From an uncultured Nitrospiraceae bacterium (GTDB taxonomy: Bacteria; UBA10199; SBBF01): 39,892 bases of DNA. The stretch covers positions 1 through 39,892 of the forward strand of contig CAZQCI010000006.1 of NCBI GenBank assembly GCA_964592255.1, in the 5' to 3' direction. This document shows positions 1 through 39,892 of this stretch, in pieces; within the stretch, counting starts at the first letter, position 1, and every line of letters starts with the position of its first letter. The notes beneath the pieces were generated by a model. That model did no database searches. It saw only the letters and a list, made by a program, of their open reading frames with translations, and had not been told where the DNA came from. The translations under genes were made by a program, and so were the position numbers.

Positions 1-120
1 AATTGTTTTAAGGACTGCTCAGACAGTTCGAGCTCTTTCAAAAAACCAAAACATACCATTACTCAATTTTGTATTTTATTGATTTGAGGCCGGATAAACA
101 GTAAGGAGGAGAACCTAAAA

Positions 121-1038
121 ATGAAGAAAAGTCTTCCATCCAAACTCTCTCACTTAAAAGTATTGGAGGCCGAAAGCATCCATATCATTCGTGAGGTTGC
201 CGCTGAATTTGAAAACCCTGTCATGCTTTATTCCATTGGCAAGGATTCCTCCGTTATGGTGCGTCTGGCGCAAAAAGCATTTTACCCGGCACCTTTGCCT
301 TTTCCATTGATGCATATCAACACAACTTGGAAATTTAAGGAGATGATTCAATTCCGCGATCAGTTTTGCAAAGCAAACAGTCTGCGGCTGATTGAGCATA
401 TTAACCAGGATGCCATTAAAGAAGGGATCAATCCTTTCACACATGGAAGCCAAAAATATACAACGGCCCTTAAGACACAGGGATTAATCCAGGCGCTGGA
501 CAAATATGGTTTTGATGCCGCTTTTGGTGGAGCCCGACGTGACGAGGAAAAATCGCGTGCCAAGGAGCGGGTTTATTCCTTTCGTGACAAAAATCATCAA
601 TGGGATCCTAAAAATCAGCGGCCGGAATTGTGGAATCTCTACAACAGTAAAATTAACAAAGGTGAAAGCATTCGTGTGTTCCCTCTGTCTAACTGGACGG
701 AATTGGATATTTGGCTCTATATCGAGTTGGAAAAAATTCCCATCGTGCCTCTTTATTATGCCAAGAAACGTCCTGTAGTAGAACGTGGCGGGACACTCAT
801 CATGGTTGATGACGATAGGCTTCCTCTTAAAAAAGGTGAAAAACCACAGATGAAGACAGTGCGGTTCCGAACGCTTGGCTGCTATCCGCTTACGGGTGCC
901 ATTGAATCGAATGCCAAAACACTTAAAGATATTATTCAAGAAATGTTACTGACAAAATATTCCGAACGACAAGGTCGGTTGATCGACAGTGACGAGGATG
1001 CCTCGATGGAGAAGAAAAAACGGGAGGGGTATTTTTAA
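121..1038 (+). CDS. cysD: sulfate adenylyltransferase subunit 2 (CysD)
   Basis: 305-aa ORF with the PP-loop (SIGKDS) of the PAPS-reductase/ATP-sulfurylase small-subunit fold and CysD-like sequence end to end. An AGGAGG RBS precedes the ATG. Confidence 0.9.
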
Positions 1039-1040
1039 TG

Positions 1041-1136
1041 GTCATCCCCGCGAAGCCCCATAGGGGCGAAGGCGGGGATCCAGGTCCCCAGGGCATGGTG
1101 AACTTGAATCATGGATCCCCGCCTACGCGGGGATGA
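1041..1136. repeat. GC-rich hairpin doublet in the cysD-cysN spacer
   Basis: Two stems of ATCCCCGC / GCGGGGAT. The first encloses an inner GCCCC-ATA-GGGGC hairpin. The second (1114-1136, CTAC tetraloop) has its 3' arm overlapping the predicted cysN ATG. Confidence 0.6.
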
Positions 1137-2578
1137 CAGAAAATATAACAATGCAAGAATCCCAATTAATCAAAAAGGATATCGCCAAATATCTCCGCCT
1201 GCACCAAGAGAAAGAATTGCTGCGCTTTACTACGGCGGGATCCGTGGACGACGGAAAATCCACACTCATCGGGCGACTTTTGTTCGACACTAACGCCGTT
1301 TACGAAGATCAACTGGACTCTGCCCGCAAAGCAACCAAGATGGAAGTGGGGGAAGATATTGATCTCTCTCTTTTAACTGATGGTTTGAAAGCGGAACGCG
1401 AGCAGGGCATTACCATTGATGTTGCTTATCGTTATTTTACCACTGCTAAGCGCAAGTTCATCATCGCAGATACGCCAGGGCATGTTCAATACACCCGCAA
1501 CATGGCAACGGGCGCTTCCACGGCGGATGTGGCCATCATTCTAATTGATGCTCGTTTAGGAGTGCAGCCTCAATCAAAACGCCATGCGATGATCGCTTCT
1601 CTTTTAGGTATTCCAAAATTATTGGTGGCTGTTAACAAGATGGATTTAAAAAATTACAGCCAAAAAGTTTTTGAAGAAATTAAAACTGATTTTCAAAAAA
1701 TTGTTTCAACCATGACTTTTAAAGAAGTGGCTTTTTTTCCGGTGAGCGCCCTCAAGGGTGATAACGTTGCTGAAAAAAGTAAGAACATGCCTTGGTTTAA
1801 AAAAGGAACCGTTCTTAATTTTTTAGAAACAACACCTCTGATCCGGCATACGTCTCAAAGAGATTTGTTTTTTCCAGTTCAGTATGTTCTTCGGCCGGAT
1901 CTTAATTTTAGGGGTTATGCGGGGCAAATTGCCAGTGGTTCTGTTAACGTTGGTGATGAAGTGATGGTGCTGCCCGCCGGAAAAGTAAGCCGGGTTAAAT
2001 CCATTGTCACTTACGATGGAAAAATAAAATCAGCCAGCGAGCCACAATCGGTTGTGCTCACTCTCACCGATGAAGTCGACATCAGCCGTGGGGATGTGCT
2101 GGTGCATAAGAACAATCATTTTAGAGTTAGCCGCCAATTAAAAGCTGATGTCGTATGGATGAACGAAACACCACTTAAACTCAAGCATCCTTACTGGATT
2201 AAACAAGCTTCAAGTTTAGTGACGGGTTCTTTTACAAGTGTGGATCAAGGTCTTGACATCAATACGTTAGAAACCATTTCCGTCACCACCCTCAATCTTA
2301 ACGACATTGGCGAAGTCACTCTTAATTTGAGTCGTCCGTTGGTATTTGAGAATTATGAAAAAAATCGGCAGGCGGGTGCTTTCATCATCATCGACCGTCT
2401 TACCAATGCTACAATGGGTGCGGGGATGGTCTCCAGTGTTTTGGACAATACTATTTTGGATGAAAACGCAACAATGCCGATGGATCAGTTTCTTACTTCA
2501 TTAATCGACGAGAGATCGAGTGAGTCTGAAAAAGCCGACAAAATTATTTCTTATCTGCAACAAAGAAAATTTTTGTAA
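1133..2578 (+). CDS. cysN: sulfate adenylyltransferase subunit 1, GTPase (CysN)
   Basis: P-loop GSVDDGKST, DTPGH, NKMD GTPase motifs and EF-Tu-like domains typical of CysN. The start could instead be the ATG at 1150. Confidence 0.9.
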   Translation: MTENITMQESQLIKKDIAKYLRLHQEKELLRFTTAGSVDDGKSTLIGRLLFDTNAVYEDQLDSARKATKMEVGEDIDLSLLTDGLKAEREQGITIDVAYRYFTTAKRKFIIADTPGHVQYTRNMATGASTADVAIILIDARLGVQPQSKRHAMIASLLGIPKLLVAVNKMDLKNYSQKVFEEIKTDFQKIVSTMTFKEVAFFPVSALKGDNVAEKSKNMPWFKKGTVLNFLETTPLIRHTSQRDLFFPVQYVLRPDLNFRGYAGQIASGSVNVGDEVMVLPAGKVSRVKSIVTYDGKIKSASEPQSVVLTLTDEVDISRGDVLVHKNNHFRVSRQLKADVVWMNETPLKLKHPYWIKQASSLVTGSFTSVDQGLDINTLETISVTTLNLNDIGEVTLNLSRPLVFENYEKNRQAGAFIIIDRLTNATMGAGMVSSVLDNTILDENATMPMDQFLTSLIDERSSESEKADKIISYLQQRKFL

Positions 2579-2581
2579 GTT

Positions 2582-3421
2582 TTACTGCGGATTCAAAATA
2601 TTCTTAAAAAGTAAATCTAGGTTTGTATCTTCAAAAGGAATGGGAAGTCCTAAAGTCTGTTTATCACTCACCGTATTCCATGTGTCATTTATTTTAGAAA
2701 AAACAAATTCTGTCCATAAAATCTGTCCGTTGGCTAGCGTTGGCAAGGCAAGCATAATGCGTTCAGGATCTTCAGGATGTTTGTAACGAATGAGTAAGGC
2801 TTGTTTTGAATTATCGGCATCTAAAGAGACTAGTTGAATTTCTTGCAATTCTCTCCCAGGAGCGGGAATGGGCAGCATGGCTTGTTGTGGACTTTGGCCT
2901 TTAAGGGTTACGGTTACTTGACCCTGATTTATTTCAAAATTTTTAATGGGTACTAGAGGGTTAATTGTTACGTTTTCTGTGCGATTACCCAGTATACTTC
3001 CAAAAACAGTGGTATTGTAAGGAGTGGGGTTAGTTGTATTTAGTTGGGTTATTAAATTGGTCAATTCTTCAAAATTACCAATAAAAGGAAAGGCTGTTGA
3101 TAAGGAAGAAACCCCTTCATTTTTTAGTTTTCCATCCGGAATATTTTTTCCCGCATCGCCCAAATTAATTTTTTCTGTAGGTGTTTTAAAAAGACATGAT
3201 CCATGTTTATTTTTAAAAGAATATCCCGGATGAAAAGCGGCTAGTTCATCATACGCTTTAGCCAAAGCCTCACGTAAAGTTTCTTTATTACCTGATTGTG
3301 AAGAGTCTAAATCGTTAAAGGTATAAGGATCATTAGCCGTTGGATCGGTTTGAATCATCTGAGCTAATTCTTGATTGTTGGTATGCTGAAGAAGTAATTT
3401 ATTAAGCTTATTTTCTGCCAT
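2582..3421 (-). CDS. hypothetical protein (279 aa), distal gene of the sulfur operon
   Basis: Long ORF with no recognisable motif and no signal peptide. It is on the same strand as and directly downstream of cysH, and convergent with cysN (3-nt gap). Confidence 0.5.
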   Translation of the reverse strand: MAENKLNKLLLQHTNNQELAQMIQTDPTANDPYTFNDLDSSQSGNKETLREALAKAYDELAAFHPGYSFKNKHGSCLFKTPTEKINLGDAGKNIPDGKLKNEGVSSLSTAFPFIGNFEELTNLITQLNTTNPTPYNTTVFGSILGNRTENVTINPLVPIKNFEINQGQVTVTLKGQSPQQAMLPIPAPGRELQEIQLVSLDADNSKQALLIRYKHPEDPERIMLALPTLANGQILWTEFVFSKINDTWNTVSDKQTLGLPIPFEDTNLDLLFKNILNPQ

Positions 3422-3466
3422 AAAAGCCCCCTACTTATGTTTATCGGCAAAGAATTTAAAAAGTTG

Positions 3467-4240
3467 TTAAGAATCCATTTCGGTAGAGTCTTTAGGTTCT
3501 TCAACATGGAGACCACATTCTTTGGAATTGGGATCCAGGGCGTTAAACCACCGCCAGCGGCCGGCGCGCCTTGGTTCTGTTGGGGAAATAGGTGTGGTGC
3601 ACAGAATGCAACCCAGCGATTCGTAGGTCCAGCCGTTTTCGTTCCAGTTAAGTAAAGGGTGCATGGGCACTTTGTTTTTCTTGATGTAGTTGCGTAATTG
3701 TTCTTCTGTCCATTTGAGAAGCGGGGAGACTTTTAAAATCGGGTGATGATCTTCCGGATGATGAATGATTTGAAATTGGGGTGTTTTGGCTCTTCGGGCC
3801 GATTGATCGCTGCGTAGTCCGGTAAGCCAAACATCCACGGTTTTGAGAATTTTATTATTGGGGCGCACTTTTCGTATATTGCAGCACAGTTCCTGTTTTT
3901 CTTTGCTGTCGAAAAAAAGATATTCGCCGTTTTCGGAAATCATTTTCTTCAAATCCTCACCATCCGGCTGAGTGCGTTCAATTTGGATTTTATATTTTTT
4001 TTCTATTTCATCGAAGAGTTTATAACTTTCCGGAAAAAGACGGAGCGTATCCAGAGTGAATACACGCGGGTTAACTTTAGCATTGTGTGCTAAGTCGATC
4101 ATGACCACACCTGTTAATTGGCCGCTAGTGCCGATGGCCGCCCGCTTGCCGAAACGTGAAAAAATTTCGCCGATCAATTGACCCGCATCGGTGATTTTTT
4201 CAAGGTCGTGGATTAGCTCGTTATTGATGATAGTTTGCAA
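3467..4240 (-). CDS. cysH: adenylylsulfate (APS) reductase, thioredoxin-dependent, Fe-S type (CysH)
   Basis: PAPS-reductase fold with the C-terminal ECGLH catalytic motif, plus the extra Cys pairs (CC in ELCCNIRK and CxxC in GCILC) that distinguish APS reductases from PAPS reductases. TTG start. Confidence 0.85.
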   Translation of the reverse strand: MQTIINNELIHDLEKITDAGQLIGEIFSRFGKRAAIGTSGQLTGVVMIDLAHNAKVNPRVFTLDTLRLFPESYKLFDEIEKKYKIQIERTQPDGEDLKKMISENGEYLFFDSKEKQELCCNIRKVRPNNKILKTVDVWLTGLRSDQSARRAKTPQFQIIHHPEDHHPILKVSPLLKWTEEQLRNYIKKNKVPMHPLLNWNENGWTYESLGCILCTTPISPTEPRRAGRWRWFNALDPNSKECGLHVEEPKDSTEMDS

Positions 4241-4251
4241 TACTTTATTTA

Positions 4252-4340
4252 TATAACTCCTCCTACCCTCCCCTTATTTTAAGGGGAGGACTATTTATTT
4301 TCCCCCTCTTAATTATAAGAGGGGGTTGGGGGGAGTTATA
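4252..4340. repeat. MITE/REP-like palindromic element, family A
   Basis: Terminal inverted repeats TATAACTCC / GGAGTTATA flank two perfect 10-bp hairpins (CCTCCCCTTA-ttt-TAAGGGGAGG and CCCCCTCTTA-atta-TAAGAGGGGG). It sits in the cysC-cysH spacer. Confidence 0.7.
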
Positions 4341-4343
4341 CAA

Positions 4344-4955
4344 TCAAATAATTTTCTTTTCTTTTAAAAATGCAATGATCTTATCAACACTATCTTTCAA
4401 TCTTTCCTTTCCCGTCTGGAGAATCAATTCCGGGTTAAGAGGGGCTTCGTAAGGAGAAGAAAGTCCAGTAAAGTCGGGAATTTTTCCGTCACGTGCTTTT
4501 TTATACAATCCTTTTGGATCCCGACTTTCACATTCTTCCAACGTGGCGGCACAGTAAATTTCTATAAACCCGCGTTGAGGGATTAAGTTTCTTACAAAAT
4601 CTCTGTCTGTACGAAAAGGAGAGATGAAGGCTGTGAGCACAATAACATTAGATTCAAAAAATAGTTTGGATACTTCACCAATTCTGCGGATGTTTTCTTT
4701 TCGATCTTCTGGGGAAAAACCCAAATTATTATTTAAGCCGTGACGGATATTATCACCATCTAATACTGTGGCGAATTTTTTTTGTTTCAAAAGAATCTTT
4801 TCAACTTCGTAAGAAATTGTGGATTTACCCGAACCGGATAACCCTGTAAACCAAAGTACAGCACCTTTTTGACCCAGCAATTGTTCACGTTGAGCGGCAT
4901 CGATATGAGCCGTTTGCCGCACAATGTTTTGGCTTTTGGGTTGTTTTTCAGTCAT
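4344..4955 (-). CDS. cysC: adenylylsulfate kinase (CysC)
   Basis: P-loop GLSGSGKST and APS-kinase-wide similarity, at 203 aa. Confidence 0.9.
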   Translation of the reverse strand: MTEKQPKSQNIVRQTAHIDAAQREQLLGQKGAVLWFTGLSGSGKSTISYEVEKILLKQKKFATVLDGDNIRHGLNNNLGFSPEDRKENIRRIGEVSKLFFESNVIVLTAFISPFRTDRDFVRNLIPQRGFIEIYCAATLEECESRDPKGLYKKARDGKIPDFTGLSSPYEAPLNPELILQTGKERLKDSVDKIIAFLKEKKII

Positions 4956-5319
4956 TATAGACTTTCATTTCACACGATACGCTTTGGCTTATTTGCTGAA
5001 TATCAGAGTTACCGAATAATTTTTTCAAAAAATTTCTTTTTTCAGTAACCACAACTAAAAGATCCACATCAGGGTCTGCGGCCATTTTTTTACAAACATC
5101 GGCATAACTTCCGGCTTCTTGGCGTGTTTCAAAAGGCGCTTGAAAAGTGCGGCATTGTTTTTCAACCTCGTCGATGATTTTAGAATCCGCATCTTGGCCA
5201 TTTTCTTTCACAAAAACAAAACGGAGTGTTTTATTGCCTTCCTTGCATTTGTGAAGCGCCCAATGAAAACCTTCAGTTGATTGACGAGCCGGGGTAATGA
5301 TGTAGAGGATGAATTTCAA
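4948..5319 (-). CDS. universal stress protein family (UspA-like)
   Basis: 123 aa with an Usp-type alpha/beta fold signature. It overlaps the upstream carrier gene by 4 nt and cysC by 8 nt. TTG start. Confidence 0.6.
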   Translation of the reverse strand: MKFILYIITPARQSTEGFHWALHKCKEGNKTLRFVFVKENGQDADSKIIDEVEKQCRTFQAPFETRQEAGSYADVCKKMAADPDVDLLVVVTEKRNFLKKLFGNSDIQQISQSVSCEMKVYND

Positions 5320-5615
5320 ATTCCCCCCGCAATGGCCGGAACAATACTGATTTCGTCCCCGTCTTTTACTGCAGTTTTTTCTCCCTGTAAAAAACGGATA
5401 TCTTCGTCATTGACATAAAAATTGATAAAGCGGCGCAGTTGACCGCCTTCATCATAAAGACGCGATTTTAGCCCTGCAAATTGAGAGTCTAAGGAGCTTA
5501 AAACTTCACCGACAGTGGTGCCTTTACCTTCAACTTCGCCCAGATTTTGGGTTAGTTTTTGAAGAGGAGTTGGAATGCGCACTTTAATGGCCATAAATAA
5601 AAAGTAATTAGACAC
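5316..5615 (-). CDS. MoaD/ThiS-family sulfur-carrier protein (CysO-like) with a one-residue C-terminal extension (..AGG-I)
   Basis: A core of roughly 90 aa, MAIKVRIP...GEVE...ISIVPAIAGGI, typical of the beta-grasp sulfur carriers. The C-terminus is Gly-Gly-Ile. GTG start with an AAGGA SD, or the internal ATG eight codons downstream. Confidence 0.7.
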   Translation of the reverse strand: MSNYFLFMAIKVRIPTPLQKLTQNLGEVEGKGTTVGEVLSSLDSQFAGLKSRLYDEGGQLRRFINFYVNDEDIRFLQGEKTAVKDGDEISIVPAIAGGI

Positions 5616-5671
5616 CGATCCTTGTCACTAGCTTAAAACTAGGGACCATAAATCAGGGACTAATAACTGTA

Positions 5672-6139
5672 TTAAAGAATTTTTCTTTCTGCAAAATCGC
5701 TCGTTTGGTTGTCCCAATAAAATTCGGAAGAGTTTTTTACTTCACCTCCGTATACCGAGACAACGATATAAGATAAATCTGGAAATAAGGGTTCACCCCA
5801 AGGGGCGGCCATACCTTTATCTTCCGCTGAAAAATAAACACCATGTTCTGGATGCGAGTGAAAAATGCACAAAATCTTTTGATTATTTTTAAGGGCCTCT
5901 TTCTCAATTCGCTCCATATCTTTGGGATCAATTGTGTAGGCTGTTTTAGCATCGCGCGGATAGCGCTGAGGATCTTTCGCATGCACATCATTCTGGATGT
6001 TGTTAACCGCAATCACATTACTGGCGATACGTTTTCCATTAACTAAAGAACCGATGACAAAGCCACACCCTTCGTGAGGGTAACACTTCTCAGATTCTCT
6101 ATAAATGTCCTCTAATAATTGTTGTCGAATTTCTAACAT
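5672..6139 (-). CDS. JAMM/MPN+ zinc metalloprotease (Mec-like)
   Basis: Complete JAMM motif E..HSHPEHGVYFSAED (E, HxH, x7, S, xx, D). It is directly upstream of the sulfur-carrier gene. Confidence 0.8.
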   Translation of the reverse strand: MLEIRQQLLEDIYRESEKCYPHEGCGFVIGSLVNGKRIASNVIAVNNIQNDVHAKDPQRYPRDAKTAYTIDPKDMERIEKEALKNNQKILCIFHSHPEHGVYFSAEDKGMAAPWGEPLFPDLSYIVVSVYGGEVKNSSEFYWDNQTSDFAERKIL

Positions 6140-6158
6140 ATTAACTTTGATAAGTTGT

Positions 6159-6224
6159 CATTGCGAGGCAAGTGGCAACGAAGCAATCCAGCTGGATTAC
6201 CGTGGCCCTGTGGACCTCGCGATG
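6159..6224. repeat. MITE/REP-like palindromic element, family B
   Basis: Terminal inverted repeats CATTGCGAGG / CCTCGCGATG with an inner perfect palindrome AATCCAGCTGGATT. It lies in the spacer between the JAMM and CysM-like genes. Confidence 0.55.
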
Positions 6225-6231
6225 ATGGCTA

Positions 6232-7134
6232 CTACCATTTCATTCCTTCAAAATACCGGTCGCCGTGATCGGGAAAAATGGTGACGATAACGCCCGACTT
6301 TATTTTTTGTGCTAACCGGATACAAGCTAAAAGAGCACCTCCTGACGAGTAGCCAACTAAAAGTCCTTCTTCTTTTCCCAAACGTTCCACTAAATCGTAA
6401 CTGGGTTCGGTTTCTATGCCCATGACCTCGTCCAATTCTGCTTCTTTATAAATTCCTGGAACGATGGAGGTGGGCATGTGTTTTAATCCTTCTAGTCCAT
6501 GCAAAGAATCGGCGGGCTGGGCTCCGACACAATAAATTTTTTTATTAAAATCTTTAAGCCGCCGTGTAATACCCATAGCCGTTCCACTGGTGCCCATGGT
6601 GGCTACAAAGTGAGTGACTTTTTTGTCTGTCTGCTCCCAAATCTCAACGCCTGTTGTGTCGTAATGCGCTTGAGGATTCATGGTGTTATTATATTGGTCC
6701 GGCATAAAATATTTTCCAGGATTTTCCGAAAACAATTTTCTGGAAAGGCGGATGGCGCCATCGGAGCCTTCCATTTCGCTGCTGAAGGTGATGGAGGCAC
6801 CAAAAGCTTTGGCCATTTCCTTGCGTTGATAAGACACATTTCCTGGCATAACCAGTTCCACTTGATATCCTAACGCAGCCCCGACCATGGCGTAGGCTAC
6901 CCCTGTGTTTCCAGATGTGGGGTCCATGATGATTTTATCTTTGGTTAGTTTTCCCGATTTAATTCCTTCCATCACCATTCGGTAGGCGGCACGGTCTTTG
7001 ACCGATCCGCCGGGATTGAAATATTCCAATTTAGCGTAAATGGAAACGGAATCGGGAATTAACCCTTTTACTGTTTCTCGAATACGGACTAAAGGAGTAT
7101 TGCCGATGCGCTCTAATATGGACGACAGAATCAT
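6232..7134 (-). CDS. PLP-dependent cysteine synthase family protein (CysM-like, candidate thiocarboxylate-dependent)
   Basis: Fold-type II PLP enzyme with the lysine motif SVKDR and GNTG. It is clustered with the MoaD-like carrier and JAMM protease, as in CysO/CysM/Mec. Confidence 0.75.
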   Translation of the reverse strand: MILSSILERIGNTPLVRIRETVKGLIPDSVSIYAKLEYFNPGGSVKDRAAYRMVMEGIKSGKLTKDKIIMDPTSGNTGVAYAMVGAALGYQVELVMPGNVSYQRKEMAKAFGASITFSSEMEGSDGAIRLSRKLFSENPGKYFMPDQYNNTMNPQAHYDTTGVEIWEQTDKKVTHFVATMGTSGTAMGITRRLKDFNKKIYCVGAQPADSLHGLEGLKHMPTSIVPGIYKEAELDEVMGIETEPSYDLVERLGKEEGLLVGYSSGGALLACIRLAQKIKSGVIVTIFPDHGDRYFEGMKW

Positions 7135-7136
7135 TC

Positions 7137-7400
7137 TTACCCTTCGATCACATTCATCTCGATGGGTTCCACCGTCAACCCACGCGACTGGAAGAATTTC
7201 ATGGCCTCAGTGACTTTGTCATCTGGCCCTTCTAATTCTACAGCCATCAAACCGACTTGTTCATTAACCGAAGCGGAGCGAATATTGAAGCGGACTTTGT
7301 ATTTGTCATACATGTCGCAAATGATGGCTTCCTTCACTTGCTGAGTGGGGAAAGTTAAATAAACTTTGCGTCGTACGTTTTTAGACATATTTTTGCTCAT
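7137..7400 (-). CDS. NIL-domain protein (87 aa)
   Basis: GLMAVELEGPDDKVTEAMKFFQSRGLTVEPI matches the NIL (MetN C-terminal-like) ferredoxin-like domain. It ends ..VIEG. Confidence 0.55.
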   Translation of the reverse strand: MSKNMSKNVRRKVYLTFPTQQVKEAIICDMYDKYKVRFNIRSASVNEQVGLMAVELEGPDDKVTEAMKFFQSRGLTVEPIEMNVIEG

Positions 7401-7452
7401 CCTTCGACAGGCTCAGGATGTCCTGATGGGGACATGGTGAGCTTGTCGAACC
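7401..7452. repeat. MITE/REP-like palindromic element, family C copy 1
   Basis: Near-perfect 50-nt hairpin TTCGACAGGCTCAGGATGTCC-tgatgg-GGACATGGTGAGCTTGTCGAA that exactly fills the ThrC-like/NIL spacer. Confidence 0.65.
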
Positions 7453-7459
7453 ATGATAC

Positions 7460-8695
7460 TTAATTCGTTTTTATTTTTTCCACCAACTCTTCAAATTCCG
7501 CAAGAGTCGGTTTGATAATAGGCGGTTTACCTAATTTGTCCACCACAGCTTCCTGTGTTTTTAAGCCGTTACCGGTGATACACAGCACAATGGATTCGTC
7601 TTTAGGAATACGTCCCGATTCAATCAGTTTTTTTGCAACCCCCATGGTAACCCCACCGGCTGTTTCGGCAAAAATCCCTTCACTTTCAGCTAAAAGTCTA
7701 ATGCCTTCAATGACTTCGTCATCACTGACATCTTCGCACCAACCGCCGCTTTGAAGGGCGGCTTTAGCAGCATAGAAGCCATCTGCCGGGTTACCGATGG
7801 CTAGTGATTTAGCAATTGTATTTGGTTTGACGGGTTTAAAAATTTCCCAACCATTTTTAACAGCGGTGGAAATGGGGGAACAGCCTGTGGCTTGTGCTCC
7901 ATAGATTTTGGCATCATTTTTTTCAATCAAGTTCAGTTTGTGAAATTCGTGAAATGATTTGTCGATTTTGGTTAAAAGTGATCCGCTGGCCATGGGCACA
8001 ACAACATGTTGTGGGGTGCGCCAGCCTAGTTGTTCCATAATTTCATAACCCATCGATTTGGAGCCTTCGGCATAATAAGGGCGCATATTGATGTTGACGA
8101 AAGCCCATTTATATTTGCCGGCAATTTCACTGCAGAGGCGGTTGACTTCATCATAAGTTCCATGAATGCCGACCAAATGTGTTCCATAAATCATTGTTCC
8201 TAAAACTTTGGTGGCTTCCAGATCATACGGAATAAAAACAAAGCTTTCAAAGTCACCAGCCGCAGCATTGGCCGCAACGGAATTAGCCAAATTTCCAGTA
8301 GAGGCGCAGGATACCACTTTAAAACCAAATTCGCGTGCTTTGGAAAGGGCCACTGAAACAACCCGATCTTTAAAAGAAAGAGTTGGGTAGTTAACAGCAT
8401 CATTTTTAATGTAGAGTTCTTTTACTCCCAAAGCTTTGGCTAGGCGGTTGGCGCGACGTAAGGGGGTGAATCCCGTTTGGCGCCCTACTGTGGGATCATT
8501 ATCAATCGGTAGTAATTCCTTATAGCGCCACATGTTGGGTCCACGAGAGAGAATTTTTTCGCGATTTAAATCTTTTTTGATTAAATCATAATCGTAAACC
8601 ACTTCCAAAGGGCCAAAACAAAATTCACAAACATGTGTTGGTTCTTTGGGGTATTCATGGCCGCATTCACGGCATTTTAAGGCTTTGGCGTACAT
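7460..8695 (-). CDS. threonine-synthase-like PLP enzyme with N-terminal zinc ribbon
   Basis: ThrC-family fold (SFKDR lysine motif) preceded by CRECGHEY..CEFC. From its operon context (SAM riboswitch, NIL partner, sulfur carrier) it may be a homocysteine-forming ThrC paralog rather than a bona fide ThrC. Confidence 0.7.
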   Translation of the reverse strand: MYAKALKCRECGHEYPKEPTHVCEFCFGPLEVVYDYDLIKKDLNREKILSRGPNMWRYKELLPIDNDPTVGRQTGFTPLRRANRLAKALGVKELYIKNDAVNYPTLSFKDRVVSVALSKAREFGFKVVSCASTGNLANSVAANAAAGDFESFVFIPYDLEATKVLGTMIYGTHLVGIHGTYDEVNRLCSEIAGKYKWAFVNINMRPYYAEGSKSMGYEIMEQLGWRTPQHVVVPMASGSLLTKIDKSFHEFHKLNLIEKNDAKIYGAQATGCSPISTAVKNGWEIFKPVKPNTIAKSLAIGNPADGFYAAKAALQSGGWCEDVSDDEVIEGIRLLAESEGIFAETAGGVTMGVAKKLIESGRIPKDESIVLCITGNGLKTQEAVVDKLGKPPIIKPTLAEFEELVEKIKTN

Positions 8696-8767
8696 AGGTT
8701 GATTTGTTTGTACTTCGTTCGATGGCCCTCTCGTTTTTTAGGAGAGAACCATGGCACGATGGTACGA

Positions 8768-9691
8768 TTAATTTTTAAAAAATTCCTCCAAACTAAAATA
8801 TCTTTGCCCGGCGTCACACAAAAACGTGAGAACTTTTTTTCCAGGACCTAATTTTTGAGCCACCTGCAAAGAGGCATGGATGTTGGCTCCGCTGGAAATA
8901 CCAACCAAAAGACCTTCCTCGCGTGACAGTCTACGAGTAGCGGCATAGGCTTCCGCATCGGTAACGGTAACTACTTCGTCAATCAAACTCCGATTCAGGT
9001 TTTTAGGAATAAACCCATGGCCTAATTGCTGAATTCGATGCCTGCCCGGTTTTCCTCCTGATAAGACGGACGATGCCCGTGGCTCTACGGCTACAATTTT
9101 CATCTTTGGGTTTTTTCCCTTTAACACTTCACCCACGCCGGTCAAACTACCTCCGGTTCCAACACCTAGAACTAAGGCATCCACACCCTCTGGAAAATCT
9201 TCCAAAATTTCCACCGCTGTTGTTTTACGGTGGGCTTCAGGATTAGCGGTGTTGTCAAATTGATGTGGAGCAAAACAATTTTTGTTTTTTGCCACATATT
9301 CTTCGGCTCGTTTAATGGCCCCTTCTAGTCCTTCGGTACTGGGTGTTTTGTGGAGAGTGGCCCCAAAACCATAAAACATTTTCCGTCGCTCTAAACTCAT
9401 GTCTTCAGGCATGAAGATGACTAATTTTAACTTTTTAACAGCGCACACCATGGCCAATGCGACGCCTGTATTGCCAGCGGTAGCATCGACGATTTCCGTA
9501 TCTTTTTTAATTTTGCCTTCCGTCAGTCCTTTTTCAATCATCGCCAGTGCAATGCGGTCTTTGATAGAAAGGCTAGGGTTTCCGGCCTCATATTTGCCGA
9601 AAATGTCCGCATTTTTTCCTTCCGCGATTTTTTTTAAGCGGATAATCGGGGTTCTTCCGATCGTATTAAGAATAGAGTCGGCAATTTTCAT
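8768..9691 (-). CDS. cysK: cysteine synthase A (O-acetylserine sulfhydrylase, CysK)
   Basis: SIKDR, GNTG and the GISSGA-like PLP motifs. The F/L-rich N-terminal extension in the ORF track is just the terminator U-tract, so the true start is the ATG at 9691 (MKIADS..). Confidence 0.85.
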   Translation of the reverse strand: MKIADSILNTIGRTPIIRLKKIAEGKNADIFGKYEAGNPSLSIKDRIALAMIEKGLTEGKIKKDTEIVDATAGNTGVALAMVCAVKKLKLVIFMPEDMSLERRKMFYGFGATLHKTPSTEGLEGAIKRAEEYVAKNKNCFAPHQFDNTANPEAHRKTTAVEILEDFPEGVDALVLGVGTGGSLTGVGEVLKGKNPKMKIVAVEPRASSVLSGGKPGRHRIQQLGHGFIPKNLNRSLIDEVVTVTDAEAYAATRRLSREEGLLVGISSGANIHASLQVAQKLGPGKKVLTFLCDAGQRYFSLEEFFKN

Positions 9692-9699
9692 GAGTAAGA

Positions 9700-9746
9700 A
9701 AGCAAACAAAAAAGACAAAAAAAAACCTCTTCTTGTAAGAAGAGGG
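9700..9746 (-). terminator. intrinsic terminator (riboswitch expression platform)
   Basis: Minus-strand hairpin CCTCTTCTT-aca-AAGAAGAGG followed by TTTTTTTTTGTCTTTTTTGTTTG, immediately 5' of cysK. Confidence 0.8.
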
Positions 9747-9868
9747 ATAATTAAACTCTTCTTATCTTTCCCAAACGGGACGGAATTAGCACCTTAATAA
9801 GATCTTTTATAAAGGTTGCTGTGGCTTCAACGGGCCTATCCCTCAGCCACTCTGGATAAGATGTGGCA
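9700..9868 (-). ncRNA. SAM-I (S-box) riboswitch
   Basis: Minus-strand read CUUAUCcAGAGuGGCuGAGGGAuaGGCCCGuuGAAGCcaCAGCAACC ... AAGGUGCUAAUUCC ... GAUAAGAAG matches the S-box consensus block by block (P1 CUUAUC/GAUAAG). It is followed by a terminator whose 5' arm can alternatively pair with the P1 3' strand. Confidence 0.85.
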
Positions 9869-9897
9869 AGCTAACAAACGCTCCTTGACTCTGTCAA
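9868..9897 (-). promoter_or_regulatory. candidate sigma70 promoter for the riboswitch-led operon
   Basis: Minus strand TTGACA, 18-nt spacer, TAGCTT (TAnnnT), about 7 nt before the riboswitch P1. The -35 lies inside the palindrome CTTGACAGAGTCAAG. Confidence 0.35.
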
Positions 9898-9920
9898 GTG
9901 GAATGCCGTAATTAAAGGGC

Positions 9921-11357
9921 ATGTCTCAATACGAAACCGTCATTGGTCTTGAGGTGCATGCTCAGCTTCGGACTCAATCTAAAATCTTTTGTTCTTGTTC
10001 TACAGCTTTTGGATCTCCTCCTAATCAAAACACATGTCCTGTTTGTTTAGGGCTTCCGGGGGTTTTGCCTGTTTTGAATAAAAAAGTAGCTCATTTTGCC
10101 ATTGCGGCGGGGCTTGCTTTAAACTGTGATATTCAGAAAAAATCCATTTGGGCGCGAAAAAATTATTTTTATCCCGATCTTCCTAAGGGCTATCAAATTT
10201 CCCAATATGAAGAGCCTATTTGTCTCAAAGGACATTTGGATATTGTTGTTAGTGGAAACAAAAAACGTGTGGGGATTACTCGTATTCACATGGAAGAAGA
10301 TGCTGGAAAATTATTGCACGATCACGGCGACCCTTCATCGTCACACGTCGACTTAAACCGCGCGGGAACCCCGCTCATCGAAATTGTCAGCGAACCCGAT
10401 ATGCGTTCGGCCGTGGAAGCCGGAGAATATTTGCGACAGCTTCGTTCTATACTGCGCTATTGTGGTGTGTGTGACGGTAATATGGAAGAAGGCAGCTTGC
10501 GCTGTGACGCGAATGTATCGATACGTCCCTTAGGCCAAAAGGAATTCGGCACAAAAGTGGAATTAAAAAACATCAATTCGTTTAAATATGTAGAAAAAGC
10601 GATTGAGTATGAAGTGGAACGTCAAAAAGCGTGTCTTCTTTCTGGTGAAAAAATTGTTCAAGAAACCCGTCTTTTTGATTCCGCTAAAGGAACGACGGAA
10701 TCGATGCGTTCTAAAGAACAGGCGCATGATTATCGTTATTTTCCCGACCCCGATTTGGTACCCCTTGTTCTTGATGATGTTTGGATTGAGACTGTCCGCA
10801 AGGAATTACCCGAATTGCCTTTGGCGCGCTCGGCCCGTTTTATCACAGAGTATCAAATTCCGGAATATGATGCGGATGTGCTAACTGTAGAAAAAGCGCT
10901 GGCTGATTATTTTGAAGCGAGCGTCGCTCTTTGCAAACAGCCGAAGAAAGTATCCAATTGGATTATGACGGAACTTCTCCGCGAACTTAAAAATTCCGGA
11001 AAAGATATCGAAGATTCACCCATTACACCATCTCAATTAGCCAAGCTGGTAGAACTTGTAGAAAACAACACCATTAGTGGCAAAATCGGTAAAACTGTTT
11101 TTGAAGAAATGTTTGCTACTGGTAAAAATCCTGAAGCTATCATCGAGGAAAAAGGTTTTGTTCAAGTTTCCGACACCGGTGCTATCGAATCCATCATCGA
11201 CAAAGTGATGGCAGCCAATCCTCATCAACTGGCTCAATATAAATCCGGCAAAGATAAACTTTTCGGATTTTTTGTAGGCCAAGTGATGAAAGAAATGAAA
11301 GGCCAAGGAAACCCCGCCGTTATTAATGATTTGCTCAAAAAGAAATTGTCCGTTTAA
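9921..11357 (+). CDS. gatB: Asp-tRNA(Asn)/Glu-tRNA(Gln) amidotransferase subunit B (GatB)
   Basis: N-terminus [12 protein letters not shown], then the GatB/YqeY C-terminal domain, at 478 aa. Confidence 0.9.
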
Positions 11358-11632
11358 ACTTTGAGAAGTTGATAAGGCTCCAGCCCAAAAGCTTTGGCGA
11401 GTTTGAAAAGGTTGGAAAGAGTGATATTTTTGGTGTCTCCGGCTTCAATTCTTTGGAATTGCCGCAAATTCAATTCAAAATCCTGCATCTGTTCCTGAGT
11501 TAGCCCTTGGGTGGCCCTTAGTTCGGCTATTTTAAGGTGGATTTTACGGGAAAATTTTTCAAACTCTTCAAAATAATTACTTTGGCGGTGAATACCTCTT
11601 TTCTGGATGGATTTGAACTTTTTCTTAGGCAT
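11354..11632 (-). CDS. XRE-family helix-turn-helix transcriptional regulator
   Basis: 92 aa with the [16 protein letters not shown]...RIEAG. Its stop overlaps gatB by 4 nt (convergent). Confidence 0.6.
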
Positions 11633-11851
11633 ACGACATTCATGTCATTTTTTAATTTTTCATGAAACGACATATATATCATAATATCTCCATGACACTA
11701 CAACCACATAAAAAATTGGCTTTAAGCAATGCTGAAAATATGAAAGCCTTCTTGTGCCGTTGATGCAAAAAATGGTTTGTAAAAGAAGAGGTTGTTGAAA
11801 TAAGTGGATTTTTTTATTGTTTAACATGTAAGAGTCTTACAGACAGGGATC

Positions 11852-12922
11852 ATGATTTCTTTTAAAACAATCGAATGGAAAAATAACACCGTTGTCATGC
11901 TCGACCAACGGGCTTTGCCGTCTCAGGAAGTTTATCTTACTTTTCGCACGGCTGAAGAAGTAGGGGAGGCTATTAAATCCATGGTTATTCGTGGGGCTCC
12001 GGCTATTGGGGTTGCGGGAGCCATGGGTTTGGCTCTGGGAGCTTTGGAGATTGAAACCACAGACTCTGCTGACTTTGTTCGTCAGTTGGAAATTAAAGCC
12101 GATATGCTTTTGAAAACACGGCCTACAGCTGTGAATCTTCAATGGGGTTTGGAAAGAATGAAGAAGGTTGTGAGTAACTCCCCCCAACCCCCTCTTACTT
12201 TAAAAGGGGGAGTTAACTTCTTACAAACTCTTCTTGTTGCCGAAGCGCAAAAAATTCTAGAAGAAGATATTACCATCAACCAAAAAATGGGGGCTTACGG
12301 AGCCTCCCTGATTCAATCGGGGGATCATGTTCTTACGCATTGCAATGCCGGGGCTTTAGCCACTGCTGGATTTGGTACAGCTTTGGGCGTTTTGTATGCC
12401 GCTTGGGAGCAAGGAAAAAAATTCGACGTGTATGCCGACGAAACTCGTCCTTTTTTGCAAGGGGCTCGTCTCACAGCCTGGGAGTTGCATAAAAATAATA
12501 TTCCTACCACCCTGATCACCGACAATATGGCGGGCTGGATGATGAAAAAAGGATTGATTACAAAAGTCATCGTCGGTGCCGACCGCATTGCGGCTAATGG
12601 AGATACAGCCAATAAGATTGGAACTTATTCTGTTGCGATTCTAGCGCATCATCACAAAATTCCTTTTTATGTGGCAGCCCCTTTATCCACCATCGATCTT
12701 AAAACCAAAACAGGGGATGGTATTGTTATTGAAGAAAGAGATACCCGGGAAGTCACTCACCTTATGGGGACACCCGCTGCCGGTAATCTCATTGCGCCGG
12801 AAGGCATTCGGGTTCGCAATCCCGCTTTTGATGTAACCCCCGCCGATCTCATCACCGCCATCATTACGGAAAAGGGAATAGTCGAAAAACCGTTTTTTCA
12901 AAATATCCAAGCTCTGTTTTGA
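11852..12922 (+). CDS. mtnA: S-methyl-5-thioribose-1-phosphate isomerase (MtnA, eIF-2B family)
   Basis: [15 protein letters not shown] and the C-terminal [18 protein letters not shown] motifs of MtnA. It contains an in-frame copy of the family-A palindromic element. Confidence 0.8.
12175..12216. repeat. in-frame copy of palindromic element family A inside mtnA
   Basis: TAACTCCCCCCAACCCCCTCTTA is the exact reverse complement of 4316-4338. A 10-bp TIR TAACTCCCCC / GGGGGAGTTA encloses a hairpin. At 42 nt (14 codons) it reads through as ..[14 protein letters not shown].. Confidence 0.7.
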
Positions 12923-13022
12923 TTTCAGAGGGTCAGTTTAACAAGGGTGAAGTAACGTAGTTATACCGGATCCATTACTTCTGTGTGTTGACGCCCGGCG
13001 CTTGTAATGATAGGGAAATTTT

Positions 13023-13949
13023 ATGGGAAAAGTAACAAAAGTTGAAAAAATTTGGTTAGACGGAAAATTAGTTCCTTGGGATTCTGCCCAGGTTCATGTG
13101 CTGACGTACGCTCTTCATTATGGCCTGGGAGTATTTGAAGGGATTCGATGTTATGAATGTGCTGATGGAACAAGTGCCATCTTTCGTTTGAAAGAGCATA
13201 TCGATCGGCTGTTTGATTCTGCTAAAATCAACATGATGGAAATTCCGTTTACGCGGGAAGAATTAATGCAAGCTTGTAAAGATGTTGTTAAAAAGAACGG
13301 TCTTAAATCCGCTTATATTCGTCCTTTAGTTTTTGTCGGTGATGGGGAAATGGGATTAGTTGCTTTTAATAACCCCGTTCGCGTGATGATTGCGGCTTGG
13401 TCGTGGGGAAGTTATTTGGGCGATGAAGGAGTTAAAAATGGCATCCGTGCTAAAATTTCCAGTTATTCGCGTTACAATGTAAACGGCAATATGACGCGGG
13501 CTAAAACGTGCGGCAGCTACATTAATTCCATTCTAGCCAAGCGCGAAGCTCTGGACGCTGGTTATGAAGAAGCTCTTTTGCTGGATGCTGAAGGTTATCT
13601 TGCCGAGGCTACCGGGGAAAATATTTTTGTTGTTCGGGATGGTGTAGTTCGTACACCGGGCTCGGGCTCTTCCATTCTTTTGGGTATTACCCGTCATACG
13701 CTTATGACATTATTGCAAGAAGAAGGCATTGTCTGTCGGGAAGACCGTATTACACGTGATGAAGCTTATATTGCCGATGAAATTTTTCTCTGTGGTACGG
13801 CTGCGGAACTTACCCCCATTCGTGAACTTGATGGGCGAAAGATTGGCACAGGCAAGCCAGGACCCATCACTAAAAAACTACAGGAAATTTATTTTGGTCT
13901 CATTCGCGGCAAAAATCCTAAACACAAAGAATGGCTGGCAAGTGTTTAA
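13023..13949 (+). CDS. ilvE: branched-chain amino acid aminotransferase (class IV PLP, IlvE)
   Basis: VFEGIRCY, the HIDRL-type motifs and its length of 308 aa. Confidence 0.8.
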   Translation: MGKVTKVEKIWLDGKLVPWDSAQVHVLTYALHYGLGVFEGIRCYECADGTSAIFRLKEHIDRLFDSAKINMMEIPFTREELMQACKDVVKKNGLKSAYIRPLVFVGDGEMGLVAFNNPVRVMIAAWSWGSYLGDEGVKNGIRAKISSYSRYNVNGNMTRAKTCGSYINSILAKREALDAGYEEALLLDAEGYLAEATGENIFVVRDGVVRTPGSGSSILLGITRHTLMTLLQEEGIVCREDRITRDEAYIADEIFLCGTAAELTPIRELDGRKIGTGKPGPITKKLQEIYFGLIRGKNPKHKEWLASV

Positions 13950-13963
13950 TTATAGGATGGTTC

Positions 13964-14027
13964 TTCGACAGGTTTAGGGCGTTCTGTAGTTAGACGTGGT
14001 GAGTTTGCTAGAGTGTGGCTTGTCGAA
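13964..14027. repeat. MITE/REP-like palindromic element, family C copy 2
   Basis: The same termini, TTCGACAGG ... GGCTTGTCGAA, as the copies at 7401 and 28981. It sits in the convergent ilvE/pgpA spacer. Confidence 0.55.
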
Positions 14028-14040
14028 TAGTTTTAATTTC

Positions 14041-14514
14041 TTAAGTTCTCCAAAAAAAGGAAATGTAGAACATTACACCGGCTTGAATGGCTGCGACCAA
14101 GTCGTCCCCCACAACGCCTGAACCTCCAGGAACTTTCTTTTGTACCCAATTGGCAGGAAATACTTTAAGCATATCGAAAATTCTAAAAAACACAAAACCA
14201 AGCACAAGTCCAAGCCACGAATAAGGTATAAAAAGATAAGTTACAAGTTGCCCGGCGACTTCGTCGATTACAATTTTTTGGCAATCTTTTTCTCCGAAAA
14301 TTTTTTCTGCAAAATGTGCTATGAAAATGGCAAATAGCGTCAGGCTTAAGGTGAAAAAGTAGTACCAGGCATGCGGGAGCCCGATATAATGAAAGCTGTA
14401 ATAAATCCAAACACCCCACAAACTTCCTATTGTGCCTGGCATGAGGGGCGAATAACCAACACCTAAACCTGTGGCGAATAATTTGATAAAAAACCTAATG
14501 ACCGCTTTCAGCAT
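14041..14514 (-). CDS. pgpA: phosphatidylglycerophosphatase A (PgpA)
   Basis: 157-aa polytopic membrane protein with GLGVGYSP..PGT.GS and the VVGDD PgpA signatures. Confidence 0.75.
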   Translation of the reverse strand: MLKAVIRFFIKLFATGLGVGYSPLMPGTIGSLWGVWIYYSFHYIGLPHAWYYFFTLSLTLFAIFIAHFAEKIFGEKDCQKIVIDEVAGQLVTYLFIPYSWLGLVLGFVFFRIFDMLKVFPANWVQKKVPGGSGVVGDDLVAAIQAGVMFYISFFWRT

Positions 14515-14543
14515 GAATGATGTGGATAGCTCTTAAGAGAGGC

Positions 14544-16295
14544 TTAAGCAACAAAAACGTTGGCACTTGTTTGGGAAGGATAATAATCGCTATCGGATAA
14601 GTCGATGTCTTCGGGAATAATTTCTTCATCTTGGGCTAATTCAAAAGCCGCAGCGGCAATTTGTTCCGTTGTGGAATCGCGGCCTTCTTGTCCCATGCCA
14701 CCTTCTCCTTGGCTGCCACGGTCGCTGACACCGTTTAAGGGCTTATCAAGGCTAGCTGCCACTTCACGAGAAGTTTTTGATTCGGAAACAAGATTTCCGT
14801 TATTGCCAGCCATGACTCCTGATGCAAAAGCTTGAGCCGGAAGAATGACAGGGTTAGCTGCCGAAGGAACTATATTTCCATTGTTTTGAGCTGTTGTGAC
14901 AATTGAAGCGGAAACAGATTGTTCCGCAACTGAGTTTGGACCCGTGTTGTTAATATTTAAAACCGTTGAGTCAGAACCGGTATCAGTTTCATGAGACGAG
15001 TTATCTGTTAAAGCTGAAGCGTTTTCAGTGGAGGTGCCTTGAGCTTGTTGATGTTGGCCATCAGTACCATTTGTGGCTACTGAGGTCAGTTTGGCTTCTC
15101 CCTGAGCGCTAAGCGATGATGTTTGTCCTGTATTTGTTGAAGACTCAACGGAGCCTTCTAAATTTTGGTGAGCCCCACCTTGCACTAGCTCTGTTCCTGC
15201 ATTGGCTACAAGGATTGAAGAATTTGAAGTTGTTTCTGAAGCCTTATCAGTTGTTAAAAAATTTCCTGACACATCGGATGAAGTAACTGTGGTGCCGGTG
15301 CTTGTTGTATTTGCTGTACTTCCCGATGTTGTGGCCAAAAGTGTGTTTGTTGTTGTTGCTGTGGCTGGCTCAGATGAAGATTGTTGAGTTACGGAAGTTG
15401 TTCTTGTGGTTGACGATGTTGAGCTTGTTGCGCCAACGGTTGTGCTGGCCATTAAATTGGCGACAGAGCCTGTATCCGTTATTTCCGTTTCTGTGGAGCC
15501 GGGTTCATATGAGTTGCTGTACCAAATGCTGGTTGGGAGGTTAAAGATAGAACTGGTACCGGTTAATTCTGTTGTTGGGGTGGATCCAGTAGATCCTTGT
15601 TGAGGAGCAACTTCAGTTGCAGCTACTTCGGGAGAAGGTGCGGGTGCTGCTGTTCGCGCATTTGTCGTTGTTGCAGTAGCTATAGCGGTTTTGGTTTCTT
15701 GAGCATTTGGAATAATTTCTGGAATTGCAGCTAAAGTCGTTTGTTGTGGATCTGCTGTAGTGGGTGCTAGGTATTGAGATAACGAGGCTACAAGTTGGTC
15801 CCCGGCTTCCTCTCCCATCACAGCTTTGGCCACCGTGGCAATATCTTCGGCATGCTCTGCTAAAACTTTTTTGGCGGCATCTTCTAATTCAGCCACGCCT
15901 TGTTGTGTGTCTTCTGGTAAAAGTTTTTTAGCCCCTTCGTAAAGGGCTGCTGCTGCTTGAGCCGTATCTTTATGGGCTTCGATGTTAGAATCAACAATGG
16001 CGGCAGCTAAATCTTGTGCGGCTTTTGTTGGGTCTTTCTTTATATCATCAAGAGAGTGTTTATCGTAGAATTTTACAATAGCGGCGGTTGTTGGAAATTC
16101 TTTTTCAAGAGCTTTCGTTGCTTCATCAACATACTGATTGGCTATGTTAGTGTACTCATCAGCCGTTTGAGATACTTCCTCCGAATTAGGCAAACCAATC
16201 TTGGGAGCATACTCATCGTAAGTGCTAACAAGACTGTCTTTAGCATCGTCGTAGAGGGAGCTGAGCCAACTTTTATTTTCCGTCGGTGAAGTCAT
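14544..16295 (-). CDS. Ser/Thr/Ala-rich low-complexity protein (583 aa), unknown function
   Basis: A helical N-terminal region of about 200 aa, a roughly 300-aa T/S/A/G/N-rich disordered tract, and an acidic C-terminus (DEEIIPEDIDLSDSDYY). No signal peptide. Confidence 0.5.
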   Translation of the reverse strand: MTSPTENKSWLSSLYDDAKDSLVSTYDEYAPKIGLPNSEEVSQTADEYTNIANQYVDEATKALEKEFPTTAAIVKFYDKHSLDDIKKDPTKAAQDLAAAIVDSNIEAHKDTAQAAAALYEGAKKLLPEDTQQGVAELEDAAKKVLAEHAEDIATVAKAVMGEEAGDQLVASLSQYLAPTTADPQQTTLAAIPEIIPNAQETKTAIATATTTNARTAAPAPSPEVAATEVAPQQGSTGSTPTTELTGTSSIFNLPTSIWYSNSYEPGSTETEITDTGSVANLMASTTVGATSSTSSTTRTTSVTQQSSSEPATATTTNTLLATTSGSTANTTSTGTTVTSSDVSGNFLTTDKASETTSNSSILVANAGTELVQGGAHQNLEGSVESSTNTGQTSSLSAQGEAKLTSVATNGTDGQHQQAQGTSTENASALTDNSSHETDTGSDSTVLNINNTGPNSVAEQSVSASIVTTAQNNGNIVPSAANPVILPAQAFASGVMAGNNGNLVSESKTSREVAASLDKPLNGVSDRGSQGEGGMGQEGRDSTTEQIAAAAFELAQDEEIIPEDIDLSDSDYYPSQTSANVFVA

Positions 16296-16431
16296 AAAAA
16301 ATAAACAAAACGCACACGTCCAATTGAATTATCGTCAGATTTGACAAAAAGTTGCCAGTAAATTCTTAAAAAAATGTATTTTTTACAGGATAAAAAGGAA
16401 ATTTACTAACTATGCGATTACACTTAACTTT

Positions 16432-16470
16432 TAAAAAATTAATAGAAAAGAGTTAATAATAACCCTTTTC
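16432..16470 (-). terminator. weak intrinsic terminator after the TSP3 lipoprotein gene
   Basis: Minus-strand GAAAAG-loop-CTTTTC followed by a T-run. The stem is AT-rich, so it is weak. Confidence 0.3.
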
Positions 16471-16477
16471 ATATTAT

Positions 16478-17491
16478 TTAGGGTCTGGGTAAATGTCCCC
16501 CACCGCTTGGAAAAGTACTCGGATCGAAAGTACCTGGTGTCCAGCCGCTACCGCCAAAACATTCTGGGTAACCATCACCGTTAAAATCCATAATTCCACA
16601 ACCCAAACTAGCATTATCGGTGCTGTTCACTGTAATAACGCAGGTTTCTGAGCATTCTTTATCATCAGGAATATCATCACCGTCCGTATCGTAATAGCAC
16701 CCATTCCATGAAGAGGTATCGGTATTACTTACAGCTAAAGTAGAATCTTCTGCTTGATCCGGACATTCATCGGTTCCATCCGAGATGGCAGTGCCATCAG
16801 GGTATGCATTGTCTGTGACCGTATCACCATCGCGGTCGGAATCGCAGGCGTCCCCACAGGCTTGGGATCCATCAAAAGTGGCAGAACTGCAATCGCCATC
16901 CGTATCTTTTTGATCCGAATCGCTGACTTCGGGGCAAACATCGGCTGATAAGGCAATGCCGTCACCATCGCTGTCGTCATCGCACGTGTCGCCGGTACCA
17001 TCACTATCGGCATCTGCTTGGTCGTAATTATAATCTGTAGGGCAATTATCCGAACTATCTATAGTGCAATCACCATCGGTATCTGTTCCTGTAGCGCAAT
17101 CGCATGTATCACCAATACCGTCACCATCACCATCGGCTTGATCGGAATTACTGGTGCCGATGCAATTATCACAAGACACTCCGGCAGCAGTATATTCCGC
17201 GTAGGTTAAGACATCATTTTCATCGGTATCATAAGAAAGGCAGGAAAGGTCAGCATGGCCATCATCATCGGAATCACATGTACTTAAAACAACGGTGTCG
17301 GTAGCATCGTTAGGGCCATGGTCGCAAGAGTCCATTAATCCATCACCATCGGTATCTGTTTTAACCGATTCGCCACATTCTAGTCCGGTGCAAGCAGCCG
17401 TATTGCCGCCAGATCCACCTCCACCACTACAGGCCAAAAGAGTTAAAATAAAAACCATGAATAAAGGACGTAAGAATCTCATACTTTCCAA
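16478..17491 (-). CDS. lipoprotein with thrombospondin type-3 (calcium-binding) repeats
   Basis: Signal peptide with an LLAC lipobox and a Gly-rich tether. Repeated DxDxDGxxDxxD blocks include DNCPTDYNYDQADADSDGTGDTCD, matching the TSP3 repeat. Very Asp/Cys-rich. Confidence 0.7.
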   Translation of the reverse strand: MESMRFLRPLFMVFILTLLACSGGGGSGGNTAACTGLECGESVKTDTDGDGLMDSCDHGPNDATDTVVLSTCDSDDDGHADLSCLSYDTDENDVLTYAEYTAAGVSCDNCIGTSNSDQADGDGDGIGDTCDCATGTDTDGDCTIDSSDNCPTDYNYDQADADSDGTGDTCDDDSDGDGIALSADVCPEVSDSDQKDTDGDCSSATFDGSQACGDACDSDRDGDTVTDNAYPDGTAISDGTDECPDQAEDSTLAVSNTDTSSWNGCYYDTDGDDIPDDKECSETCVITVNSTDNASLGCGIMDFNGDGYPECFGGSGWTPGTFDPSTFPSGGGHLPRP

Positions 17492-17702
17492 TGTAGCAAA
17501 CTTAATGCCAAACCGTTTAAATTATAACTATTTGAATTTATTAAAAATTTATTTTCTATTTCAGAAAAAGGGAGGTTCTTTATCTCCATAAAAAGATCAA
17601 AATGAGAAAAAACTCCCCAGAATGGATTTGTAAAAAGAGATGGAGGTTGACGCCCTTTTTTTCAAGAAGTAAGAAAGGACAAACTTCAAGTAGCGAGTCC
17701 TT

Positions 17703-18179
17703 TTGATTATGATGTCCCTTATTTTAAACACAAAAGTTGGTTCTGTTCGTGTGGAATCGAGTGAAAAAGGAATTTCGCATATTTCTTTTACTCAAGAAAA
17801 AAAGTCTCGATCTTTGCCACATCCTTTTTTGAAAAAAGCGTCTATCTGGTTGGAATCTTTTTTTGAAGGTGATCCATCGCCTTTTCCTTGGGATCTTTTA
17901 GATCTCTCTCAGGCTACCGATTTTGAGCGTCGGGTATGGAAGACGTTATGGAAAATTCCTTTTGGTGAAACTCGCAGTTATAAAGATATTGCCCGCTCTA
18001 TTAATTGTCCTCGTGGTTTTCGTGCTGTAGGAAATGCCAATGGCAGAAATCCAGTTCCTATTATCATTCCTTGTCATCGCGTGATTGCCCATGACGGAAG
18101 TTTGGGTGGTTATTCTTGCGGATTAAATTTTAAGAAAAAACTGTTAACTCATGAAGGGGTCGATTTTCGTGAGCACTGA
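17703..18179 (+). CDS. ogt: methylated-DNA-protein-cysteine methyltransferase (Ogt)
   Basis: Active-site PCHRV and the HTH of the MGMT family, at 158 aa. Confidence 0.8.
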   Translation: MIMMSLILNTKVGSVRVESSEKGISHISFTQEKKSRSLPHPFLKKASIWLESFFEGDPSPFPWDLLDLSQATDFERRVWKTLWKIPFGETRSYKDIARSINCPRGFRAVGNANGRNPVPIIIPCHRVIAHDGSLGGYSCGLNFKKKLLTHEGVDFREH

Positions 18180-18714
18180 TGCCCAGTGGATGCAGCACGC
18201 CTTGGATTTGGCGCGCGTGGCTTTTAAAGCAGGTGAGGTGCCGATAGGGGCTCTTATTGTCAAAAATGATGAGGTGCTGGCTGAAGCTTATAATGTTCGA
18301 CAGGGTTCCAAAAACCCTCTCGACCATGCCGAAATTCGAGCTCTTAAAGAAGCGGCCGAAAAAATAGGTGATTGGCGGCTTACAGGATGTACTCTCTACG
18401 TCACGTTGGAGCCTTGTCCCATGTGTTTGGGAGCGTTGTTTCAAGCTCGCATTGACCGTTTAGTTTTTGGATGTGCGGATCCTAAAAGAAAAGAAAATGA
18501 AATTTTTCCTACACTTCTTTCACAACCATCTGTTTTGAACTTCAACAATCACAACCTTGCCGTTACGAGTGGCGTGCTTGCGGAAAACTGCTCTCAAATT
18601 CTTAAGGATTTTTTTAAGATGAATCGCGAAAAAACACATGATGAAAAATCGGAGATCTCGGAGATTATTGTATCATCACAAGGGGGTTCTTGTGGATTTC
18701 CGGATGAGTTTTAA
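18151..18714 (+). CDS. tadA: tRNA-specific adenosine deaminase (TadA) with C-terminal extension
   Basis: HAEIxA ... PCPMCxGA zinc-deaminase motifs. It overlaps ogt by 29 nt (or 11 nt from the GTG at 18169). The roughly 40-aa C-terminal tail is atypical. Confidence 0.85.
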   Translation: MKGSIFVSTDAQWMQHALDLARVAFKAGEVPIGALIVKNDEVLAEAYNVRQGSKNPLDHAEIRALKEAAEKIGDWRLTGCTLYVTLEPCPMCLGALFQARIDRLVFGCADPKRKENEIFPTLLSQPSVLNFNNHNLAVTSGVLAENCSQILKDFFKMNREKTHDEKSEISEIIVSSQGGSCGFPDEF

Positions 18715-18715
18715 A

Positions 18716-19003
18716 TTATTTTTTCAGACCTAATCTTTTTTCCATTTCTTCCAGAGGGATGTAGTCTTTTATATCCGTATTTTTTTCCCGTTCCAAAGCC
18801 ATGTGACCCAAAACAGTGTCTTCAATTTCATCTAACAATTTTTCCATTTTTTCGTATTCTGCAATGGGAACAATAACCGCAACGGGTTTTTGTCTTTTAC
18901 CCAAAAAAACTTTGGAACTTTTGGCTAGCTTTAAAACTTTATCGAGCTGAGTTCTAAGTTCCGATACGCCTACTAATGTGGATGGTTGATTGAAATGATA
19001 CAT
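18716..19003 (-). CDS. Phd/YefM-family type II antitoxin
   Basis: VSELRTQLDKVLK...KPVAVIVPIAEYEKM matches the YefM/Phd fold consensus, at 95 aa. Confidence 0.7.
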   Translation of the reverse strand: MYHFNQPSTLVGVSELRTQLDKVLKLAKSSKVFLGKRQKPVAVIVPIAEYEKMEKLLDEIEDTVLGHMALEREKNTDIKDYIPLEEMEKRLGLKK

Positions 19004-19123
19004 AATGCGTCACTTGTAACACAAAGTATCATAAAATAGCAACTGAAATACTATTTCATTTATTATTATATTTACAAAATGATAAGGTTCAATTAGTTAA
19101 CTTGTTAATATAATGGAGAAAAT

Positions 19124-19426
19124 ATGTGGCAAATTATCATCGATCCTCTTGTTGAAAAAGAAGATTTTAAAAATATACCGCTAGAAGATCAAAGACTAAT
19201 TCTTAGGACTCTTCGCAAGAAATTATCTCTTTCTCCCGATAATTTTGGTAAGCCATTAGCCAAAGAATTAAAAGGCTATCGGTGTTTACGCGTTGCGGAT
19301 TATCGGGTCATTTACCGAATTCTCCATCAACAAGTTATTGTGAAAGTAGTCAAAATTGGTGCTCGACGTGATGATGAAGTTTATGAAGAAATGTTAAAAA
19401 GATTACCATATTTGCCTGAATTATAA
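19124..19426 (+). CDS. RelE/ParE-family type II toxin
   Basis: KGYRCLRVADYRVIYRI...VIVKVVKIGARRD matches the RelE/ParE core, at 100 aa. It is divergent from the Phd-like gene, with a 120-bp AT-rich shared promoter region between them. Confidence 0.65.
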   Translation: MWQIIIDPLVEKEDFKNIPLEDQRLILRTLRKKLSLSPDNFGKPLAKELKGYRCLRVADYRVIYRILHQQVIVKVVKIGARRDDEVYEEMLKRLPYLPEL

Positions 19427-19431
19427 GATTT

Positions 19432-20814
19432 ATGTCCACCCGTTTCTACAAACTGCTGCAAAAATACGACGTGCCGGCGCCGCGGTATACTAGCTATCCA
19501 ACGGTATTGGCTTGGACGGAGGACGTTGGTGAAGTGGATTATGCGCAAGCCCTTAGTTCTGTAACCCTTGATTCTTGCCACCTCTCTCTTTATTTCCATC
19601 TGCCGTTTTGTGAAAACTTATGTCATTTTTGTGGTTGCATGCAGGTGATCACTAAAGATCATTCTCGTTCACGCGAATATGTAGATCAATTGCTTAAAGA
19701 AATTGATTACGTCATTTCTTTTCTTCCATCCAAGACCCGTAAGGTTGGGCAAATTCATTTTGGAGGCGGCACGCCTAATTTTTTACATCCCGATGAGTTG
19801 ACGGAAATTATGCAAAAAATCTGGGAGAATTTTGAAGTATTACCCGATGCTGAAATAGCCATTGAAATGCATCCGCGCACTTCTACAAAAAAGTTTTGCA
19901 CTAATCTCAAAACATTACAGTTTAATCGTATTTCACTGGGGGTTCAGGATTTAGACCCAAAAGTTCAAAAGCTGATTAACCGAAATCAAACCTACGAGAT
20001 GACCAAGGGCATGTTAGATACTTTGCGTTCCTTGGGTTTTGAAGATTTCAATATTGACCTCGTCTATGGACTTCCCGGACAGACGATGGAAGGTTGGACT
20101 CAAACACTACAGCAAGTGATTGGTTTTAAGCCTAATCGTCTAGCGGTTTATAGCTATGCTCATGTTCCTTGGGTAAGACCCGTCCAGCGTACATTTGCCG
20201 ATGCTGACCTTCCAGATCCCGCTACAAAGTTGAAATTGTTTCAACAGGCCTACACTACTTTTATTTCAAACCATTATCGCCATATTGGCATCGATCATTT
20301 TGCTCTTGAATCTGACGAATTGTGCCGTGCCTTGGATGAAAAAACGATTCATCGTAATTTTATGGGTTATTCTACTAGGGCTGATAATCATCAAATTGGT
20401 TTTGGAGTTAGTGCTATTTCTTATGTGAACGGGAACTATTTTCAGAATCAAAAAGATTTAAAAAAATATTATGAAAAAATCCGCAGTGGCTCTTTGGCTA
20501 CACTCCGAGGTTTTATTCTCAATCAAGATGACCGTATGAGGCGTGATTTGATTACCCAAATCATGTGTCATGGTTTTCTAGATCTTTCAGTTTTTGAGAA
20601 AAAGTGGAACATTGATTTTTGGAAATTTTTTTCTCAAGAAAAAGAGCAATTATCTCCTTTTGTTGCGGATGACCTTTTGGAATTGTCTTCAAAAATTTTT
20701 CGTGCCAAGAATGAAGGCACTTTATTTTTAAGAAACATGGCGATGGTTTTTGATGCCCATCATGCTGTTATTAAAGCCAAGGCTAAAACACCGGCTTTTT
20801 CTCGGTCTGTTTAA
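19432..20814 (+). CDS. hemN: oxygen-independent coproporphyrinogen III oxidase, radical SAM (HemN)
   Basis: PRYTSYPT N-terminal motif, the CxxxCxxC cluster (CENLCHFCGC), and the HemN C-terminal domain, at 460 aa. Confidence 0.85.
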   Translation: MSTRFYKLLQKYDVPAPRYTSYPTVLAWTEDVGEVDYAQALSSVTLDSCHLSLYFHLPFCENLCHFCGCMQVITKDHSRSREYVDQLLKEIDYVISFLPSKTRKVGQIHFGGGTPNFLHPDELTEIMQKIWENFEVLPDAEIAIEMHPRTSTKKFCTNLKTLQFNRISLGVQDLDPKVQKLINRNQTYEMTKGMLDTLRSLGFEDFNIDLVYGLPGQTMEGWTQTLQQVIGFKPNRLAVYSYAHVPWVRPVQRTFADADLPDPATKLKLFQQAYTTFISNHYRHIGIDHFALESDELCRALDEKTIHRNFMGYSTRADNHQIGFGVSAISYVNGNYFQNQKDLKKYYEKIRSGSLATLRGFILNQDDRMRRDLITQIMCHGFLDLSVFEKKWNIDFWKFFSQEKEQLSPFVADDLLELSSKIFRAKNEGTLFLRNMAMVFDAHHAVIKAKAKTPAFSRSV

Positions 20815-20816
20815 TT

Positions 20817-21245
20817 ATGATGTATCTTACATTTAAATCGCTTCATATCATTTTCATGGTCGCTTGGTTTGCCGAGCTATTTTATATCTTTCGTTTGTTT
20901 GTCTACCATACCAAGCACCAAGCAAATCCGGAGCTTTGCAAAGTGTTTGAGATTATGGAGCATAAACTGATTTATTTTATTGGCCATCCCGCAATGCTTT
21001 TCACGATTATTTTTGGCATTACAATGATTTTTAAAAACCCGTCTCTATGGCAAGAAAAATGGTTGCACGCCAAGCTTGGATTGGTTGTTTTATTGATGGG
21101 TTATCAATTTTTCTCCGGTTTTGTCCGACGCAAAATGGCAAAGAGAGATTTTTTTCTTTCGGAAAAAGCATGCCGCATTATTAACGAAGTTCCAGCGTTA
21201 TTATTGATCGCTATCGTTTTTTTAGTGATGTTAAAGCCGTTTTGA
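20817..21245 (+). CDS. hemJ: protoporphyrinogen IX oxidase HemJ (UPF0093 family)
   Basis: N-terminus YLTFKSLHIIFMVAWFAELFYIFRLFVYH matches the HemJ family hallmark. It has 4 TM helices at about 140 aa. Confidence 0.7.
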   Translation: MMYLTFKSLHIIFMVAWFAELFYIFRLFVYHTKHQANPELCKVFEIMEHKLIYFIGHPAMLFTIIFGITMIFKNPSLWQEKWLHAKLGLVVLLMGYQFFSGFVRRKMAKRDFFLSEKACRIINEVPALLLIAIVFLVMLKPF

Positions 21246-21264
21246 GACATGAGCTATTTTTATT

Positions 21265-22275
21265 ATGATTGGTATTTTGCTTATCAACCTTGGAACTCCC
21301 GATGCGCCTACTACTTCAGCGGTACGGAAATATTTGCGCGAATTTTTGTCCGACCCTCAAGTTATTGATATTCATCCTTTGATGAGATGGATGTTGGTGA
21401 ATTTTATTATTAGTCCTTTTCGTTCACCCAAGTCGGCCGCACTTTACGAAAAAATCTGGACCAGGGAAGGTTCCCCTTTATTAGTACACACCCGAAATTT
21501 AACGGAAGAAGTGGGGAAAAAATTAGGATCTAATTATCGCGTTGCTTTTGGCATGCGTTACGGTCAGCCTTCCATTCGGCAAGGTTTGGAATCTTTAATT
21601 CAAGCGGGAGTCTCCTCAATTAAAGTATTGCCACTCTATCCTCAATTTGCCCTGTCTTCCACGCAGTCAACCATTGATCATTTGCGCTCTCTTCTGCCGC
21701 AGCTTAAAGATCCTCCAGCACTCGAAATTCTACCGCCGTTTTACAATCATCCAGCTTATATCGATTCTTTTTTTCAACAAGGAGTTAAGGTCATTAAAGG
21801 CTCTCCTGTGGATCATATTCTTTTCAGTTTTCATGGCTTGCCTGAACATCAAGTCAAAAAAACTGATTCCACGGGTCAACATTGTTTTCAAAAAGAAAAT
21901 TGTTGTGACGTTATCACTGATGCCAACAACAAATGTTATCGGGCGCAATGTTTTGCTACAGCCCGCGCGATTGCAAAAAAAATGCAGCTTAAAGAAGAGG
22001 ATTATACGATTTGCTTTCAATCTCGCTTGGGTCGCAGGCCCTGGATTAGGCCTTATACAGATGAGGTGATTTTAGAACTTCCAAAAAAAGGAATTAAGAA
22101 TGTTGCCGTTTTTTGTCCGGCTTTTGTAGCCGATTGTTTAGAAACATTAGAAGAAATTGCTCTGCGTAGTAAAGATCTTTTTATTAGCGCTGGTGGTAAA
22201 GAGTTAAAATTAATTCCTTCCCTTAACGCGGAACCTATCTGGGTGGAAGGGCTTTCTCAAATTCTGTCTTCATGA
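21265..22275 (+). CDS. hemH: ferrochelatase (HemH)
   Basis: N-terminus LLINLGTPD..VRKYLREFLSD and the ferrochelatase fold, at 336 aa. Confidence 0.85.
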   Translation: MIGILLINLGTPDAPTTSAVRKYLREFLSDPQVIDIHPLMRWMLVNFIISPFRSPKSAALYEKIWTREGSPLLVHTRNLTEEVGKKLGSNYRVAFGMRYGQPSIRQGLESLIQAGVSSIKVLPLYPQFALSSTQSTIDHLRSLLPQLKDPPALEILPPFYNHPAYIDSFFQQGVKVIKGSPVDHILFSFHGLPEHQVKKTDSTGQHCFQKENCCDVITDANNKCYRAQCFATARAIAKKMQLKEEDYTICFQSRLGRRPWIRPYTDEVILELPKKGIKNVAVFCPAFVADCLETLEEIALRSKDLFISAGGKELKLIPSLNAEPIWVEGLSQILSS

Positions 22276-23447
22276 ATTTTTTAGATTCCATTAAAAACTT
22301 TCAAGAAGCTATCACAGGCCCTACGTCCTTATCCTTAATAAAGGAATTTGAAAGGAATGAAGATGAATGGCAGGAGCTGATTTGCCAAATTGAAAACGCT
22401 GAAAAAACTATTTTTATTTCCACTTTTTTTATTGAACCCGATTTTTATGGGCATACTTTAGTCGATGCCCTTATCCGTGCGATAAATCGGGGAGTGGTCT
22501 GCGTTGTGATTGTTGATCAATCAGGTGAACGTCTGGCCGGTTACATGCATCATAAAGGTGGGGATATTGCTTTTCGTAAAAAATGGTTCCAGTTTATAGA
22601 AGCTGGAGGTTACCGGATTGAGCATCAGCCGGCCCATTGCTTTAAACGCTGGGCTAGCCGCTTTACTCCGGGAGGCAATCATTTCAAATTTTTTGTTTTT
22701 GATGAAAAACAAGCAATTCTAACGGGCAGAAATATTGGCATCACCAGTTTTGAAAAATGGCAAGATTACGGAATGCTTGCCGAAGGTTCCTTTGTTACGT
22801 GGTTGGCTCAAACTCGGAACCATCTTTTAGCCATCAATAAGAAGGAATCTCTCATTTCTTTATTTCCTCCGCCTGTAACTTCATCCTCCCCTCAAGAAAA
22901 TATCGAATATGTAGATTTTGATCCTTTTCATATGAGAGGAAGCAATGCCATTACTTCGTTGTTTCTCGCTAAAATAAAAGCCGCACGTTCTGAAATTCTT
23001 ATCAGCAGTTTTATGTATAAGCCAACATCATGCTTGAATCGGGCTGTCATGGAGGCTTCCTTGAGGGGGGTAAAAGTCAAGCTGCTCACCAGCGGAATTA
23101 ATGCGTTGCCGGACGGTAAGGTGGCTTATTGGGCGGCGGCTTGCGGTTATCAGGAATTGTTGGTGGCTGGCGTTGACATCTATGAATCAATCATCCCTGA
23201 GCATAGTAAGATTGTAGTTATTGATGGAGCATGGGCAGCTTGTGGTTCTTATAATTTCGAATTTGCGGCCCATGACCGTTTGCGCGAAGGAATTGTGTCG
23301 AGTCACAATCCTGCTTTTGTCAAAAGATTGAAAAATATTTTGGAGAAGCGTTTACAGGAAAACGTGAGTAAGCTGGTTAAAGGAGAAGGTTCGTTTAGAC
23401 AACGCATCGGATATGCGCTGATGAAATGGTTCAGATGGTTTTTTTAG
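22272..23447 (+). CDS. phospholipase D superfamily protein with two HKD motifs
   Basis: Two HKD motifs: HFKFFVFDEKQAILTGRN and HSKIVVIDGAWAACGSYN (HxKx4Dx6G..N). The ATGA start/stop overlap with hemH suggests translational coupling. No TM segment. Confidence 0.7.
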   Translation: MNFLDSIKNFQEAITGPTSLSLIKEFERNEDEWQELICQIENAEKTIFISTFFIEPDFYGHTLVDALIRAINRGVVCVVIVDQSGERLAGYMHHKGGDIAFRKKWFQFIEAGGYRIEHQPAHCFKRWASRFTPGGNHFKFFVFDEKQAILTGRNIGITSFEKWQDYGMLAEGSFVTWLAQTRNHLLAINKKESLISLFPPPVTSSSPQENIEYVDFDPFHMRGSNAITSLFLAKIKAARSEILISSFMYKPTSCLNRAVMEASLRGVKVKLLTSGINALPDGKVAYWAAACGYQELLVAGVDIYESIIPEHSKIVVIDGAWAACGSYNFEFAAHDRLREGIVSSHNPAFVKRLKNILEKRLQENVSKLVKGEGSFRQRIGYALMKWFRWFF

Positions 23448-25408
23448 TTTTTCCGCCATGCGTGCACAAAATCGACTAAAGCCATGACGTTATCCACGGG
23501 GGTTTCAGGCAGGATGCCGTGGCCAAGATTGAAAATAAATCCGGGGCGATGCCCCACGCTTTTTAAAATTTTTTCCGCTTCTCTAAAAATAACTTCCGGT
23601 TTTGAAAATAAAATCAAAGGATCTAAGTTTCCTTGAACAGCGACGTCATTTCCCAACTGATCCCAAGCGGCTTCGATATCACAATGCCAATCGATGCCAA
23701 TGACGTCGCCGCCAGTTTTTTTCATCAGTGGCAATAAAGATGCTGTCTCGGTACCAAAGTGGATCACAGGAATTCCTTTTTTAACTCCTTGAATTAGTTT
23801 TTTCGAGTGGGGAGCAACGTAAGTGCTATATTCAGACGGATTAAGCTGACCAATCCAGCTGTCGAAAATCTGAATGACTTCAGCACCTGCATTAATTTGT
23901 TCATTCAAATAGTCGATTGAGGCAACAGTGATTTTATCGAGAAGCTGATTCCACGCTTCCGGATGTTCGTGCATCAGGCGTTTGGTGAGGATGGAATTTT
24001 TGGGGCTGCGTCCCTCGATCATGTAAGAAGCGACAGTAAAGGGCGCCCCGCAAAAGCCGATCAAAGGAATTTGAGGGTCCATGTGCGACCGCACTTTTTT
24101 GATGGCACTTACGACATAGGAGAGCGATTCTTTTACATTCACTTTTTGAAGTGCTGCGATGTCGTCTAACACCCTCACAGGATTGGCAATGACTGGGCCT
24201 TCTCCTTTTTTATAATCAAGTTTTAATCCCATCGGTTCCAATATCAGCAAAATATCAGCAAAGATAATGGCCGCGTCTACATTCAATCGTTCGATGGCCG
24301 TTAAAGTGGCTTCAGCAGCGCGGTCGGAGTTTTTGCAGAAATCCAAAAATTCCATGCCGCTTCGTGACAAATGATATTCCGCCATATAGCGCCCGGCTTG
24401 ACGCATGAGCCAGACGGGAATTTTTTTGTTAGGTTGCCTGTGGCAAGCGTTTAAAAAAATATTTTCTCTGGTTTTTTGTTGTTGGTCTCTGGTCTCTGGT
24501 CCCTGGTCTTTCGTCTTTAAATCCAGATGAGGATAATCCCTCCATACCTGGGCTTCATCAGCACGTTTTCTCTTTTTGTCCAAAATTTCTTTTCCCTTTT
24601 CGGCGACTAAGTTAATGAGAGCATCGTTTTTGTTGGGGTTGGCTTCACAATCGGGAAAAATTTGGTTGTCCCGCAAATTTTCACTACAAACAGGACCAAT
24701 AGAGGCGATACCGACACGATGAAGGGCACGACGGAAAGCCAGTTCTTCATTTCTTTGCCGTACTACTTGCAATACATGATCTACATGAACTTGAGTCGTG
24801 AAAAGGCAGAAGTCAACACGGCCGGCTAATATTTCATCAATGGCTTTGTTGAGCGGGTTTAAATCATCCGGTAGTGCCCAAGAATAAACTTGAAGGGTTG
24901 AAACTAAAGCCCCCTTTTTTTTCAAGCCGTTTAAAAACTCATCGTTGGATACGCCATATTCTAAAACAGTGATTTTTTTTCCTCCAACATCCACTGTATC
25001 CAGCGTGGCTAATATTTCGCGCCAGGTGTTGGGTTCTTTCACAATATAAGCCATAGGAATATTATTGAGGGTGCATACCGCCTTTGGCTTAGGACCACGG
25101 ACAACTATTTTGGTTTTAGTGGAAAGTTCTTTATGAATTTCTTCCTTAGAAAATTTTGTTTCTAAAGTGGCAAGCAAAGTGCGTGTTGCCACCCCGGTCA
25201 TCAGGACGAGGTAATTGATGTTTCCTTTTTTAAGTTCTTCAAAAAAATGGAAAGCCTGGGTGTTATTTTCTAGGGGTATTTCTTTAAGAGCTGGCGCTGG
25301 TAAAGCAGTTCCGCCATGCTTTTCGATTAACCTTTGAAGTGGTAACTCCATGCGGCTTTCAAAAGCAACGATAGAGAGTCCTTCCAAATTTTTTGTGCTG
25401 GATGGCAT
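23444..25408 (-). CDS. hemE: uroporphyrinogen-III synthase (HemD-like) fused to uroporphyrinogen decarboxylase (HemE)
   Basis: The C-terminal ~350 aa carry the HemE hallmark PVWLMRQAGRYM and full-length URO-D similarity. The N-terminal ~260 aa resemble HemD (HEM4). The two are joined by a charged low-complexity linker. This is a single uninterrupted 654-aa ORF. Confidence 0.75.
   Translation of the reverse strand: MPSSTKNLEGLSIVAFESRMELPLQRLIEKHGGTALPAPALKEIPLENNTQAFHFFEELKKGNINYLVLMTGVATRTLLATLETKFSKEEIHKELSTKTKIVVRGPKPKAVCTLNNIPMAYIVKEPNTWREILATLDTVDVGGKKITVLEYGVSNDEFLNGLKKKGALVSTLQVYSWALPDDLNPLNKAIDEILAGRVDFCLFTTQVHVDHVLQVVRQRNEELAFRRALHRVGIASIGPVCSENLRDNQIFPDCEANPNKNDALINLVAEKGKEILDKKRKRADEAQVWRDYPHLDLKTKDQGPETRDQQQKTRENIFLNACHRQPNKKIPVWLMRQAGRYMAEYHLSRSGMEFLDFCKNSDRAAEATLTAIERLNVDAAIIFADILLILEPMGLKLDYKKGEGPVIANPVRVLDDIAALQKVNVKESLSYVVSAIKKVRSHMDPQIPLIGFCGAPFTVASYMIEGRSPKNSILTKRLMHEHPEAWNQLLDKITVASIDYLNEQINAGAEVIQIFDSWIGQLNPSEYSTYVAPHSKKLIQGVKKGIPVIHFGTETASLLPLMKKTGGDVIGIDWHCDIEAAWDQLGNDVAVQGNLDPLILFSKPEVIFREAEKILKSVGHRPGFIFNLGHGILPETPVDNVMALVDFVHAWRKN
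24484..24518. repeat. imperfect heptanucleotide tandem repeat (GGTCTCT-like, x5) inside the HemD-HemE linker coding region
   Basis: GGTCTCT GGTCTCT GGTCCCT GGTCTTT CGTCTTT. The unit length is not a multiple of 3. Confidence 0.5.
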
Positions 25409-25424
25409 GTGGAAAACGGGAATT

Positions 25425-26225
25425 TTATTTCATGGCTTTATCGACATTAATGAAGGGAATAGTTTCACCCATCATGTATTGCGGGAGGCGCCCATCCCAT
25501 TTTTTAACGGCTTCTAATTTGATTAAATTTTGGTTTTCCCTCAACGCTTCCGTCTGAATACGAATGGCTTCGGCTTCCGCTTTGGCTTGCGCGATGCGTT
25601 GCTCGGCTTCAATTTGAATTCTCTTCAAATCGTTTTCTGCCTTTAAGGCCTGTTGTTGGGCAACCTGCTTGTCTTCGATGGCTTTTTCGTAAACGTCCGA
25701 AAAATCAAAATTCACAATCGAAAAATCATCCACAATAATATAACGCGGGGATAGACGGTTCATGAGTGTCTGTTTGATTTCGTCCTTCACTTTTGGTCGT
25801 TCCGAAACTAGTTCTGCGGCTGTAAATTGGGCTGTGGCCGCCTTAACCGATTCTTGAATGGCTGGCGCAATGACCCGGTATTCATAATCAATACCTATTT
25901 CCTGCAATAGTTTTTGAACCTGTTGCGGATCGGGATGATAGTTGAGTGCCATTTTTGTATCTACATTCTGCAAGTCTCTGGAAAAAGAAGGGGCATCCAC
26001 TTCGATCTTCTGAGATTTTACATCTATCTTTAATATTTTTTCCATCAGAGGAATTCGAAAATGAATCCCTTCTCCCAAAACTTTGTCCTGTACAGCACCA
26101 AAATGAGTGAGTACCCCACGCTCGCCTGGACCAATCAGTACAACAGGAGAAAGCCAGAAAAGAATAATGATGGTAAATAAAGCCGTTAAAATACCGCGAC
26201 CCGTTTTAATAAAATTAGAATCCAT
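25425..26225 (-). CDS. SPFH/band-7 (stomatin/prohibitin-like) domain protein
   Basis: N-terminal TM anchor, SPFH domain, and a C-terminal coiled-coil rich in AEAEAIRIQ, at 266 aa. Confidence 0.8.
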   Translation of the reverse strand: MDSNFIKTGRGILTALFTIIILFWLSPVVLIGPGERGVLTHFGAVQDKVLGEGIHFRIPLMEKILKIDVKSQKIEVDAPSFSRDLQNVDTKMALNYHPDPQQVQKLLQEIGIDYEYRVIAPAIQESVKAATAQFTAAELVSERPKVKDEIKQTLMNRLSPRYIIVDDFSIVNFDFSDVYEKAIEDKQVAQQQALKAENDLKRIQIEAEQRIAQAKAEAEAIRIQTEALRENQNLIKLEAVKKWDGRLPQYMMGETIPFINVDKAMK

Positions 26226-26241
26226 GAATAGACCTCAATTT

Positions 26242-26682
26242 TTAAGACATATCCCACAAAGGGTGAAATAGCGAAACCCACAAAAGAATAAGTACAATAT
26301 TACTGAATAAAAAAACAGTAAACCTTAAAGGAACAAAATTAAAAGTAATATGAATCAAGGAATGGACGGCACGCAATATCGTATAAGCCCAAGCCAAGGT
26401 GACAATAGAATGGGGGGCGCCTCCAGCATCCTTGAATGCTACAAAGTAAATAAGGATGACAACGTAAAATAAGACAGGCATTTCAAATAAATTCATTAAA
26501 TTGCGGGATACTACCTTCATATGAGGGGGCTCATCGCCTCCTTGGAATGTTTTGAAAAAATCAGGGTCCACTTCCTTAGTAAATTGGTTTTTGATGCGTA
26601 AGAAAGCCAGGGTCAGTAAAACACACATCACTAAAATGAACATGCCTAAAAGCGGATATAAAATGTCGATAGGATTCTTCAT
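26242..26682 (-). CDS. small 4-TM membrane protein (MAPEG-like?)
   Basis: 146 aa with four hydrophobic helices and an R..H...H motif in helix 3. It is probably co-transcribed with the SPFH gene. Family assignment is tentative. Confidence 0.35.
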   Translation of the reverse strand: MKNPIDILYPLLGMFILVMCVLLTLAFLRIKNQFTKEVDPDFFKTFQGGDEPPHMKVVSRNLMNLFEMPVLFYVVILIYFVAFKDAGGAPHSIVTLAWAYTILRAVHSLIHITFNFVPLRFTVFLFSNIVLILLWVSLFHPLWDMS

Positions 26683-26863
26683 TGCTCTCCTTTCAAGGTT
26701 TGGCCCATGATGGGGGAATGCTTTTGATTTATCAATGAAAAAAGAAGATTCAGCTTTGGTCTAGGCCAAGGCTTACCGGGCATTTCCCCCTTGACTTTAG
26801 GCGTATAAAGTAGCAAAACTTCCGCCTTTTTGAGGATAGTGTCTAATTAATTGAGGAGTTTTT

Positions 26864-28975
26864 ATGTCATCGGCTGCTAATGAAAGAATAGAAAAAATCC
26901 GTAATATCGGAATTTCCGCCCATATCGATTCGGGAAAAACCACGTTAACGGAACGTATTTTGTTCTATACGAAAAAGATTCATAAAATTGAAGAAGTCCG
27001 TGGAAAATCCGGCGTTGGGGCTACCATGGATTTTATGGATTTGGAGCGCGAAAAAGGGATTACCATTCAATCGGCTGCTACCTATGCGGAGTGGAAGAAA
27101 AACGTTATCAATATTATCGATACTCCTGGACACGTAGATTTTACTATTGAGGTTGAACGAGCTCTTCGTGTTTTGGATGGTGCTATTCTTGTCCTTTGTT
27201 CCGTTTCCGGCGTGCAAAGCCAATCCATCACCGTTGACCGTCAAATGACCCGTTACCATGTTCCGCGTATTGCTTTTGTTAACAAAATGGATCGTGCCGG
27301 AGCTGATCCGTTCCGTGTGATGGGCCAATTGCGCGATAAATTGGGTCATAATGCCCATATGATCGCCATGCCGATTGGTGCGGAAGATAAATTTGAAGGA
27401 GTGATTGACCTTGTCGAAATGAAAGCGTGGTATTTTGATGGTGACAACGGGGAAAACATTCGTATCGAAAACATCCCCGCTGACCTTTTGGAAAAAGCCC
27501 GTGAATTACGGCATGAATTGACCGCTGCCATGGGGGATTTTGATGACGAAATTGCTTCACTTTACTTGGAAGACAAAGAAGTGGGCCCTGATCAATTACG
27601 TGCGGCTATTCGTAAAGCGACCTTAAGTTTAAAATTTATTCCCGTCATGATGGGTTCGGCATACAAAAATAAAGGTGTGCAACTTTTGCTCGATAATATT
27701 TGCCACTATCTTCCCAACCCTTCGGAAGTCACTAACCAAGCTCACGACCAAGATAAGAACGAAGAAAAAGTGGTTTTGGAATCGGTACCCAACAAGCCTT
27801 TTGTTGGTTTGGCCTTTAAATTGGAAGATGGCCGTTTTGGACAGTTAACTTACATGCGTATTTATCAAGGTACTGTTTCTAAGGGCGACACTATCATTAA
27901 CTCCGTAAACCAGAAGAAAGTCAAAGTGCCTCGTTTGGTTCGTATGCATGCTGACCAAATGAACGATATCGAATCCGCCAGTGCCGGTGATATTGTTGCT
28001 ATGTTCGGGGTGGATTGCGCTTCCGGAGATACGTTTACCGACGGAAACGTGCGCTACACCATGACTTCCATGCATGTACCTAATGCGGTTATTTCTTTGG
28101 CGGTGGCTCCTAAAGACAAAGCCGCACAAGCTAATTTTTCCAAAGCGCTTAATCGTTTCTCGAAAGAAGATCCTACATTCCGTGTGCATCGTGATGAGGA
28201 AAGTGCGCAAACCATTATTTCCGGAATGGGTGAATTGCATTTGGAAATTTATATCGAACGCATGAAGCGCGAATACAATTGCGAAGTGATTGCCGGAAAA
28301 CCCCAAGTGGCTTATCGCGAAGCCATTACGAACAAAACCGATTTTGTGTATCAACACAAAAAACAAACCGGGGGTTCCGGACAATACGCCAAAATTTGTG
28401 GTTATTTCGAACCGTTGCCTTCTGATGCTGTGGAAACTTACGAGTTTGTCGATGAAATTGTAGGTGGAAAAATTCCCCGTGAATTTATTCCTTCTTGCGA
28501 CAAAGGATTTCAGGAACAGCTTAAAAAAGGTCTGCTCATTGGATTCCCAGTTGTTGGTTTTCGTGCTGTTATCAACGACGGAGCTTACCATGACGTGGAC
28601 TCCTCCGACATGGCCTTCCGTATCTGCGCCATGACAGCAATTCGTGAGTTTTATTACCAATGTAAACCGGTGGTGTTAGAACCCATCATGCGTCTGCAAA
28701 CTCAGGCTCCTGAAGAATTTCAAGGAGCTGTTGTGGGGCAAATCAACCAACGTCGTGGTGTGATTGCCGGAACCCAAACCTCCAGTAGCTATGTAACGGT
28801 TGATGCTGAAGTGCCGTTGTCTGAAATGTTTGGTTATTCCACCGATCTTCGTAGCTCCACTCAAGGTAAAGGCGAGTTTACGATGGAATTTTTAAAATAT
28901 GCCCCCGTTCCTCGCAACGTTCAGGATCTTCTGGTTAAACAGTATCAGGAAAAACGCGCGGCGGAGAACAAGTAA
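26864..28975 (+). CDS. fusA: elongation factor G family GTPase (stand-alone paralog, EF-G2-like)
   Basis: G1 [21 protein letters not shown], and EF-G domains II-V, at 703 aa. It is not embedded in an rpsL-rpsG-tuf context. Confidence 0.85.
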
Positions 28976-28980
28976 AATAC

Positions 28981-29062
28981 GGTTCGACAGGCTTGCATGT
29001 CCATGGCGCTCACCATGTCCATGGACACTCTGAACGTAGTCCCAACGGGACGAAGTCGAAGG
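28981..29062. repeat. MITE/REP-like palindromic element, family C copy 3
   Basis: Starts GGTTCGACAGGC and ends CGAAGTCGAAGG. It contains a direct duplication of ATGTCCATGG and a GTCCC-aac-GGGAC hairpin. It accounts for the spurious His-rich N-terminus of ORF 28993. Confidence 0.55.
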
Positions 29063-29070
29063 GTCATACC

Positions 29071-29457
29071 ATGAGCAAATTTCAGCCCATTCTCAGCGAA
29101 TTGAAATCGCTTCAAGCTCAATTTACAAAAGTAACCAACCATATCTGGGGGCTTAAACGTTCTTATTTAATCTTGTTACGCCAAGGAATGAAAGAGGATG
29201 ACTTTTTACCACGACGGACAAAGTCTTTGGAAGAACAAGCCTCGCAGGAATTTCAAAAGCTATATTCAAAACTTCAACATATTATCCAAAATCATTTTGA
29301 TGATGAATTTTTCTTGCTCGACTCCGATAGCGACGTGGAAGCTATCCGTATGATTATCCTCAGCATGCGTTATATTCACAATGCTTTTGCCGGTGAACCC
29401 CCTGTTGGAGAAACATTGGCTCGCCTGAATGCAGCGCTTCCATTTTCTGTGTCATAA
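29071..29457 (+). CDS. hypothetical protein (129 aa from the ATG at 29071)
   Basis: ORF with a GAAGGG SD 7 nt upstream and no recognisable domain. The upstream part of the tracked ORF is repeat-derived. Confidence 0.45.
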   Translation: MSKFQPILSELKSLQAQFTKVTNHIWGLKRSYLILLRQGMKEDDFLPRRTKSLEEQASQEFQKLYSKLQHIIQNHFDDEFFLLDSDSDVEAIRMIILSMRYIHNAFAGEPPVGETLARLNAALPFSVS

Positions 29458-29476
29458 CAAATATTGTCACGTCACA

Positions 29477-29502
29477 CTCAATACGTTGAGTTTTATTTTT
29501 TT
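29477..29502 (+). terminator. candidate intrinsic terminator
   Basis: CTCAA-tacg-TTGAG followed by TTTTATTTTTTT. The stem is short, so it is weak to moderate. Confidence 0.35.
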
Positions 29503-30974
29503 GAAAACGTGAATCCCTTGCCTTCTCCCCGAGGGTCAGAGAACACAGAGGTTTGTTTGTCTGTGCGAATCATGAGGGCTTGTACGTTGCCAATGGAATC
29601 TTTCATTTCTATAGGTTGATCTGTTTCCAGATTTTCTAAAATTCTTTTTGGGAATTTCTTTTCTGCTACTAAACCTTTGGTGACAGGGGAGTAATAAATT
29701 TTAGGTTGAGCAATCGCTTGAGTAAATAAGGCTTTCCAATCCCAAGTTATAAATAAAATTTGGAAAAGATTTTGAGGGATGGTCAATCCACCAGGGGTTC
29801 CAAGGACCAAAAAAGGTTTATTGTTTTTAAAAACAATAGTGGGGCTCATGCTTGAAAGAGGGCGCCGGCCCGCTATAGGGCGGTTGGGAGATTTAGGATT
29901 AGTTGAAAAATCGGACAATTCGTCGTTAAGAATAATACCTGTGTTAGTGGCGATAAGCCCTGATCCAAAAGGAGAATTGAGGGTGTTAGTCATTGCAGCC
30001 ATATTTCCTTCATTATCAATGACTGAAATGTGGGTGGTGTGGGCAATAATATTGTAGTCAGAGTCCCCTAGTGCTGCGTCACGATAATCGAAATAATCAC
30101 GGATGCCGTTTAATAAGCGTTGATAAGCTTCTGTCGAATAGGGGCGCTCTTTGTTGGCTTTGTAAATGATGGCTTTGCGGAAGAGAAGACTTAAGCCTGC
30201 CCCACCCGAGCTGGGAATGGGAGCAGAGGTGATTTCATAACTATCTTTGGTAAATTGGGACGGCTTTCTCCAATGAGCCGTATAGTTTTTTAAATCGTCA
30301 GTTGTAATGAGCCCGCCATTTTTTTTCATATAGGCGGCTAATTCGTTGGCGAGTATTCCTTTGTAAAAAACATTTTCCCCACCACTTTGGATTAAGGCTA
30401 ATGTATTGGCTAATTCGTCTTGCTTAACGCTGACCCCTTTTTTAAAAGGAGTGACGAAAATGGAGGAAAGATCCGGGTCTTTTTCCAATGTGCTTTGGTT
30501 CTCAGAAATTTTTTCACTCAATTTTCCAGAGATGGGAATTCCTTCTTTAGCCAAATTAATGGCTGGTGCCATGAGGTCATTCCAAGACGTTTTCCCCAAA
30601 ACCCGGTTGATTTCACTCATGCCTTTAATAAAACCAGGGATGCCAACGGAAGTAATTCCCGACTGGAACTTTTTGGGATCTTGTTTTGTTGTTGCTGCTG
30701 GCGCAGTCTCTCGATAGTCGAGAAAGCTGAATTCTTTTTTCTGCGCATCATAATAGAGTAAAAACCCGCCTCCACCGATGCCAGAATAAAAAGGTTCTGC
30801 CACTCCTAAAGCAAAGGCGGTGGCTACGGCCGCATCGGCAGCATTTCCTCCTTTTTTGATGATGTCGATACCTATCTCACTGGCTTTGGGGTTAGCTGAA
30901 ACCACCGCTGCCTGATAGGCATGAGAAACCAGAGGAAGAATTACAAAAAAGAAAGCTAGGAAAATTTTTTTCAT
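29493..30974 (-). CDS. ggt: gamma-glutamyltranspeptidase (GGT)
   Basis: Signal peptide, the GGT fold, and the autoprocessing Thr in AHTTHISVID, with a GG-rich oxyanion region. Confidence 0.8.
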   Translation of the reverse strand: MKKIFLAFFFVILPLVSHAYQAAVVSANPKASEIGIDIIKKGGNAADAAVATAFALGVAEPFYSGIGGGGFLLYYDAQKKEFSFLDYRETAPAATTKQDPKKFQSGITSVGIPGFIKGMSEINRVLGKTSWNDLMAPAINLAKEGIPISGKLSEKISENQSTLEKDPDLSSIFVTPFKKGVSVKQDELANTLALIQSGGENVFYKGILANELAAYMKKNGGLITTDDLKNYTAHWRKPSQFTKDSYEITSAPIPSSGGAGLSLLFRKAIIYKANKERPYSTEAYQRLLNGIRDYFDYRDAALGDSDYNIIAHTTHISVIDNEGNMAAMTNTLNSPFGSGLIATNTGIILNDELSDFSTNPKSPNRPIAGRRPLSSMSPTIVFKNNKPFLVLGTPGGLTIPQNLFQILFITWDWKALFTQAIAQPKIYYSPVTKGLVAEKKFPKRILENLETDQPIEMKDSIGNVQALMIRTDKQTSVFSDPRGEGKGFTFSKK

Positions 30975-31781
30975 ATGATAGGGGGATTACTCATAATGTC
31001 TGCCATCTCCATCGTCAACGCAAAAAAATCTTATGCGCATCTTCAAGCTCTTAAAGGCATTAATCTTGAAATTGAAGAAGGGGAGTTTTTTGGCCTTTTA
31101 GGACCCAATGGCGCAGGAAAAACCACCCTTATCAGCTCAATAGTTGGTCTTTGCCGCTTTGAAGGAACTATCAAAGTCCATGGATACGATGTTAAAAAGG
31201 ATTTTATCAAAGCCCATGCCCTTGTTGGTTATGCCCCGCAGGATGTTAACCTCGATCGGTTTTTCTCCATCAAAAAAATTCTTAAATTTCAAGCTGGTTT
31301 TTTTGGTATTCCACACACAAAACGTGATGAGATTATCGATCGCTTGCTGCATCAATTCCGCTTAGAAGAAAAAGCGGATAGCCCTTACTACCGCTTGTCC
31401 GGAGGCATGCAAAAAAGAGTCTTGATTGCCAAAGCTATGGTGGGATCACCGCGTGTCTTAATTCTTGATGAACCTACTGCTGGTGTTGATGTGGAACAAC
31501 GATTTGAGTTGTGGTCTTTTTTAAAAAATCTTAATGCCGACGGAACCACCATCATCCTCACCACTCATTATATTGATGAAGCCCAAGAATTATGTCAGCG
31601 GATCGGTATCATCAATCAAGGTGAAGTTAAGGAATTAGGAACCACCGACAGCCTGATTGATAAGTATTGCGAAAAAAAGGTTATCCCTAATCATATAGAA
31701 CGAGGAACCTTAGAAGACGTGTTCCTCAAAGTGGTAGGACATAAGATGAGTGAGGCAGAAAAAAGATCAGAGAAGAAGTAG
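30975..31781 (+). CDS. ABC transporter ATP-binding protein (ABC-2 type)
   Basis: Walker A GPNGAGKTT, signature LSGGMQKR and Walker B ILDEPT. The start is probably the ATG near 30996. Confidence 0.85.
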   Translation: MIGGLLIMSAISIVNAKKSYAHLQALKGINLEIEEGEFFGLLGPNGAGKTTLISSIVGLCRFEGTIKVHGYDVKKDFIKAHALVGYAPQDVNLDRFFSIKKILKFQAGFFGIPHTKRDEIIDRLLHQFRLEEKADSPYYRLSGGMQKRVLIAKAMVGSPRVLILDEPTAGVDVEQRFELWSFLKNLNADGTTIILTTHYIDEAQELCQRIGIINQGEVKELGTTDSLIDKYCEKKVIPNHIERGTLEDVFLKVVGHKMSEAEKRSEKK

Positions 31782-31879
31782 ATTGTTTTATTCCAATTTC
31801 TTCGGAACTCCTTGTCCGCCAAAGAAGGCGGACTCGTCAAACAGCCGAAGAAATTTCCACAAAACAATCTACTTCTTCT
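31771..31879. repeat. long inverted-repeat element (family D) between the ABC ATPase and permease genes
   Basis: 35-nt arms AGAAGAAGTAGATTGTTTTATTCCAATTTCTTCGG / CCGAAGAAATTTCCACAAAACAATCTACTTCTTCT (only a 5-nt central mismatch) around a GTCCGCC-aaagaa-GGCGGAC hairpin. The left arm overlaps the ATPase stop codon. Confidence 0.65.
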
Positions 31880-31894
31880 CTGATCTATAGTGAT

Positions 31895-32656
31895 ATGAAC
31901 TGGACTGGATTTTCAACTTTAGTAGAGCGGGAATTTTATCGTTTTATCCGCTTATTTAATCAAACCGTCTCTCCTCCATTGATGACGACGGTGATGTATA
32001 TTCTTATCTTCGGTTATTCCTTGGGTTCGCGCATTAAAGAAATCAACGGGTTTTCCTACATTGTCTACATCATCCCGGGGTTGATCCAAATGGGTGTGGT
32101 GAATAATTCCTACGCCAACACGTCGACGTCGCTTTACATGGCGCGCTTGGAGCGTTCTATCGAAAATGTTTTGGTGGCACCCTTGTATCGTTTTCAAATT
32201 GTTACAGCTTATATTCTTGGGGGTGTGTTGCGTGGTATGGTTGTAGGCCTGACTATCCTTGGAGGGGCCGCAGTTTTTGTTAAATTACCCATTCATAGTT
32301 GGACCATTATTTTAGTTTCTCTTTTCTTTACCTCGGTTTTGTTCGGGGGGCTGGGAATTATTTCTGCCCTATGGGCCGAAAGCTGGGAGAAGATGGCGAC
32401 GTTTACCAATTATGTCATCACGCCTTTTATTTATCTAGGTGGCGTGTTTTATTCCATCCACATGCTGCCGCCGTTTTGGATGAAAGTTTCCCTTCTTAAT
32501 CCTATTTTCCATTGCATCGATCTCACCCGTTTTGGTTTTTTAGGAGTATCCGATTCCCCCATTTGGGTTTCTTTAACCCTTTTGATAACCTCGGCTGTTA
32601 TTGTCTACCTGGTTTGTGTCGCCCTTTTTTGGAAAGGGTATAAACTGCTAAGATAA
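31895..32656 (+). CDS. ABC-2 family transporter permease
   Basis: 253 aa with six predicted TM helices, cognate to the preceding ATPase. Confidence 0.8.
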   Translation: MNWTGFSTLVEREFYRFIRLFNQTVSPPLMTTVMYILIFGYSLGSRIKEINGFSYIVYIIPGLIQMGVVNNSYANTSTSLYMARLERSIENVLVAPLYRFQIVTAYILGGVLRGMVVGLTILGGAAVFVKLPIHSWTIILVSLFFTSVLFGGLGIISALWAESWEKMATFTNYVITPFIYLGGVFYSIHMLPPFWMKVSLLNPIFHCIDLTRFGFLGVSDSPIWVSLTLLITSAVIVYLVCVALFWKGYKLLR

Positions 32657-32664
32657 ATTTTCCT

Positions 32665-32693
32665 TGATTTTTGTAGGACAAATTTATTAAAAT
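32665..32693 (+). promoter_or_regulatory. candidate sigma70 promoter of vapBC
   Basis: TTGATT, 17-nt spacer, TAAAAT, ending 7 nt before the GTG start (leaderless or short-leader mRNA). Confidence 0.4.
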
Positions 32694-32699
32694 GTATAC

Positions 32700-32906
32700 G
32701 TGAGTTCAAAAACAACCCAGCCTGTTACCGTTCGGTTTTCCATAAAAGAACTTAAAATGCTGAAAAGGGTTTCGGGGAAAAAAACCAAATCCGAAGCCAT
32801 TCGCACTCTTTTGCTTCAAGAAGTTGAGCGTCAAAACCAGATTGAGCTTGGGAAAAAAATTTACGGCAAAATGAAACCCTCCGACTTTGATGATCGCCTT
32901 ATTTGA
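32700..32906 (+). CDS. vapB: ribbon-helix-helix antitoxin (VapB/CopG-like)
   Basis: 68 aa with an N-terminal beta-strand (VTVRFSIKELKMLKRV) followed by two helices. It is immediately upstream of, and overlaps, the PIN toxin gene. Confidence 0.65.
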   Translation: MSSKTTQPVTVRFSIKELKMLKRVSGKKTKSEAIRTLLLQEVERQNQIELGKKIYGKMKPSDFDDRLI

Positions 32907-33285
32907 TACTAACATTTATATCGACGAATTAATCGGCCGTCTTCCGGCAGGGAAATTCAACAAATGGCGCTTGCAATACATCCTCCGCCTTTCTCCCGTT
33001 GTTTACCATGAATTGCTCAGAGGGGCCCGTAATCTTTCCCTCATCCACGAAATTCGGCAAAAGACACTTTTATTACCTGCTCCCAGTTTCACTATGTGGG
33101 AAAAAAGCGCATATATCTTAAGACATTTTCGTGAAAAATTCGGTTCTTCCGAAGAATTGCACAAACTCCAAAACGATATCCTCATTGCTTTATCAGCACG
33201 GGAAAATGGAGCTCTTCTTATTACACGAGACAAGCATTTTAAACAAATAGCCGATTTTTTGGCTTTTTCTTACCTTATTGTTTAA
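32890..33285 (+). CDS. vapC: PIN-domain ribonuclease toxin (VapC)
   Basis: Begins with the PIN motif LFDTNIYID. It has conserved acidic residues and the LITRD motif near the C-terminus. It overlaps vapB by 17 nt. Confidence 0.75.
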   Translation: MIALFDTNIYIDELIGRLPAGKFNKWRLQYILRLSPVVYHELLRGARNLSLIHEIRQKTLLLPAPSFTMWEKSAYILRHFREKFGSSEELHKLQNDILIALSARENGALLITRDKHFKQIADFLAFSYLIV

Positions 33286-33422
33286 ATCTGACACGCTGCG
33301 TCATAACCTGTTGTTTTTTGTGGGTTTTTTTTAACTTTTCCGCAACTTTTTCTTGACCCCACCGATACAAATGTACCATTTTTTATCCTTAACTATTTAT
33401 TCGTGTCTGCAATGCTCCGTGT

Positions 33423-36400
33423 TTGTTGCGGGGAAACTTCATTGCGGTAATTTTTATGGCTCCTCCTGGCCCGGTAACATTAAGAAGTCTTTTTTCAGCC
33501 ACACCATCAGCGAGTGGAGGAGTTGGTGATGTTGATGGGACCACTCTTGATGCAATGGCAACAGGACTTGCAACGAACAATCCAGGAGTCATTTATGGGA
33601 TTGATTCTGTAACAAGAGAGGCTTTGCTGAGAGCTTTAGGAGACGCGTCAGTAGGAGGAATGCCATTAGTTGGTAATTTATGGACAAATCAAGCAGCATT
33701 TTCGTCAGCAGCCAGAGAAGAGGCTGATCCAAGTGTTTCTTCTCTTAGTCCTGATCTGTCTGTTCCCGGTTTAAGACGTTATGTGGCTTTAGGTGATGCT
33801 TATAAGGTAAAAACAGATCCCCATTCGGGAAAACAAAGTTATGCAAGAACGTCTACAGGGCTTCATAACTGGGGTGAACTTTTAGAATTTATTTCTTCCG
33901 CCTTAACAGAGTCTGGGGAACCCTCAATCGAATTAAATATTAATCAATCCGATTTTTCCACATTGCGTCCACCTCCGGATTTTTTATCTGCTGTGAGGGC
34001 ACTTCTTTCCTCCCCTGAGGCTCAAAGTAAAAATTTATCTTTGGTTCTTCATGGAGATTTTAAAGATGTCCCTGTCATTTATCGTTTTAAAGATGGCGAT
34101 ATGACCGTTTCTTCCCAAGACACCAGTTATCCGGAAGCGGCTAGTTTTTGGGCAGATGAACGAGTCCAAGAGGTTTGGCAAACTTGGGGTCGGGAGCATC
34201 GTGAGTACCCAGCTCTTCTTAATGCCTTACAGCAGACACATGTAGAATTAGGGGAAGCCCCCTTGGGGGATTTTTTAGAGCGGGTTATTGAGGTGTATAA
34301 TCAGAACATGGAGTTTTATCCGGATAAAAAAATTCAGGATACAGGGCGGGGGAAAATTTTTGATTGCATTCATCAGTTACAAACAAAATTACGTGAAATT
34401 GCTGTGGCTGTGGCGCAGGAAGAAGGTCTAGTTCCTCCTCCTGCGGCTTTAACTTGGGATCCGGTTTTTGATATTCTCAACCACCATCCCTCCTCGCATC
34501 GTCAAAGCTGGGTGATCATCGGTGCGGGGCAGATGGGGCAGGCTTATGCACGGACTTTGTTGCGTAGAATAGATCATGGGATACTCGACTTAGACGCCGA
34601 TATTATTTTGGTACAATCTTCAACAGCCGTGATTGATGAGCTAAATGGCCCAGGCACCAACGTAAAACAATTTCCCGGTATTGCGGTTAACCCAACCAAC
34701 AATCGCCGTTTTCATGTGCTTAATTTATCTCAAAGGGATGAAGCCCTTCGTGCTTACCTTGATCGATCCAAACAAACAGGGTCAACCTCTAAAGATCAAA
34801 AAGTTGTTTTGTTAACTGTGCGTGTCCATCAGTTAGGACAAGTATTAGATCAACGTTTGTTGAGTGCTGTAGCTGAATTACAGCCCGATGCTTTGGGTAC
34901 CCCTCTTAAATCTTTCAAACCAGAGCAAGATGATGAAGGTATTTTGCCGTTTAGAGATGGTCAGCGTGTGTTAGAGCACGCATCTCCTGGCTTGGGTGGT
35001 CGCTTGGTACTTGTAGGTGGATTTGGAGAAGCCAGAAAAATTCTTTTAGGAAGTGCGGATGTTTCTCAAACAGCGGCAGGAGGTGATGAGACAGCCGTGC
35101 ATCTTATAGCGGATGGATTAGATATTTCAGAACGTTACGTTGGTGCTGATATGGCAGCCAAGGTCAATATCGATGGCGCTGCTAAAAATGCCACCATCTA
35201 CGCATCTGGCCGAAGATTAATGGCCCGCGCCTTGGCTAATCCTAGCCCGGCTATACATGAAGACTGGGCCGATTTGCAGGCATTGCTTGCATCCGAAAAA
35301 GCAAGAAACATTACTATCCAAGACGAAGTAGGCGCGCGCTTAGGACCCCATCATGGCTTAAGTCTTGTCCATCTTCCTACATCTCAGGGCGCTAAAAATG
35401 ATGCGGACTACTGCCTGCCTCGTAGTACTGTTTTTCTTATAGAAAGAGTGCGCCCTCAAGTTGCTAAAATTATCCGAACCGGGGATTTGAATTTATTAAA
35501 ACAATTAATTGCTGAAATTGAGATTGATAAAGAAGGTATTATGGGAACCCGCAATACGCGGGATGGGTATATCGATCAAATTTTATATACAGTTTATGAT
35601 TCTTTAGTTTCATCAGATAAGTTTACTGGAGATTTTGCCACCTTCTACAAAACTTATCATCCTTGGCAAGGAGAGAAAGAACAGGAAGGACGCAAGGCCA
35701 TTGCTGCTTTAATTGGCTTGGCACAAAAAAGAGGAATTATCCTTCCTCGCGGAATTTATGAAGCCTGGAATTTTTATCATCCGGAAAATCTGATCGACAT
35801 TCCGCCTGAAGCCCAAAGAGATGATGCAGGTTTAGATGGTGCGAGGCTCCAACCTGTATGGGGCCTGCCTGAGCCTTGGTTAAGTGGTTGGTGGTGTGTG
35901 ATGCATAGTATCCACGGTAAATATACTAACCCCGCACATCGTTTAAAAACTCCCAAACCAAGTAGGGTGGCTCAAGATTTACGTAATTTAAAAACAGCTA
36001 TCCTGACTTTGTCTACGGCCACTTCCTTAGAGTCTCATCATGGACAATATCCGGAAGTTACCAGCCGTCTTCTTATTATTGCCGAACGCTTGGAAAATTT
36101 GGCCAAGATTTTTGATATAAATGGATTTAGTGAAGAAAAATTATCATCCTCTGTTAAAGCATTACGCGGTATTTTGAGTGAAGTGCAAAGAACTTTTGAA
36201 GAAGATGTTAATGACGTTTCTGTATTGTTGATTCATCTCATGAACATTGCCCAAAAAATTCATTCTGTGGAAAGAATATTGGCTCAGGATGAGAAAGCTC
36301 AACAAAAACCTGCTGCCTCAAGGAGGCGTCAATCCCAGCCAACGGCATCAGCGCTTGGTAGCCATGCTGGTGTTGTGGCTTCGATGTTTATGGCACTCCA

Positions 36401-36746
36401 AGGTGCAGGAGAAGTAAAAAGTCCAGGGGTTTTACAAACTTCCTTTAATCCGGATGTCGAGCAAGTTTTGACCGTGCAGATTGGTGGGGCCGCTACAGCA
36501 GAGCTTATGGATCTTGCCGCCTCTGGAGGGGTTGAACCAGAAGTCATAGACACCATTAACTCCGCAGTGCTTGGTGGCGATAGTGATGCCGCCTCTGATT
36601 TGGCTTTAAAAGTTTTGGGAGAAAATCCAGCAACCTGGGATAAAGCTCAAGGATTTGATTTAGCTTCTAACGCAACCGAAGAAGGAGGGATGGCTTTTGT
36701 CGGTTACACCACGCCGATTATTACCTTAGTTCCGATATTAGGATAA
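33423..36746 (+). CDS. large hypothetical protein (1107 aa) with Rossmann-like GxGxxG motifs
   Basis: Uninterrupted ORF with motifs WVIIGAGQMGQAYARTLL and LVLVGGFGEARKIL, an Ala/Ser/Gly-rich N-terminal ~120 aa, and no signal peptide or TM segment. Its GC is visibly higher than that of its neighbours. Confidence 0.5.
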   Translation: MLRGNFIAVIFMAPPGPVTLRSLFSATPSASGGVGDVDGTTLDAMATGLATNNPGVIYGIDSVTREALLRALGDASVGGMPLVGNLWTNQAAFSSAAREEADPSVSSLSPDLSVPGLRRYVALGDAYKVKTDPHSGKQSYARTSTGLHNWGELLEFISSALTESGEPSIELNINQSDFSTLRPPPDFLSAVRALLSSPEAQSKNLSLVLHGDFKDVPVIYRFKDGDMTVSSQDTSYPEAASFWADERVQEVWQTWGREHREYPALLNALQQTHVELGEAPLGDFLERVIEVYNQNMEFYPDKKIQDTGRGKIFDCIHQLQTKLREIAVAVAQEEGLVPPPAALTWDPVFDILNHHPSSHRQSWVIIGAGQMGQAYARTLLRRIDHGILDLDADIILVQSSTAVIDELNGPGTNVKQFPGIAVNPTNNRRFHVLNLSQRDEALRAYLDRSKQTGSTSKDQKVVLLTVRVHQLGQVLDQRLLSAVAELQPDALGTPLKSFKPEQDDEGILPFRDGQRVLEHASPGLGGRLVLVGGFGEARKILLGSADVSQTAAGGDETAVHLIADGLDISERYVGADMAAKVNIDGAAKNATIYASGRRLMARALANPSPAIHEDWADLQALLASEKARNITIQDEVGARLGPHHGLSLVHLPTSQGAKNDADYCLPRSTVFLIERVRPQVAKIIRTGDLNLLKQLIAEIEIDKEGIMGTRNTRDGYIDQILYTVYDSLVSSDKFTGDFATFYKTYHPWQGEKEQEGRKAIAALIGLAQKRGIILPRGIYEAWNFYHPENLIDIPPEAQRDDAGLDGARLQPVWGLPEPWLSGWWCVMHSIHGKYTNPAHRLKTPKPSRVAQDLRNLKTAILTLSTATSLESHHGQYPEVTSRLLIIAERLENLAKIFDINGFSEEKLSSSVKALRGILSEVQRTFEEDVNDVSVLLIHLMNIAQKIHSVERILAQDEKAQQKPAASRRRQSQPTASALGSHAGVVASMFMALQGAGEVKSPGVLQTSFNPDVEQVLTVQIGGAATAELMDLAASGGVEPEVIDTINSAVLGGDSDAASDLALKVLGENPATWDKAQGFDLASNATEEGGMAFVGYTTPIITLVPILG

Positions 36747-36781
36747 AATTTTAAGCTGGCTCAACACATTTTTGCTCTTGC

Positions 36782-38542
36782 TTGTCAAAATTCTGTTTTT
36801 GTTTTACAAGAAAAAAAATGAACATCACTCTTTCGGTTTCCCTTCTTCATCCTCAACATCATTATATTAATGTTTCTTATCGTATTAAGCGTGATGAAAC
36901 AGGGCCGTTGGTTTTGGTTTTTCCCGTGTGGTCGCCGGGCAGTTATCTGGTAAGGGAATATCAAGGGAATGTGGAGGATTTTCGGGTTACAACTTCTTTA
37001 GATAAAAAAATTACTTTTGAAAAAATTTCTAAAAATCGTTGGCGACTTTTTGCAGGTGAGGCCAAGGATATTCTCATTACATATCGTGTTTATACTAGTG
37101 AATTAAATGTCCGCTCTTGTTATGTGGATCATCGCTTTGGTTTTTTTAATCCCACTTCAGTTTTCTTTTATCCCGAAGGGGAGCTCAATAATCCCGTTAA
37201 ATTAAAAGTGACTCTTCCGCCCCGTTGGAAAATAGCGGTTACAGGTACCACGAAGACAGAAATCTTGTTTAAGGATTTTGATCACCTCTACGATACGCCC
37301 GTATTAGCAGGCTCGTCTTTGGTTTTTGAAAAATTTACTGTTGGTTCCACGCGTTATCGCATGGCTTTTTTTGGGGATCATTTTTCAAATACAAAACGTA
37401 TGGCCCAAGATGTTAAAGCCATTGTTACCGAGCAGAAAAAGATTTTTGGTAAAAATCCTTGTCGAGATTATCTCTTTCAAGTTCTTTTTGTTAAAGGAAA
37501 GTACGGTGGGTTGGAGCACGCGCATTCTTCCACAAATCTGTTCGACGGGTTAAGTTTGGATGATCCTAAAAGATATCGAGAATTTCTCTCCCTTCTTTCA
37601 CACGAGCATTTTCATCTTTGGAATGTTAAGCGCATTCGTCCTCTTGAATTGGGGCCTTTTGATTACGAAGCTGAAAACTACACGCAAGACCTTTGGTTAG
37701 CAGAAGGATTTACCAGCTATTATGATGATTTGTGTGTGCTGCGTGCCGGTAAGATGACTCAAAAAGATTATTGGGATGTTCTTTCCCAAAACATTAAAAA
37801 ATTTGAAAATCAGAAATCTAAATCCACCAATTCTCTTACCGATTCCAGTTTTGATTCGTGGATTCGTTTTTATCGCCCTACCGAAAACAGCCCCAATACC
37901 GTGATGAGCTATTATCTTAAAGGCTCTCTGGTTGCCCTTTGGCTTAATCTATTGATCTTAAAAAGTACTCAAGGTCGTAAAAGCCTTGATGATGTGATGA
38001 GAAAGCTATTCGAGCGTTATCAACAAAATCCACAATTAGGAATAACCCGAAATGAATTTTTGTCCCTTCTTAAGAAAACGGCGCCTCTTAACGTGCAGGC
38101 TTTTGAAAAAGATTATTTAACTGGTACCAAAAGTATTGTGTGGAAAGAATGGGCGACTTTTTTTGGTTTAACTTGGGAGCCCAATAAGAAACAAGCACCC
38201 TATTATTTAGGGATTAATCTTGAAAAAAGAAACGGCCGGATTTTTATTCGCTTCGTTGCGGAAGATTCTCCTGCTTACCATAGTGCTCTTCGTGCTGGGG
38301 ATGAATTACTTGCTATCAATGGTGAAAGAATAGAGGATGAAAAACAGTTAGACCCTTACCTTAAAAAGAAGAGTGCTATTCTTTTGTTTTCACGTTTTGG
38401 GAAAATAGGGGAGACTCAAGTCAATTTAGCCCCCAATAAGAATTTTGATTCTAAACTTATTGTATCACCCCGCCAAAGTAAGGCACAAAAAAAATTCCTT
38501 CGGACGTGGTTGAAGGCTCCTAGAGTACAATCCAAAGATTGA
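36782..38542 (+). CDS. M61-family glycyl aminopeptidase-like metallopeptidase with C-terminal PDZ domain
   Basis: Zinc motif HEHFHLWNVKRIRP with a downstream E, and a PDZ-like GINLEKRNGRIFIRFVAEDSPAYHSALRAGDELLAING. The start is probably the ATG at 36818. Confidence 0.6.
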   Translation: MSKFCFCFTRKKMNITLSVSLLHPQHHYINVSYRIKRDETGPLVLVFPVWSPGSYLVREYQGNVEDFRVTTSLDKKITFEKISKNRWRLFAGEAKDILITYRVYTSELNVRSCYVDHRFGFFNPTSVFFYPEGELNNPVKLKVTLPPRWKIAVTGTTKTEILFKDFDHLYDTPVLAGSSLVFEKFTVGSTRYRMAFFGDHFSNTKRMAQDVKAIVTEQKKIFGKNPCRDYLFQVLFVKGKYGGLEHAHSSTNLFDGLSLDDPKRYREFLSLLSHEHFHLWNVKRIRPLELGPFDYEAENYTQDLWLAEGFTSYYDDLCVLRAGKMTQKDYWDVLSQNIKKFENQKSKSTNSLTDSSFDSWIRFYRPTENSPNTVMSYYLKGSLVALWLNLLILKSTQGRKSLDDVMRKLFERYQQNPQLGITRNEFLSLLKKTAPLNVQAFEKDYLTGTKSIVWKEWATFFGLTWEPNKKQAPYYLGINLEKRNGRIFIRFVAEDSPAYHSALRAGDELLAINGERIEDEKQLDPYLKKKSAILLFSRFGKIGETQVNLAPNKNFDSKLIVSPRQSKAQKKFLRTWLKAPRVQSKD

Positions 38543-39485
38543 TCAGCAGGTAAGTTCCCACAAGAACAATCAGCGACAGGATGTCGAGTTTGCGTGAAGC
38601 CACTTCCTTACCCCGTGTATAAAGGGTAAGCGAAACAGTTGATTCCAGAATACTGAGGAAAATATAGACAATCGACAAAATATTTAATTTGTCGGCTAAA
38701 GTCAGTAGATTCGTATCAGGTAGTGATGAGCCGATAACATATTGGCTGGCTACCGCGGCAAAAATAGCGCCAATACCTAAACCAAAACGCGGGTCCAAAT
38801 CTGTCGGCTTGATGAGAAAAGATAAAAAAGAAATGAGTGTTGCAATAAAAACGCTTAAAAATAATTTTAAAAAATAACCATAACCGGGACGTTCAATAGA
38901 AAGAGAAAAAATATAGCGGGAGTAAGCTGATTCGTTATTGCTGGGGAGGGAAATATCTCCATAATTCGTTTTATAGCCGTGTGATTTTACATCTGCAGAT
39001 GATTTTCCTACTTTCCAACCGGGCACTTGAATGTCAGGGCTGAAGGAAGAATTTTCTGTATCGGCTACGAAACGCACTCTAAAATCTTCATTTTGTGAGT
39101 CTTCTACCTCGATAGTTAAATTATGGTTATCTAGTGGAAAGTGAGAAATTTCCCAAAATTTTGTGATGGTGGCTGTCACTCGCGCCACGGCGTAGTTGTA
39201 GCCTTCTACTTGGCTTGAATAAATCGTTTCCTTCGAATCTGTCCGCCCATTCACGACTTCAAATGTGTCGATAGGTTTAATGTCCGATCCTTTCCAGCGG
39301 AACCAAATGTAGAAATCCGTGGAAAATTGGTTTTCCTTAAGGCTTAGGGCGTAAACTTGATTAACGTAGATTCCTACATAGACATCCTGAACAGGAGGCT
39401 CTTTGTCCTCAGCAGCATAGATGGAGTTTGCAAAGATACAGAGGAACAATAAGAAAAATATTTTTTTCATAATTCGGAAAAGCAA
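38520..39485 (-). CDS. pentameric ligand-gated ion channel-like protein (prokaryotic Cys-loop receptor homolog)
   Basis: Signal peptide, a beta-rich extracellular domain of about 190 aa, then four TM helices. An SSLPDT motif closes M2, as in GLIC/ELIC, and the M3-M4 loop is short. Confidence 0.5.
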   Translation of the reverse strand: MLFRIMKKIFFLLFLCIFANSIYAAEDKEPPVQDVYVGIYVNQVYALSLKENQFSTDFYIWFRWKGSDIKPIDTFEVVNGRTDSKETIYSSQVEGYNYAVARVTATITKFWEISHFPLDNHNLTIEVEDSQNEDFRVRFVADTENSSFSPDIQVPGWKVGKSSADVKSHGYKTNYGDISLPSNNESAYSRYIFSLSIERPGYGYFLKLFLSVFIATLISFLSFLIKPTDLDPRFGLGIGAIFAAVASQYVIGSSLPDTNLLTLADKLNILSIVYIFLSILESTVSLTLYTRGKEVASRKLDILSLIVLVGTYLLINLWIVL

Positions 39486-39544
39486 ATGTAGCGATTTTTG
39501 AAAAAACTGTCTAATTAAAAGTTTGCATGTCCCGAACCGATTCC

Positions 39545-39892
39545 ATGTGTTGCCTGTTTTGCCGTCTGCCGCTCAAACTGTGCCTGTGCGCAGAGACCCC
39601 ACGCCTGGACCTTAAGACACGTGTTGTTATTTTTATGCAGCAGAGCGAGCACTACAAGGCCACCAATACCGGAGTACTGGCGCGCCGCGTGTTGGGCAAT
39701 TCCACCATCGTGATGCGTGGATCTACCAATCGCCACCAAACACAGAGTGAAGATTTCATATCTGACACTCGTTCGCCCCATTATGTTCTGTATCCGGAAG
39801 ACAACGCGGAACAACTTACAACCAGTTTTTTGGAGAACATAAAAAATCCCCTCACTCTCATTTGCCCGGATGGTCATTGGGGCCAGGCGCGC
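39545..39892 (+). CDS. DTW-domain protein (tRNA aminocarboxypropyltransferase TapT-like), 3'-truncated by window end
   Basis: Plus-strand translation gives an N-terminal Cys cluster CxxC..CxC, then QQSEHYKATNTGVL and ICPDGHWGQA, matching the DTW-domain motifs (DGTW variant). There is no stop before the window end. Confidence 0.55.
   Translation, partial: MCCLFCRLPLKLCLCAETPRLDLKTRVVIFMQQSEHYKATNTGVLARRVLGNSTIVMRGSTNRHQTQSEDFISDTRSPHYVLYPEDNAEQLTTSFLENIKNPLTLICPDGHWGQAR

Follow-up and report, generated by a model that had tools for sequence, protein, structure and literature searches.

The locus analysed here raises the question of what is produced by a gene cluster that combines a ThrC-like enzyme, a NIL-domain protein, a CysM-like enzyme, a JAMM protease and a sulfur carrier. 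The window, i.e. the whole stretch of 39,892 nucleotides that was analysed, contains, with a probability of about 0.7, a sulfur amino acid operon controlled by an S-box (SAM-I) riboswitch in which two protein-thiocarboxylate pathways would be merged around one carrier. The five ORFs placed by the initial annotation between positions 5316 and 8695 all exist there on the minus strand, and HMM searches returned strong Pfam matches in agreement with each of its five domain calls. The SAM riboswitch postulated over the operon was also recovered (RF00162, 85 bits). The limits given to the unit are too small, since the real unit starts at cysK and also takes in the Usp-like gene, cysC and cysH. On the minus strand, the riboswitch and its terminator (whose span is also given as 9745-9726, with the T9 tract after it) are followed by cysK, the ThrC-like, NIL, CysM-like, JAMM, carrier and Usp-like genes, cysC and cysH (Table 1), and the gene order is the same in the closest relatives. 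Three starts were revised. The true start of cysK is likely ATG 9691, because the listed TTG 9718 falls within the T-tract of the terminator; those of the NIL and carrier genes are likely 7388 (83 aa, as called in the public records) and 5594 (92 aa). A Usp-like protein is encoded at the equivalent position in the closest relatives L001, L082 and L083, and L084 has there a 117-aa ORF without a Usp match.

Table 1. Features of the sulfur amino acid locus, in the order of the minus-strand transcript, followed by the plus-strand genes.
Feature	Position	Strand	Evidence
SAM-I (S-box) riboswitch aptamer	9759..9862	-	Rfam RF00162, 85.3 bits, E 5.9e-19, full model 1-108
Intrinsic terminator (riboswitch expression platform)	9716..9745	-	8-bp stem CCTCTTCT/AGAAGAGG, then T9, immediately 3' of aptamer
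cysK (O-acetylserine sulfhydrylase A), first gene of the operon	8768..9691	-	TIGR01139 cysK 392 bits, over the cut-off of 351
ThrC paralogue, MetM type; predicted carrier-thiocarboxylate-dependent homocysteine synthase acting on O-phosphohomoserine	7460..8695	-	PALP + zinc ribbon
Stand-alone NIL-domain protein, 83 aa	7137..7388	-	Pfam NIL 56 bits (ORF listed as 7137-7400)
CysM-like PLP sulfhydrylase; predicted carrier-thiocarboxylate-dependent cysteine synthase	6232..7134	-	PALP; TIGR01138 cysM 354 bits, under the cut-off of 394
JAMM/Mec-type metalloprotease	5672..6139	-	Prok-JAB 70 bits
CysO/MetO-type beta-grasp sulfur carrier	5316..5594	-	ThiS family 64 bits; C-terminus AIAGG-I (ORF listed as 5316-5615)
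Usp-like protein	4948..5319	-	Pfam Usp 28.5 bits; start overlaps carrier stop
cysC (APS kinase)	4344..4955	-	PF01583 220 bits; NF003013 274 bits; start overlaps Usp-like stop
cysH (APS/PAPS reductase)	3467..4240	-	PF01507 125 bits; NF002537 198 bits, over the cut-off; CC...CxxC and ECGLH motifs
Probable cysD	121-1038	+	PAPS_reduct 181 bits; convergent with operon
Probable cysN	1133-2578	+	GTP_EFTU and GTP-eEF1A_C domains; convergent with operon

Sulfate activation is represented in the window by the probable cysD-cysN pair, which spans 121..2578 on the plus strand. The APS/PAPS genes had been considered as tied to the operon; this linkage is not kept among close relatives, and cysC and cysH lie on the opposite strand in L084. 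The reported absence of an E1 enzyme and of a sulfite reductase was verified: no E1 was found in the window by phmmer using a cluster-encoded E1 as query, no sulfite reductase was found by Pfam searches of its ORFs of at least 100 aa and of the 92-aa ORF at 11354-11632, and neither was found in the loci of the closest relatives. Among the 64 related loci with enough flanking sequence, which are the basis of all context counts (80 loci were used for the riboswitch), an E1 gene occurs in 27, all of them with NIL, and a Sir-like gene in 20.

The ThrC-like protein (Pfam PALP, 221 bits; CxxC...CxxC zinc ribbon at the N-terminus) might be an ordinary threonine synthase encoded in a cysteine and sulfur-assimilation operon, in which case only the CysM/JAMM/carrier trio would form a thiocarboxylate pathway, leading to cysteine. 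It is indeed named threonine synthase in public records, NCBIfam TIGR00260 (thrC) matches it at 274 bits, over the cut-off, the carrier gene of the window adjoins the JAMM and CysM-like genes and not the ThrC-like gene, and a Microcystis MetM homologue is reported to have threonine synthase/deaminase activity in vitro, its function as MetM in vivo not being clear (PMC12172450). This explanation is nevertheless quite unlikely. Judged by its sequence, the protein is a member of a tight clade showing 62-84% identity across 80 genomes of many phyla, whereas genes annotated thrC reach at most 36.5% identity to it and solved threonine synthases 32-40%, two solved ThrC being 61% identical to each other. 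Relative to these solved enzymes, the clade carries 31 specific substitutions, the conserved ThrC motifs are remodelled (STGNT to STGNL, N-S-V-N-P-Y-R to N-I-N-M-R-P-Y-Y) and the protein has an 8-residue insertion. The context argues against a threonine synthase as well: 46 of the 80 related genome loci have a SAM-I riboswitch ahead of the ThrC-like gene instead of a threonine signal, and the carrier gene is beside it in 64/64 loci, 50 of them without CysM. GapMind (10.1101/2024.10.14.618325) moreover notes that MetM is often given the label threonine synthase by mistake.

In two accounts that both cite Hasebe et al. 2024 (10.1101/2024.10.14.618325, Appendix 4; PMC12172450), MetM is a ThrC homologue and MetO a sulfur-carrier protein. 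The assignment of the names MetM/MetO to the ThrC-like and NIL pair is wrong by these accounts, MetO corresponding here to the gene at 5316-5594. The more general proposal of the initial annotation, in which a SAM riboswitch controls a ThrC-like homocysteine synthase joined to the carrier, the JAMM protease and the CysM-like enzyme, holds in its overall logic. The tie to the characterised MetM of Streptomyces albulus was made through a proxy from the actinomycete Nonomuraea, whose locus has the layout riboswitch, ThrC-like gene, carrier; its ThrC-like protein is 53% identical to that of the window and its carrier, in the MetO position, 48%.

In the PDB, the carrier matches CysO best, namely the Amycolatopsis protein (4n6e_B, 3.5e-22) and that of M. 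tuberculosis (3dwg_C, 2.4e-21); the entry 3dwg is the CysO-CysM complex. Together with the JAMM protease and an unlinked E1, such a carrier could also constitute a ubiquitin-like conjugation system of the SAMP/desampylase type, not involved in sulfur transfer. It scores 56.6 bits with the NCBIfam SAMP1 model, just under the cut-off of 60, and a weak desampylase match (35 bits for a cut-off of 130) was obtained. Conjugation is however highly improbable: the carrier matches the CysO structures far better (E 1e-21 to 1e-22) than it does SAMP1 (about 1e-5), and its gene is constantly linked to those of PLP sulfhydrylases, to sulfate-assimilation genes and to a SAM riboswitch. A single carrier probably serves both the ThrC-like and the CysM-like enzymes. 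It is rather unlikely that they do not share it, either because MetM uses free sulfide and leaves the carrier to the CysM-like enzyme, or because the carrier serves MetM only and the CysM-like enzyme uses thiosulfate or sulfide. The latter enzyme finds its best PDB matches in E. coli and Salmonella CysM, M. tuberculosis CysM is not among its best 60, and in sequence it is nearer to the E. coli protein than to the mycobacterial one; CysK, in the same operon, also exemplifies the use of free sulfide. Against separate sulfur sources stand the presence of a single carrier gene in the cluster, the universal adjacency of MetM and carrier genes, and the distribution of the JAMM gene, which is found in 13/64 loci and only where CysM is present (13/13), as would fit the hydrolysis of a carrier-cysteine adduct. 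The CysO/CysM/Mec logic recognised by the initial annotation is reproduced in this co-occurrence. The JAMM motif of the protease is intact (E22; H-S-H-x7-S-x2-D), and CysM occurs in 14/64 loci, always with NIL (14/14).

The AF2 model of the NIL protein has a beta-alpha-beta-beta-alpha-beta topology. In 6/64 loci NIL is fused to the carrier, behind its GG; at least 120 clusters with carrier-GG-NIL fusions were collected, and a MetM-like gene always adjoins the fusion. One carrier-GG-E1 fusion was found, in L056. NIL could be suspected of having no role of its own, acting in the fusions as a removable C-terminal cap comparable to the single Ile found here and persisting elsewhere as a remnant gene. 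In the AF2 model of one fusion (pTM 0.51), a disordered linker runs between two independent domains at the GG and no fixed carrier-NIL interface is seen, so that the model gives no support to NIL docking physically on the carrier. A linked NIL gene is present in 38/64 loci and missing from about 40%, and NIL is therefore probably dispensable for the chemistry. A mere cap is still unlikely, as the stand-alone NIL is very strongly conserved (67% mean column identity, 25 of 83 columns invariant), keeps its own gene in several phyla and carries the family-wide signature N-I-R...G...E..G...V-P-E, in which the Asn of N-I-R is at least 90% conserved. We infer that the NIL protein belongs to the MetM/MetO system as a conserved accessory; its putative role is most likely to tune the pathway by binding a methionine-like ligand or by docking on the carrier.

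The merged pathway could operate as follows. At low SAM, transcription would read through the terminator. The JAMM protease would trim the carrier (...AIAGG-I) to expose its Gly-Gly. Adenylation by an E1 whose gene lies in another part of the genome would follow, sulfide then giving the C-terminal thiocarboxylate. This sulfide would derive from sulfate by means of CysDN, CysC, CysH and an unlinked sulfite reductase. The carrier thiocarboxylate would displace the phosphate of O-phosphohomoserine on the MetM-type ThrC paralogue, producing homocysteine. With the same carrier, the CysM-like enzyme would act on O-phosphoserine or O-acetylserine, both candidate substrates, and the resulting carrier-cysteine adduct would be hydrolysed by the JAMM protease. 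CysK would in parallel convert free sulfide to cysteine.

Several known systems resemble parts of this operon. Mycobacterium tuberculosis possesses the CysO/CysM/Mec/MoeZ cysteine pathway, in which a CysO-like carrier is likewise linked with a PLP sulfhydrylase and a JAMM protease, the E1 being unlinked; in the window, however, the PLP enzyme is more similar to E. coli CysM, the carrier is accompanied by a homocysteine synthase as well, and regulation is by a SAM riboswitch. The HcyS/HcyD/HcyF/MetY system of Wolinella succinogenes, reportedly the work of Krishnamoorthy and Begley in 2011, shares a residue after the carrier GG that is removed by a JAMM protease, a thiocarboxylate route to homocysteine and a linkage to sulfate assimilation, and clusters related to the window also carry E1 and Sir. 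Its condensing enzyme is MetY, of fold type I and acting on O-acetylhomoserine, whereas that of the window is a ThrC paralogue of fold type II, presumably acting on O-phosphohomoserine. MoaX, the mycobacterial MoaD-MoaE fusion cleaved at GG, is similarly a beta-grasp carrier fused via GG to a pathway partner and requiring cleavage before use; the partner in the fusions related to the window is the NIL domain (E1 in L056), and their cleavage is putative. The C2/NIL domain of MetN (PDB 3tui, 3dhw, 3dhx) has the same fold as the NIL protein (TM 0.80) and a common N-I-x-S-A motif. The Asn of this motif falls on N295 of E. coli MetN, the methionine-binding residue for trans-inhibition. Unlike MetN, the window protein stands alone (or elsewhere behind the carrier) without an ABC ATPase, and its ligand binding is putative. 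NIL is also tied to homocysteine formation in MA1821/MA1822 (DUF39 and NIL-ferredoxin) of methanogens and Desulfovibrio, from aspartate semialdehyde and sulfide (PMC5764234), but the window has neither a ferredoxin domain nor a DUF39 protein, and the logic of its substrates is another one.

The MetM/MetO system of S. albulus (Hasebe et al. 2024, described in 10.1101/2024.10.14.618325 and PMC12172450) has in common with the window a ThrC homologue, a ThiS/MoaD-type carrier, an upstream SAM riboswitch, a JAMM protease (Mec) as maturase and an E1 whose gene is not part of the locus. The window differs by the NIL, CysM-like and JAMM genes between metM and the carrier gene, by the one-residue extension of the carrier past GG, by cysK, the Usp-like gene, cysC and cysH on the transcript, by the presence of a NIL protein at all, and by its host, an uncultured AT-rich lineage with relatives labelled 'Deltaproteobacteria'. 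No description of a NIL protein in a MetM/MetO or CysO/CysM role was found in the searchable literature. The two carrier pathways themselves are already known, and the new element of this operon is the NIL protein.

The ORFs of the window were listed, translated and annotated with Pfam and NCBIfam, and the genes of the minus-strand series that includes the ThrC-like protein are collected in the table below. The five-gene module proposed in the initial annotation (ThrC-like, NIL, CysM-like, JAMM and carrier genes) is real, all of its ORFs being present with domain assignments that agree. The extent given to it, 5316-8695, does enclose these genes but its boundaries have to be moved outwards, since the gene series is longer and runs from cysK through cysH.

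Genes and leader elements of the cysK-cysH series, with the evidence for each
Feature	Coordinates	Strand	Evidence and remarks
SAM-I riboswitch	9759-9862	minus	RF00162, 85 bits; sole Rfam element in the whole window
Terminator hairpin	9745-9726	minus	8-bp GC-rich stem and T9 tract, directly after the riboswitch
cysK	8768-9718, likely start 9691	minus	TIGR01139, 392 bits, above cut-off
ThrC-like, 411 aa	7460-8695	minus	PALP; thrC model, 274 bits; N-terminal CxxC...CxxC ribbon, labelled 'NinF' by Pfam
NIL	7137-7400	minus	PF09383, 56 bits
CysM-like	6232-7134	minus	cysM model, 354 bits, below the cut-off of 394
JAMM	5672-6139	minus	Prok-JAB, 70 bits; E22 and H-S-H-x7-S-x2-D intact
ThiS-family carrier	ORF 5316-5615, carrier taken as 5316-5594	minus	C-terminus AIAGG-I
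Usp-like, 123 aa	4948-5319	minus	Usp, 28.5 bits
cysC	4344-4955	minus	PF01583, 220 bits; NF003013, 274 bits
cysH	3467-4240	minus	PF01507, 125 bits; NF002537, 198 bits

The SAM riboswitch announced for this module was recovered together with its terminator, and the leader upstream of cysK is a classical termination-type S-box leader. The position of the terminator implies that the true start of cysK is the ATG at 9691. From this leader to cysH, no further intergenic terminator was detected on the minus strand and several genes abut or overlap, so that cysK to cysH are likely to form a single transcript, as judged from the sequence. The TTG start of the Usp-like ORF overlaps the carrier stop codon and its own stop overlaps the start of cysC; the encoded protein displays no obvious G-x2-G-x9-G-S ATP motif. 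A Usp-like ORF occupies the equivalent position in three related loci from other genomes (L001, L082 and L083), and a fourth, L084, carries there a 117-aa ORF without Usp match. A role as a DsrE-type sulfur relay was considered for this protein and set aside, a domain search up to E 5 having returned the Usp match alone. The CysH protein contains ECGLH and a CC...CxxC iron-sulfur motif, the latter typical of APS reductases, yet the APS kinase gene cysC lies directly upstream, and either APS or PAPS may be the substrate. Immediately following cysH in the same orientation, a 279-aa ORF (2582-3421) has no match in Pfam or NCBIfam and no counterpart in the related clusters.

In agreement with the initial annotation, no E1 was found within the window by phmmer with an E1 encoded in a related cluster, and no sulfite reductase by Pfam on its ORFs of 100 aa or more and on the 92-aa ORF at 11354-11632. 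Elsewhere in the window, a 654-aa ORF (23444-25408) carries both a HemD (uroporphyrinogen-III synthase) and a HemE (uroporphyrinogen decarboxylase) domain and lies in a haem gene neighbourhood with HemN-like, UPF0093 and ferrochelatase genes. Toxin-like genes of the ParE family and with a PIN domain are located at 19124-19426 and 32887-33285, respectively, and a small HTH protein is encoded at 11354-11632. The ORFs at 33423-36746 (1107 aa) and 14544-16295 (583 aa) have no Pfam match.

The ThrC-like protein matches both PALP and the thrC model in the Pfam and NCBIfam annotation. A scan with one genome per species retrieved 80 loci whose products share 62-84% identity with it, in MAGs labelled Deltaproteobacteria, Zetaproteobacteria, Dadabacteria, Thermodesulfobacteriota, Verrucomicrobiota, Nitrospinota, Planctomycetota and others; the zetaproteobacterial loci include that of the cultured Mariprofundus micogutta. 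In a tblastn search of a plasmid collection, Nonomuraea gerenzanensis was the single outlier at 53% identity, all remaining matches being at most 36.5% identical and mostly annotated as thrC. Full-length 'thrC' products with a zinc ribbon, at about 35% identity, were also observed on haloarchaeal megaplasmids (matches H2-H21). The Nonomuraea locus consists of a SAM riboswitch, the ThrC-like gene and a 91-aa carrier ending in AVAGG, 48% identical to the window carrier. The same arrangement has been reported for Streptomyces, and the locus served as a proxy for MetM/MetO of S. albulus.

In a joint alignment, identity within the clade is 48-84%, versus 32-40% between the clade and the threonine synthase structures of Bacillus and Aquifex, a pair with 61% mutual identity. 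There are 31 positions where both structures agree on a residue and at least 97% of the clade has another. The housekeeping motifs STGNT and N-S-x-N-P-x-R are not kept in this alignment: in at least 97% of the clade, STGNT is replaced by STGNL and N-S-V-N-P-Y-R by N-I-N-M-R-P-Y-Y, and an 8-residue insertion follows the GCSP motif. The replaced Thr, Ser and Arg presumably hold the substrate phosphate in the Thermus enzyme, and their loss would fit an altered fate of the gamma position of the substrate. On these grounds, the ThrC-like protein is a ThrC homologue distinct from the housekeeping threonine synthase.

The MetM/MetO route was first described in 2024, in Streptomyces. In a preprint (10.1101/2024.10.14.618325, citing Hasebe et al. 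2024), MetM is a threonine synthase homologue, frequently misannotated as threonine synthase, that converts O-phosphohomoserine to homocysteine; MetO is the sulfur-carrier protein whose thiocarboxylate donates the sulfur, Mec acts in carrier maturation and MoeZ in sulfur loading. A SAM riboswitch upstream of S. albulus metM is mentioned in a second article (PMC12172450), which also reports that a MetM homologue of a cyanobacterium acted as a threonine synthase/deaminase in vitro. The initial annotation had attached the name MetO to the NIL protein. Under the definition in the preprint this was the wrong gene, and the name passes to the carrier at 5316-5594.

This carrier belongs to the CysO family. 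In a PDB search it matched, over its full length, CysO of Amycolatopsis (4n6e_B, E 3.5e-22) and of M. tuberculosis (3dwg_C, the CysM-CysO complex, E 2.4e-21), far more strongly than any SAMP or MoaD. Its assignment as a MoaD was rejected, TIGR01682 moaD giving 17 bits for a cut-off of 66 and Pfam revealing no moaE in the window. Its C-terminus is Gly-Gly plus one residue, and most carriers of the family extend one to several residues past the GG, with or without a JAMM gene nearby. The idea that the JAMM gene is the partner of this extension fails on 44 extended carriers without a nearby JAMM gene; because such extensions are common in either case, the JAMM gene is seen to track CysM instead. 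In the mycobacterial system, the cysteine adduct on the carrier rearranges to an amide and a hydrolase is required, a chemistry that the co-occurrence of JAMM and CysM fits. The best PDB matches of the CysM-like enzyme are the E. coli and Salmonella CysM proteins (E 9e-69), and CysM of M. tuberculosis is absent from its best 60. The enzyme, closer to the enterobacterial proteins, is treated as a functional counterpart of mycobacterial CysM rather than as its orthologue.

For the gene context, ORFs were called in all loci and searched with the window proteins, supplemented with E1 and Sir sequences taken from the loci themselves. Under single-linkage clustering of the locus ORFs, fusions drew the carrier and NIL families together and the PLP enzymes collapsed into one group; families were therefore counted by domain-level phmmer, over those 64 loci that have 3 kb or more of downstream sequence. 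A CysO-type carrier adjoins the ThrC-like gene in 64/64 loci. NIL occurs in 38 of the 64, six of them as fusions, and is present in every one of the 14 loci with a CysM-like gene and of the 27 with a ThiF-type E1 of about 270 aa. The JAMM gene is found in 13 of the 64 loci, 13/13 with a CysM-like gene, and a Sir-like reductase in 20. With an nhmmer profile built on eight Rfam-confirmed SAM-I elements, a SAM-I riboswitch was detected immediately upstream, in the same orientation, in 46 of the 80 loci.

The minimal layout is MetM-carrier. It becomes MetM-carrier-NIL in Verrucomicrobiota and MetM-carrier-NIL-CysK-E1-Sir in Zetaproteobacteria, whose clusters end with the Sir-like gene (Sir matches occur in about 20 loci); MetM-Sir-Sir-carrier-NIL-CysM-JAMM-E1 and MetM-CysM-JAMM-carrier~NIL-E1 are also recurrent. 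One related locus, L060, encodes a 781-aa sulfite-reductase-like protein (12171-14516) with a C-terminal TusA-like segment (...GVACPMNF...). L001 and L082-L084 repeat the layout of the window, CysK-MetM-NIL-CysM-JAMM-carrier-Usp, between conserved gatB/mtnA/ilvE/pgpA flanks; none of these four loci has an E1. There, cysC and cysH vary in position and are on the opposite strand in L084, so that their place in the SAM-controlled transcript is specific to the window. The SAM-controlled operon including the APS genes, as first annotated, thus stands for the window itself and not for its closest relatives.

The NIL protein, 83-87 aa long, consists of a NIL domain alone and is publicly named 'FeS-binding protein', 'NIL domain-containing protein' or 'ABC-type methionine transport ATPase subunit'. 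The first of these labels is an annotation carry-over, and a NIL-ferredoxin of the MA1822 type was rejected, given that the protein has no 4Fe-4S ferredoxin domains and that no DUF39 protein is encoded in the window. A function as persulfide carrier could be imagined for Cys24, its sole cysteine, which is invariant in the subclade of the window; this residue is absent from the zetaproteobacterial, verrucomicrobial and fused forms, which makes such a role unlikely. The protein shows 67% mean column identity in the alignment of the window's subfamily, and its AlphaFold model adopts a beta-alpha-beta-beta-alpha-beta fold whose best structural matches in Foldseek are the methionine-binding C2 domain of MetN (TM 0.80 to 3tui_C). 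The NIL profile matched MetN C2 at E 0.02, and a single-sequence PDB search returned spurious GAF-domain matches alone, at E > 0.3. In the profile alignment, N295 of E. coli MetN corresponds to the N-I-R motif's Asn, a residue that does not vary in the subfamily of the window and is kept at 90% or more across the whole family. NIL is read here as a member of the MetM/MetO system whose most likely role is to bind a methionine-like ligand or to dock a partner. It is probably dispensable for the chemistry, as no NIL gene is linked to the minimal loci or to the Nonomuraea locus.

In 6 of the 80 loci, a single polypeptide combines carrier and NIL in the order carrier-AIAGG-short linker-NIL. A database search with one such fusion matched at least 120 clusters of 167-189 aa; those listed all contain both Pfam domains and range down to 52% identity, and a MetM-like gene adjoins each of three further fusion loci. 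In locus L056, the carrier is joined through its GG to an E1 instead of NIL, in a 355-aa carrier (...AIAGG)-ThiF/MoeB-type E1 fusion (12096-13163); the locus also encodes, at 9966-11117, another E1 whose N-terminal region is rhodanese-like. In the AlphaFold model of a natural carrier-NIL fusion (pTM 0.51), both domains are predicted with confidence, the linker at the GG is disordered and the domains share no fixed interface; a rigid complex is thus unsupported. From this model, the fusion resembles a precursor meant for cleavage more than a rigid unit. A fusion-type cluster without JAMM (L086) has a ClpP-family protease gene (9132-9719) directly after its E1 gene; this might be an alternative processing protease, or its position might be coincidental. 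In L087 (8324-13075), a cluster with a carrier~NIL gene extends into two DsrE-family genes, a Na/sulfate symporter, Usp, DsrE2 and TusA, which suggests that a persulfide relay feeds the E1 and the carrier in some lineages.

The identity, linkage and regulation of the genes being established, a scheme is proposed for the catalytic steps and for the sharing of one carrier. Low SAM would allow read-through of the terminator; the JAMM protease would cut the terminal Ile from the carrier, an unlinked E1 would adenylate it, and sulfide supplied through CysDN, CysC, CysH and Sir would convert it to the thiocarboxylate. MetM would then form homocysteine from O-phosphohomoserine, the CysM-like enzyme would build a carrier-cysteine adduct released by the JAMM protease, and CysK would use free sulfide. 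A bolder reading, given a probability of only about 0.3, is that NIL is a genuine third member of the thiocarboxylate route to homocysteine, as a methionine/homocysteine-sensing or carrier-docking subunit; that many lineages make a protease-cut carrier-GG-NIL polyprotein; and that in the lineage of the window one carrier feeds both cysteine and homocysteine under SAM-riboswitch and NIL control.

Both pathways and the JAMM-trimmed carrier are already known. In the searchable literature, the NIL domain appears in a methanogen/Desulfovibrio context and in ABC transporters only; no description was found there of a NIL partner of thiocarboxylate homocysteine synthesis or of its widespread fusions to the carrier, of a merged cysteine/homocysteine cluster on one carrier under an S-box riboswitch, or of the breadth of the MetM-type clade among uncultured phyla. 

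The MetM-carrier pair is very strongly conserved in many uncultured phyla, including Zetaproteobacteria, Verrucomicrobiota, Dadabacteria, Thermodesulfobacteriota, Planctomycetota, Chloroflexota and others, where it is routinely annotated as threonine synthase and MoaD; its recognition closes gaps of the methionine pathway in metabolic reconstructions. The merged cluster suggests that a single protein thiocarboxylate pool can feed both sulfur amino acids. The NIL protein described here represents a second, independent tie of NIL domains to homocysteine/methionine chemistry, and its fusions with the carrier provide a concrete, testable new player. If the proposal made for them is true, bacteria would have, in the carrier-GG-NIL polyprotein, an equivalent of ubiquitin-fusion precursors.

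Follow-up and report, generated by a model that had tools for sequence, protein, structure and literature searches.

A hairpin repeat family in three intergenic spacers

Three intergenic sites in the window, by which we mean the whole stretch of 39,892 nucleotides analysed here from an uncultured Nitrospiraceae bacterium, probably belong to one family (Family C) of short, non-coding, palindromic, selfish repeats of the REP/BIME/REPIN kind that are moved in trans. Judged from its letters, the window appears to hold a single hairpin-forming repeat in three copies, one of them intact and two decayed. A preliminary description had reported the sites at 7401-7452, 13964-14027 and 28981-29062, and the sequences were found there. 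Its repeat family with conserved termini is real, as counts in the window and many outside loci confirm; further copies and conserved termini were both found, decisively so. The copies were delimited as follows:

7398-7455, unstranded: copy 1, intact (exact match to the family pattern; fold energies)
13962-14029, unstranded: copy 2, decayed, in the orientation of copy 1 (paired termini and internal motifs)
28981-29063, unstranded: copy 3, decayed, in inverted orientation with GG...GG flanks (paired termini and arm score)
28997-29024, + strand: direct duplication of ATGTCCATGG in copy 3, at 28997-29006 and 29015-29024 (comparison with the - strand of copy 1)
1083-1112, unstranded: possible fourth copy, internally deleted, CCAGGTCCCCAGGGCATGGTGAACTTGAATCATGG (assigned by eye only)

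Exact TTCGACARG occurred seven times in the window against 0.77 expected, a number reached in none of 100 shuffles; two of the seven (18296 and 27410), both within coding sequence, are chance matches. The inverted pair TTCGACARG-N25-55-CYTGTCGAA, with mates at most 65 nt apart, was present twice against 0.00 expected. Profile HMMs of the family arms recovered the arms of copy 1 at E = 3e-8 and 1e-8 and the best arm of copy 3 (28979-28993, - strand) at E = 0.004, while those of copy 2 reached only 0.4-0.9 each. Copies 2 and 3, whose folds were no better than those of shuffled sequence (z = -1.9 and -0.1), were accepted as putative family members through paired termini and internal motifs (GACGTGGTGAG; GGACATGGTGAGC) and not by score alone. 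This organism was sampled through one contig, and copy number refers to that contig only.

Copy 2 occupies the spacer where the aminotransferase and PgpA genes converge; its left arm has three mismatches and its right arm is partly duplicated (GGTGAGTTTG ... GTGTGGCTTGTCGAA). Copy 3, between EF-G and an orphan ORF, is oriented opposite to copies 1 and 2 and carries a 20-nt insertion in one arm, including a small hairpin at 29039-29051. Of the termini described earlier as shared, paired ends are present at all three copies, but the right end of copy 3 is just GTCGAA and not CYTGTCGAA. The internal duplication of ATGTCCATGG reported in copy 3 is present, and it is the inner-stem sequence of the subfamily copied together with part of an arm. 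The possible fourth copy lies as the spacer between two CGTC-type REPs set tail to tail (1041-1137), and the equivalent composite, Family C between CGTC-type REPs, is intact in Nitrospirota loci. The window carries at least four types of hairpin repeat. When it was searched with Rfam 15, only a SAM riboswitch passed the gathering threshold.

Arm structure and folding

The unit of the family is an arm, a 13-mer TTCGACARGCTCA enclosed by complementary dinucleotides, CC/GG or GG/CC and rarely GC..GC; among related loci, 153 cases had CC..GG brackets and 133 had GG..CC. Outside the brackets follow short lineage-specific stems that differ and yet stay complementary, i.e., they covary. Two arms placed head to head around a small lineage-specific stem-loop make up an element of 50-70 nt, the single strand of which folds into one long hairpin. 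The inner stem (4-8 bp in Family C, with AGG before it) was paired in 82-94%, with many double changes. The closing pair, column 8/26, was UA in 52, CG in 32 and GC in 3 cases (88% Watson-Crick), while its partner in the long hairpin was paired in 55% only. The flanks have the consensus C-R-Y-C-C on the left and C-C-A-Y-G on the right, with CCA in 114 of 130 right flanks; these bases pair in the arm's own stem. Solo arms with their own stems exist, as do tandem arrays.

All arm combinations were present, alpha/beta, alpha/alpha and beta/beta. A heterodimer rule, by which alpha is always joined to beta and a perfect palindrome is avoided, was rejected, as viral contigs held four alpha/alpha, one beta/beta and five alpha/beta elements. 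Two adjacent hairpins with complementary loops were also rejected as the dominant fold of the dimer (-11 against -35 kcal/mol for the long hairpin, copy 1); the two-hairpin fold still matters for solo arms and could account for the conserved brackets. A mobile 13-mer entering CCGG- or GGCC-centred palindromes that were already there was rejected too, since empty sites showed no enrichment (34 where 38 were expected, and 7 where 6 were). The sequence GGCTCAGG-RYGAACG appears to resemble the 5' end of 16S rRNA, immediately past primer 27F; as only about 12 positions are conserved family-wide, the resemblance was treated as coincidence.

Distribution across bacteria

An exact-pattern genome scan returned at least 120 loci in more than 12 phyla. 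As the scan demanded exact cores, the invariance of the core is partly given by construction. Among the matches listed were Nitrospirota, Alpha-, Beta- and Gammaproteobacteria, Syntrophales, Chloroflexota, Patescibacteria, Dependentiae, Bacteroidota, Verrucomicrobiota and others, and the family appears far larger than the preliminary description had supposed. Four viral contigs carry Family C elements, and one Comamonas chromid has the element at 18 places. Carriers with complete genomes include Comamonas endophytica 5MLIR, Methylobacter tundripaludum, Virgifigura deserti and two Dehalococcoidia with closed chromosomes, OZ244817 and OY821663. The family was absent from 5,426 E. coli genomes and from 50,697 phage records, and only 6 of 72,556 plasmid records contained it; no arms were present in 47 kb of the loci of relatives. 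A literature search by arm sequence and by translations (VSLSNHE, FDKLRM) found no relevant paper among the material outside figures, and a prior description is possible. The Family C sequence was also absent from the available text and supplements of REP surveys including PMC3733652, figures aside.

Copy 1 at the ThrC-NIL junction

Copy 1 separates two genes of an operon, and its parts are arranged as follows:

7460-8695, - strand: ThrC-like PLP enzyme gene, upstream of the NIL gene across copy 1
7438-7450, - strand: core 13-mer of the right "beta" arm, reading TTCGACAAGCTCA on this strand, between brackets GG and CC
7418-7435, unstranded: lineage-specific inner stem-loop ATGTCC / GGACAT, the same subfamily stem as in four metagenome contigs
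7403-7415, + strand: core 13-mer L of the left "alpha" arm, TTCGACAGGCTCA, between brackets CC (7401-7402) and GG (7416-7417)
7400-7404, - strand: element-borne AAGGA, 11 nt upstream of the true NIL start at 7388
7398-7400, - strand: ATG from the conserved GG-RYGA flank of the element (flank consensus, homologue lengths)
7137-7388, - strand: NIL-domain gene, its start at 7388 backed by homologues

On the + strand the element reads CATCC / TTCGACAGGCTCA / GG / ATGTCC-TGATGG-GGACAT / GG / TGAGCTTGTCGAA / CC / ATG and folds with -32.3 kcal/mol (z = -5.7); the - strand, which is the mRNA sense, folds with -26.4 kcal/mol (z = -5.0). Past the ThrC-like stop, the outer CAT/ATG pairs follow after 4 nt and the main stem after 9 nt. 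The earlier statement that the hairpin fills the ThrC-NIL spacer is essentially right: the gap in which the element (7398-7455) sits measures 59 nt between the ThrC-like stop (7460) and the NIL ORF's first ATG (7400). That ATG appears to yield a spurious N-terminal extension of four codons: the database form of NIL and its homologues have about 83 aa, and the position equivalent to 7388 is the start in ten relatives.

AAGGA is the sole SD-like sequence at the window's ThrC-NIL junction, and it may act as the Shine-Dalgarno sequence of NIL. The idea that the element donates such a sequence was borne out in part. The geometry is plausible for the NIL start at 7388 and for the start at 29071, where GAAGGG of copy 3 stops 7 nt ahead of the ATG (the ORF starting there is an orphan, with no homologue found), but not for the ATG at 7400, for which the spacing to AAGG is zero and which is itself supplied by the element. 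The reported succession of GTCGAAGG and then ATGAGCAAA is present at copy 1 (- strand) and at copy 3 (29055-29062; ATG 29071); the ATGAGCAAA common to both is best read as coincidence, plus an element-derived ATGA at copy 1.

At the orthologous ThrC-NIL junction copy 1 was missing in 10 of 10 related contigs, two of which held different hairpin repeats instead. The junctions without copy 1 use an ordinary SD, the canonical AAGGAG or GGAG. Copy 1 would have inserted into a normally tight junction of an operon controlled by a SAM riboswitch, and the insertion would have displaced the native Shine-Dalgarno sequence of NIL. The predicted result is a hairpin of -26 kcal/mol in the mRNA, 4-9 nt past the ThrC stop, with the AAGGA of the element partly occluded, 11 nt ahead of the NIL start; therefore, translation of NIL is probably lowered, or dependent on ribosomes finishing ThrC. 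Movement within this lineage may be read from one presence/absence contrast, in which the relatives are 83-93% identical in NIL and the insertion junctions are approximate.

Mobility and alternative explanations

The elements are mostly intergenic, in either orientation, and they turn over, being present or absent at orthologous sites. They decay by point changes, small insertions and slippage-type duplications. The window encodes no transposase, no integrase and no tnpA-REP (RAYT) gene. Searching about 150 loci by tblastn with E. coli RayT and IS5 InsH gave a single weak match to a RAYT-like pseudogene (locus L083), which is not flanked by arms. When the 534 ORFs lying no more than 2.5 kb from elements were compared with one another by all-against-all BLAST, no gene family recurred in more than six loci. 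HUH/Y1 enzymes recognise REPs as single-stranded DNA hairpins, and a trans-acting enzyme encoded elsewhere probably recognises the core of Family C as shown on the hairpin in single-stranded DNA. It is possible, and we propose it tentatively, that Family C is the DNA half of an undescribed repeat-enzyme system that spreads horizontally, its loop core being a recognition or cleavage site for a trans-acting enzyme common to many phyla; the enzyme would be distinct from GTAG-RAYT and might belong to a Y1/HUH subclass for which no REP partner is known. If true, such a system would explain an invariant loop from Patescibacteria to Proteobacteria while the stems drift. Family C would act as selfish DNA and not as a gene-specific regulatory signal. 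As a counterpoint, REPs do not usually share an identical core across many phyla, and such a core could instead point to a conserved cellular binding partner.

A functional RNA element, kept for mRNA stabilisation, for tuning of translation or as a ribosome-binding site, is unlikely. All three window copies do begin within 15 nt of a stop codon, the range of the REP effect in E. coli according to PMC12306157, where REPs less than 16 nt from a stop codon are cited as lowering translation. GAAGGA and GAAGGG, 11 and 7 nt before the starts 7388 and 29071, and the stable mRNA-sense hairpin of copy 1 (-26.4 kcal/mol) would also fit such a role. However, orientation was unbiased: among 49 co-directional gene pairs 24 elements were sense and 25 antisense, and further elements lay between convergent (20) and divergent (15) genes. 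Nor was there an asymmetry of G.U over A.C; G.T and A.C mismatches were of similar frequency overall, with mixed counts (48/24, 55/86, 44/71, 51/33 and 30/35) that favour neither strand, and strand-specific selection at the RNA level was rejected on these two grounds. Rfam gave no match at the element even at E = 10, the best one scoring 15 bits against a threshold of 97 bits. The element is moreover missing from orthologous junctions, where an ordinary SD serves, its copies decay, and the SD-like GAAGG occurs on just one of its two orientations.

It is rather improbable that the copies are classical MITEs, with terminal inverted repeats (TIRs) cut by the DDE transposase of a related full-length IS and a short target duplicated, although the preliminary description had leaned to TIRs and target-site duplications. 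The arms do form inverted repeats, and the hairpin is the centre of a bona fide IS5-type MITE of about 125 nt with different outer ends in Beta- and Gammaproteobacterial relatives (Methylococcales, Thiobacillus, Nitrosomonas and related genomes). This composite has a 19-nt TIR, GGAAGCGCTGAWYAAGTCC, like the ends of E. coli IS5, and identical 4-nt direct repeats of the YTAR type (TTAA, TTAG, CTAG, CTAA, TAAA, TTTA) at 10-12 of 20 copies. Alphaproteobacterial and Dehalococcoidia relatives have another outer TIR, CAGGCTGCTGAAAAAG, adjoining CTAG. In the Beta- and Gammaproteobacterial relatives the hairpin is passive cargo in IS5-type MITEs and not a transposon end. Target-site duplication was seen only with the larger Beta/Gamma composite: around 128 elements flanking direct repeats did not exceed the control offset, and none were found at the window copies. 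An outer TIR is missing from core-only elements, among them all window copies, and the presumed termini are the conserved 13-nt cores of arms that also occur singly and in tandem arrays, which are not products of DDE cut-and-paste. The outermost dinucleotide is not the same at alpha and beta arm ends, and the loci searched yielded neither an IS5-family transposase nor a full-length parent IS bearing these arms.

Still less probable is that the 13-mer is a double-stranded site for a widely conserved protein of the nucleoid, topoisomerase or recombinase type, through which the repeats organise the chromosome. IHF and gyrase act at BIMEs of E. coli. A core that is conserved while stems vary, the independence of the elements from orientation, and position 8 (R/Y), at which the two arms do not complement each other in 63% of elements, as if each arm were read alone, would agree with a duplex site. 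Against it, the distribution is patchy, as the E. coli, phage and plasmid records above illustrate; the elements are absent from the loci of close relatives, and single copies are not kept at orthologous sites. Complementary brackets and covarying stems argue for a hairpin and not for a plain duplex.

Intrinsic terminators or chance palindromes are very improbable indeed: copy 2 does sit in a convergent spacer, and copies 1 and 3 come after stop codons, but no hairpin with a T-run was found at any window copy, copy 1 lies inside an operon, and chance is excluded by the window counts and the external family.

Implications

If selfish repeats of the REP/BIME/REPIN kind are the right reading, three small intergenic "signals" of the window are junk-like repeat copies and not dedicated regulators. 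Copy 1 would nevertheless have rewired the translation-initiation region of NIL in a sulfur-amino-acid operon controlled by a SAM riboswitch. Its false upstream start codon misleads ORF calling, and such repeats probably give rise to spurious small ORFs when MAGs are annotated. REP-type repeats are usually viewed as lineage-specific, vertical partners of their own RAYT. An identical core across more than a dozen phyla that is yet patchy, with none in E. coli, gives power for co-occurrence profiling of the responsible gene, and the 13-mer in a loop is a defined substrate for biochemistry. What moves REP families without a transposase is named as an open question in PMC3733652.

Comparison with known systems

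Integron attC sites were considered and rejected, as the termini are TTCGAC/GTCGAA against RYYYAAC/GTTRRRY and the neighbours are housekeeping genes with no integrase. HUH nick-site hairpins, i.e., the origins of rolling-circle Rep proteins and the ends of IS200/IS605, offer an analogy in that a conserved single-stranded sequence sits on a freely covarying stem; unlike them, Family C has no linked HUH gene, and the 13-mer is not known to match any nick-site sequence. From IS5-family MITEs it differs in that the window copies and most others are bare hairpins of 50-70 nt with neither outer TIRs nor duplications.

Mosaic repeats (the BIME linkers of E. coli, the NIME of Neisseria, which are RS units between dRS3, and the RIME of Rhizobium) share the modular arrangement of small repeats in one spacer, and relatives likewise hold different hairpin repeats at one junction. 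Mosaic repeats are, in contrast, confined to one genus or family, and the likeness is one of arrangement.

Closer is the CGTC-tagged REP superfamily, to which Neisseria dRS3 and Rickettsia RPE-4/6 belong according to Di Nocera et al. 2013 (PMC3733652). That source describes REP families spread over several phyla, mostly as inverted dimers, some of which "Apparently lack a dedicated transposase", and a short unpaired CCA tail beside the hairpin; the right flank of Family C mostly has CCA too, its bases paired in the arm's own stem. By its rule a CGTC, TGTC or CCTC tag is followed by a stem of 8-9 bp starting with AT and a loop of 4-5 nt. The neighbouring repeat at 1041-1137 satisfies this rule; Family C has neither a CGTC/TGTC tag abutting its stem nor such a stem and loop. 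Family C is the spacer between tail-to-tail REPs of this type in Nitrospirota and probably also at 1041-1137 of the window.

RAYT-associated REPs are defined by a 5' GT[AG]G at the foot of the hairpin (PMC6006769); Family C has no such foot, with no GTAG at the window copies, and no REPtron was seen with it in the window or in the loci searched. Its conserved part is the 13-nt loop segment of the arm, while in REPs it is the stem, and its core occurs in more than 12 phyla, while each REP family is as a rule confined to one species or genus and linked with its own RAYT. In other respects Family C resembles the REP, BIME and REPIN of E. coli and Pseudomonas: both are short, non-coding, imperfect palindromes in many dispersed, mainly intergenic copies of both orientations, without target duplication. 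Both are found as singlets, in clusters and as inverted doublets, which form one long, internally mismatched hairpin, and both have two unit variants, alpha and beta in Family C and Y and Z in E. coli. For REP, BIME and REPIN, side-effects on mRNA stability and translation are documented.

Three Copies of a Hairpin Repeat in the Window

The preliminary description had placed three copies of a hairpin repeat, Family C, in the window, and our analysis recovered all three at those positions:

Copy 1, 7398-7455: CATCC-TTCGACAGGCTCA-GG-ATGTCC-TGATGG-GGACAT-GG-TGAGCTTGTCGAA-CC-ATG
Copy 2, 13962-14029: orientation as copy 1; left arm with 3 mismatches, right arm partly duplicated (GACGTGGTGAGTTTG ... 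GTGTGGCTTGTCGAA)
Copy 3, 28981-29063: opposite orientation, GG...GG flanks; minus strand resembling the plus strand of copy 1

The exact motif TTCGACARG occurred 7 times in the window vs. 0.77 expected, a count reached by 0 of 100 shuffles; the occurrences at 18296 and 27410 are intragenic and due to chance. The paired pattern TTCGACARG-N25-55-CYTGTCGAA was found twice (0.00 expected). Copy 1 folds at -32.3 kcal/mol on the plus strand (z = -5.7) and at -26.4 kcal/mol on the minus strand, with 13 core pairs, a 2x2 G.G (or C.C) mismatch and a 7-bp inner stem, and, outside, three further pairs past a second 2x2 mismatch. One arm of copy 3 contains a 20-nt insertion, and the internal duplication reported earlier for this copy was located in the opposite arm (ATGTCCATGG at 28997-29006 and 29015-29024). 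Profile HMMs of Family-C arms detected copy 1 with E = 3e-8 and 1e-8, the best arm of copy 3 with E = 0.004, and the arms of copy 2 with only 0.4-0.9 each. Copies 2 and 3, accepted via their paired termini and internal motifs, are relics. Neither a terminator-like T-run nor outer terminal inverted repeats (TIRs) were found at the three copies.

The whole 39.9-kb metagenome-assembled genome (MAG) contig, whose nearest relatives are labeled Deltaproteobacteria bacterium, carries housekeeping genes and no transposase. Copy 1 lies in a minus-strand operon with a SAM riboswitch at its head (9759-9862, minus strand, 85 bits), in the order PLP enzyme, ThrC-like protein with a NinF-like zinc ribbon, NIL-domain protein, PLP enzyme, JAB and ThiS-like protein. 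Copy 2 separates the aminotransferase-IV and PgpA genes, which are convergent, and copy 3 is flanked by an EF-G paralogue and by an ORF of 128 aa with zero homologues among 5.8 billion proteins. The cluster at positions 1-9900 is complete for sulfur assimilation and thiocarboxylate-type Cys/Met biosynthesis (CysD/CysN-like, PAPS reductase, APS kinase, Usp, ThiS-like, JAB, three PLP enzymes and the NIL protein), and its distal operon is controlled by the SAM riboswitch. Toxin-antitoxin genes (Phd/YefM-ParE and PIN-domain, 18716-19426 and 32887-33285) are unrelated to the repeats.

The Arm as the Unit of the Repeat

The anatomy was derived from 131 exact elements, which gave the consensus C-R-Y-CC TTCGACARGCTCA GG R-Y-G-A ... 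T-C-R-T GG TGAGCYTGTCGAA CC A-Y-G-A. Two pairing schemes were compared on a gapless alignment of 99 sequences, and both were supported. In scheme A, one long hairpin, 85.7% of the cells paired and the inner stem covaried freely (e.g., GC 34, AU 32, CG 16 at one pair), with CC.CC and GG.GG mismatches kept. In scheme B each arm folds on itself around the 13-mer as loop, which CC:GG or GG:CC closes together with a third pair that covaries (UA 52, CG 32, GC 3; 88% Watson-Crick); the scheme-A partner of this third-pair base pairs in just 55%. Across 862 kb of collected loci, the dinucleotides bracketing the 13-mer were mutually complementary in every case (CC..GG 153, GG..CC 133, GC..GC 5). Moreover, 63 arms occurred solo with their own stems or in tandem arrays of 21-, 23- or 57-nt period, all pairings of the two arm types (alpha/alpha, alpha/beta, beta/beta) were present, and at the R/Y position the two arms were non-complementary in 63% of the elements. 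The arm is therefore the unit of the repeat, and the element first described is a head-to-head dimer. As a dimer, the long hairpin is far more stable (copy 1, -35 vs. -11 kcal/mol), and a solo arm forms a small stem-loop of -12 to -16 kcal/mol. Single-arm tandem arrays in three external loci (L101, about 143-260; L059, about 5275-5560; L074, 416-530) go beyond simple inverted-dimer models and suggest slippage or unit-wise amplification.

Distribution Outside the Window

Further copies and conserved termini, the lack of which was to refute the repeat as first noticed, were both found outside the window. The pattern TTCGACARGCTCAGG-N8-38-GGTGAGCYTGTCGAA matched at least 120 loci in one-genome-per-species contigs and 4 viral contigs. 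Carriers among the matches listed, a few of them isolates, were Alpha-, Beta- and Gammaproteobacteria, Syntrophales, Desulfuromonadales, Anaeromyxobacter, Nitrospirota, Dehalococcoidia, Anaerolineae, Patescibacteria, Dependentiae, Bacteroidota, Verrucomicrobiota, Tectomicrobia, Nitrospinota and Marinimicrobia. The inner-stem variant of the window, ATGTCC/GGACAT, recurred in four metagenome contigs, whose flanks were unrelated. Family C was not found in any of 5,426 E. coli genomes or 50,697 phage records, had zero family matches in Rfam, and among 72,556 plasmid records was present in only 6, every one a large chromid. Comamonas endophytica carried 18 Family-C places in 647 kb. A 25-kb "viral" contig (IMG/VR 3300001765_000109; L012/L013) held a local cluster of at least eight elements with a conserved flank, GGCAAACGACAAAACG, at a spacing of roughly 60-70 nt.

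Turnover and Predicted Local Effects

Family-C elements were for the most part intergenic, without orientation preference relative to genes (co-directional 24 sense vs. 25 antisense; convergent 20; divergent 15) and without a recurrent gene family beside them. G.T and A.C mismatches were of about equal frequency, so neither strand is favored. As "empty" CCGG- or GGCC-centered palindromes were not enriched, the stems belong to the element. Target-site duplications, a proposed check, were sought as direct repeats flanking core elements, and none were found. In ten related contigs (NIL 83-93% identical) the ThrC-NIL junction, the site of copy 1, lacked the element; there the two genes overlapped by as much as 8 nt or stood as much as 66 nt apart, in most with a canonical AAGGAG or GGAG, and the 47 kb of loci from these relatives contained no Family-C arm. 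Other repeats occupy the junction in two loci, a GTAG/CTAC-footed REP (GTAAGGGCGATTCATGAATCGCCCCTAC) in L001 (2955-2985) and a different hairpin repeat (GGTAGATGG...CCATCTAC) in L145 (about 1440-1500). The junction is a recurrent landing site for hairpin repeats. Together with the other aspects of behavior, the absence of copy 1 from relatives and the decayed state of copies 2 and 3 argue for selfish, turning-over DNA and not a conserved signal.

The suggestion that the element donates a Shine-Dalgarno (SD)-like sequence held in part. On the minus strand the NIL ORF apparently opens MSKN-MSKN (7377-7400, ATGAGCAAAAAT ATGTCTAAAAAC), the first MSKN being made by element flank and spacer. The real start is the second ATG, at 7388, as in the NCBI form and in homologues of about 83 aa, whose N-termini align as M-x-K-N-V-R/K-R-K. 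The first ATG (7400) is an insertion artefact, the ATGA of the conserved GG-RYGA flank, with zero spacer to AAGG. The AAGGA of the element (7404-7400, minus strand), 11 nt upstream of 7388, is the only remaining SD-like sequence and is predicted to be partly sequestered within the mRNA hairpin of copy 1. The outer pairs of copy 1 begin 4 nt, and its main stem 9 nt, downstream of the ThrC stop; according to work cited in PMC12306157, E. coli REPs under 16 nt from the stop lower translation. Given the partly buried AAGGA and a hairpin within this range, we would expect NIL translation to be lowered, or coupled to that of ThrC. At copy 3, GAAGGG ends 7 nt upstream of the ATG at 29071, an ideal spacing for a putative ORF.

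Composite Elements and Proposed Mobilization

The hairpin forms the center of a roughly 125-nt element in Methylococcales, Thiobacillus, Nitrosomonas, Sulfuricellaceae and related MAGs; the larger element has 19-nt TIRs (GGAAGCGCTGAWYAAGTCC; compare the E. coli IS5A ends, GGAAGGTGCGAACAAGTCC). Identical 4-nt direct repeats adjoin 10-12 of 20 copies and, since several are non-palindromic (TTAG, CTAA, TAAA, TTTA), are true duplications. IS5 targets YTAR and duplicates 4 bp. We take this element to be an IS5-family MITE with the Family-C hairpin as cargo. With its YTAR-type duplications it is common to Methylococcales and Nitrosomonadales-type genomes, and occurs in Beta- and Gammaproteobacterial MAGs and isolates (L019, L021, L055, L062, L066, L077, L079, L083, L084, L089, L093, L126); one copy in a MAG labeled Chitinophaga pinensis may be bin contamination. 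In copies from Alphaproteobacteria and Dehalococcoidia the outer TIR is a different one and adjoins CTAG. In Nitrospirota the hairpin is the exact spacer of two tail-to-tail CGTC-type REPs (e.g., TGTC-ATTGTCCGG-CTTGA-CCGGACAAT-CCA), and the whole is a composite palindrome about 130 nt long (L015, L036, L064, L106, L107, L128, L132).

The window itself contains two tail-to-tail CGTC-type REPs in the CysD-like/CysN-like spacer (1041-1137; -65 kcal/mol). The right one (minus strand, TGTC-ATCCCCGC-GTAG-GCGGGGAT-CCA) follows the published CGTC-1 rules; the center (1083-1112) resembles an internally deleted Family-C element, and the whole looks like a Nitrospirota-type composite with deleted center. 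Two further long hairpin repeats occupy intercistronic spacers, at 4239-4353 between PAPS reductase and APS kinase (-53 kcal/mol; arms with CTCCCCTTA/TAAGGGGAG-type sub-hairpins) and at 31764-31886 between an ABC ATPase and a permease (42-nt arms, 90% complementary, -68 kcal/mol), and are probably the other families of the preliminary description.

No REPtron was seen, and a tblastn search of about 150 loci, for which E. coli RayT and IS5 InsH served as queries, returned one weak RAYT-like pseudogene and nothing else. Our best inference, drawn by analogy, is that a trans-acting enzyme would recognize the conserved core on the hairpin in single-stranded DNA; HUH nick-site hairpins likewise combine a conserved loop with stems of free sequence.

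Comparison With Known Repeat Systems

By anatomy and mode of working, Family C is a REP/BIME/REPIN-like palindromic repeat. The bare element was rejected as a MITE, as the window copies have no outer TIRs and the core elements no flanking direct repeats. Family C lacks the GT[AG]G tag of RAYT-associated REPs (PMC6006769); with the defining tags tested and absent, it stands outside both GTAG-RAYT REPs and CGTC REPs. REP families that span several phyla and lack a dedicated transposase have been described (the CGTC superfamily, PMC3733652), and REP motif similarity between distant taxa was generally low in a recent survey (PMC12306157). No description of Family C was found in literature text, figures lying outside a text search, and an earlier description is possible. 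While three copies in one contig are ordinary, the family behind them is moderately surprising. In REPs the stem is conserved, whereas in Family C the conserved 13-nt segment is the arm loop; its two arm types differ solely in flipped closing dinucleotides, and its core is letter-perfect over many phyla in a patchy distribution. Family C offers a route to an unsolved question, the mobilizer of transposase-less REP-like repeats.

Follow-up and report, generated by a model that had tools for sequence, protein, structure and literature searches.

A SAM-I riboswitch ahead of a putative protein-thiocarboxylate operon for both sulfur amino acids in an uncultured bacterium

Genes of the locus and extent of the transcription unit

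The window, that is, the whole 39.9-kb stretch of DNA that was analysed, carries ten co-directional genes on the minus strand, with a largest spacer of 103 nt, and a leader that holds a SAM-I (S-box) riboswitch aptamer and two alternative helices (Table 1). The identity and order of these genes had been given in an original prediction made from the sequence alone, and profile searches with Pfam and NCBIfam supported all ten assignments.

Table 1. Positions of the leader elements, genes and spacer hairpins in the window
Feature	Position	Strand	Evidence or description
Predicted promoter	9868-9897	-	-35 TTGACA 9897-9892; -10 TAGCTT 9873-9868
SAM-I (S-box) riboswitch aptamer, helices P1-P4	9759-9862	-	RF00162 match
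Antiterminator helix	9736-9764	-	UAAGAAGAG (9764-9756) paired with CUCUUCUUA (9744-9736)
Intrinsic terminator	9717-9745	-	CCUCUUCU-UACA-AGAAGAGG at 9745-9726 (8-bp stem, 9745-9738 with 9733-9726; UACA loop), then U9 at 9725-9717
cysK (O-acetylserine sulfhydrylase A)	8768-9691	-	TIGR01139 392 bits (cut-off 351), PALP domain
ThrC-like PLP enzyme	7460-8695	-	PALP and NinF-type ribbon; TIGR00260 274 bits
Stand-alone NIL-domain protein	7137-7400	-	PF09383 56 bits
CysM-like cysteine synthase	6232-7134	-	TIGR01138 354 bits, under the 394-bit equivalog cut-off
JAMM/MPN+ metallopeptidase (Mec/HcyD-like)	5672-6139	-	PF14464 70 bits
ThiS/MoaD-family sulfur carrier, CysO/MetO-like	5316-5594	-	PF02597 64 bits
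Usp-like protein	4948-5319	-	PF00582 28.5 bits (cut-off 24 bits)
cysC (APS kinase)	4344-4955	-	PF01583 220 bits; NF003013 274 bits
Twin GC-rich hairpins, cysC-cysH spacer	4267-4325 (4325-4302, 4289-4267)	-	Folding
cysH (APS/PAPS reductase)	3467-4240	-	PF01507 125 bits; NF002537 198 bits (cut-off 154)
Orphan 279-aa ORF	2582-3421	-	No family match; operon membership uncertain

Some of these genes deserve further comment. The cysK gene starts either at the ATG at 9691, which has no Shine-Dalgarno sequence, or at the TTG at 9718. The only Shine-Dalgarno-like sequence ahead of cysK is GAAGAGG (9732-9726), in the 3' arm of the terminator, and it could double as the Shine-Dalgarno sequence of the TTG start, which it precedes by 7 nt. 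The NIL-domain protein more likely starts at 7388, which gives 83 aa, the length of its homologs. As read from the translations, the JAMM protein has an intact HSHPEHGVYFSAED motif (HxH-x7-S-xx-D) and an upstream Glu, and CysH has the CC...CxxC cysteines and an ECGLH motif. The carrier ends in ...PAIAGG-I, with one residue beyond Gly-Gly. The Usp-like gene overlaps its neighbours on both sides, the carrier stop by 4 nt at its start and the cysC start by 8 nt at its stop. Regarding the last ORF of the series, it matched no family in Pfam or NCBIfam, had no homolog among 5.8 billion proteins and was not found in any related locus; its GC content is 0.38, against 0.43-0.46 for the core genes.

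None of the spacers of the ten-gene series contains a canonical intrinsic terminator (hairpin plus U-tract), which agrees with the earlier statement that the genes follow one another without obvious terminators. Each spacer longer than 50 nt forms a stable hairpin without a U-tract, and these hairpins could attenuate or process the transcript. Since the Usp-like gene and cysC overlap by 8 nt and no spacer holds a terminator, the genes down to at least cysC are likely to be co-transcribed.

The seven-gene core, from cysK to the Usp-like gene, is syntenic in the related loci L001, L081, L082, L083 and L084. Close relatives keep only this core, with cysC-cysH inverted or elsewhere: the pair is convergent in L084, whereas L083 and L003 encode it on the opposite strand, at a greater distance in L083. 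By folding, the cysC-cysH spacer reaches -52 kcal/mol, with z values of -7.4 and -10 in two calculations. The 3' arms of its twin hairpins resemble Shine-Dalgarno sequences, no U-tract follows either of them, and similar twin hairpins were found in the cysC-cysH spacers of L084 and L003. No known RNA family was detected in this spacer; its only matches, to eukaryotic miRNAs, were sub-threshold and were dismissed as chance. Further copies of the spacer hairpin, as in a REP-like element, were not found in the window.

These data bear on a shorter unit, running from cysK to the Usp-like gene and probably including cysC, with cysH and the 279-aa ORF expressed separately or uncoupled. The twin hairpins would then be a processing site, a barrier to RNA decay or a terminator independent of a U-tract. 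This arrangement is a serious possibility, even if a somewhat doubtful one. It is favoured by the conservation of the seven-gene core alone in close relatives and the relocation of cysC-cysH in L084, L083 and L003, by the stability of the spacer and the fact that its hairpins travel with cysC-cysH in L084 and L003, and by the lower GC content of the orphan ORF. However, neither hairpin has a U-tract on the minus strand, and in the relatives the hairpins lie within the cysC-cysH unit, where cysH still needs to be expressed, and this speaks against their acting as a full stop. Moreover, a consensus scan showed no promoter-like site in the spacer, and translation of cysC is coupled to that of the Usp-like gene.

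The single 7-kb transcript of the original prediction is therefore plausible and not established: its course through cysC is likely given the gene overlap, whereas the movement of cysC-cysH in relatives, the spacer hairpins and the orphan ORF speak against the remainder.

The SAM-I aptamer and its expression platform

A cmscan search of the whole window against Rfam 15 gave a single match above the gathering threshold, RF00162, on the minus strand of the cysK leader (85.3 bits, E 5.9e-19; gathering threshold, 44.4 bits). This is the riboswitch that had been predicted there: the sequence blocks quoted for it can all be read on the minus strand, and positions 9700-9868, which had been assigned to it, enclose both the aptamer and the terminator. 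The match covers model positions 1-108 of 108 and is not truncated, and in a permissive scan of bases 1-10000 the SAM-I aptamer was again the sole credible match. In the cmscan alignment, all upper-case Rfam consensus positions are matched and the ligand-pocket and junction blocks AGAG, GAGGGA, GCAACC, GGUGC-AA-CC and AUAAG are all present.

The isolated aptamer adopts the four-helix junction P1-P4 as its minimum-energy fold (-34.5 kcal/mol), and it scores 98 bits with a covariance model built in this analysis. In a set of 47 related leaders, the proportion of paired cells is 95.6% and double changes occur at 13 of the 25 pairs, a level that was reached by 0 of 500 shuffles and not approached by slid controls. 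A degenerate or relic riboswitch was rejected, as the aptamer is full length and high scoring and the expression platform is intact. Judging by its match to the SAM-I family, the aptamer would bind SAM.

Upstream of the aptamer, a promoter predicted to be of the sigma-70 type could be read from the sequence, with an 18-nt spacer and an extended -10 TG at 9876-9875. The predicted transcription start, at about 9861, is the first base of P1. A consensus promoter scan did not list this site owing to its weak -10. The TTGACA...CGTTTGTTA block is kept in the relatives L083, L001 and L081. L083 keeps it even though this close relative has lost the riboswitch, and this loss indicates that SAM control is dispensable.

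The terminator/antiterminator switch that had been proposed was also found downstream of the aptamer. Both the 3' strand of P1 (9766-9760) and the 5' arm of the terminator share bases with the antiterminator (9 bp, -8.7 kcal/mol by folding) and are excluded by it, which points to a classical transcriptional OFF switch. The antiterminator also forms when the nascent transcript up to 9734 is folded to its minimum energy. A CCUCUUCUUA-type terminator lies 3' of the aptamer in 40 of the 49 related leaders, with its U-tract kept. When SAM is abundant, the bound aptamer would lock P1, the CCUCUUCU/AGAAGAGG hairpin would form with its U9 (9745-9717) and transcription would end before cysK. At low SAM, the 3' strand of P1 would instead pair with the 5' arm of the terminator (UAAGAAGAG:CUCUUCUUA), the latter hairpin would not form and the RNA polymerase would continue into the operon.

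Control could also be mainly translational, with the hairpin masking the cysK ribosome-binding site (GAAGAGG, 9732-9726) and causing little termination, in which case cysK alone would be directly regulated. The position of this sole Shine-Dalgarno-like sequence in the 3' arm, 7 nt before TTG 9718, is consistent with such masking, as is the ATG that directly follows the U-tract in L084. Nevertheless, an 8-bp GC-containing stem with a U9 immediately 3' of it is the hallmark of an intrinsic terminator, the U-tract is retained in 40 of the 49 related leaders, and the two modes can coexist. Hence, a mainly translational switch seems unlikely and the transcriptional OFF switch is preferred.

The ThrC-like gene and the proposed pathway

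The ThrC-like protein is 37.9% identical to B. subtilis ThrC and carries an N-terminal CxxC...CxxC zinc ribbon; its residues 1-55 have no match in all solved ThrC structures. Its orthologs form a tightly conserved group, 62-84% identical across phyla, and the carrier gene adjoins the ThrC-like gene in about 76 of 80 orthologous loci. A regular-expression search detected SAM-I in 23 of these 80 loci; with a covariance model in its place, an aptamer was located upstream of the ThrC-like gene and on the same strand in 46 of the 80, spanning roughly eight phylum-level groups. In 42 of the 46 loci that bear the riboswitch, the aptamer immediately precedes the ThrC-like gene, at a distance of 69-378 nt, and the conserved target of the riboswitch is this gene, not cysK.

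In S. albulus, according to the GapMind 2026 preprint, MetM, MetO, Mec and MoeZ turn O-phosphohomoserine into homocysteine, a pathway reportedly described by Hasebe et al. 2024 (Appl Environ Microbiol 90:e01247-24). A SAM riboswitch upstream of S. albulus metM has already been published (PMC12172450), and citing literature gives this MetM as 33% identical to B. subtilis ThrC. The combination of SAM-I, ThrC-like gene and carrier is the MetM/MetO arrangement, merged here with a cysteine module of the CysM/JAMM/CysO type. From its gene context, the ThrC-like gene is proposed to encode a MetM-type homocysteine synthase that would use O-phosphohomoserine and the carrier thiocarboxylate. The original suggestion that SAM control implies a supply of methionine thus gains in strength and becomes more specific, through the pairing of ThrC-like gene and carrier and the MetM/MetO homocysteine route.

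That the gene encodes an ordinary threonine synthase is very unlikely. In this reading, the riboswitch would set the balance between threonine and methionine synthesis at O-phosphohomoserine, and a separate cysteine module would be formed by the carrier, JAMM and CysM. In its favour, the NCBIfam thrC equivalog TIGR00260 does match at 274 bits (cut-off, 167), all solved homologs are threonine synthases, public annotations label the homologs likewise and a Microcystis MetM homolog has threonine synthase activity in vitro (PMC12172450). Against it, if a true thrC were switched off by SAM, more O-phosphohomoserine would flow to methionine just when SAM is already high, so that the control would run the wrong way. 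In addition, the ThrC-like gene is immediately preceded by SAM-I in 42 loci, about 50 loci pair this gene with the carrier with no CysM nearby, canonical ThrC structures lack the N-terminal zinc ribbon, and MetM is often misannotated as threonine synthase (GapMind 2026 preprint). Concerning related data, threonine synthase activity and deaminase activity were both seen in vitro for a cyanobacterial MetM homolog (PMC12172450), and no second, canonical thrC paralog was found in 84 related loci, all of them short.

Among solved structures, the carrier comes closest to 4n6e_B (E 3e-22) and to the CysO of M. tuberculosis (3dwg_C; full-length match, 79 bits, E 2e-21). Its orthologs have a conserved PAIAGG motif and a variable number of extra C-terminal residues, from 0 to 9, which the GG-I end fits. 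The JAMM gene is directly upstream of the carrier gene, and the CysM-like, JAMM and carrier genes are consecutive, a trio present in at least 15 related loci from several phyla. The closest solved structures of the CysM-like protein are those of E. coli and Salmonella CysM (235 bits), and M. tuberculosis CysM is not among its 60 best structure matches (all of at least 165 bits).

The enzyme chemistry and carrier processing that we infer for this locus are as follows. The CysO/MetO-like carrier would be made with one extra C-terminal residue (GG-I), which the JAMM peptidase would trim, and an E1 enzyme would adenylate the carrier so that it could be loaded with sulfur. The ThrC-like enzyme would then combine the carrier thiocarboxylate with O-phosphohomoserine to give homocysteine, and the CysM-like enzyme would use the thiocarboxylate to make cysteine, where JAMM may also release the adduct. 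CysK would add a sulfide-dependent route to cysteine, and CysC, probably together with CysH, would supply reduced sulfur. No E1 (ThiF/MoeZ family) gene and no sulfite reductase gene were found in the window, which makes the pathway locally incomplete; the E1 may be encoded elsewhere in the genome. In SAM-I clusters farther removed from this one, ThiF and sulfite reductase are present as well and complete the pathway; ThiF lies inside the cluster in the distant relatives L029 and L018 and is fused to the carrier in L056. Altogether, we consider it probable that the locus is an operon for a protein-thiocarboxylate route to both sulfur amino acids under a SAM-I OFF switch.

About half of the related clusters contain the NIL-domain protein. 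Carrier-NIL fusions were identified by Pfam in L002, L050, L062 and L067 and by ORF read-through in L054 and L065, and NIL is fused after the Gly-Gly of the carrier in at least 6 lineages. The protein had no significant match among solved structures, and a search for literature linking the NIL domain to ThiS/MoaD carriers returned nothing relevant. It could be a feedback module that binds methionine or homocysteine, or a removable pro-domain cleaved by JAMM. Furthermore, the Usp-like gene is conserved after the carrier in L001 and L081-L084. A tentative and rather doubtful extension is that this operon class may exceed the MetM/MetO/Mec set, with NIL as a required third partner of the carrier and the ThrC-like homocysteine synthase, the Usp-like protein as a further partner, and one carrier serving both a ThrC-fold homocysteine synthase and a CysM-fold cysteine synthase under a single SAM signal. 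With its recurrence and its fusions to the carrier, the NIL-domain protein is a concrete starting point for studying a component that has yet to be characterised.

Both the SAM-I switch and this type of thiocarboxylate pathway are already known, and the riboswitch itself brings nothing new for RNA biology. The locus exemplifies, cleanly and with good support, the synthesis of homocysteine by the O-phosphohomoserine/thiocarboxylate route, which was described only recently and appears to be widespread and SAM-regulated in uncultured lineages; the related metagenome-assembled genomes are labelled Deltaproteobacteria, Zetaproteobacteria, Verrucomicrobiota, Planctomycetota and Chlamydiae. Where a gene annotated as threonine synthase adjoins a small ThiS/MoaD gene, its product should be reinterpreted as a likely homocysteine synthase, and this bears on the prediction of methionine auxotrophy in metagenome-assembled genomes.

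Comparison with known systems

With the SAM-I/S-box leaders of Bacillus subtilis (yitJ, metIC and the cysH operon), the leader described here shares the full-length model match, the four-way junction, the conserved core nucleotides and a terminator/antiterminator OFF platform over sulfur and methionine genes, and the RNA itself shows no difference. Unlike those leaders, it belongs to an uncultured lineage with relatives labelled Deltaproteobacteria, not to a Firmicute, and its targets are thiocarboxylate-pathway genes, not metI, metC or metE.

A CysO-CysM-Mec cysteine pathway of Mycobacterium tuberculosis was reportedly described by Burns et al. in 2005, and structure 3DWG belongs to it. Both loci have a CysO-homologous carrier with an adjacent cysteine synthase B-type enzyme and a JAMM protein. 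However, the CysM-like enzyme of the present locus is closer to E. coli CysM than to that of M. tuberculosis, the carrier has one residue after Gly-Gly, and its gene is shared with the ThrC-like enzyme under SAM control.

The HcyS-HcyD-HcyF-MetY pathway of Wolinella succinogenes, a thiocarboxylate-dependent route to methionine, is said to have been reported by Krishnamoorthy and Begley in 2011. A C-terminally extended carrier is common to both, as are, by prediction for the present locus, removal of the extension by JAMM and homocysteine sulfur from a protein thiocarboxylate, and in both cases the genes are clustered with sulfate-assimilation genes. The sulfhydrylase is of the ThrC fold here and presumably uses O-phosphohomoserine, whereas W. 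succinogenes uses MetY with O-acetylhomoserine; in addition, the window has no E1 or sulfite reductase.

The locus falls in the same operon class (types 4c-4e) as the ThiS/MoaD-JAB-E1-cysteine synthase neighbourhoods surveyed by Iyer, Burroughs and Aravind 2006 (PMC1779556); neither threonine synthase-like nor NIL-domain partners are mentioned in that survey.

Finally, the MetM/MetO system of S. albulus, as described in citing papers, shares with this locus the ThrC homolog, the ThiS/MoaD-type carrier, the JAMM protein (Mec) and the SAM riboswitch upstream of the ThrC homolog. The proposed orthology to MetM is drawn from gene context, and no E1 (MoeZ) gene lies nearby here. The present locus differs from the S. 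albulus system in having cysK between the riboswitch and the ThrC-like gene, and in bringing CysM-like, NIL-domain and Usp-like genes into the same operon.

SAM-I riboswitch and expression platform

RF00162 (SAM-I, S-box) was the single above-gathering match when the whole window was searched against all 4227 Rfam families, and it lies on the minus strand upstream of cysK, as the original prediction had it. The alignment spans model positions 1-108 of 108, untruncated, with all strongly conserved consensus positions matched, and the S-box blocks quoted in that prediction were all found in the minus-strand sequence. In isolation, the 104-nt aptamer folds into a four-helix junction (-34.5 kcal/mol). 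This RNA is a standard RF00162 member.

The proposed terminator/antiterminator switch was also recovered. The alternative helix shares bases with the P1 3' strand and the terminator 5' arm, and it belongs to the minimum-energy fold of the nascent RNA when the terminator 3' arm is still unmade. This modelled arrangement of P1, antiterminator and terminator corresponds to the classical S-box OFF design.

From the position of the predicted promoter, transcription would start at about the first base of P1. The promoter block is kept in relatives. In the close relative L083 (87% identity in the ThrC-like protein), positions 1112-1200 carry the same block (TTGACAGAGTCAAG..CGTTTGTTA) but the riboswitch is entirely absent, with about 30 nt from the promoter to the cysK ATG, making this locus a natural variant that does without the switch. 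For cysK, two starts come into question (9691-9732, minus): ATG 9691 agrees with homolog N-termini and has no Shine-Dalgarno sequence, whereas TTG 9718 is 7 nt downstream of GAAGAGG, which is the terminator 3' arm. Because of this, and since the ATG directly follows the U-tract in another close relative, L084, the terminator hairpin may also hide the cysK ribosome-binding site.

Features of the operon, its surroundings and related loci (window positions unless a locus, L, is named)
Feature	Position	Strand	Evidence or remark
Predicted promoter	-35 TTGACA 9897-9892; -10 TAGCTT 9873-9868		extended-10 TG; directly upstream of aptamer
SAM-I aptamer	9759-9862	minus	RF00162, 85.3 bits (threshold 44.4), E 5.9e-19
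Alternative 9-bp helix	UAAGAAGAG 9764-9756; CUCUUCUUA 9744-9736	minus	-8.7 kcal/mol
Terminator hairpin, 8 bp	9745-9726	minus	CCUCUUCU/AGAAGAGG; directly 3' of aptamer
U-tract, nine U	9725-9717	minus	directly after hairpin
cysK	8768-9691	minus	exceeds equivalog cut-off
ThrC-family PLP enzyme, N-terminal zinc ribbon	7460-8695	minus	PALP + NinF-type ribbon
NIL-domain protein	7137-7400	minus	PF09383
CysM-like enzyme	6232-7134	minus	slightly under cysM cut-off
JAMM peptidase	5672-6139	minus	HxH...S..D motif intact
ThiS/MoaD carrier	5316-5594	minus	PF02597
Usp-like protein	4948-5319	minus	PF00582, weak, above cut-off
cysC	4344-4955	minus	APS kinase
cysH	3467-4240	minus	APS/PAPS reductase
279-aa ORF	2582-3421	minus	no family match
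Core spacers >50 nt	8696-8767, 7401-7459, 6140-6231, 5595-5671	minus	stable stem-loop each, z = -3.6 to -4.8, no U-tract
cysC-cysH twin GC-rich hairpins	4241-4343	minus	-52 kcal/mol, z ~ -7 to -10
Same element	L084:14101-14201; L003:8120-8326	minus	with cysC-cysH
Carrier-NIL single ORFs	L002:8167-8679, L050:3622-4149, L062:2626-3144, L067:11260-11760		Pfam (ThiS + NIL)
Carrier-NIL single ORFs	L054, L065		ORF read-through
Carrier-ThiF E1 fusion	L056:14096-15160		
cysD-cysN spacer	1066-1128	plus	17-nt inverted repeat, 94% complementary, 29-nt loop
mtnA	11852-12922	plus	methylthioribose-1-phosphate isomerase, methionine salvage
ilvE	13023-13949	plus	branched-chain aminotransferase
ORF, 583 aa	14544-16295	minus	no Pfam domain
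ParE-type toxin	19124-19426		
Haem biosynthesis cluster	19432-25408		
PIN-domain protein	32887-33285		
ORF, 1107 aa	33423-36746	plus	no Pfam domain
ORF, 321 aa	38520-39485	minus	no Pfam domain

Conserved linkage of riboswitch, ThrC-like gene and carrier

Orthologs of the ThrC-like protein were compared in 80 genomic loci, being 62-84% identical to the window protein across many groups (by record title, Deltaproteobacteria-labelled MAGs, Zetaproteobacteria including Mariprofundus, Verrucomicrobiota, Planctomycetota, Chlamydiae, Dadabacteria, Thermodesulfobacteriota and others). In the tblastn map, the carrier gene follows the ThrC-like gene in about 76 of these loci, and a NIL gene is often also present. 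With a covariance model built from seven Rfam-confirmed leaders, 46/80 loci were found to have a SAM-I aptamer upstream and in the same orientation (62-107 bits), and in 42 of the 46 the aptamer ends 69-378 nt ahead of the ThrC-like start codon. Therefore, the conserved riboswitch target is the ThrC-like gene, not cysK. Across 47 leaders, 95.6% of cells are paired and compensatory changes are seen at 13 of the 25 pairs, values matched by none of 500 shuffles. Moreover, in 40/49 leaders the aptamer is immediately followed by a hairpin and U-tract; most of these hairpins share the CCUCUUCUUA arm.

The window carrier ends in PAIAGG-I. Its orthologs have 0-9 variable residues past Gly-Gly (K, R, C, I, L, Y and others), 1-9 in most, so that most lineages would need to mature the carrier by proteolysis; those ending exactly at GG are Verrucomicrobiota-labelled loci and four others (L039, L046, L057, L074). 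The neighbouring JAMM peptidase would thus be needed to trim the GG-I end. In Wolinella HcyS/HcyD, a JAMM peptidase trims the carrier. Likewise, MetO is described as trimmed by Mec (GapMind 2026 preprint).

In several lineages, carrier and NIL domain are joined in one ORF, with NIL after Gly-Gly, which ties the window NIL protein to carrier function. As precedent for JAMM release of carrier fusions, the D. radiodurans enzyme is described as cleaving a MoaD-MoaE fusion. We found no published description of the recurrent NIL partner, the carrier-NIL fusions, the carrier-ThiF fusion or the conserved Usp-like gene.

Operon extent and neighbourhood

All ten downstream genes originally named are supported by Pfam and NCBIfam. 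They lie on one strand with spacers of at most 103 nt and overlaps of 4 nt (carrier/Usp) and 8 nt (Usp/cysC), and no hairpin with a U-tract was found in any operon spacer, in agreement with the predicted lack of obvious terminators. Strand, spacing, overlaps and this lack of terminators favour one long transcript. The core spacer stem-loops may serve in intercistronic processing or stabilisation.

Close relatives (ThrC identity 83-87%, common gatB-mtnA-ilvE-pgpA neighbours) keep only cysK through the Usp-like gene. Downstream of this core, L081 and L082 carry cinA-cysD-cysN and L083 carries sat, with cysC-cysH on the other strand; in L084 cysC-cysH is convergent. The twin hairpins (CCYCCCYUUAA...UUAAGGGRGG, 3' arms Shine-Dalgarno-like, no U-tract, no Rfam match) stay with cysC-cysH whatever the pair's orientation to the core, and are therefore part of a two-gene module, not an operon-boundary mark. 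They may act in translation or in the processing of RNA.

For the 279-aa ORF, 5.8 billion proteins yielded no homolog and no domain was matched; its GC is 0.38 versus 0.43-0.46 in its neighbours, and its stop is 3 nt from that of cysN, which with cysD runs convergent to the operon on the plus strand. It is probably a lineage-specific gene, since a chance ORF of such length is unlikely in AT-rich DNA. The conservation of the core alone in close relatives, the stable spacer hairpins and this orphan ORF suggest that the distal genes may form a separate unit. Regarding the single transcript of about 7 kb originally proposed, co-transcription is likely through cysC, probable through cysH and uncertain through this ORF; apart from this extent, the original interpretation was largely right.

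In the wider window, an inverted repeat fills the cysD-cysN spacer. Just past the divergent gatB, mtnA and ilvE, syntenic in L081 and L084, indicate a methionine-related neighbourhood. The haem cluster encodes a HemN-like radical SAM enzyme, a UPF0093 protein, ferrochelatase and a 654-aa fusion of uroporphyrinogen-III synthase (HemD) and uroporphyrinogen decarboxylase (HemE).

Proposed mechanism and known counterparts

Under low SAM, the antiterminator would form and RNA polymerase would read through into the operon. The products would be the carrier, the JAMM peptidase, APS kinase and reductase, and three synthases: the ThrC-like one for homocysteine and the CysM-like and CysK ones for cysteine. 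Under high SAM, P1 would be locked and the terminator would form, turning off the whole sulfur-to-cysteine-and-homocysteine branch. RNA structures, gene families and conserved linkage come from computation; binding of SAM, enzyme chemistry and carrier processing are presumed. Neither a ThiF/MoeZ-type E1 nor a sulfite reductase was found anywhere in the window, and both would be supplied from elsewhere in the genome. Two distant SAM-I-controlled clusters (L029, L018) have in-line ThiF and a small sulfite reductase, and so show the make-up of the complete pathway.

This locus would not surprise a specialist, but it helps to re-annotate "threonine synthase" genes and to predict methionine prototrophy in MAGs. 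MetM is said to be "often misannotated" as threonine synthase (GapMind 2026 preprint). Several features of the window locus agree with a MetM/MetO reading. Its ThrC-like protein shares 37.9% identity with B. subtilis ThrC across the catalytic domains, and 33% is given for MetM against the same enzyme; no solved ThrC has an equivalent of residues ~1-55 of the window protein (CxxC...CxxC ribbon). Among solved proteins, the best homologs of the carrier are 4n6e_B and CysO of M. tuberculosis (3dwg_C, E 2e-21). The GG-I end of the carrier also fits.

Streptomyces albulus has the published counterpart of this arrangement, the MetM/MetO pathway, where the ThrC homolog MetM is described as making homocysteine from O-phosphohomoserine and thiocarboxylated MetO, with the JAMM peptidase Mec maturing MetO and MoeZ as E1 (GapMind 2026 preprint). 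A SAM riboswitch is reported upstream of S. albulus metM (PMC12172450). The window likewise pairs a ThrC homolog, a carrier and a JAMM peptidase behind a SAM riboswitch, and this counterpart, together with the ThrC-like gene being the conserved target, upholds the original view that SAM control points to methionine synthesis. In this operon the MetM/MetO and CysO/CysM/Mec pathway types, both characterised, come together.

Follow-up and report, generated by a model that had tools for sequence, protein, structure and literature searches.

Fourteen codons of an mtnA gene in the window (the whole 39.9-kb contig analysed here) are very likely a solo copy, in slight decay, of a small mobile element of palindromic sequence, lodged in codons for a surface loop of MtnA. 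The preliminary description of this segment had read it as a palindrome inserted in frame, and that reading is supported. Related palindromes, tagged with TAAC and GTTA, occur in genomes of many phyla, and some of them bracket a small gene of the DUF559 family. We raise, tentatively and as a possibility, that the TAAC-tagged palindromes and the bracketed DUF559 gene together form an undescribed cross-phylum selfish system, a 'REPtron' with a Vsr-like nuclease, which would insert at TAAC/GTTA without duplication and remodel protein loops. The mtnA case itself would clearly show, for a host other than Rickettsia, how an enzyme takes in a selfish palindrome as a surface loop.

A palindrome read in frame within mtnA

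The open reading frame that holds the palindrome scores 450.6 bits against TIGR00512 (cut-off 279) and 473.6 bits against NF004326 (cut-off 271), and its product matches PDB 1t9k with E=3e-116; by these sequence matches it is a genuine mtnA (Table 1). The genomes that hold relatives of the host's MtnA are metagenome-assembled ones from groundwater, with the label Deltaproteobacteria. Synteny between the window and a related locus, L001, is kept across the gene.

Table 1. Position and strand of mtnA and of the palindromic elements in the window.
Feature	Position	Strand	Remarks
mtnA, S-methyl-5-thioribose-1-phosphate isomerase, 356 aa	11852..12922	+	host gene of the palindrome
Solo palindromic element in mtnA, 41 nt, TAAC...GTTA, sequence TAACTCCCCCCAACCCCCTCTTACTTTAAAAGGGGGAGTTA	12175..12215	+	absent from the closest orthologues
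5' outer arm TAACTCCCCCC, TAAC tag and C-run	12175..12185	+	identical to the consensus of at least 130 family matches
Inner hairpin CCCCCTCTTA-CTT-TAAAAGGGGG, 9/10 pairs, one C.A mismatch	12188..12210	+	family-level covariation
3' terminus AGTTA	12211..12215	+	3' outer G-run (~8 nt, TTGGGGGG in full copies) missing
Intergenic A-type copy, TAACTCCTCCTACCCTCCCCTTA-TTT-TAAGGGGAGG	4254..4289	+	stem co-varies with the B copy
Intergenic B-type copy, reads TAACTCCCCCCAACCCCCTCTTA-TAAT-TAAGAGGGGG, perfect 10-bp inner stem	4299..4338	-	
Composite BIME-like element, 85 nt, bounded by TAAC...GTTA	4254..4338	.	A copy plus B copy

The preliminary description had noticed that 23 nt of mtnA recur in reverse complement in an intergenic repeat, and this match is exact: read in reverse complement, 4316-4338 gives 12175-12197 with 0 mismatches. 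None of 100 dinucleotide-preserving shuffles yielded any match to the 23-mer. It had also put the homology at about 42 nt, ending at 12216. The similarity does extend beyond the 23-mer, without gaps over 36 nt at 83%, but the element ends with GTTA at 12215 and is 41 nt long. The terminal inverted repeats and the hairpin that had been described are both present. Of the two termini, TAACT at 12175-12179 recurs in inverted form as AGTTA at 12211-12215, and TAACTCCCCC and GGGGGAGTTA form terminal inverted repeats as in MITEs. Two alternative hairpins can form, one with an outer 10-bp stem of TAACTCCCCC and GGGGGAGTTA and the other with an inner stem of CCCCCTCTTA and TAAAAGGGGG, in which 9 of 10 positions pair. 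The outer stem, in which the 5' outer arm pairs with 12206-12215, is the minimum-free-energy fold of the mtnA copy (-20.1 kcal/mol), with a modest fold z-score of -2.0 on the plus strand and -0.5 on the minus strand. No terminator-like site was found at the mtnA copy on either strand. The absence of the 3' outer G-run was judged against copy B of the window and the full palindromes at three other loci (L030, L020 and L018); as these sequences compare, the run was probably lost from the mtnA copy by a slippage deletion between two G-runs.

The insert is read in frame as MtnA residues 109-122 (directly after S108) with no stop codon and no frameshift, and the intact frame over 14 codons given in the preliminary description stands. 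Whether these residues are an insertion was to be settled by an alignment of orthologues. The insert is indeed absent from the two closest, P0002 and P0003 (78% and 77% identity), but the net gain of the loop relative to them is only about +5 to +7 residues, smaller than the element, and not +14. Because the closest empty mtnA allele is just 77-78% identical, the exact boundaries of the insertion in mtnA are not fixable, and a filled/empty pair in YggS, described below, was used in place of a nucleotide-level empty site in mtnA.

Inserts of the form PP..KGG are present in 5 of 121 MtnA homologues, all five in one loop. They belong to three lineages with insert-free lineages between them, and their DNA sub-variants differ. 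The same loop of the P0006 MtnA holds a different element, which points to a permissive loop and not to a specific function. In an AlphaFold2 model of MtnA (pLDDT 88.7) the insert forms a loop (110-117) between helices 94-109 and 118-151, and residues 111-120 have a mean pLDDT of 62, the lowest of all ten-residue blocks. As modelled, the insert sits in a tolerant inter-helix surface loop, and it is probably neutral for MtnA function.

The window contains three copies of the element. The two outside mtnA make up the composite, which sits in a 103-nt spacer between minus-strand genes of cysC type (4955->4344) and cysH type (4240->3467); at the syntenic locus L001 the cysC-type and cysH-type genes overlap through ATGA, with no spacer. 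A role of this pair as a terminator was considered and rejected: copy A qualifies only on the plus strand, and both neighbouring genes are on the minus strand. An Rfam search found a SAM riboswitch elsewhere in the window.

A family of TAAC/GTTA palindromes in many phyla

A scan of a genome collection gave at least 130 matches in at least 117 stretches, where by our own estimate about nine would be expected. The copies are spread over at least 88 genomes of many phyla (Patescibacteria, Nitrospirota, Desulfobacterota, Chloroflexota, Planctomycetota, Omnitrophota, Acidobacteriota and others) and are mostly intergenic; the element is also present in the cultured isolate Geobacter argillaceus and in a closed chromosome. 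The architecture of the family is a two-tier palindrome, TAACTCCCCC-N1-3-ACCCCCTCTTA-loop-TAAGAGGGGG(-N-GGGGGAGTTA), and its sequence of about 45 nt is nearly identical across phyla. The ends are TAAC and GTTA in all of the matches listed (at least 130), and the complementary 3' arm, which lay outside the search pattern, is present in 116 of the 126 matches listed. The composite architecture, in which the first copy is followed by an inverted A-type copy, was seen in 27 of the 126 matches listed and also at L011, which has an array of ~220-nt units, each made of a gene fragment and a composite. Identical 23-mers are shared by 67% of same-genome copy pairs and by 9.6% of different-genome pairs, which speaks for mobility, as does the filled/empty pair in YggS.

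In the alignment of the hairpins 90.9% of the cells are paired. Double-sided stem changes number 18, compared with 4.7+-3.3 in shuffles, and none of 500 shuffles gave a count as high; judged from these aligned sequences, the family hairpin is under selection.

About 15 of the copies listed are in frame within housekeeping proteins, which include UvrA, squalene-hopene cyclase, TsaD, transketolase, YggS, MacB and PfkB, among other proteins. One of the three frames on each strand of the palindrome is free of stop codons, and translation of this open frame gives a linker rich in Pro and Gly, which reads NSPxPPLxL[KR]GG or PPLxxRGGxGEL depending on the orientation. The preliminary description had called the in-frame insertion of such palindromes rare outside Rickettsia; this understated its occurrence, as REPs within genes have been described from several phyla (PMC3733652) and the present family alone is found in frame in many housekeeping genes of many phyla. 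We also considered the TAA of the element as a general stop codon for upstream genes and rejected it: the three frames are used without bias (11, 12 and 14 of the 130 matches listed). Only for DUF559 is the TAA used in this way.

No Rfam family was found for the element, either in E-value mode on six element-rich loci or in gathering mode on the window. Rfam matches on the element loci were chance, miRNA-like ones only. Our literature search found no description of this element family or of its link to DUF559. Spread by a phage vector was considered and rejected, as only 1 match turned up among 2.9 million viral contigs. Ordinary transposition alone does not readily account for an element that is nearly identical from phylum to phylum.

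DUF559 genes between the palindromes and the mode of insertion

A DUF559 gene is present at 12 of the 117 motif loci listed, and at 8 of these 12 hairpins lie on both sides of the gene, with a background density of 0.28 per kb. Of 120 DUF559 homologues collected with a protein profile only, approximately 89 finish with an element-encoded tail, and the tail-less homologues with DNA checked were flanked likewise (3/3); the bracketing is seen from either start, DNA motif or protein. The bracketed gene is chromosomal and encodes ~115-125 aa. Its upstream element is always B-type and its downstream element always A-type, the downstream arm opens with the TAA that serves as the stop codon of the gene, and GTTA precedes the ATG by 0-20 nt. 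DUF559 is the sole recurrent family among 110 neighbouring genes, and no recurrent transposase or integrase was found among them. The DUF559 profile matches PDB 3hrl at 1e-31 and the homing endonuclease I-Bth0305I (3r3p) at 2e-4. Residues D54, E65, D67 and H71 do not vary in the DUF559 alignment. For a role in a defence system there were only weak partial PADLOC matches, to DpdF and mREase_II. Two loci, L122 and L123, carry a single DUF559 module between housekeeping genes, and the module at L123 is flanked by direct repeats of a ~125-nt composite. No DUF559 gene was found within the 39.9-kb contig, and no gene-less back-to-back junctions (GGGGGAGTTAACYCC), which would be deletion footprints of DUF559 or empty sites, were found.

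The filled/empty pair in YggS (L020 and L125, 85% identical at the nucleotide level over 5.5 kb) differs by a clean insertion of 45 nt, or 15 codons, directly 5' of a single pre-existing GTTA, with no target-site duplication. The flanks of this one pair are ~10% diverged, so the rule of a GTTA target and no duplication rests on a single case.

Following this rule, the element would insert directly beside a GTTA that is already there, which is TAAC when read on the other strand, with no target-site duplication, and the target tetranucleotide would complete the palindrome. Such logic would be that of REP and of single-strand hairpin elements of the IS200/IS605 type, and not that of cut-and-paste MITEs. 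Copies kept within genes would be those whose length is divisible by three, whose frame is open and whose site is a tolerant loop; since each strand offers a single open frame, the in-gene copies would be the survivors of selection. Three MtnA lineages would have gained different sub-variants at one loop in this way. The DUF559 product, a Vsr-like PD-(D/E)XK nuclease, may nick the tag or the hairpin and thereby drive the spread in trans. By analogy with RAYT and REP, DUF559 would then mobilise the elements; instead, it could be carried along passively, or be a homing gene for which the hairpins are no more than targets. If DUF559 is the mobiliser, a very large domain of unknown function would gain a role, its first function, and REP-like elements would have a second enzymatic route. 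The PPLxLRGG-type Pro/Gly-rich inserts that confuse the annotation and alignment of metagenomic proteins would also be explained.

Related repeats and other readings of the data

The element is closer to REP/BIME-type tagged palindromes than to RPEs or classical MITEs. With REPs and BIMEs it shares a short (20-50 nt), G+C-rich imperfect palindrome with a tetranucleotide tag at one end, an occurrence both singly and in inverted pairs, with two co-varying types of stem comparable to the Y and Z units of BIMEs, and a distribution that is mostly intergenic but now and then extends in frame into genes, uvrA among them (PMC3733652). REPtrons, too, have a small nuclease gene between inverted copies and no obvious target duplication (PMC3733652). 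The tag differs, however, being TAAC/GTTA here and GTAG or CGTC in REPs, and the present element is two-tier, with an outer C-run/G-run arm and an inner hairpin. The bracketed gene is a Vsr-like PD-(D/E)XK gene (DUF559) here, whereas that of REPs is RAYT, an HUH/Y1 transposase, and REP families are species- or genus-specific whereas this element is near-identical across phyla.

The preliminary description had likened the mtnA insert to a MITE-like palindrome inserted in frame in the manner of the Rickettsia RPEs. Dispersal, presence/absence polymorphism and clean boundaries bear out the general comparison, but the element is not an RPE. In the account cited here, RPEs are likewise selfish palindromes in frame within unrelated housekeeping genes, with peptides in surface-exposed segments compatible with function, and RPE-1 is ~100-150 bp and described from Rickettsia only (Ogata et al. 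2000/2002; PMC10969869). The present element is set apart by description, at 41-50 nt and in uncultured groundwater and sediment bacteria, and the peptides of RPE-1 are not known to be Pro/Gly linkers of the kind it encodes. Classical MITEs (Correia, Nezha, Chunjie) share terminal inverted repeats, a non-autonomous and multi-copy nature, hairpins and in-frame fusion to ORFs (PMC3184786, PMC10969869). Other hallmarks of a MITE are missing: there is no target-site duplication in the one filled/empty pair, and no parent DDE insertion sequence came to light whose inverted repeats match (the repeats bracket only DUF559). The element is also much shorter and conserved across phyla.

Free-standing Vsr-like/EDxHD homing endonucleases are known, among them I-Bth0305I (PDB 3r3p) and Hef of T4-like phages (PMC3239194, 10.1101/2022.08.31.505936). 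Like DUF559 they are small genes of the Vsr fold that act as selfish inserts between host genes, but they reside in phages or introns and have no dispersed hairpin family. Their existence is one reason to consider that the elements are real and mobile while DUF559 is a homing-type selfish gene or cassette and not the mobiliser, a reading we regard as somewhat unlikely. DUF559 would then use the hairpins as landing sites or carry them as regulatory or insulating ends, and the hairpins would be spread by a host process, by an HUH/Y1 transposase or by replication-linked excision and insertion of hairpins. The direct repeats at L123 are as expected for integration at a pre-existing site, the modules at L122 and L123 stand singly between housekeeping genes, the window holds three elements and no DUF559 gene, and CGTC-tagged REPs also lack a dedicated transposase (PMC3733652). 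Against this, the bracketing is precise across phyla, down to the stop codon within the arm and the close spacing of ATG after GTTA, and the 110 neighbours include no recurrent transposase or integrase. The precision with which B-type elements lie upstream and A-type elements downstream favours one co-evolving unit over opportunistic targeting. Elements of the IS200/IS605 family and their PATE derivatives carry subterminal hairpins, follow single-strand logic and insert beside a specific tetranucleotide, which is not duplicated. The present element would share these traits with them, but it has no associated Y1 transposase or TnpB, and its termini are symmetric.

It is improbable that the family represents attC-like sites of integron cassettes and that solo copies, including the one in mtnA, arose by secondary-site recombination. 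The consensus cores of attC are RYYYAAC (R'') and GTTRRRY (R'). The element boundaries carry AAC...GTT as these cores do, ORFs start just after GTTA and finish in TAAC, L011 has an array of ~220-nt units, and the two tiers of the stem, parted by an internal loop, are reminiscent of the R-box and L-box. However, the flanks, TCR|TAAC and GTTA|NN with variable bases after GTTA, leave the full consensus unmatched; the sequence itself is conserved across phyla, beyond the structure; no integrase recurs among the neighbours; and most copies are single, between or within housekeeping genes. Quite improbable, too, is that the mtnA hairpin has been kept for a local function, either as an mRNA or DNA structure that serves translation, stability or transcription or as a useful Pro/Gly loop. 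The predicted hairpin is stable, three MtnA lineages carry such inserts in one loop, and the G-rich arms of the family look like Shine-Dalgarno sequences and are frequently placed shortly before a start codon. Such a function is difficult to square with closest orthologues and most other MtnAs that do without the insert, with the same element in unrelated proteins and intergenic DNA, with a site that is not terminator-like on either strand, with the different element in the P0006 loop, and with a copy that is decaying through a stem mismatch and a lost G-run. The contig comes from a metagenome-assembled genome, in which short repeats can cause chimeric joins, and the mtnA segment might in principle reflect mis-assembly induced by repeats, chance similarity or expansion of the loop in situ. 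We consider this very improbable: the shuffles never gave the 23-mer match, the ORF is unbroken, with homology to either side of the element, synteny with L001 runs across the gene, and the element recurs in independent assemblies that include the isolate genome and the closed chromosome.

A palindrome in frame within mtnA

The mtnA copy of the TAAC...GTTA palindrome was read from the window sequence. Its first 23 bases (12175-12197) are, as the preliminary description had it, the exact reverse complement of 4316-4338 in the spacer between cysC-type and cysH-type genes, and 0 of 100 dinucleotide-preserving shuffles yielded any match within three mismatches. The homology claimed over about 42 nt does extend beyond the 23-mer, but the gapless similarity covers 36 nt at 83%. 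At its ends are two inverted repeats, TAACT and AGTTA. Two folds are open to the copy: an outer stem of 10 bp, which has the minimum free energy (-20.1 kcal/mol, z = -2.0), and an inner stem, CCCCCTCTTA/TAAAAGGGGG, with 9 of 10 bp. It does not qualify as an intrinsic terminator. Compared with full copies it lacks the outer 3' G-run and has one stem mismatch, and may have decayed through slippage between its two G-runs. The host ORF product is similar to solved MtnA structures (PDB 1t9k, E = 3e-116), and the reading frame passes undisturbed through the 14 codons claimed for the element, which encode MtnA residues 109-122.

Features of the window, with the evidence or remarks that apply to each
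Feature	Position	Strand	Evidence or remark
Element copy in mtnA	12175-12215	+	TAACTCCCCCCAACCCCCTCTTACTTTAAAAGGGGGAGTTA
mtnA, host gene	ORF 11852-12922	+	TIGR00512, 450 bits against a cut-off of 279
B-type copy	4299-4338	-	
A-type copy (third copy, co-varying)	4254-4289	+	
SAM riboswitch	9759-9862	-	RF00162, 85 bits, E = 6e-19; upstream of the minus-strand PALP/ThiS/JAB sulfur-metabolism gene cluster
92-aa ORF between gatB and mtnA	11354-11632	-	Putative XRE-type helix-turn-helix, by eye
Periodic direct repeats	16677-17360		Spacing ~140-270 nt; common cores TCACCATCG...GTATCTGTT
Long inverted repeat	31764-31886		42-nt arms, 90% complementary, 39 nt apart

The alignment of orthologues proposed as a check on the insertion supports it: the closest two of 25, P0002 (78% identity) and P0003 (77%), have a short ordinary loop at the element position, and the DNA there in L001, a syntenic groundwater contig, is unlike the element. 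The net gain in the loop is only ~5-7 residues, with exact boundaries that cannot be fixed against a nearest empty allele 77-78% identical. In an AlphaFold2 model of the window MtnA (pLDDT 88.7 overall) the insert forms the end of helix 94-109, the loop 110-117 and the start of helix 118-151; no other ten-residue block of the model has a mean pLDDT as low as that of residues 111-120 (62).

PP...KGG inserts are present in 5 of 121 MtnA homologues, all within this loop; a tree inferred after masking the loop places the five in three lineages with many insert-free lineages between them. Their DNA comprises differing sub-variants of one architecture: the insert in locus L003, AAATCCCCCCCACCCCCCCTTTAACAAAGGGGGGCGAAGGGGGGATTT, is a complete two-tier hairpin (-41 kcal/mol, z = -4.9), and that in L004 is a third sub-variant. 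A further MtnA, P0006 (L127 1090-1160), has an unrelated ~47-nt insert in the same loop, encoding STIHDPRLSAGSLVESTIHE and flanked by a 14-nt direct repeat, TCCACGATCCACGA. With inserts in several lineages, including this unrelated one, the loop is a permissive site that has been hit repeatedly. The window copy would have been kept owing to its sole open frame, its frame-compatible length and the tolerant inter-helix loop. On the best-supported reading, the mtnA segment represents a mobile TAAC-tagged palindrome, present as a solo copy that has decayed slightly.

The element family and its mode of insertion

A genome collection was scanned with a degenerate pattern, TAACTCCYCCN{1,2}ACCCYCYCN{0,1}TTA, written to cover all three window copies and spanning the 5' half only. 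Further copies were found: at least 130 matches in at least 117 stretches from at least 88 genomes, where by our own estimate ~9 matches are expected by chance in 2 x 596 Gb. Genome labels among the matches listed include Patescibacteria (Uhr-, Doudna-, Portnoy-, Sacchari- and Parcubacteria), Nitrospirota, Geobacter and other Desulfuromonadales, Desulfobulbaceae, Syntrophales, Dehalococcoidia, Planctomycetota, Omnitrophota, Thermoanaerobaculia, Saprospiraceae, Bdellovibrionales, Alpha- and Gammaproteobacteria, and Bacillota, with one isolate (Geobacter argillaceus) and one closed chromosome. A 3-4-nt loop and then the complementary arm TAAGAGGGGG, which lies outside the search pattern, follow in 116 of the 126 matches listed. 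By class, these 126 comprise 71 with an outer arm plus inner hairpin, 17 complete two-tier palindromes (e.g. TAACTCCCCCTCACCCCCTCTTAACTTAAGAGGGGGTGAGGGGGAGTTA in L030), 27 with an oppositely oriented A-type copy within a few bases, one both complete and A-type-followed, and 10 without a recognisable 3' inner arm. The B/A composite, CCTCCCCTTA...TAAGGGGAGG...GGGAGGGGTTA, is the same as window 4254-4338.

We aligned 23 elements: the L003 mtnA insert, all three copies from the window, and 19 picked because they adjoin DUF559 genes (see below), irrespective of their sequence. Pairing in the inner stem is 90.9%, with 18 double-sided changes compared with 4.7 ± 3.3 in shuffles; none of 500 shuffles scored as high, and every slid register scored lower. 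Hairpin formation is, by this covariation, under selection. Among the matches listed, 67% of same-genome copy pairs share an identical 23-mer versus 9.6% of different-genome pairs, a signature of amplification or homogenisation inside genomes that agrees with the two identical 23-mers in the window. A search of 2.9 million viral contigs found the motif in a single one. We conjecture that the near-identity across phyla would be explained if a co-inherited nuclease recognised the element tightly.

Insertion can be followed in the YggS gene of L020, which contains a complete palindrome whose 23-mer is identical to that of the window; its closest relative, P0243 (contig L125), lacks the palindrome. 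The two contigs are collinear for 5.5 kb at 85% identity, and the element is the sole difference of its kind. The filled gene reads ...AAAGAATT, then the insert TAACTCCCCCCAACCCCCTCTTAATTTAAGAGGGGGCAAGGGGGA, then GTTACAG..., and the empty one ...AAAGAATTGTTAGATCAA...: a clean gain of 45 nt (15 codons) that abuts the 5' side of a GTTA already there; no target duplication is visible. Seen from the opposite strand, insertion is 3' of TAAC and the target tetranucleotide completes the palindrome. More distant YggS proteins also lack the insert, so the gain is the derived state. The window mtnA element is followed by GTTAAC where L001 has GTGGAC. The provisional rule, from one case with ~10% flank divergence, is insertion beside GTTA without duplication.

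When 40 or more stop-free codons were required to either side of the motif, 19 motif/frame combinations (~15 sites) among the matches listed lay in open frames, in hosts that include YggS, TsaD, squalene-hopene cyclase, MacB, a LolD-type ABC ATPase, PfkB kinase, a GT2 glycosyltransferase, a histidine phosphatase and PrmC. Because the element has just one stop-free frame per strand, the encoded peptides are stereotyped: NSPxPPLxLRGG in one orientation, the forward type found in the window MtnA, and xPPLxxRGGxGEL in the other. A Patescibacteria transketolase (L005 2091-4136 (-)) has two element-derived in-frame inserts, and an Uhrbacteria UvrA (L120 3728-6808 (-)) has at least four, several of them dimers. 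The latter echo earlier reports of intragenic REPs of other repeat families, among which uvrA, uvrB and recB stand out as hosts and related species sometimes share the site (PMC3733652).

In-frame palindromic insertion is an already known kind of event, of which RPEs are the classical case (PMC10969869), and the mtnA segment resembles REP/BIME elements and RPEs in how it works. The element differs from RPEs in size and taxon and from GTAG/CGTC REPs in tag and RAYT. It also differs from classical MITEs, with no target duplication in the YggS pair and no parent insertion sequence among the genes that the repeats bracket. Rfam has no family for the element, and a search of Rfam and the searchable literature, most subscription journals lying outside it, returned no two-tier TAAC...GTTA family, cross-phylum near-identity or DUF559 association.

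Association with DUF559 genes

Elements in L011 cluster around a gene for a 117-aa protein, homologues of which were found by tblastn in 12 of the 117 motif loci listed (0.8 Mb in total) and not in the window. Pfam DUF559 matched all seven homologues tested (E 1e-30 to 1e-36). The geometry is constant: upstream lie a B-type hairpin, GGGGGAGTTA, 0-20 nt and the ATG; downstream, an A-type TAACYCCTCC arm starts in the last codon or the stop codon, so that the element encodes the C-terminal tails of the ORFs, for instance L-TPPxLPL. Although the density of generic C-run hairpins across these loci is just 0.28 per kb, 8 of the 12 genes have a hairpin on each side, and in L102 and L063 the sole two hairpins in 8 kb are exactly those flanking DUF559. 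In the reciprocal direction, a profile from ten DUF559 proteins was run against metagenome proteins; ~89 of the best 120 homologues have element-type C-terminal tails. Three homologues chosen for lacking a tail have the same DNA flanking and take their TAA stop from the opening three bases of the TAAC arm.

The module stands alone between two aminoacyl-tRNA synthetase genes in L122, and between waaA and lpxK in L123 (2830-3560), with a ~125-nt composite directly repeated on both sides. Beyond the second L123 composite, ATGAGCTTG... resembles a second, truncated DUF559 start. In L011 (2700-4230), a unit of ~220 nt is repeated four to six times beside the module, in a cassette-array-like or tandem-duplication arrangement; every unit joins a B/A composite to a 3' fragment, 130 nt long, of another gene (...AAVTGKIDVRNWQP).

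This bracketing mirrors that of REPtrons, which makes DUF559, by analogy, the leading candidate for the enzyme acting on the hairpins. The profile matches PDB 3hrl (1e-31), and D54, E65, D67 and H71 are invariant in the DUF559 alignment (A2). The Vsr/DUF559 clade holds T:G-mismatch nicking enzymes as well as homing endonucleases (PMC3424549), and one DUF559 protein causes DNA damage in Caulobacter (PMC12907096). The profile also matches, weakly, the homing endonuclease I-Bth0305I (3r3p, 2e-4), and free-standing Vsr-like homing endonucleases are known in T4-like phages (PMC3239194; 10.1101/2022.08.31.505936); that DUF559 is a homing gene or passenger, and not the mobiliser, is an appreciable if unlikely alternative beside the REPtron-like arrangement. 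Hairpins acting as attC-like, integron-type cassette sites are far less probable. DUF559 is the only recurrent family among the 110 nearest-neighbour ORFs; the others are common housekeeping genes, with neither a transposase nor an integrase recurring.

Across the motif loci L005-L121, the 5' flank of TAAC prefers TCR, and 43 of 160 GGGGGAGTTA ends of the element have TG as the next two bases. The resulting GTTATG is the same as the DUF559 start-codon junction and may reflect a target preference or a gene remnant.

The intergenic composite and other window features

The A-type and B-type copies together form an 85-nt composite that parts the cysC-type from the cysH-type gene (window 4240-4346 (-)). 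In L001 the two genes overlap through ATGA and are translationally coupled, and by this comparison the composite too is an insertion. GGAGGAG, its G-rich arm, precedes the TTG start of the downstream gene by 16 nt and thus may serve as a substitute ribosome-binding site. Since gatB and mtnA overlap by 4 nt in L001, the 92-aa ORF between them is an extra insertion in the window lineage. The direct repeats probably encode a repeat protein. No palindrome in the window is longer than the long inverted repeat, whose sequence is unrelated to the C-run hairpins.
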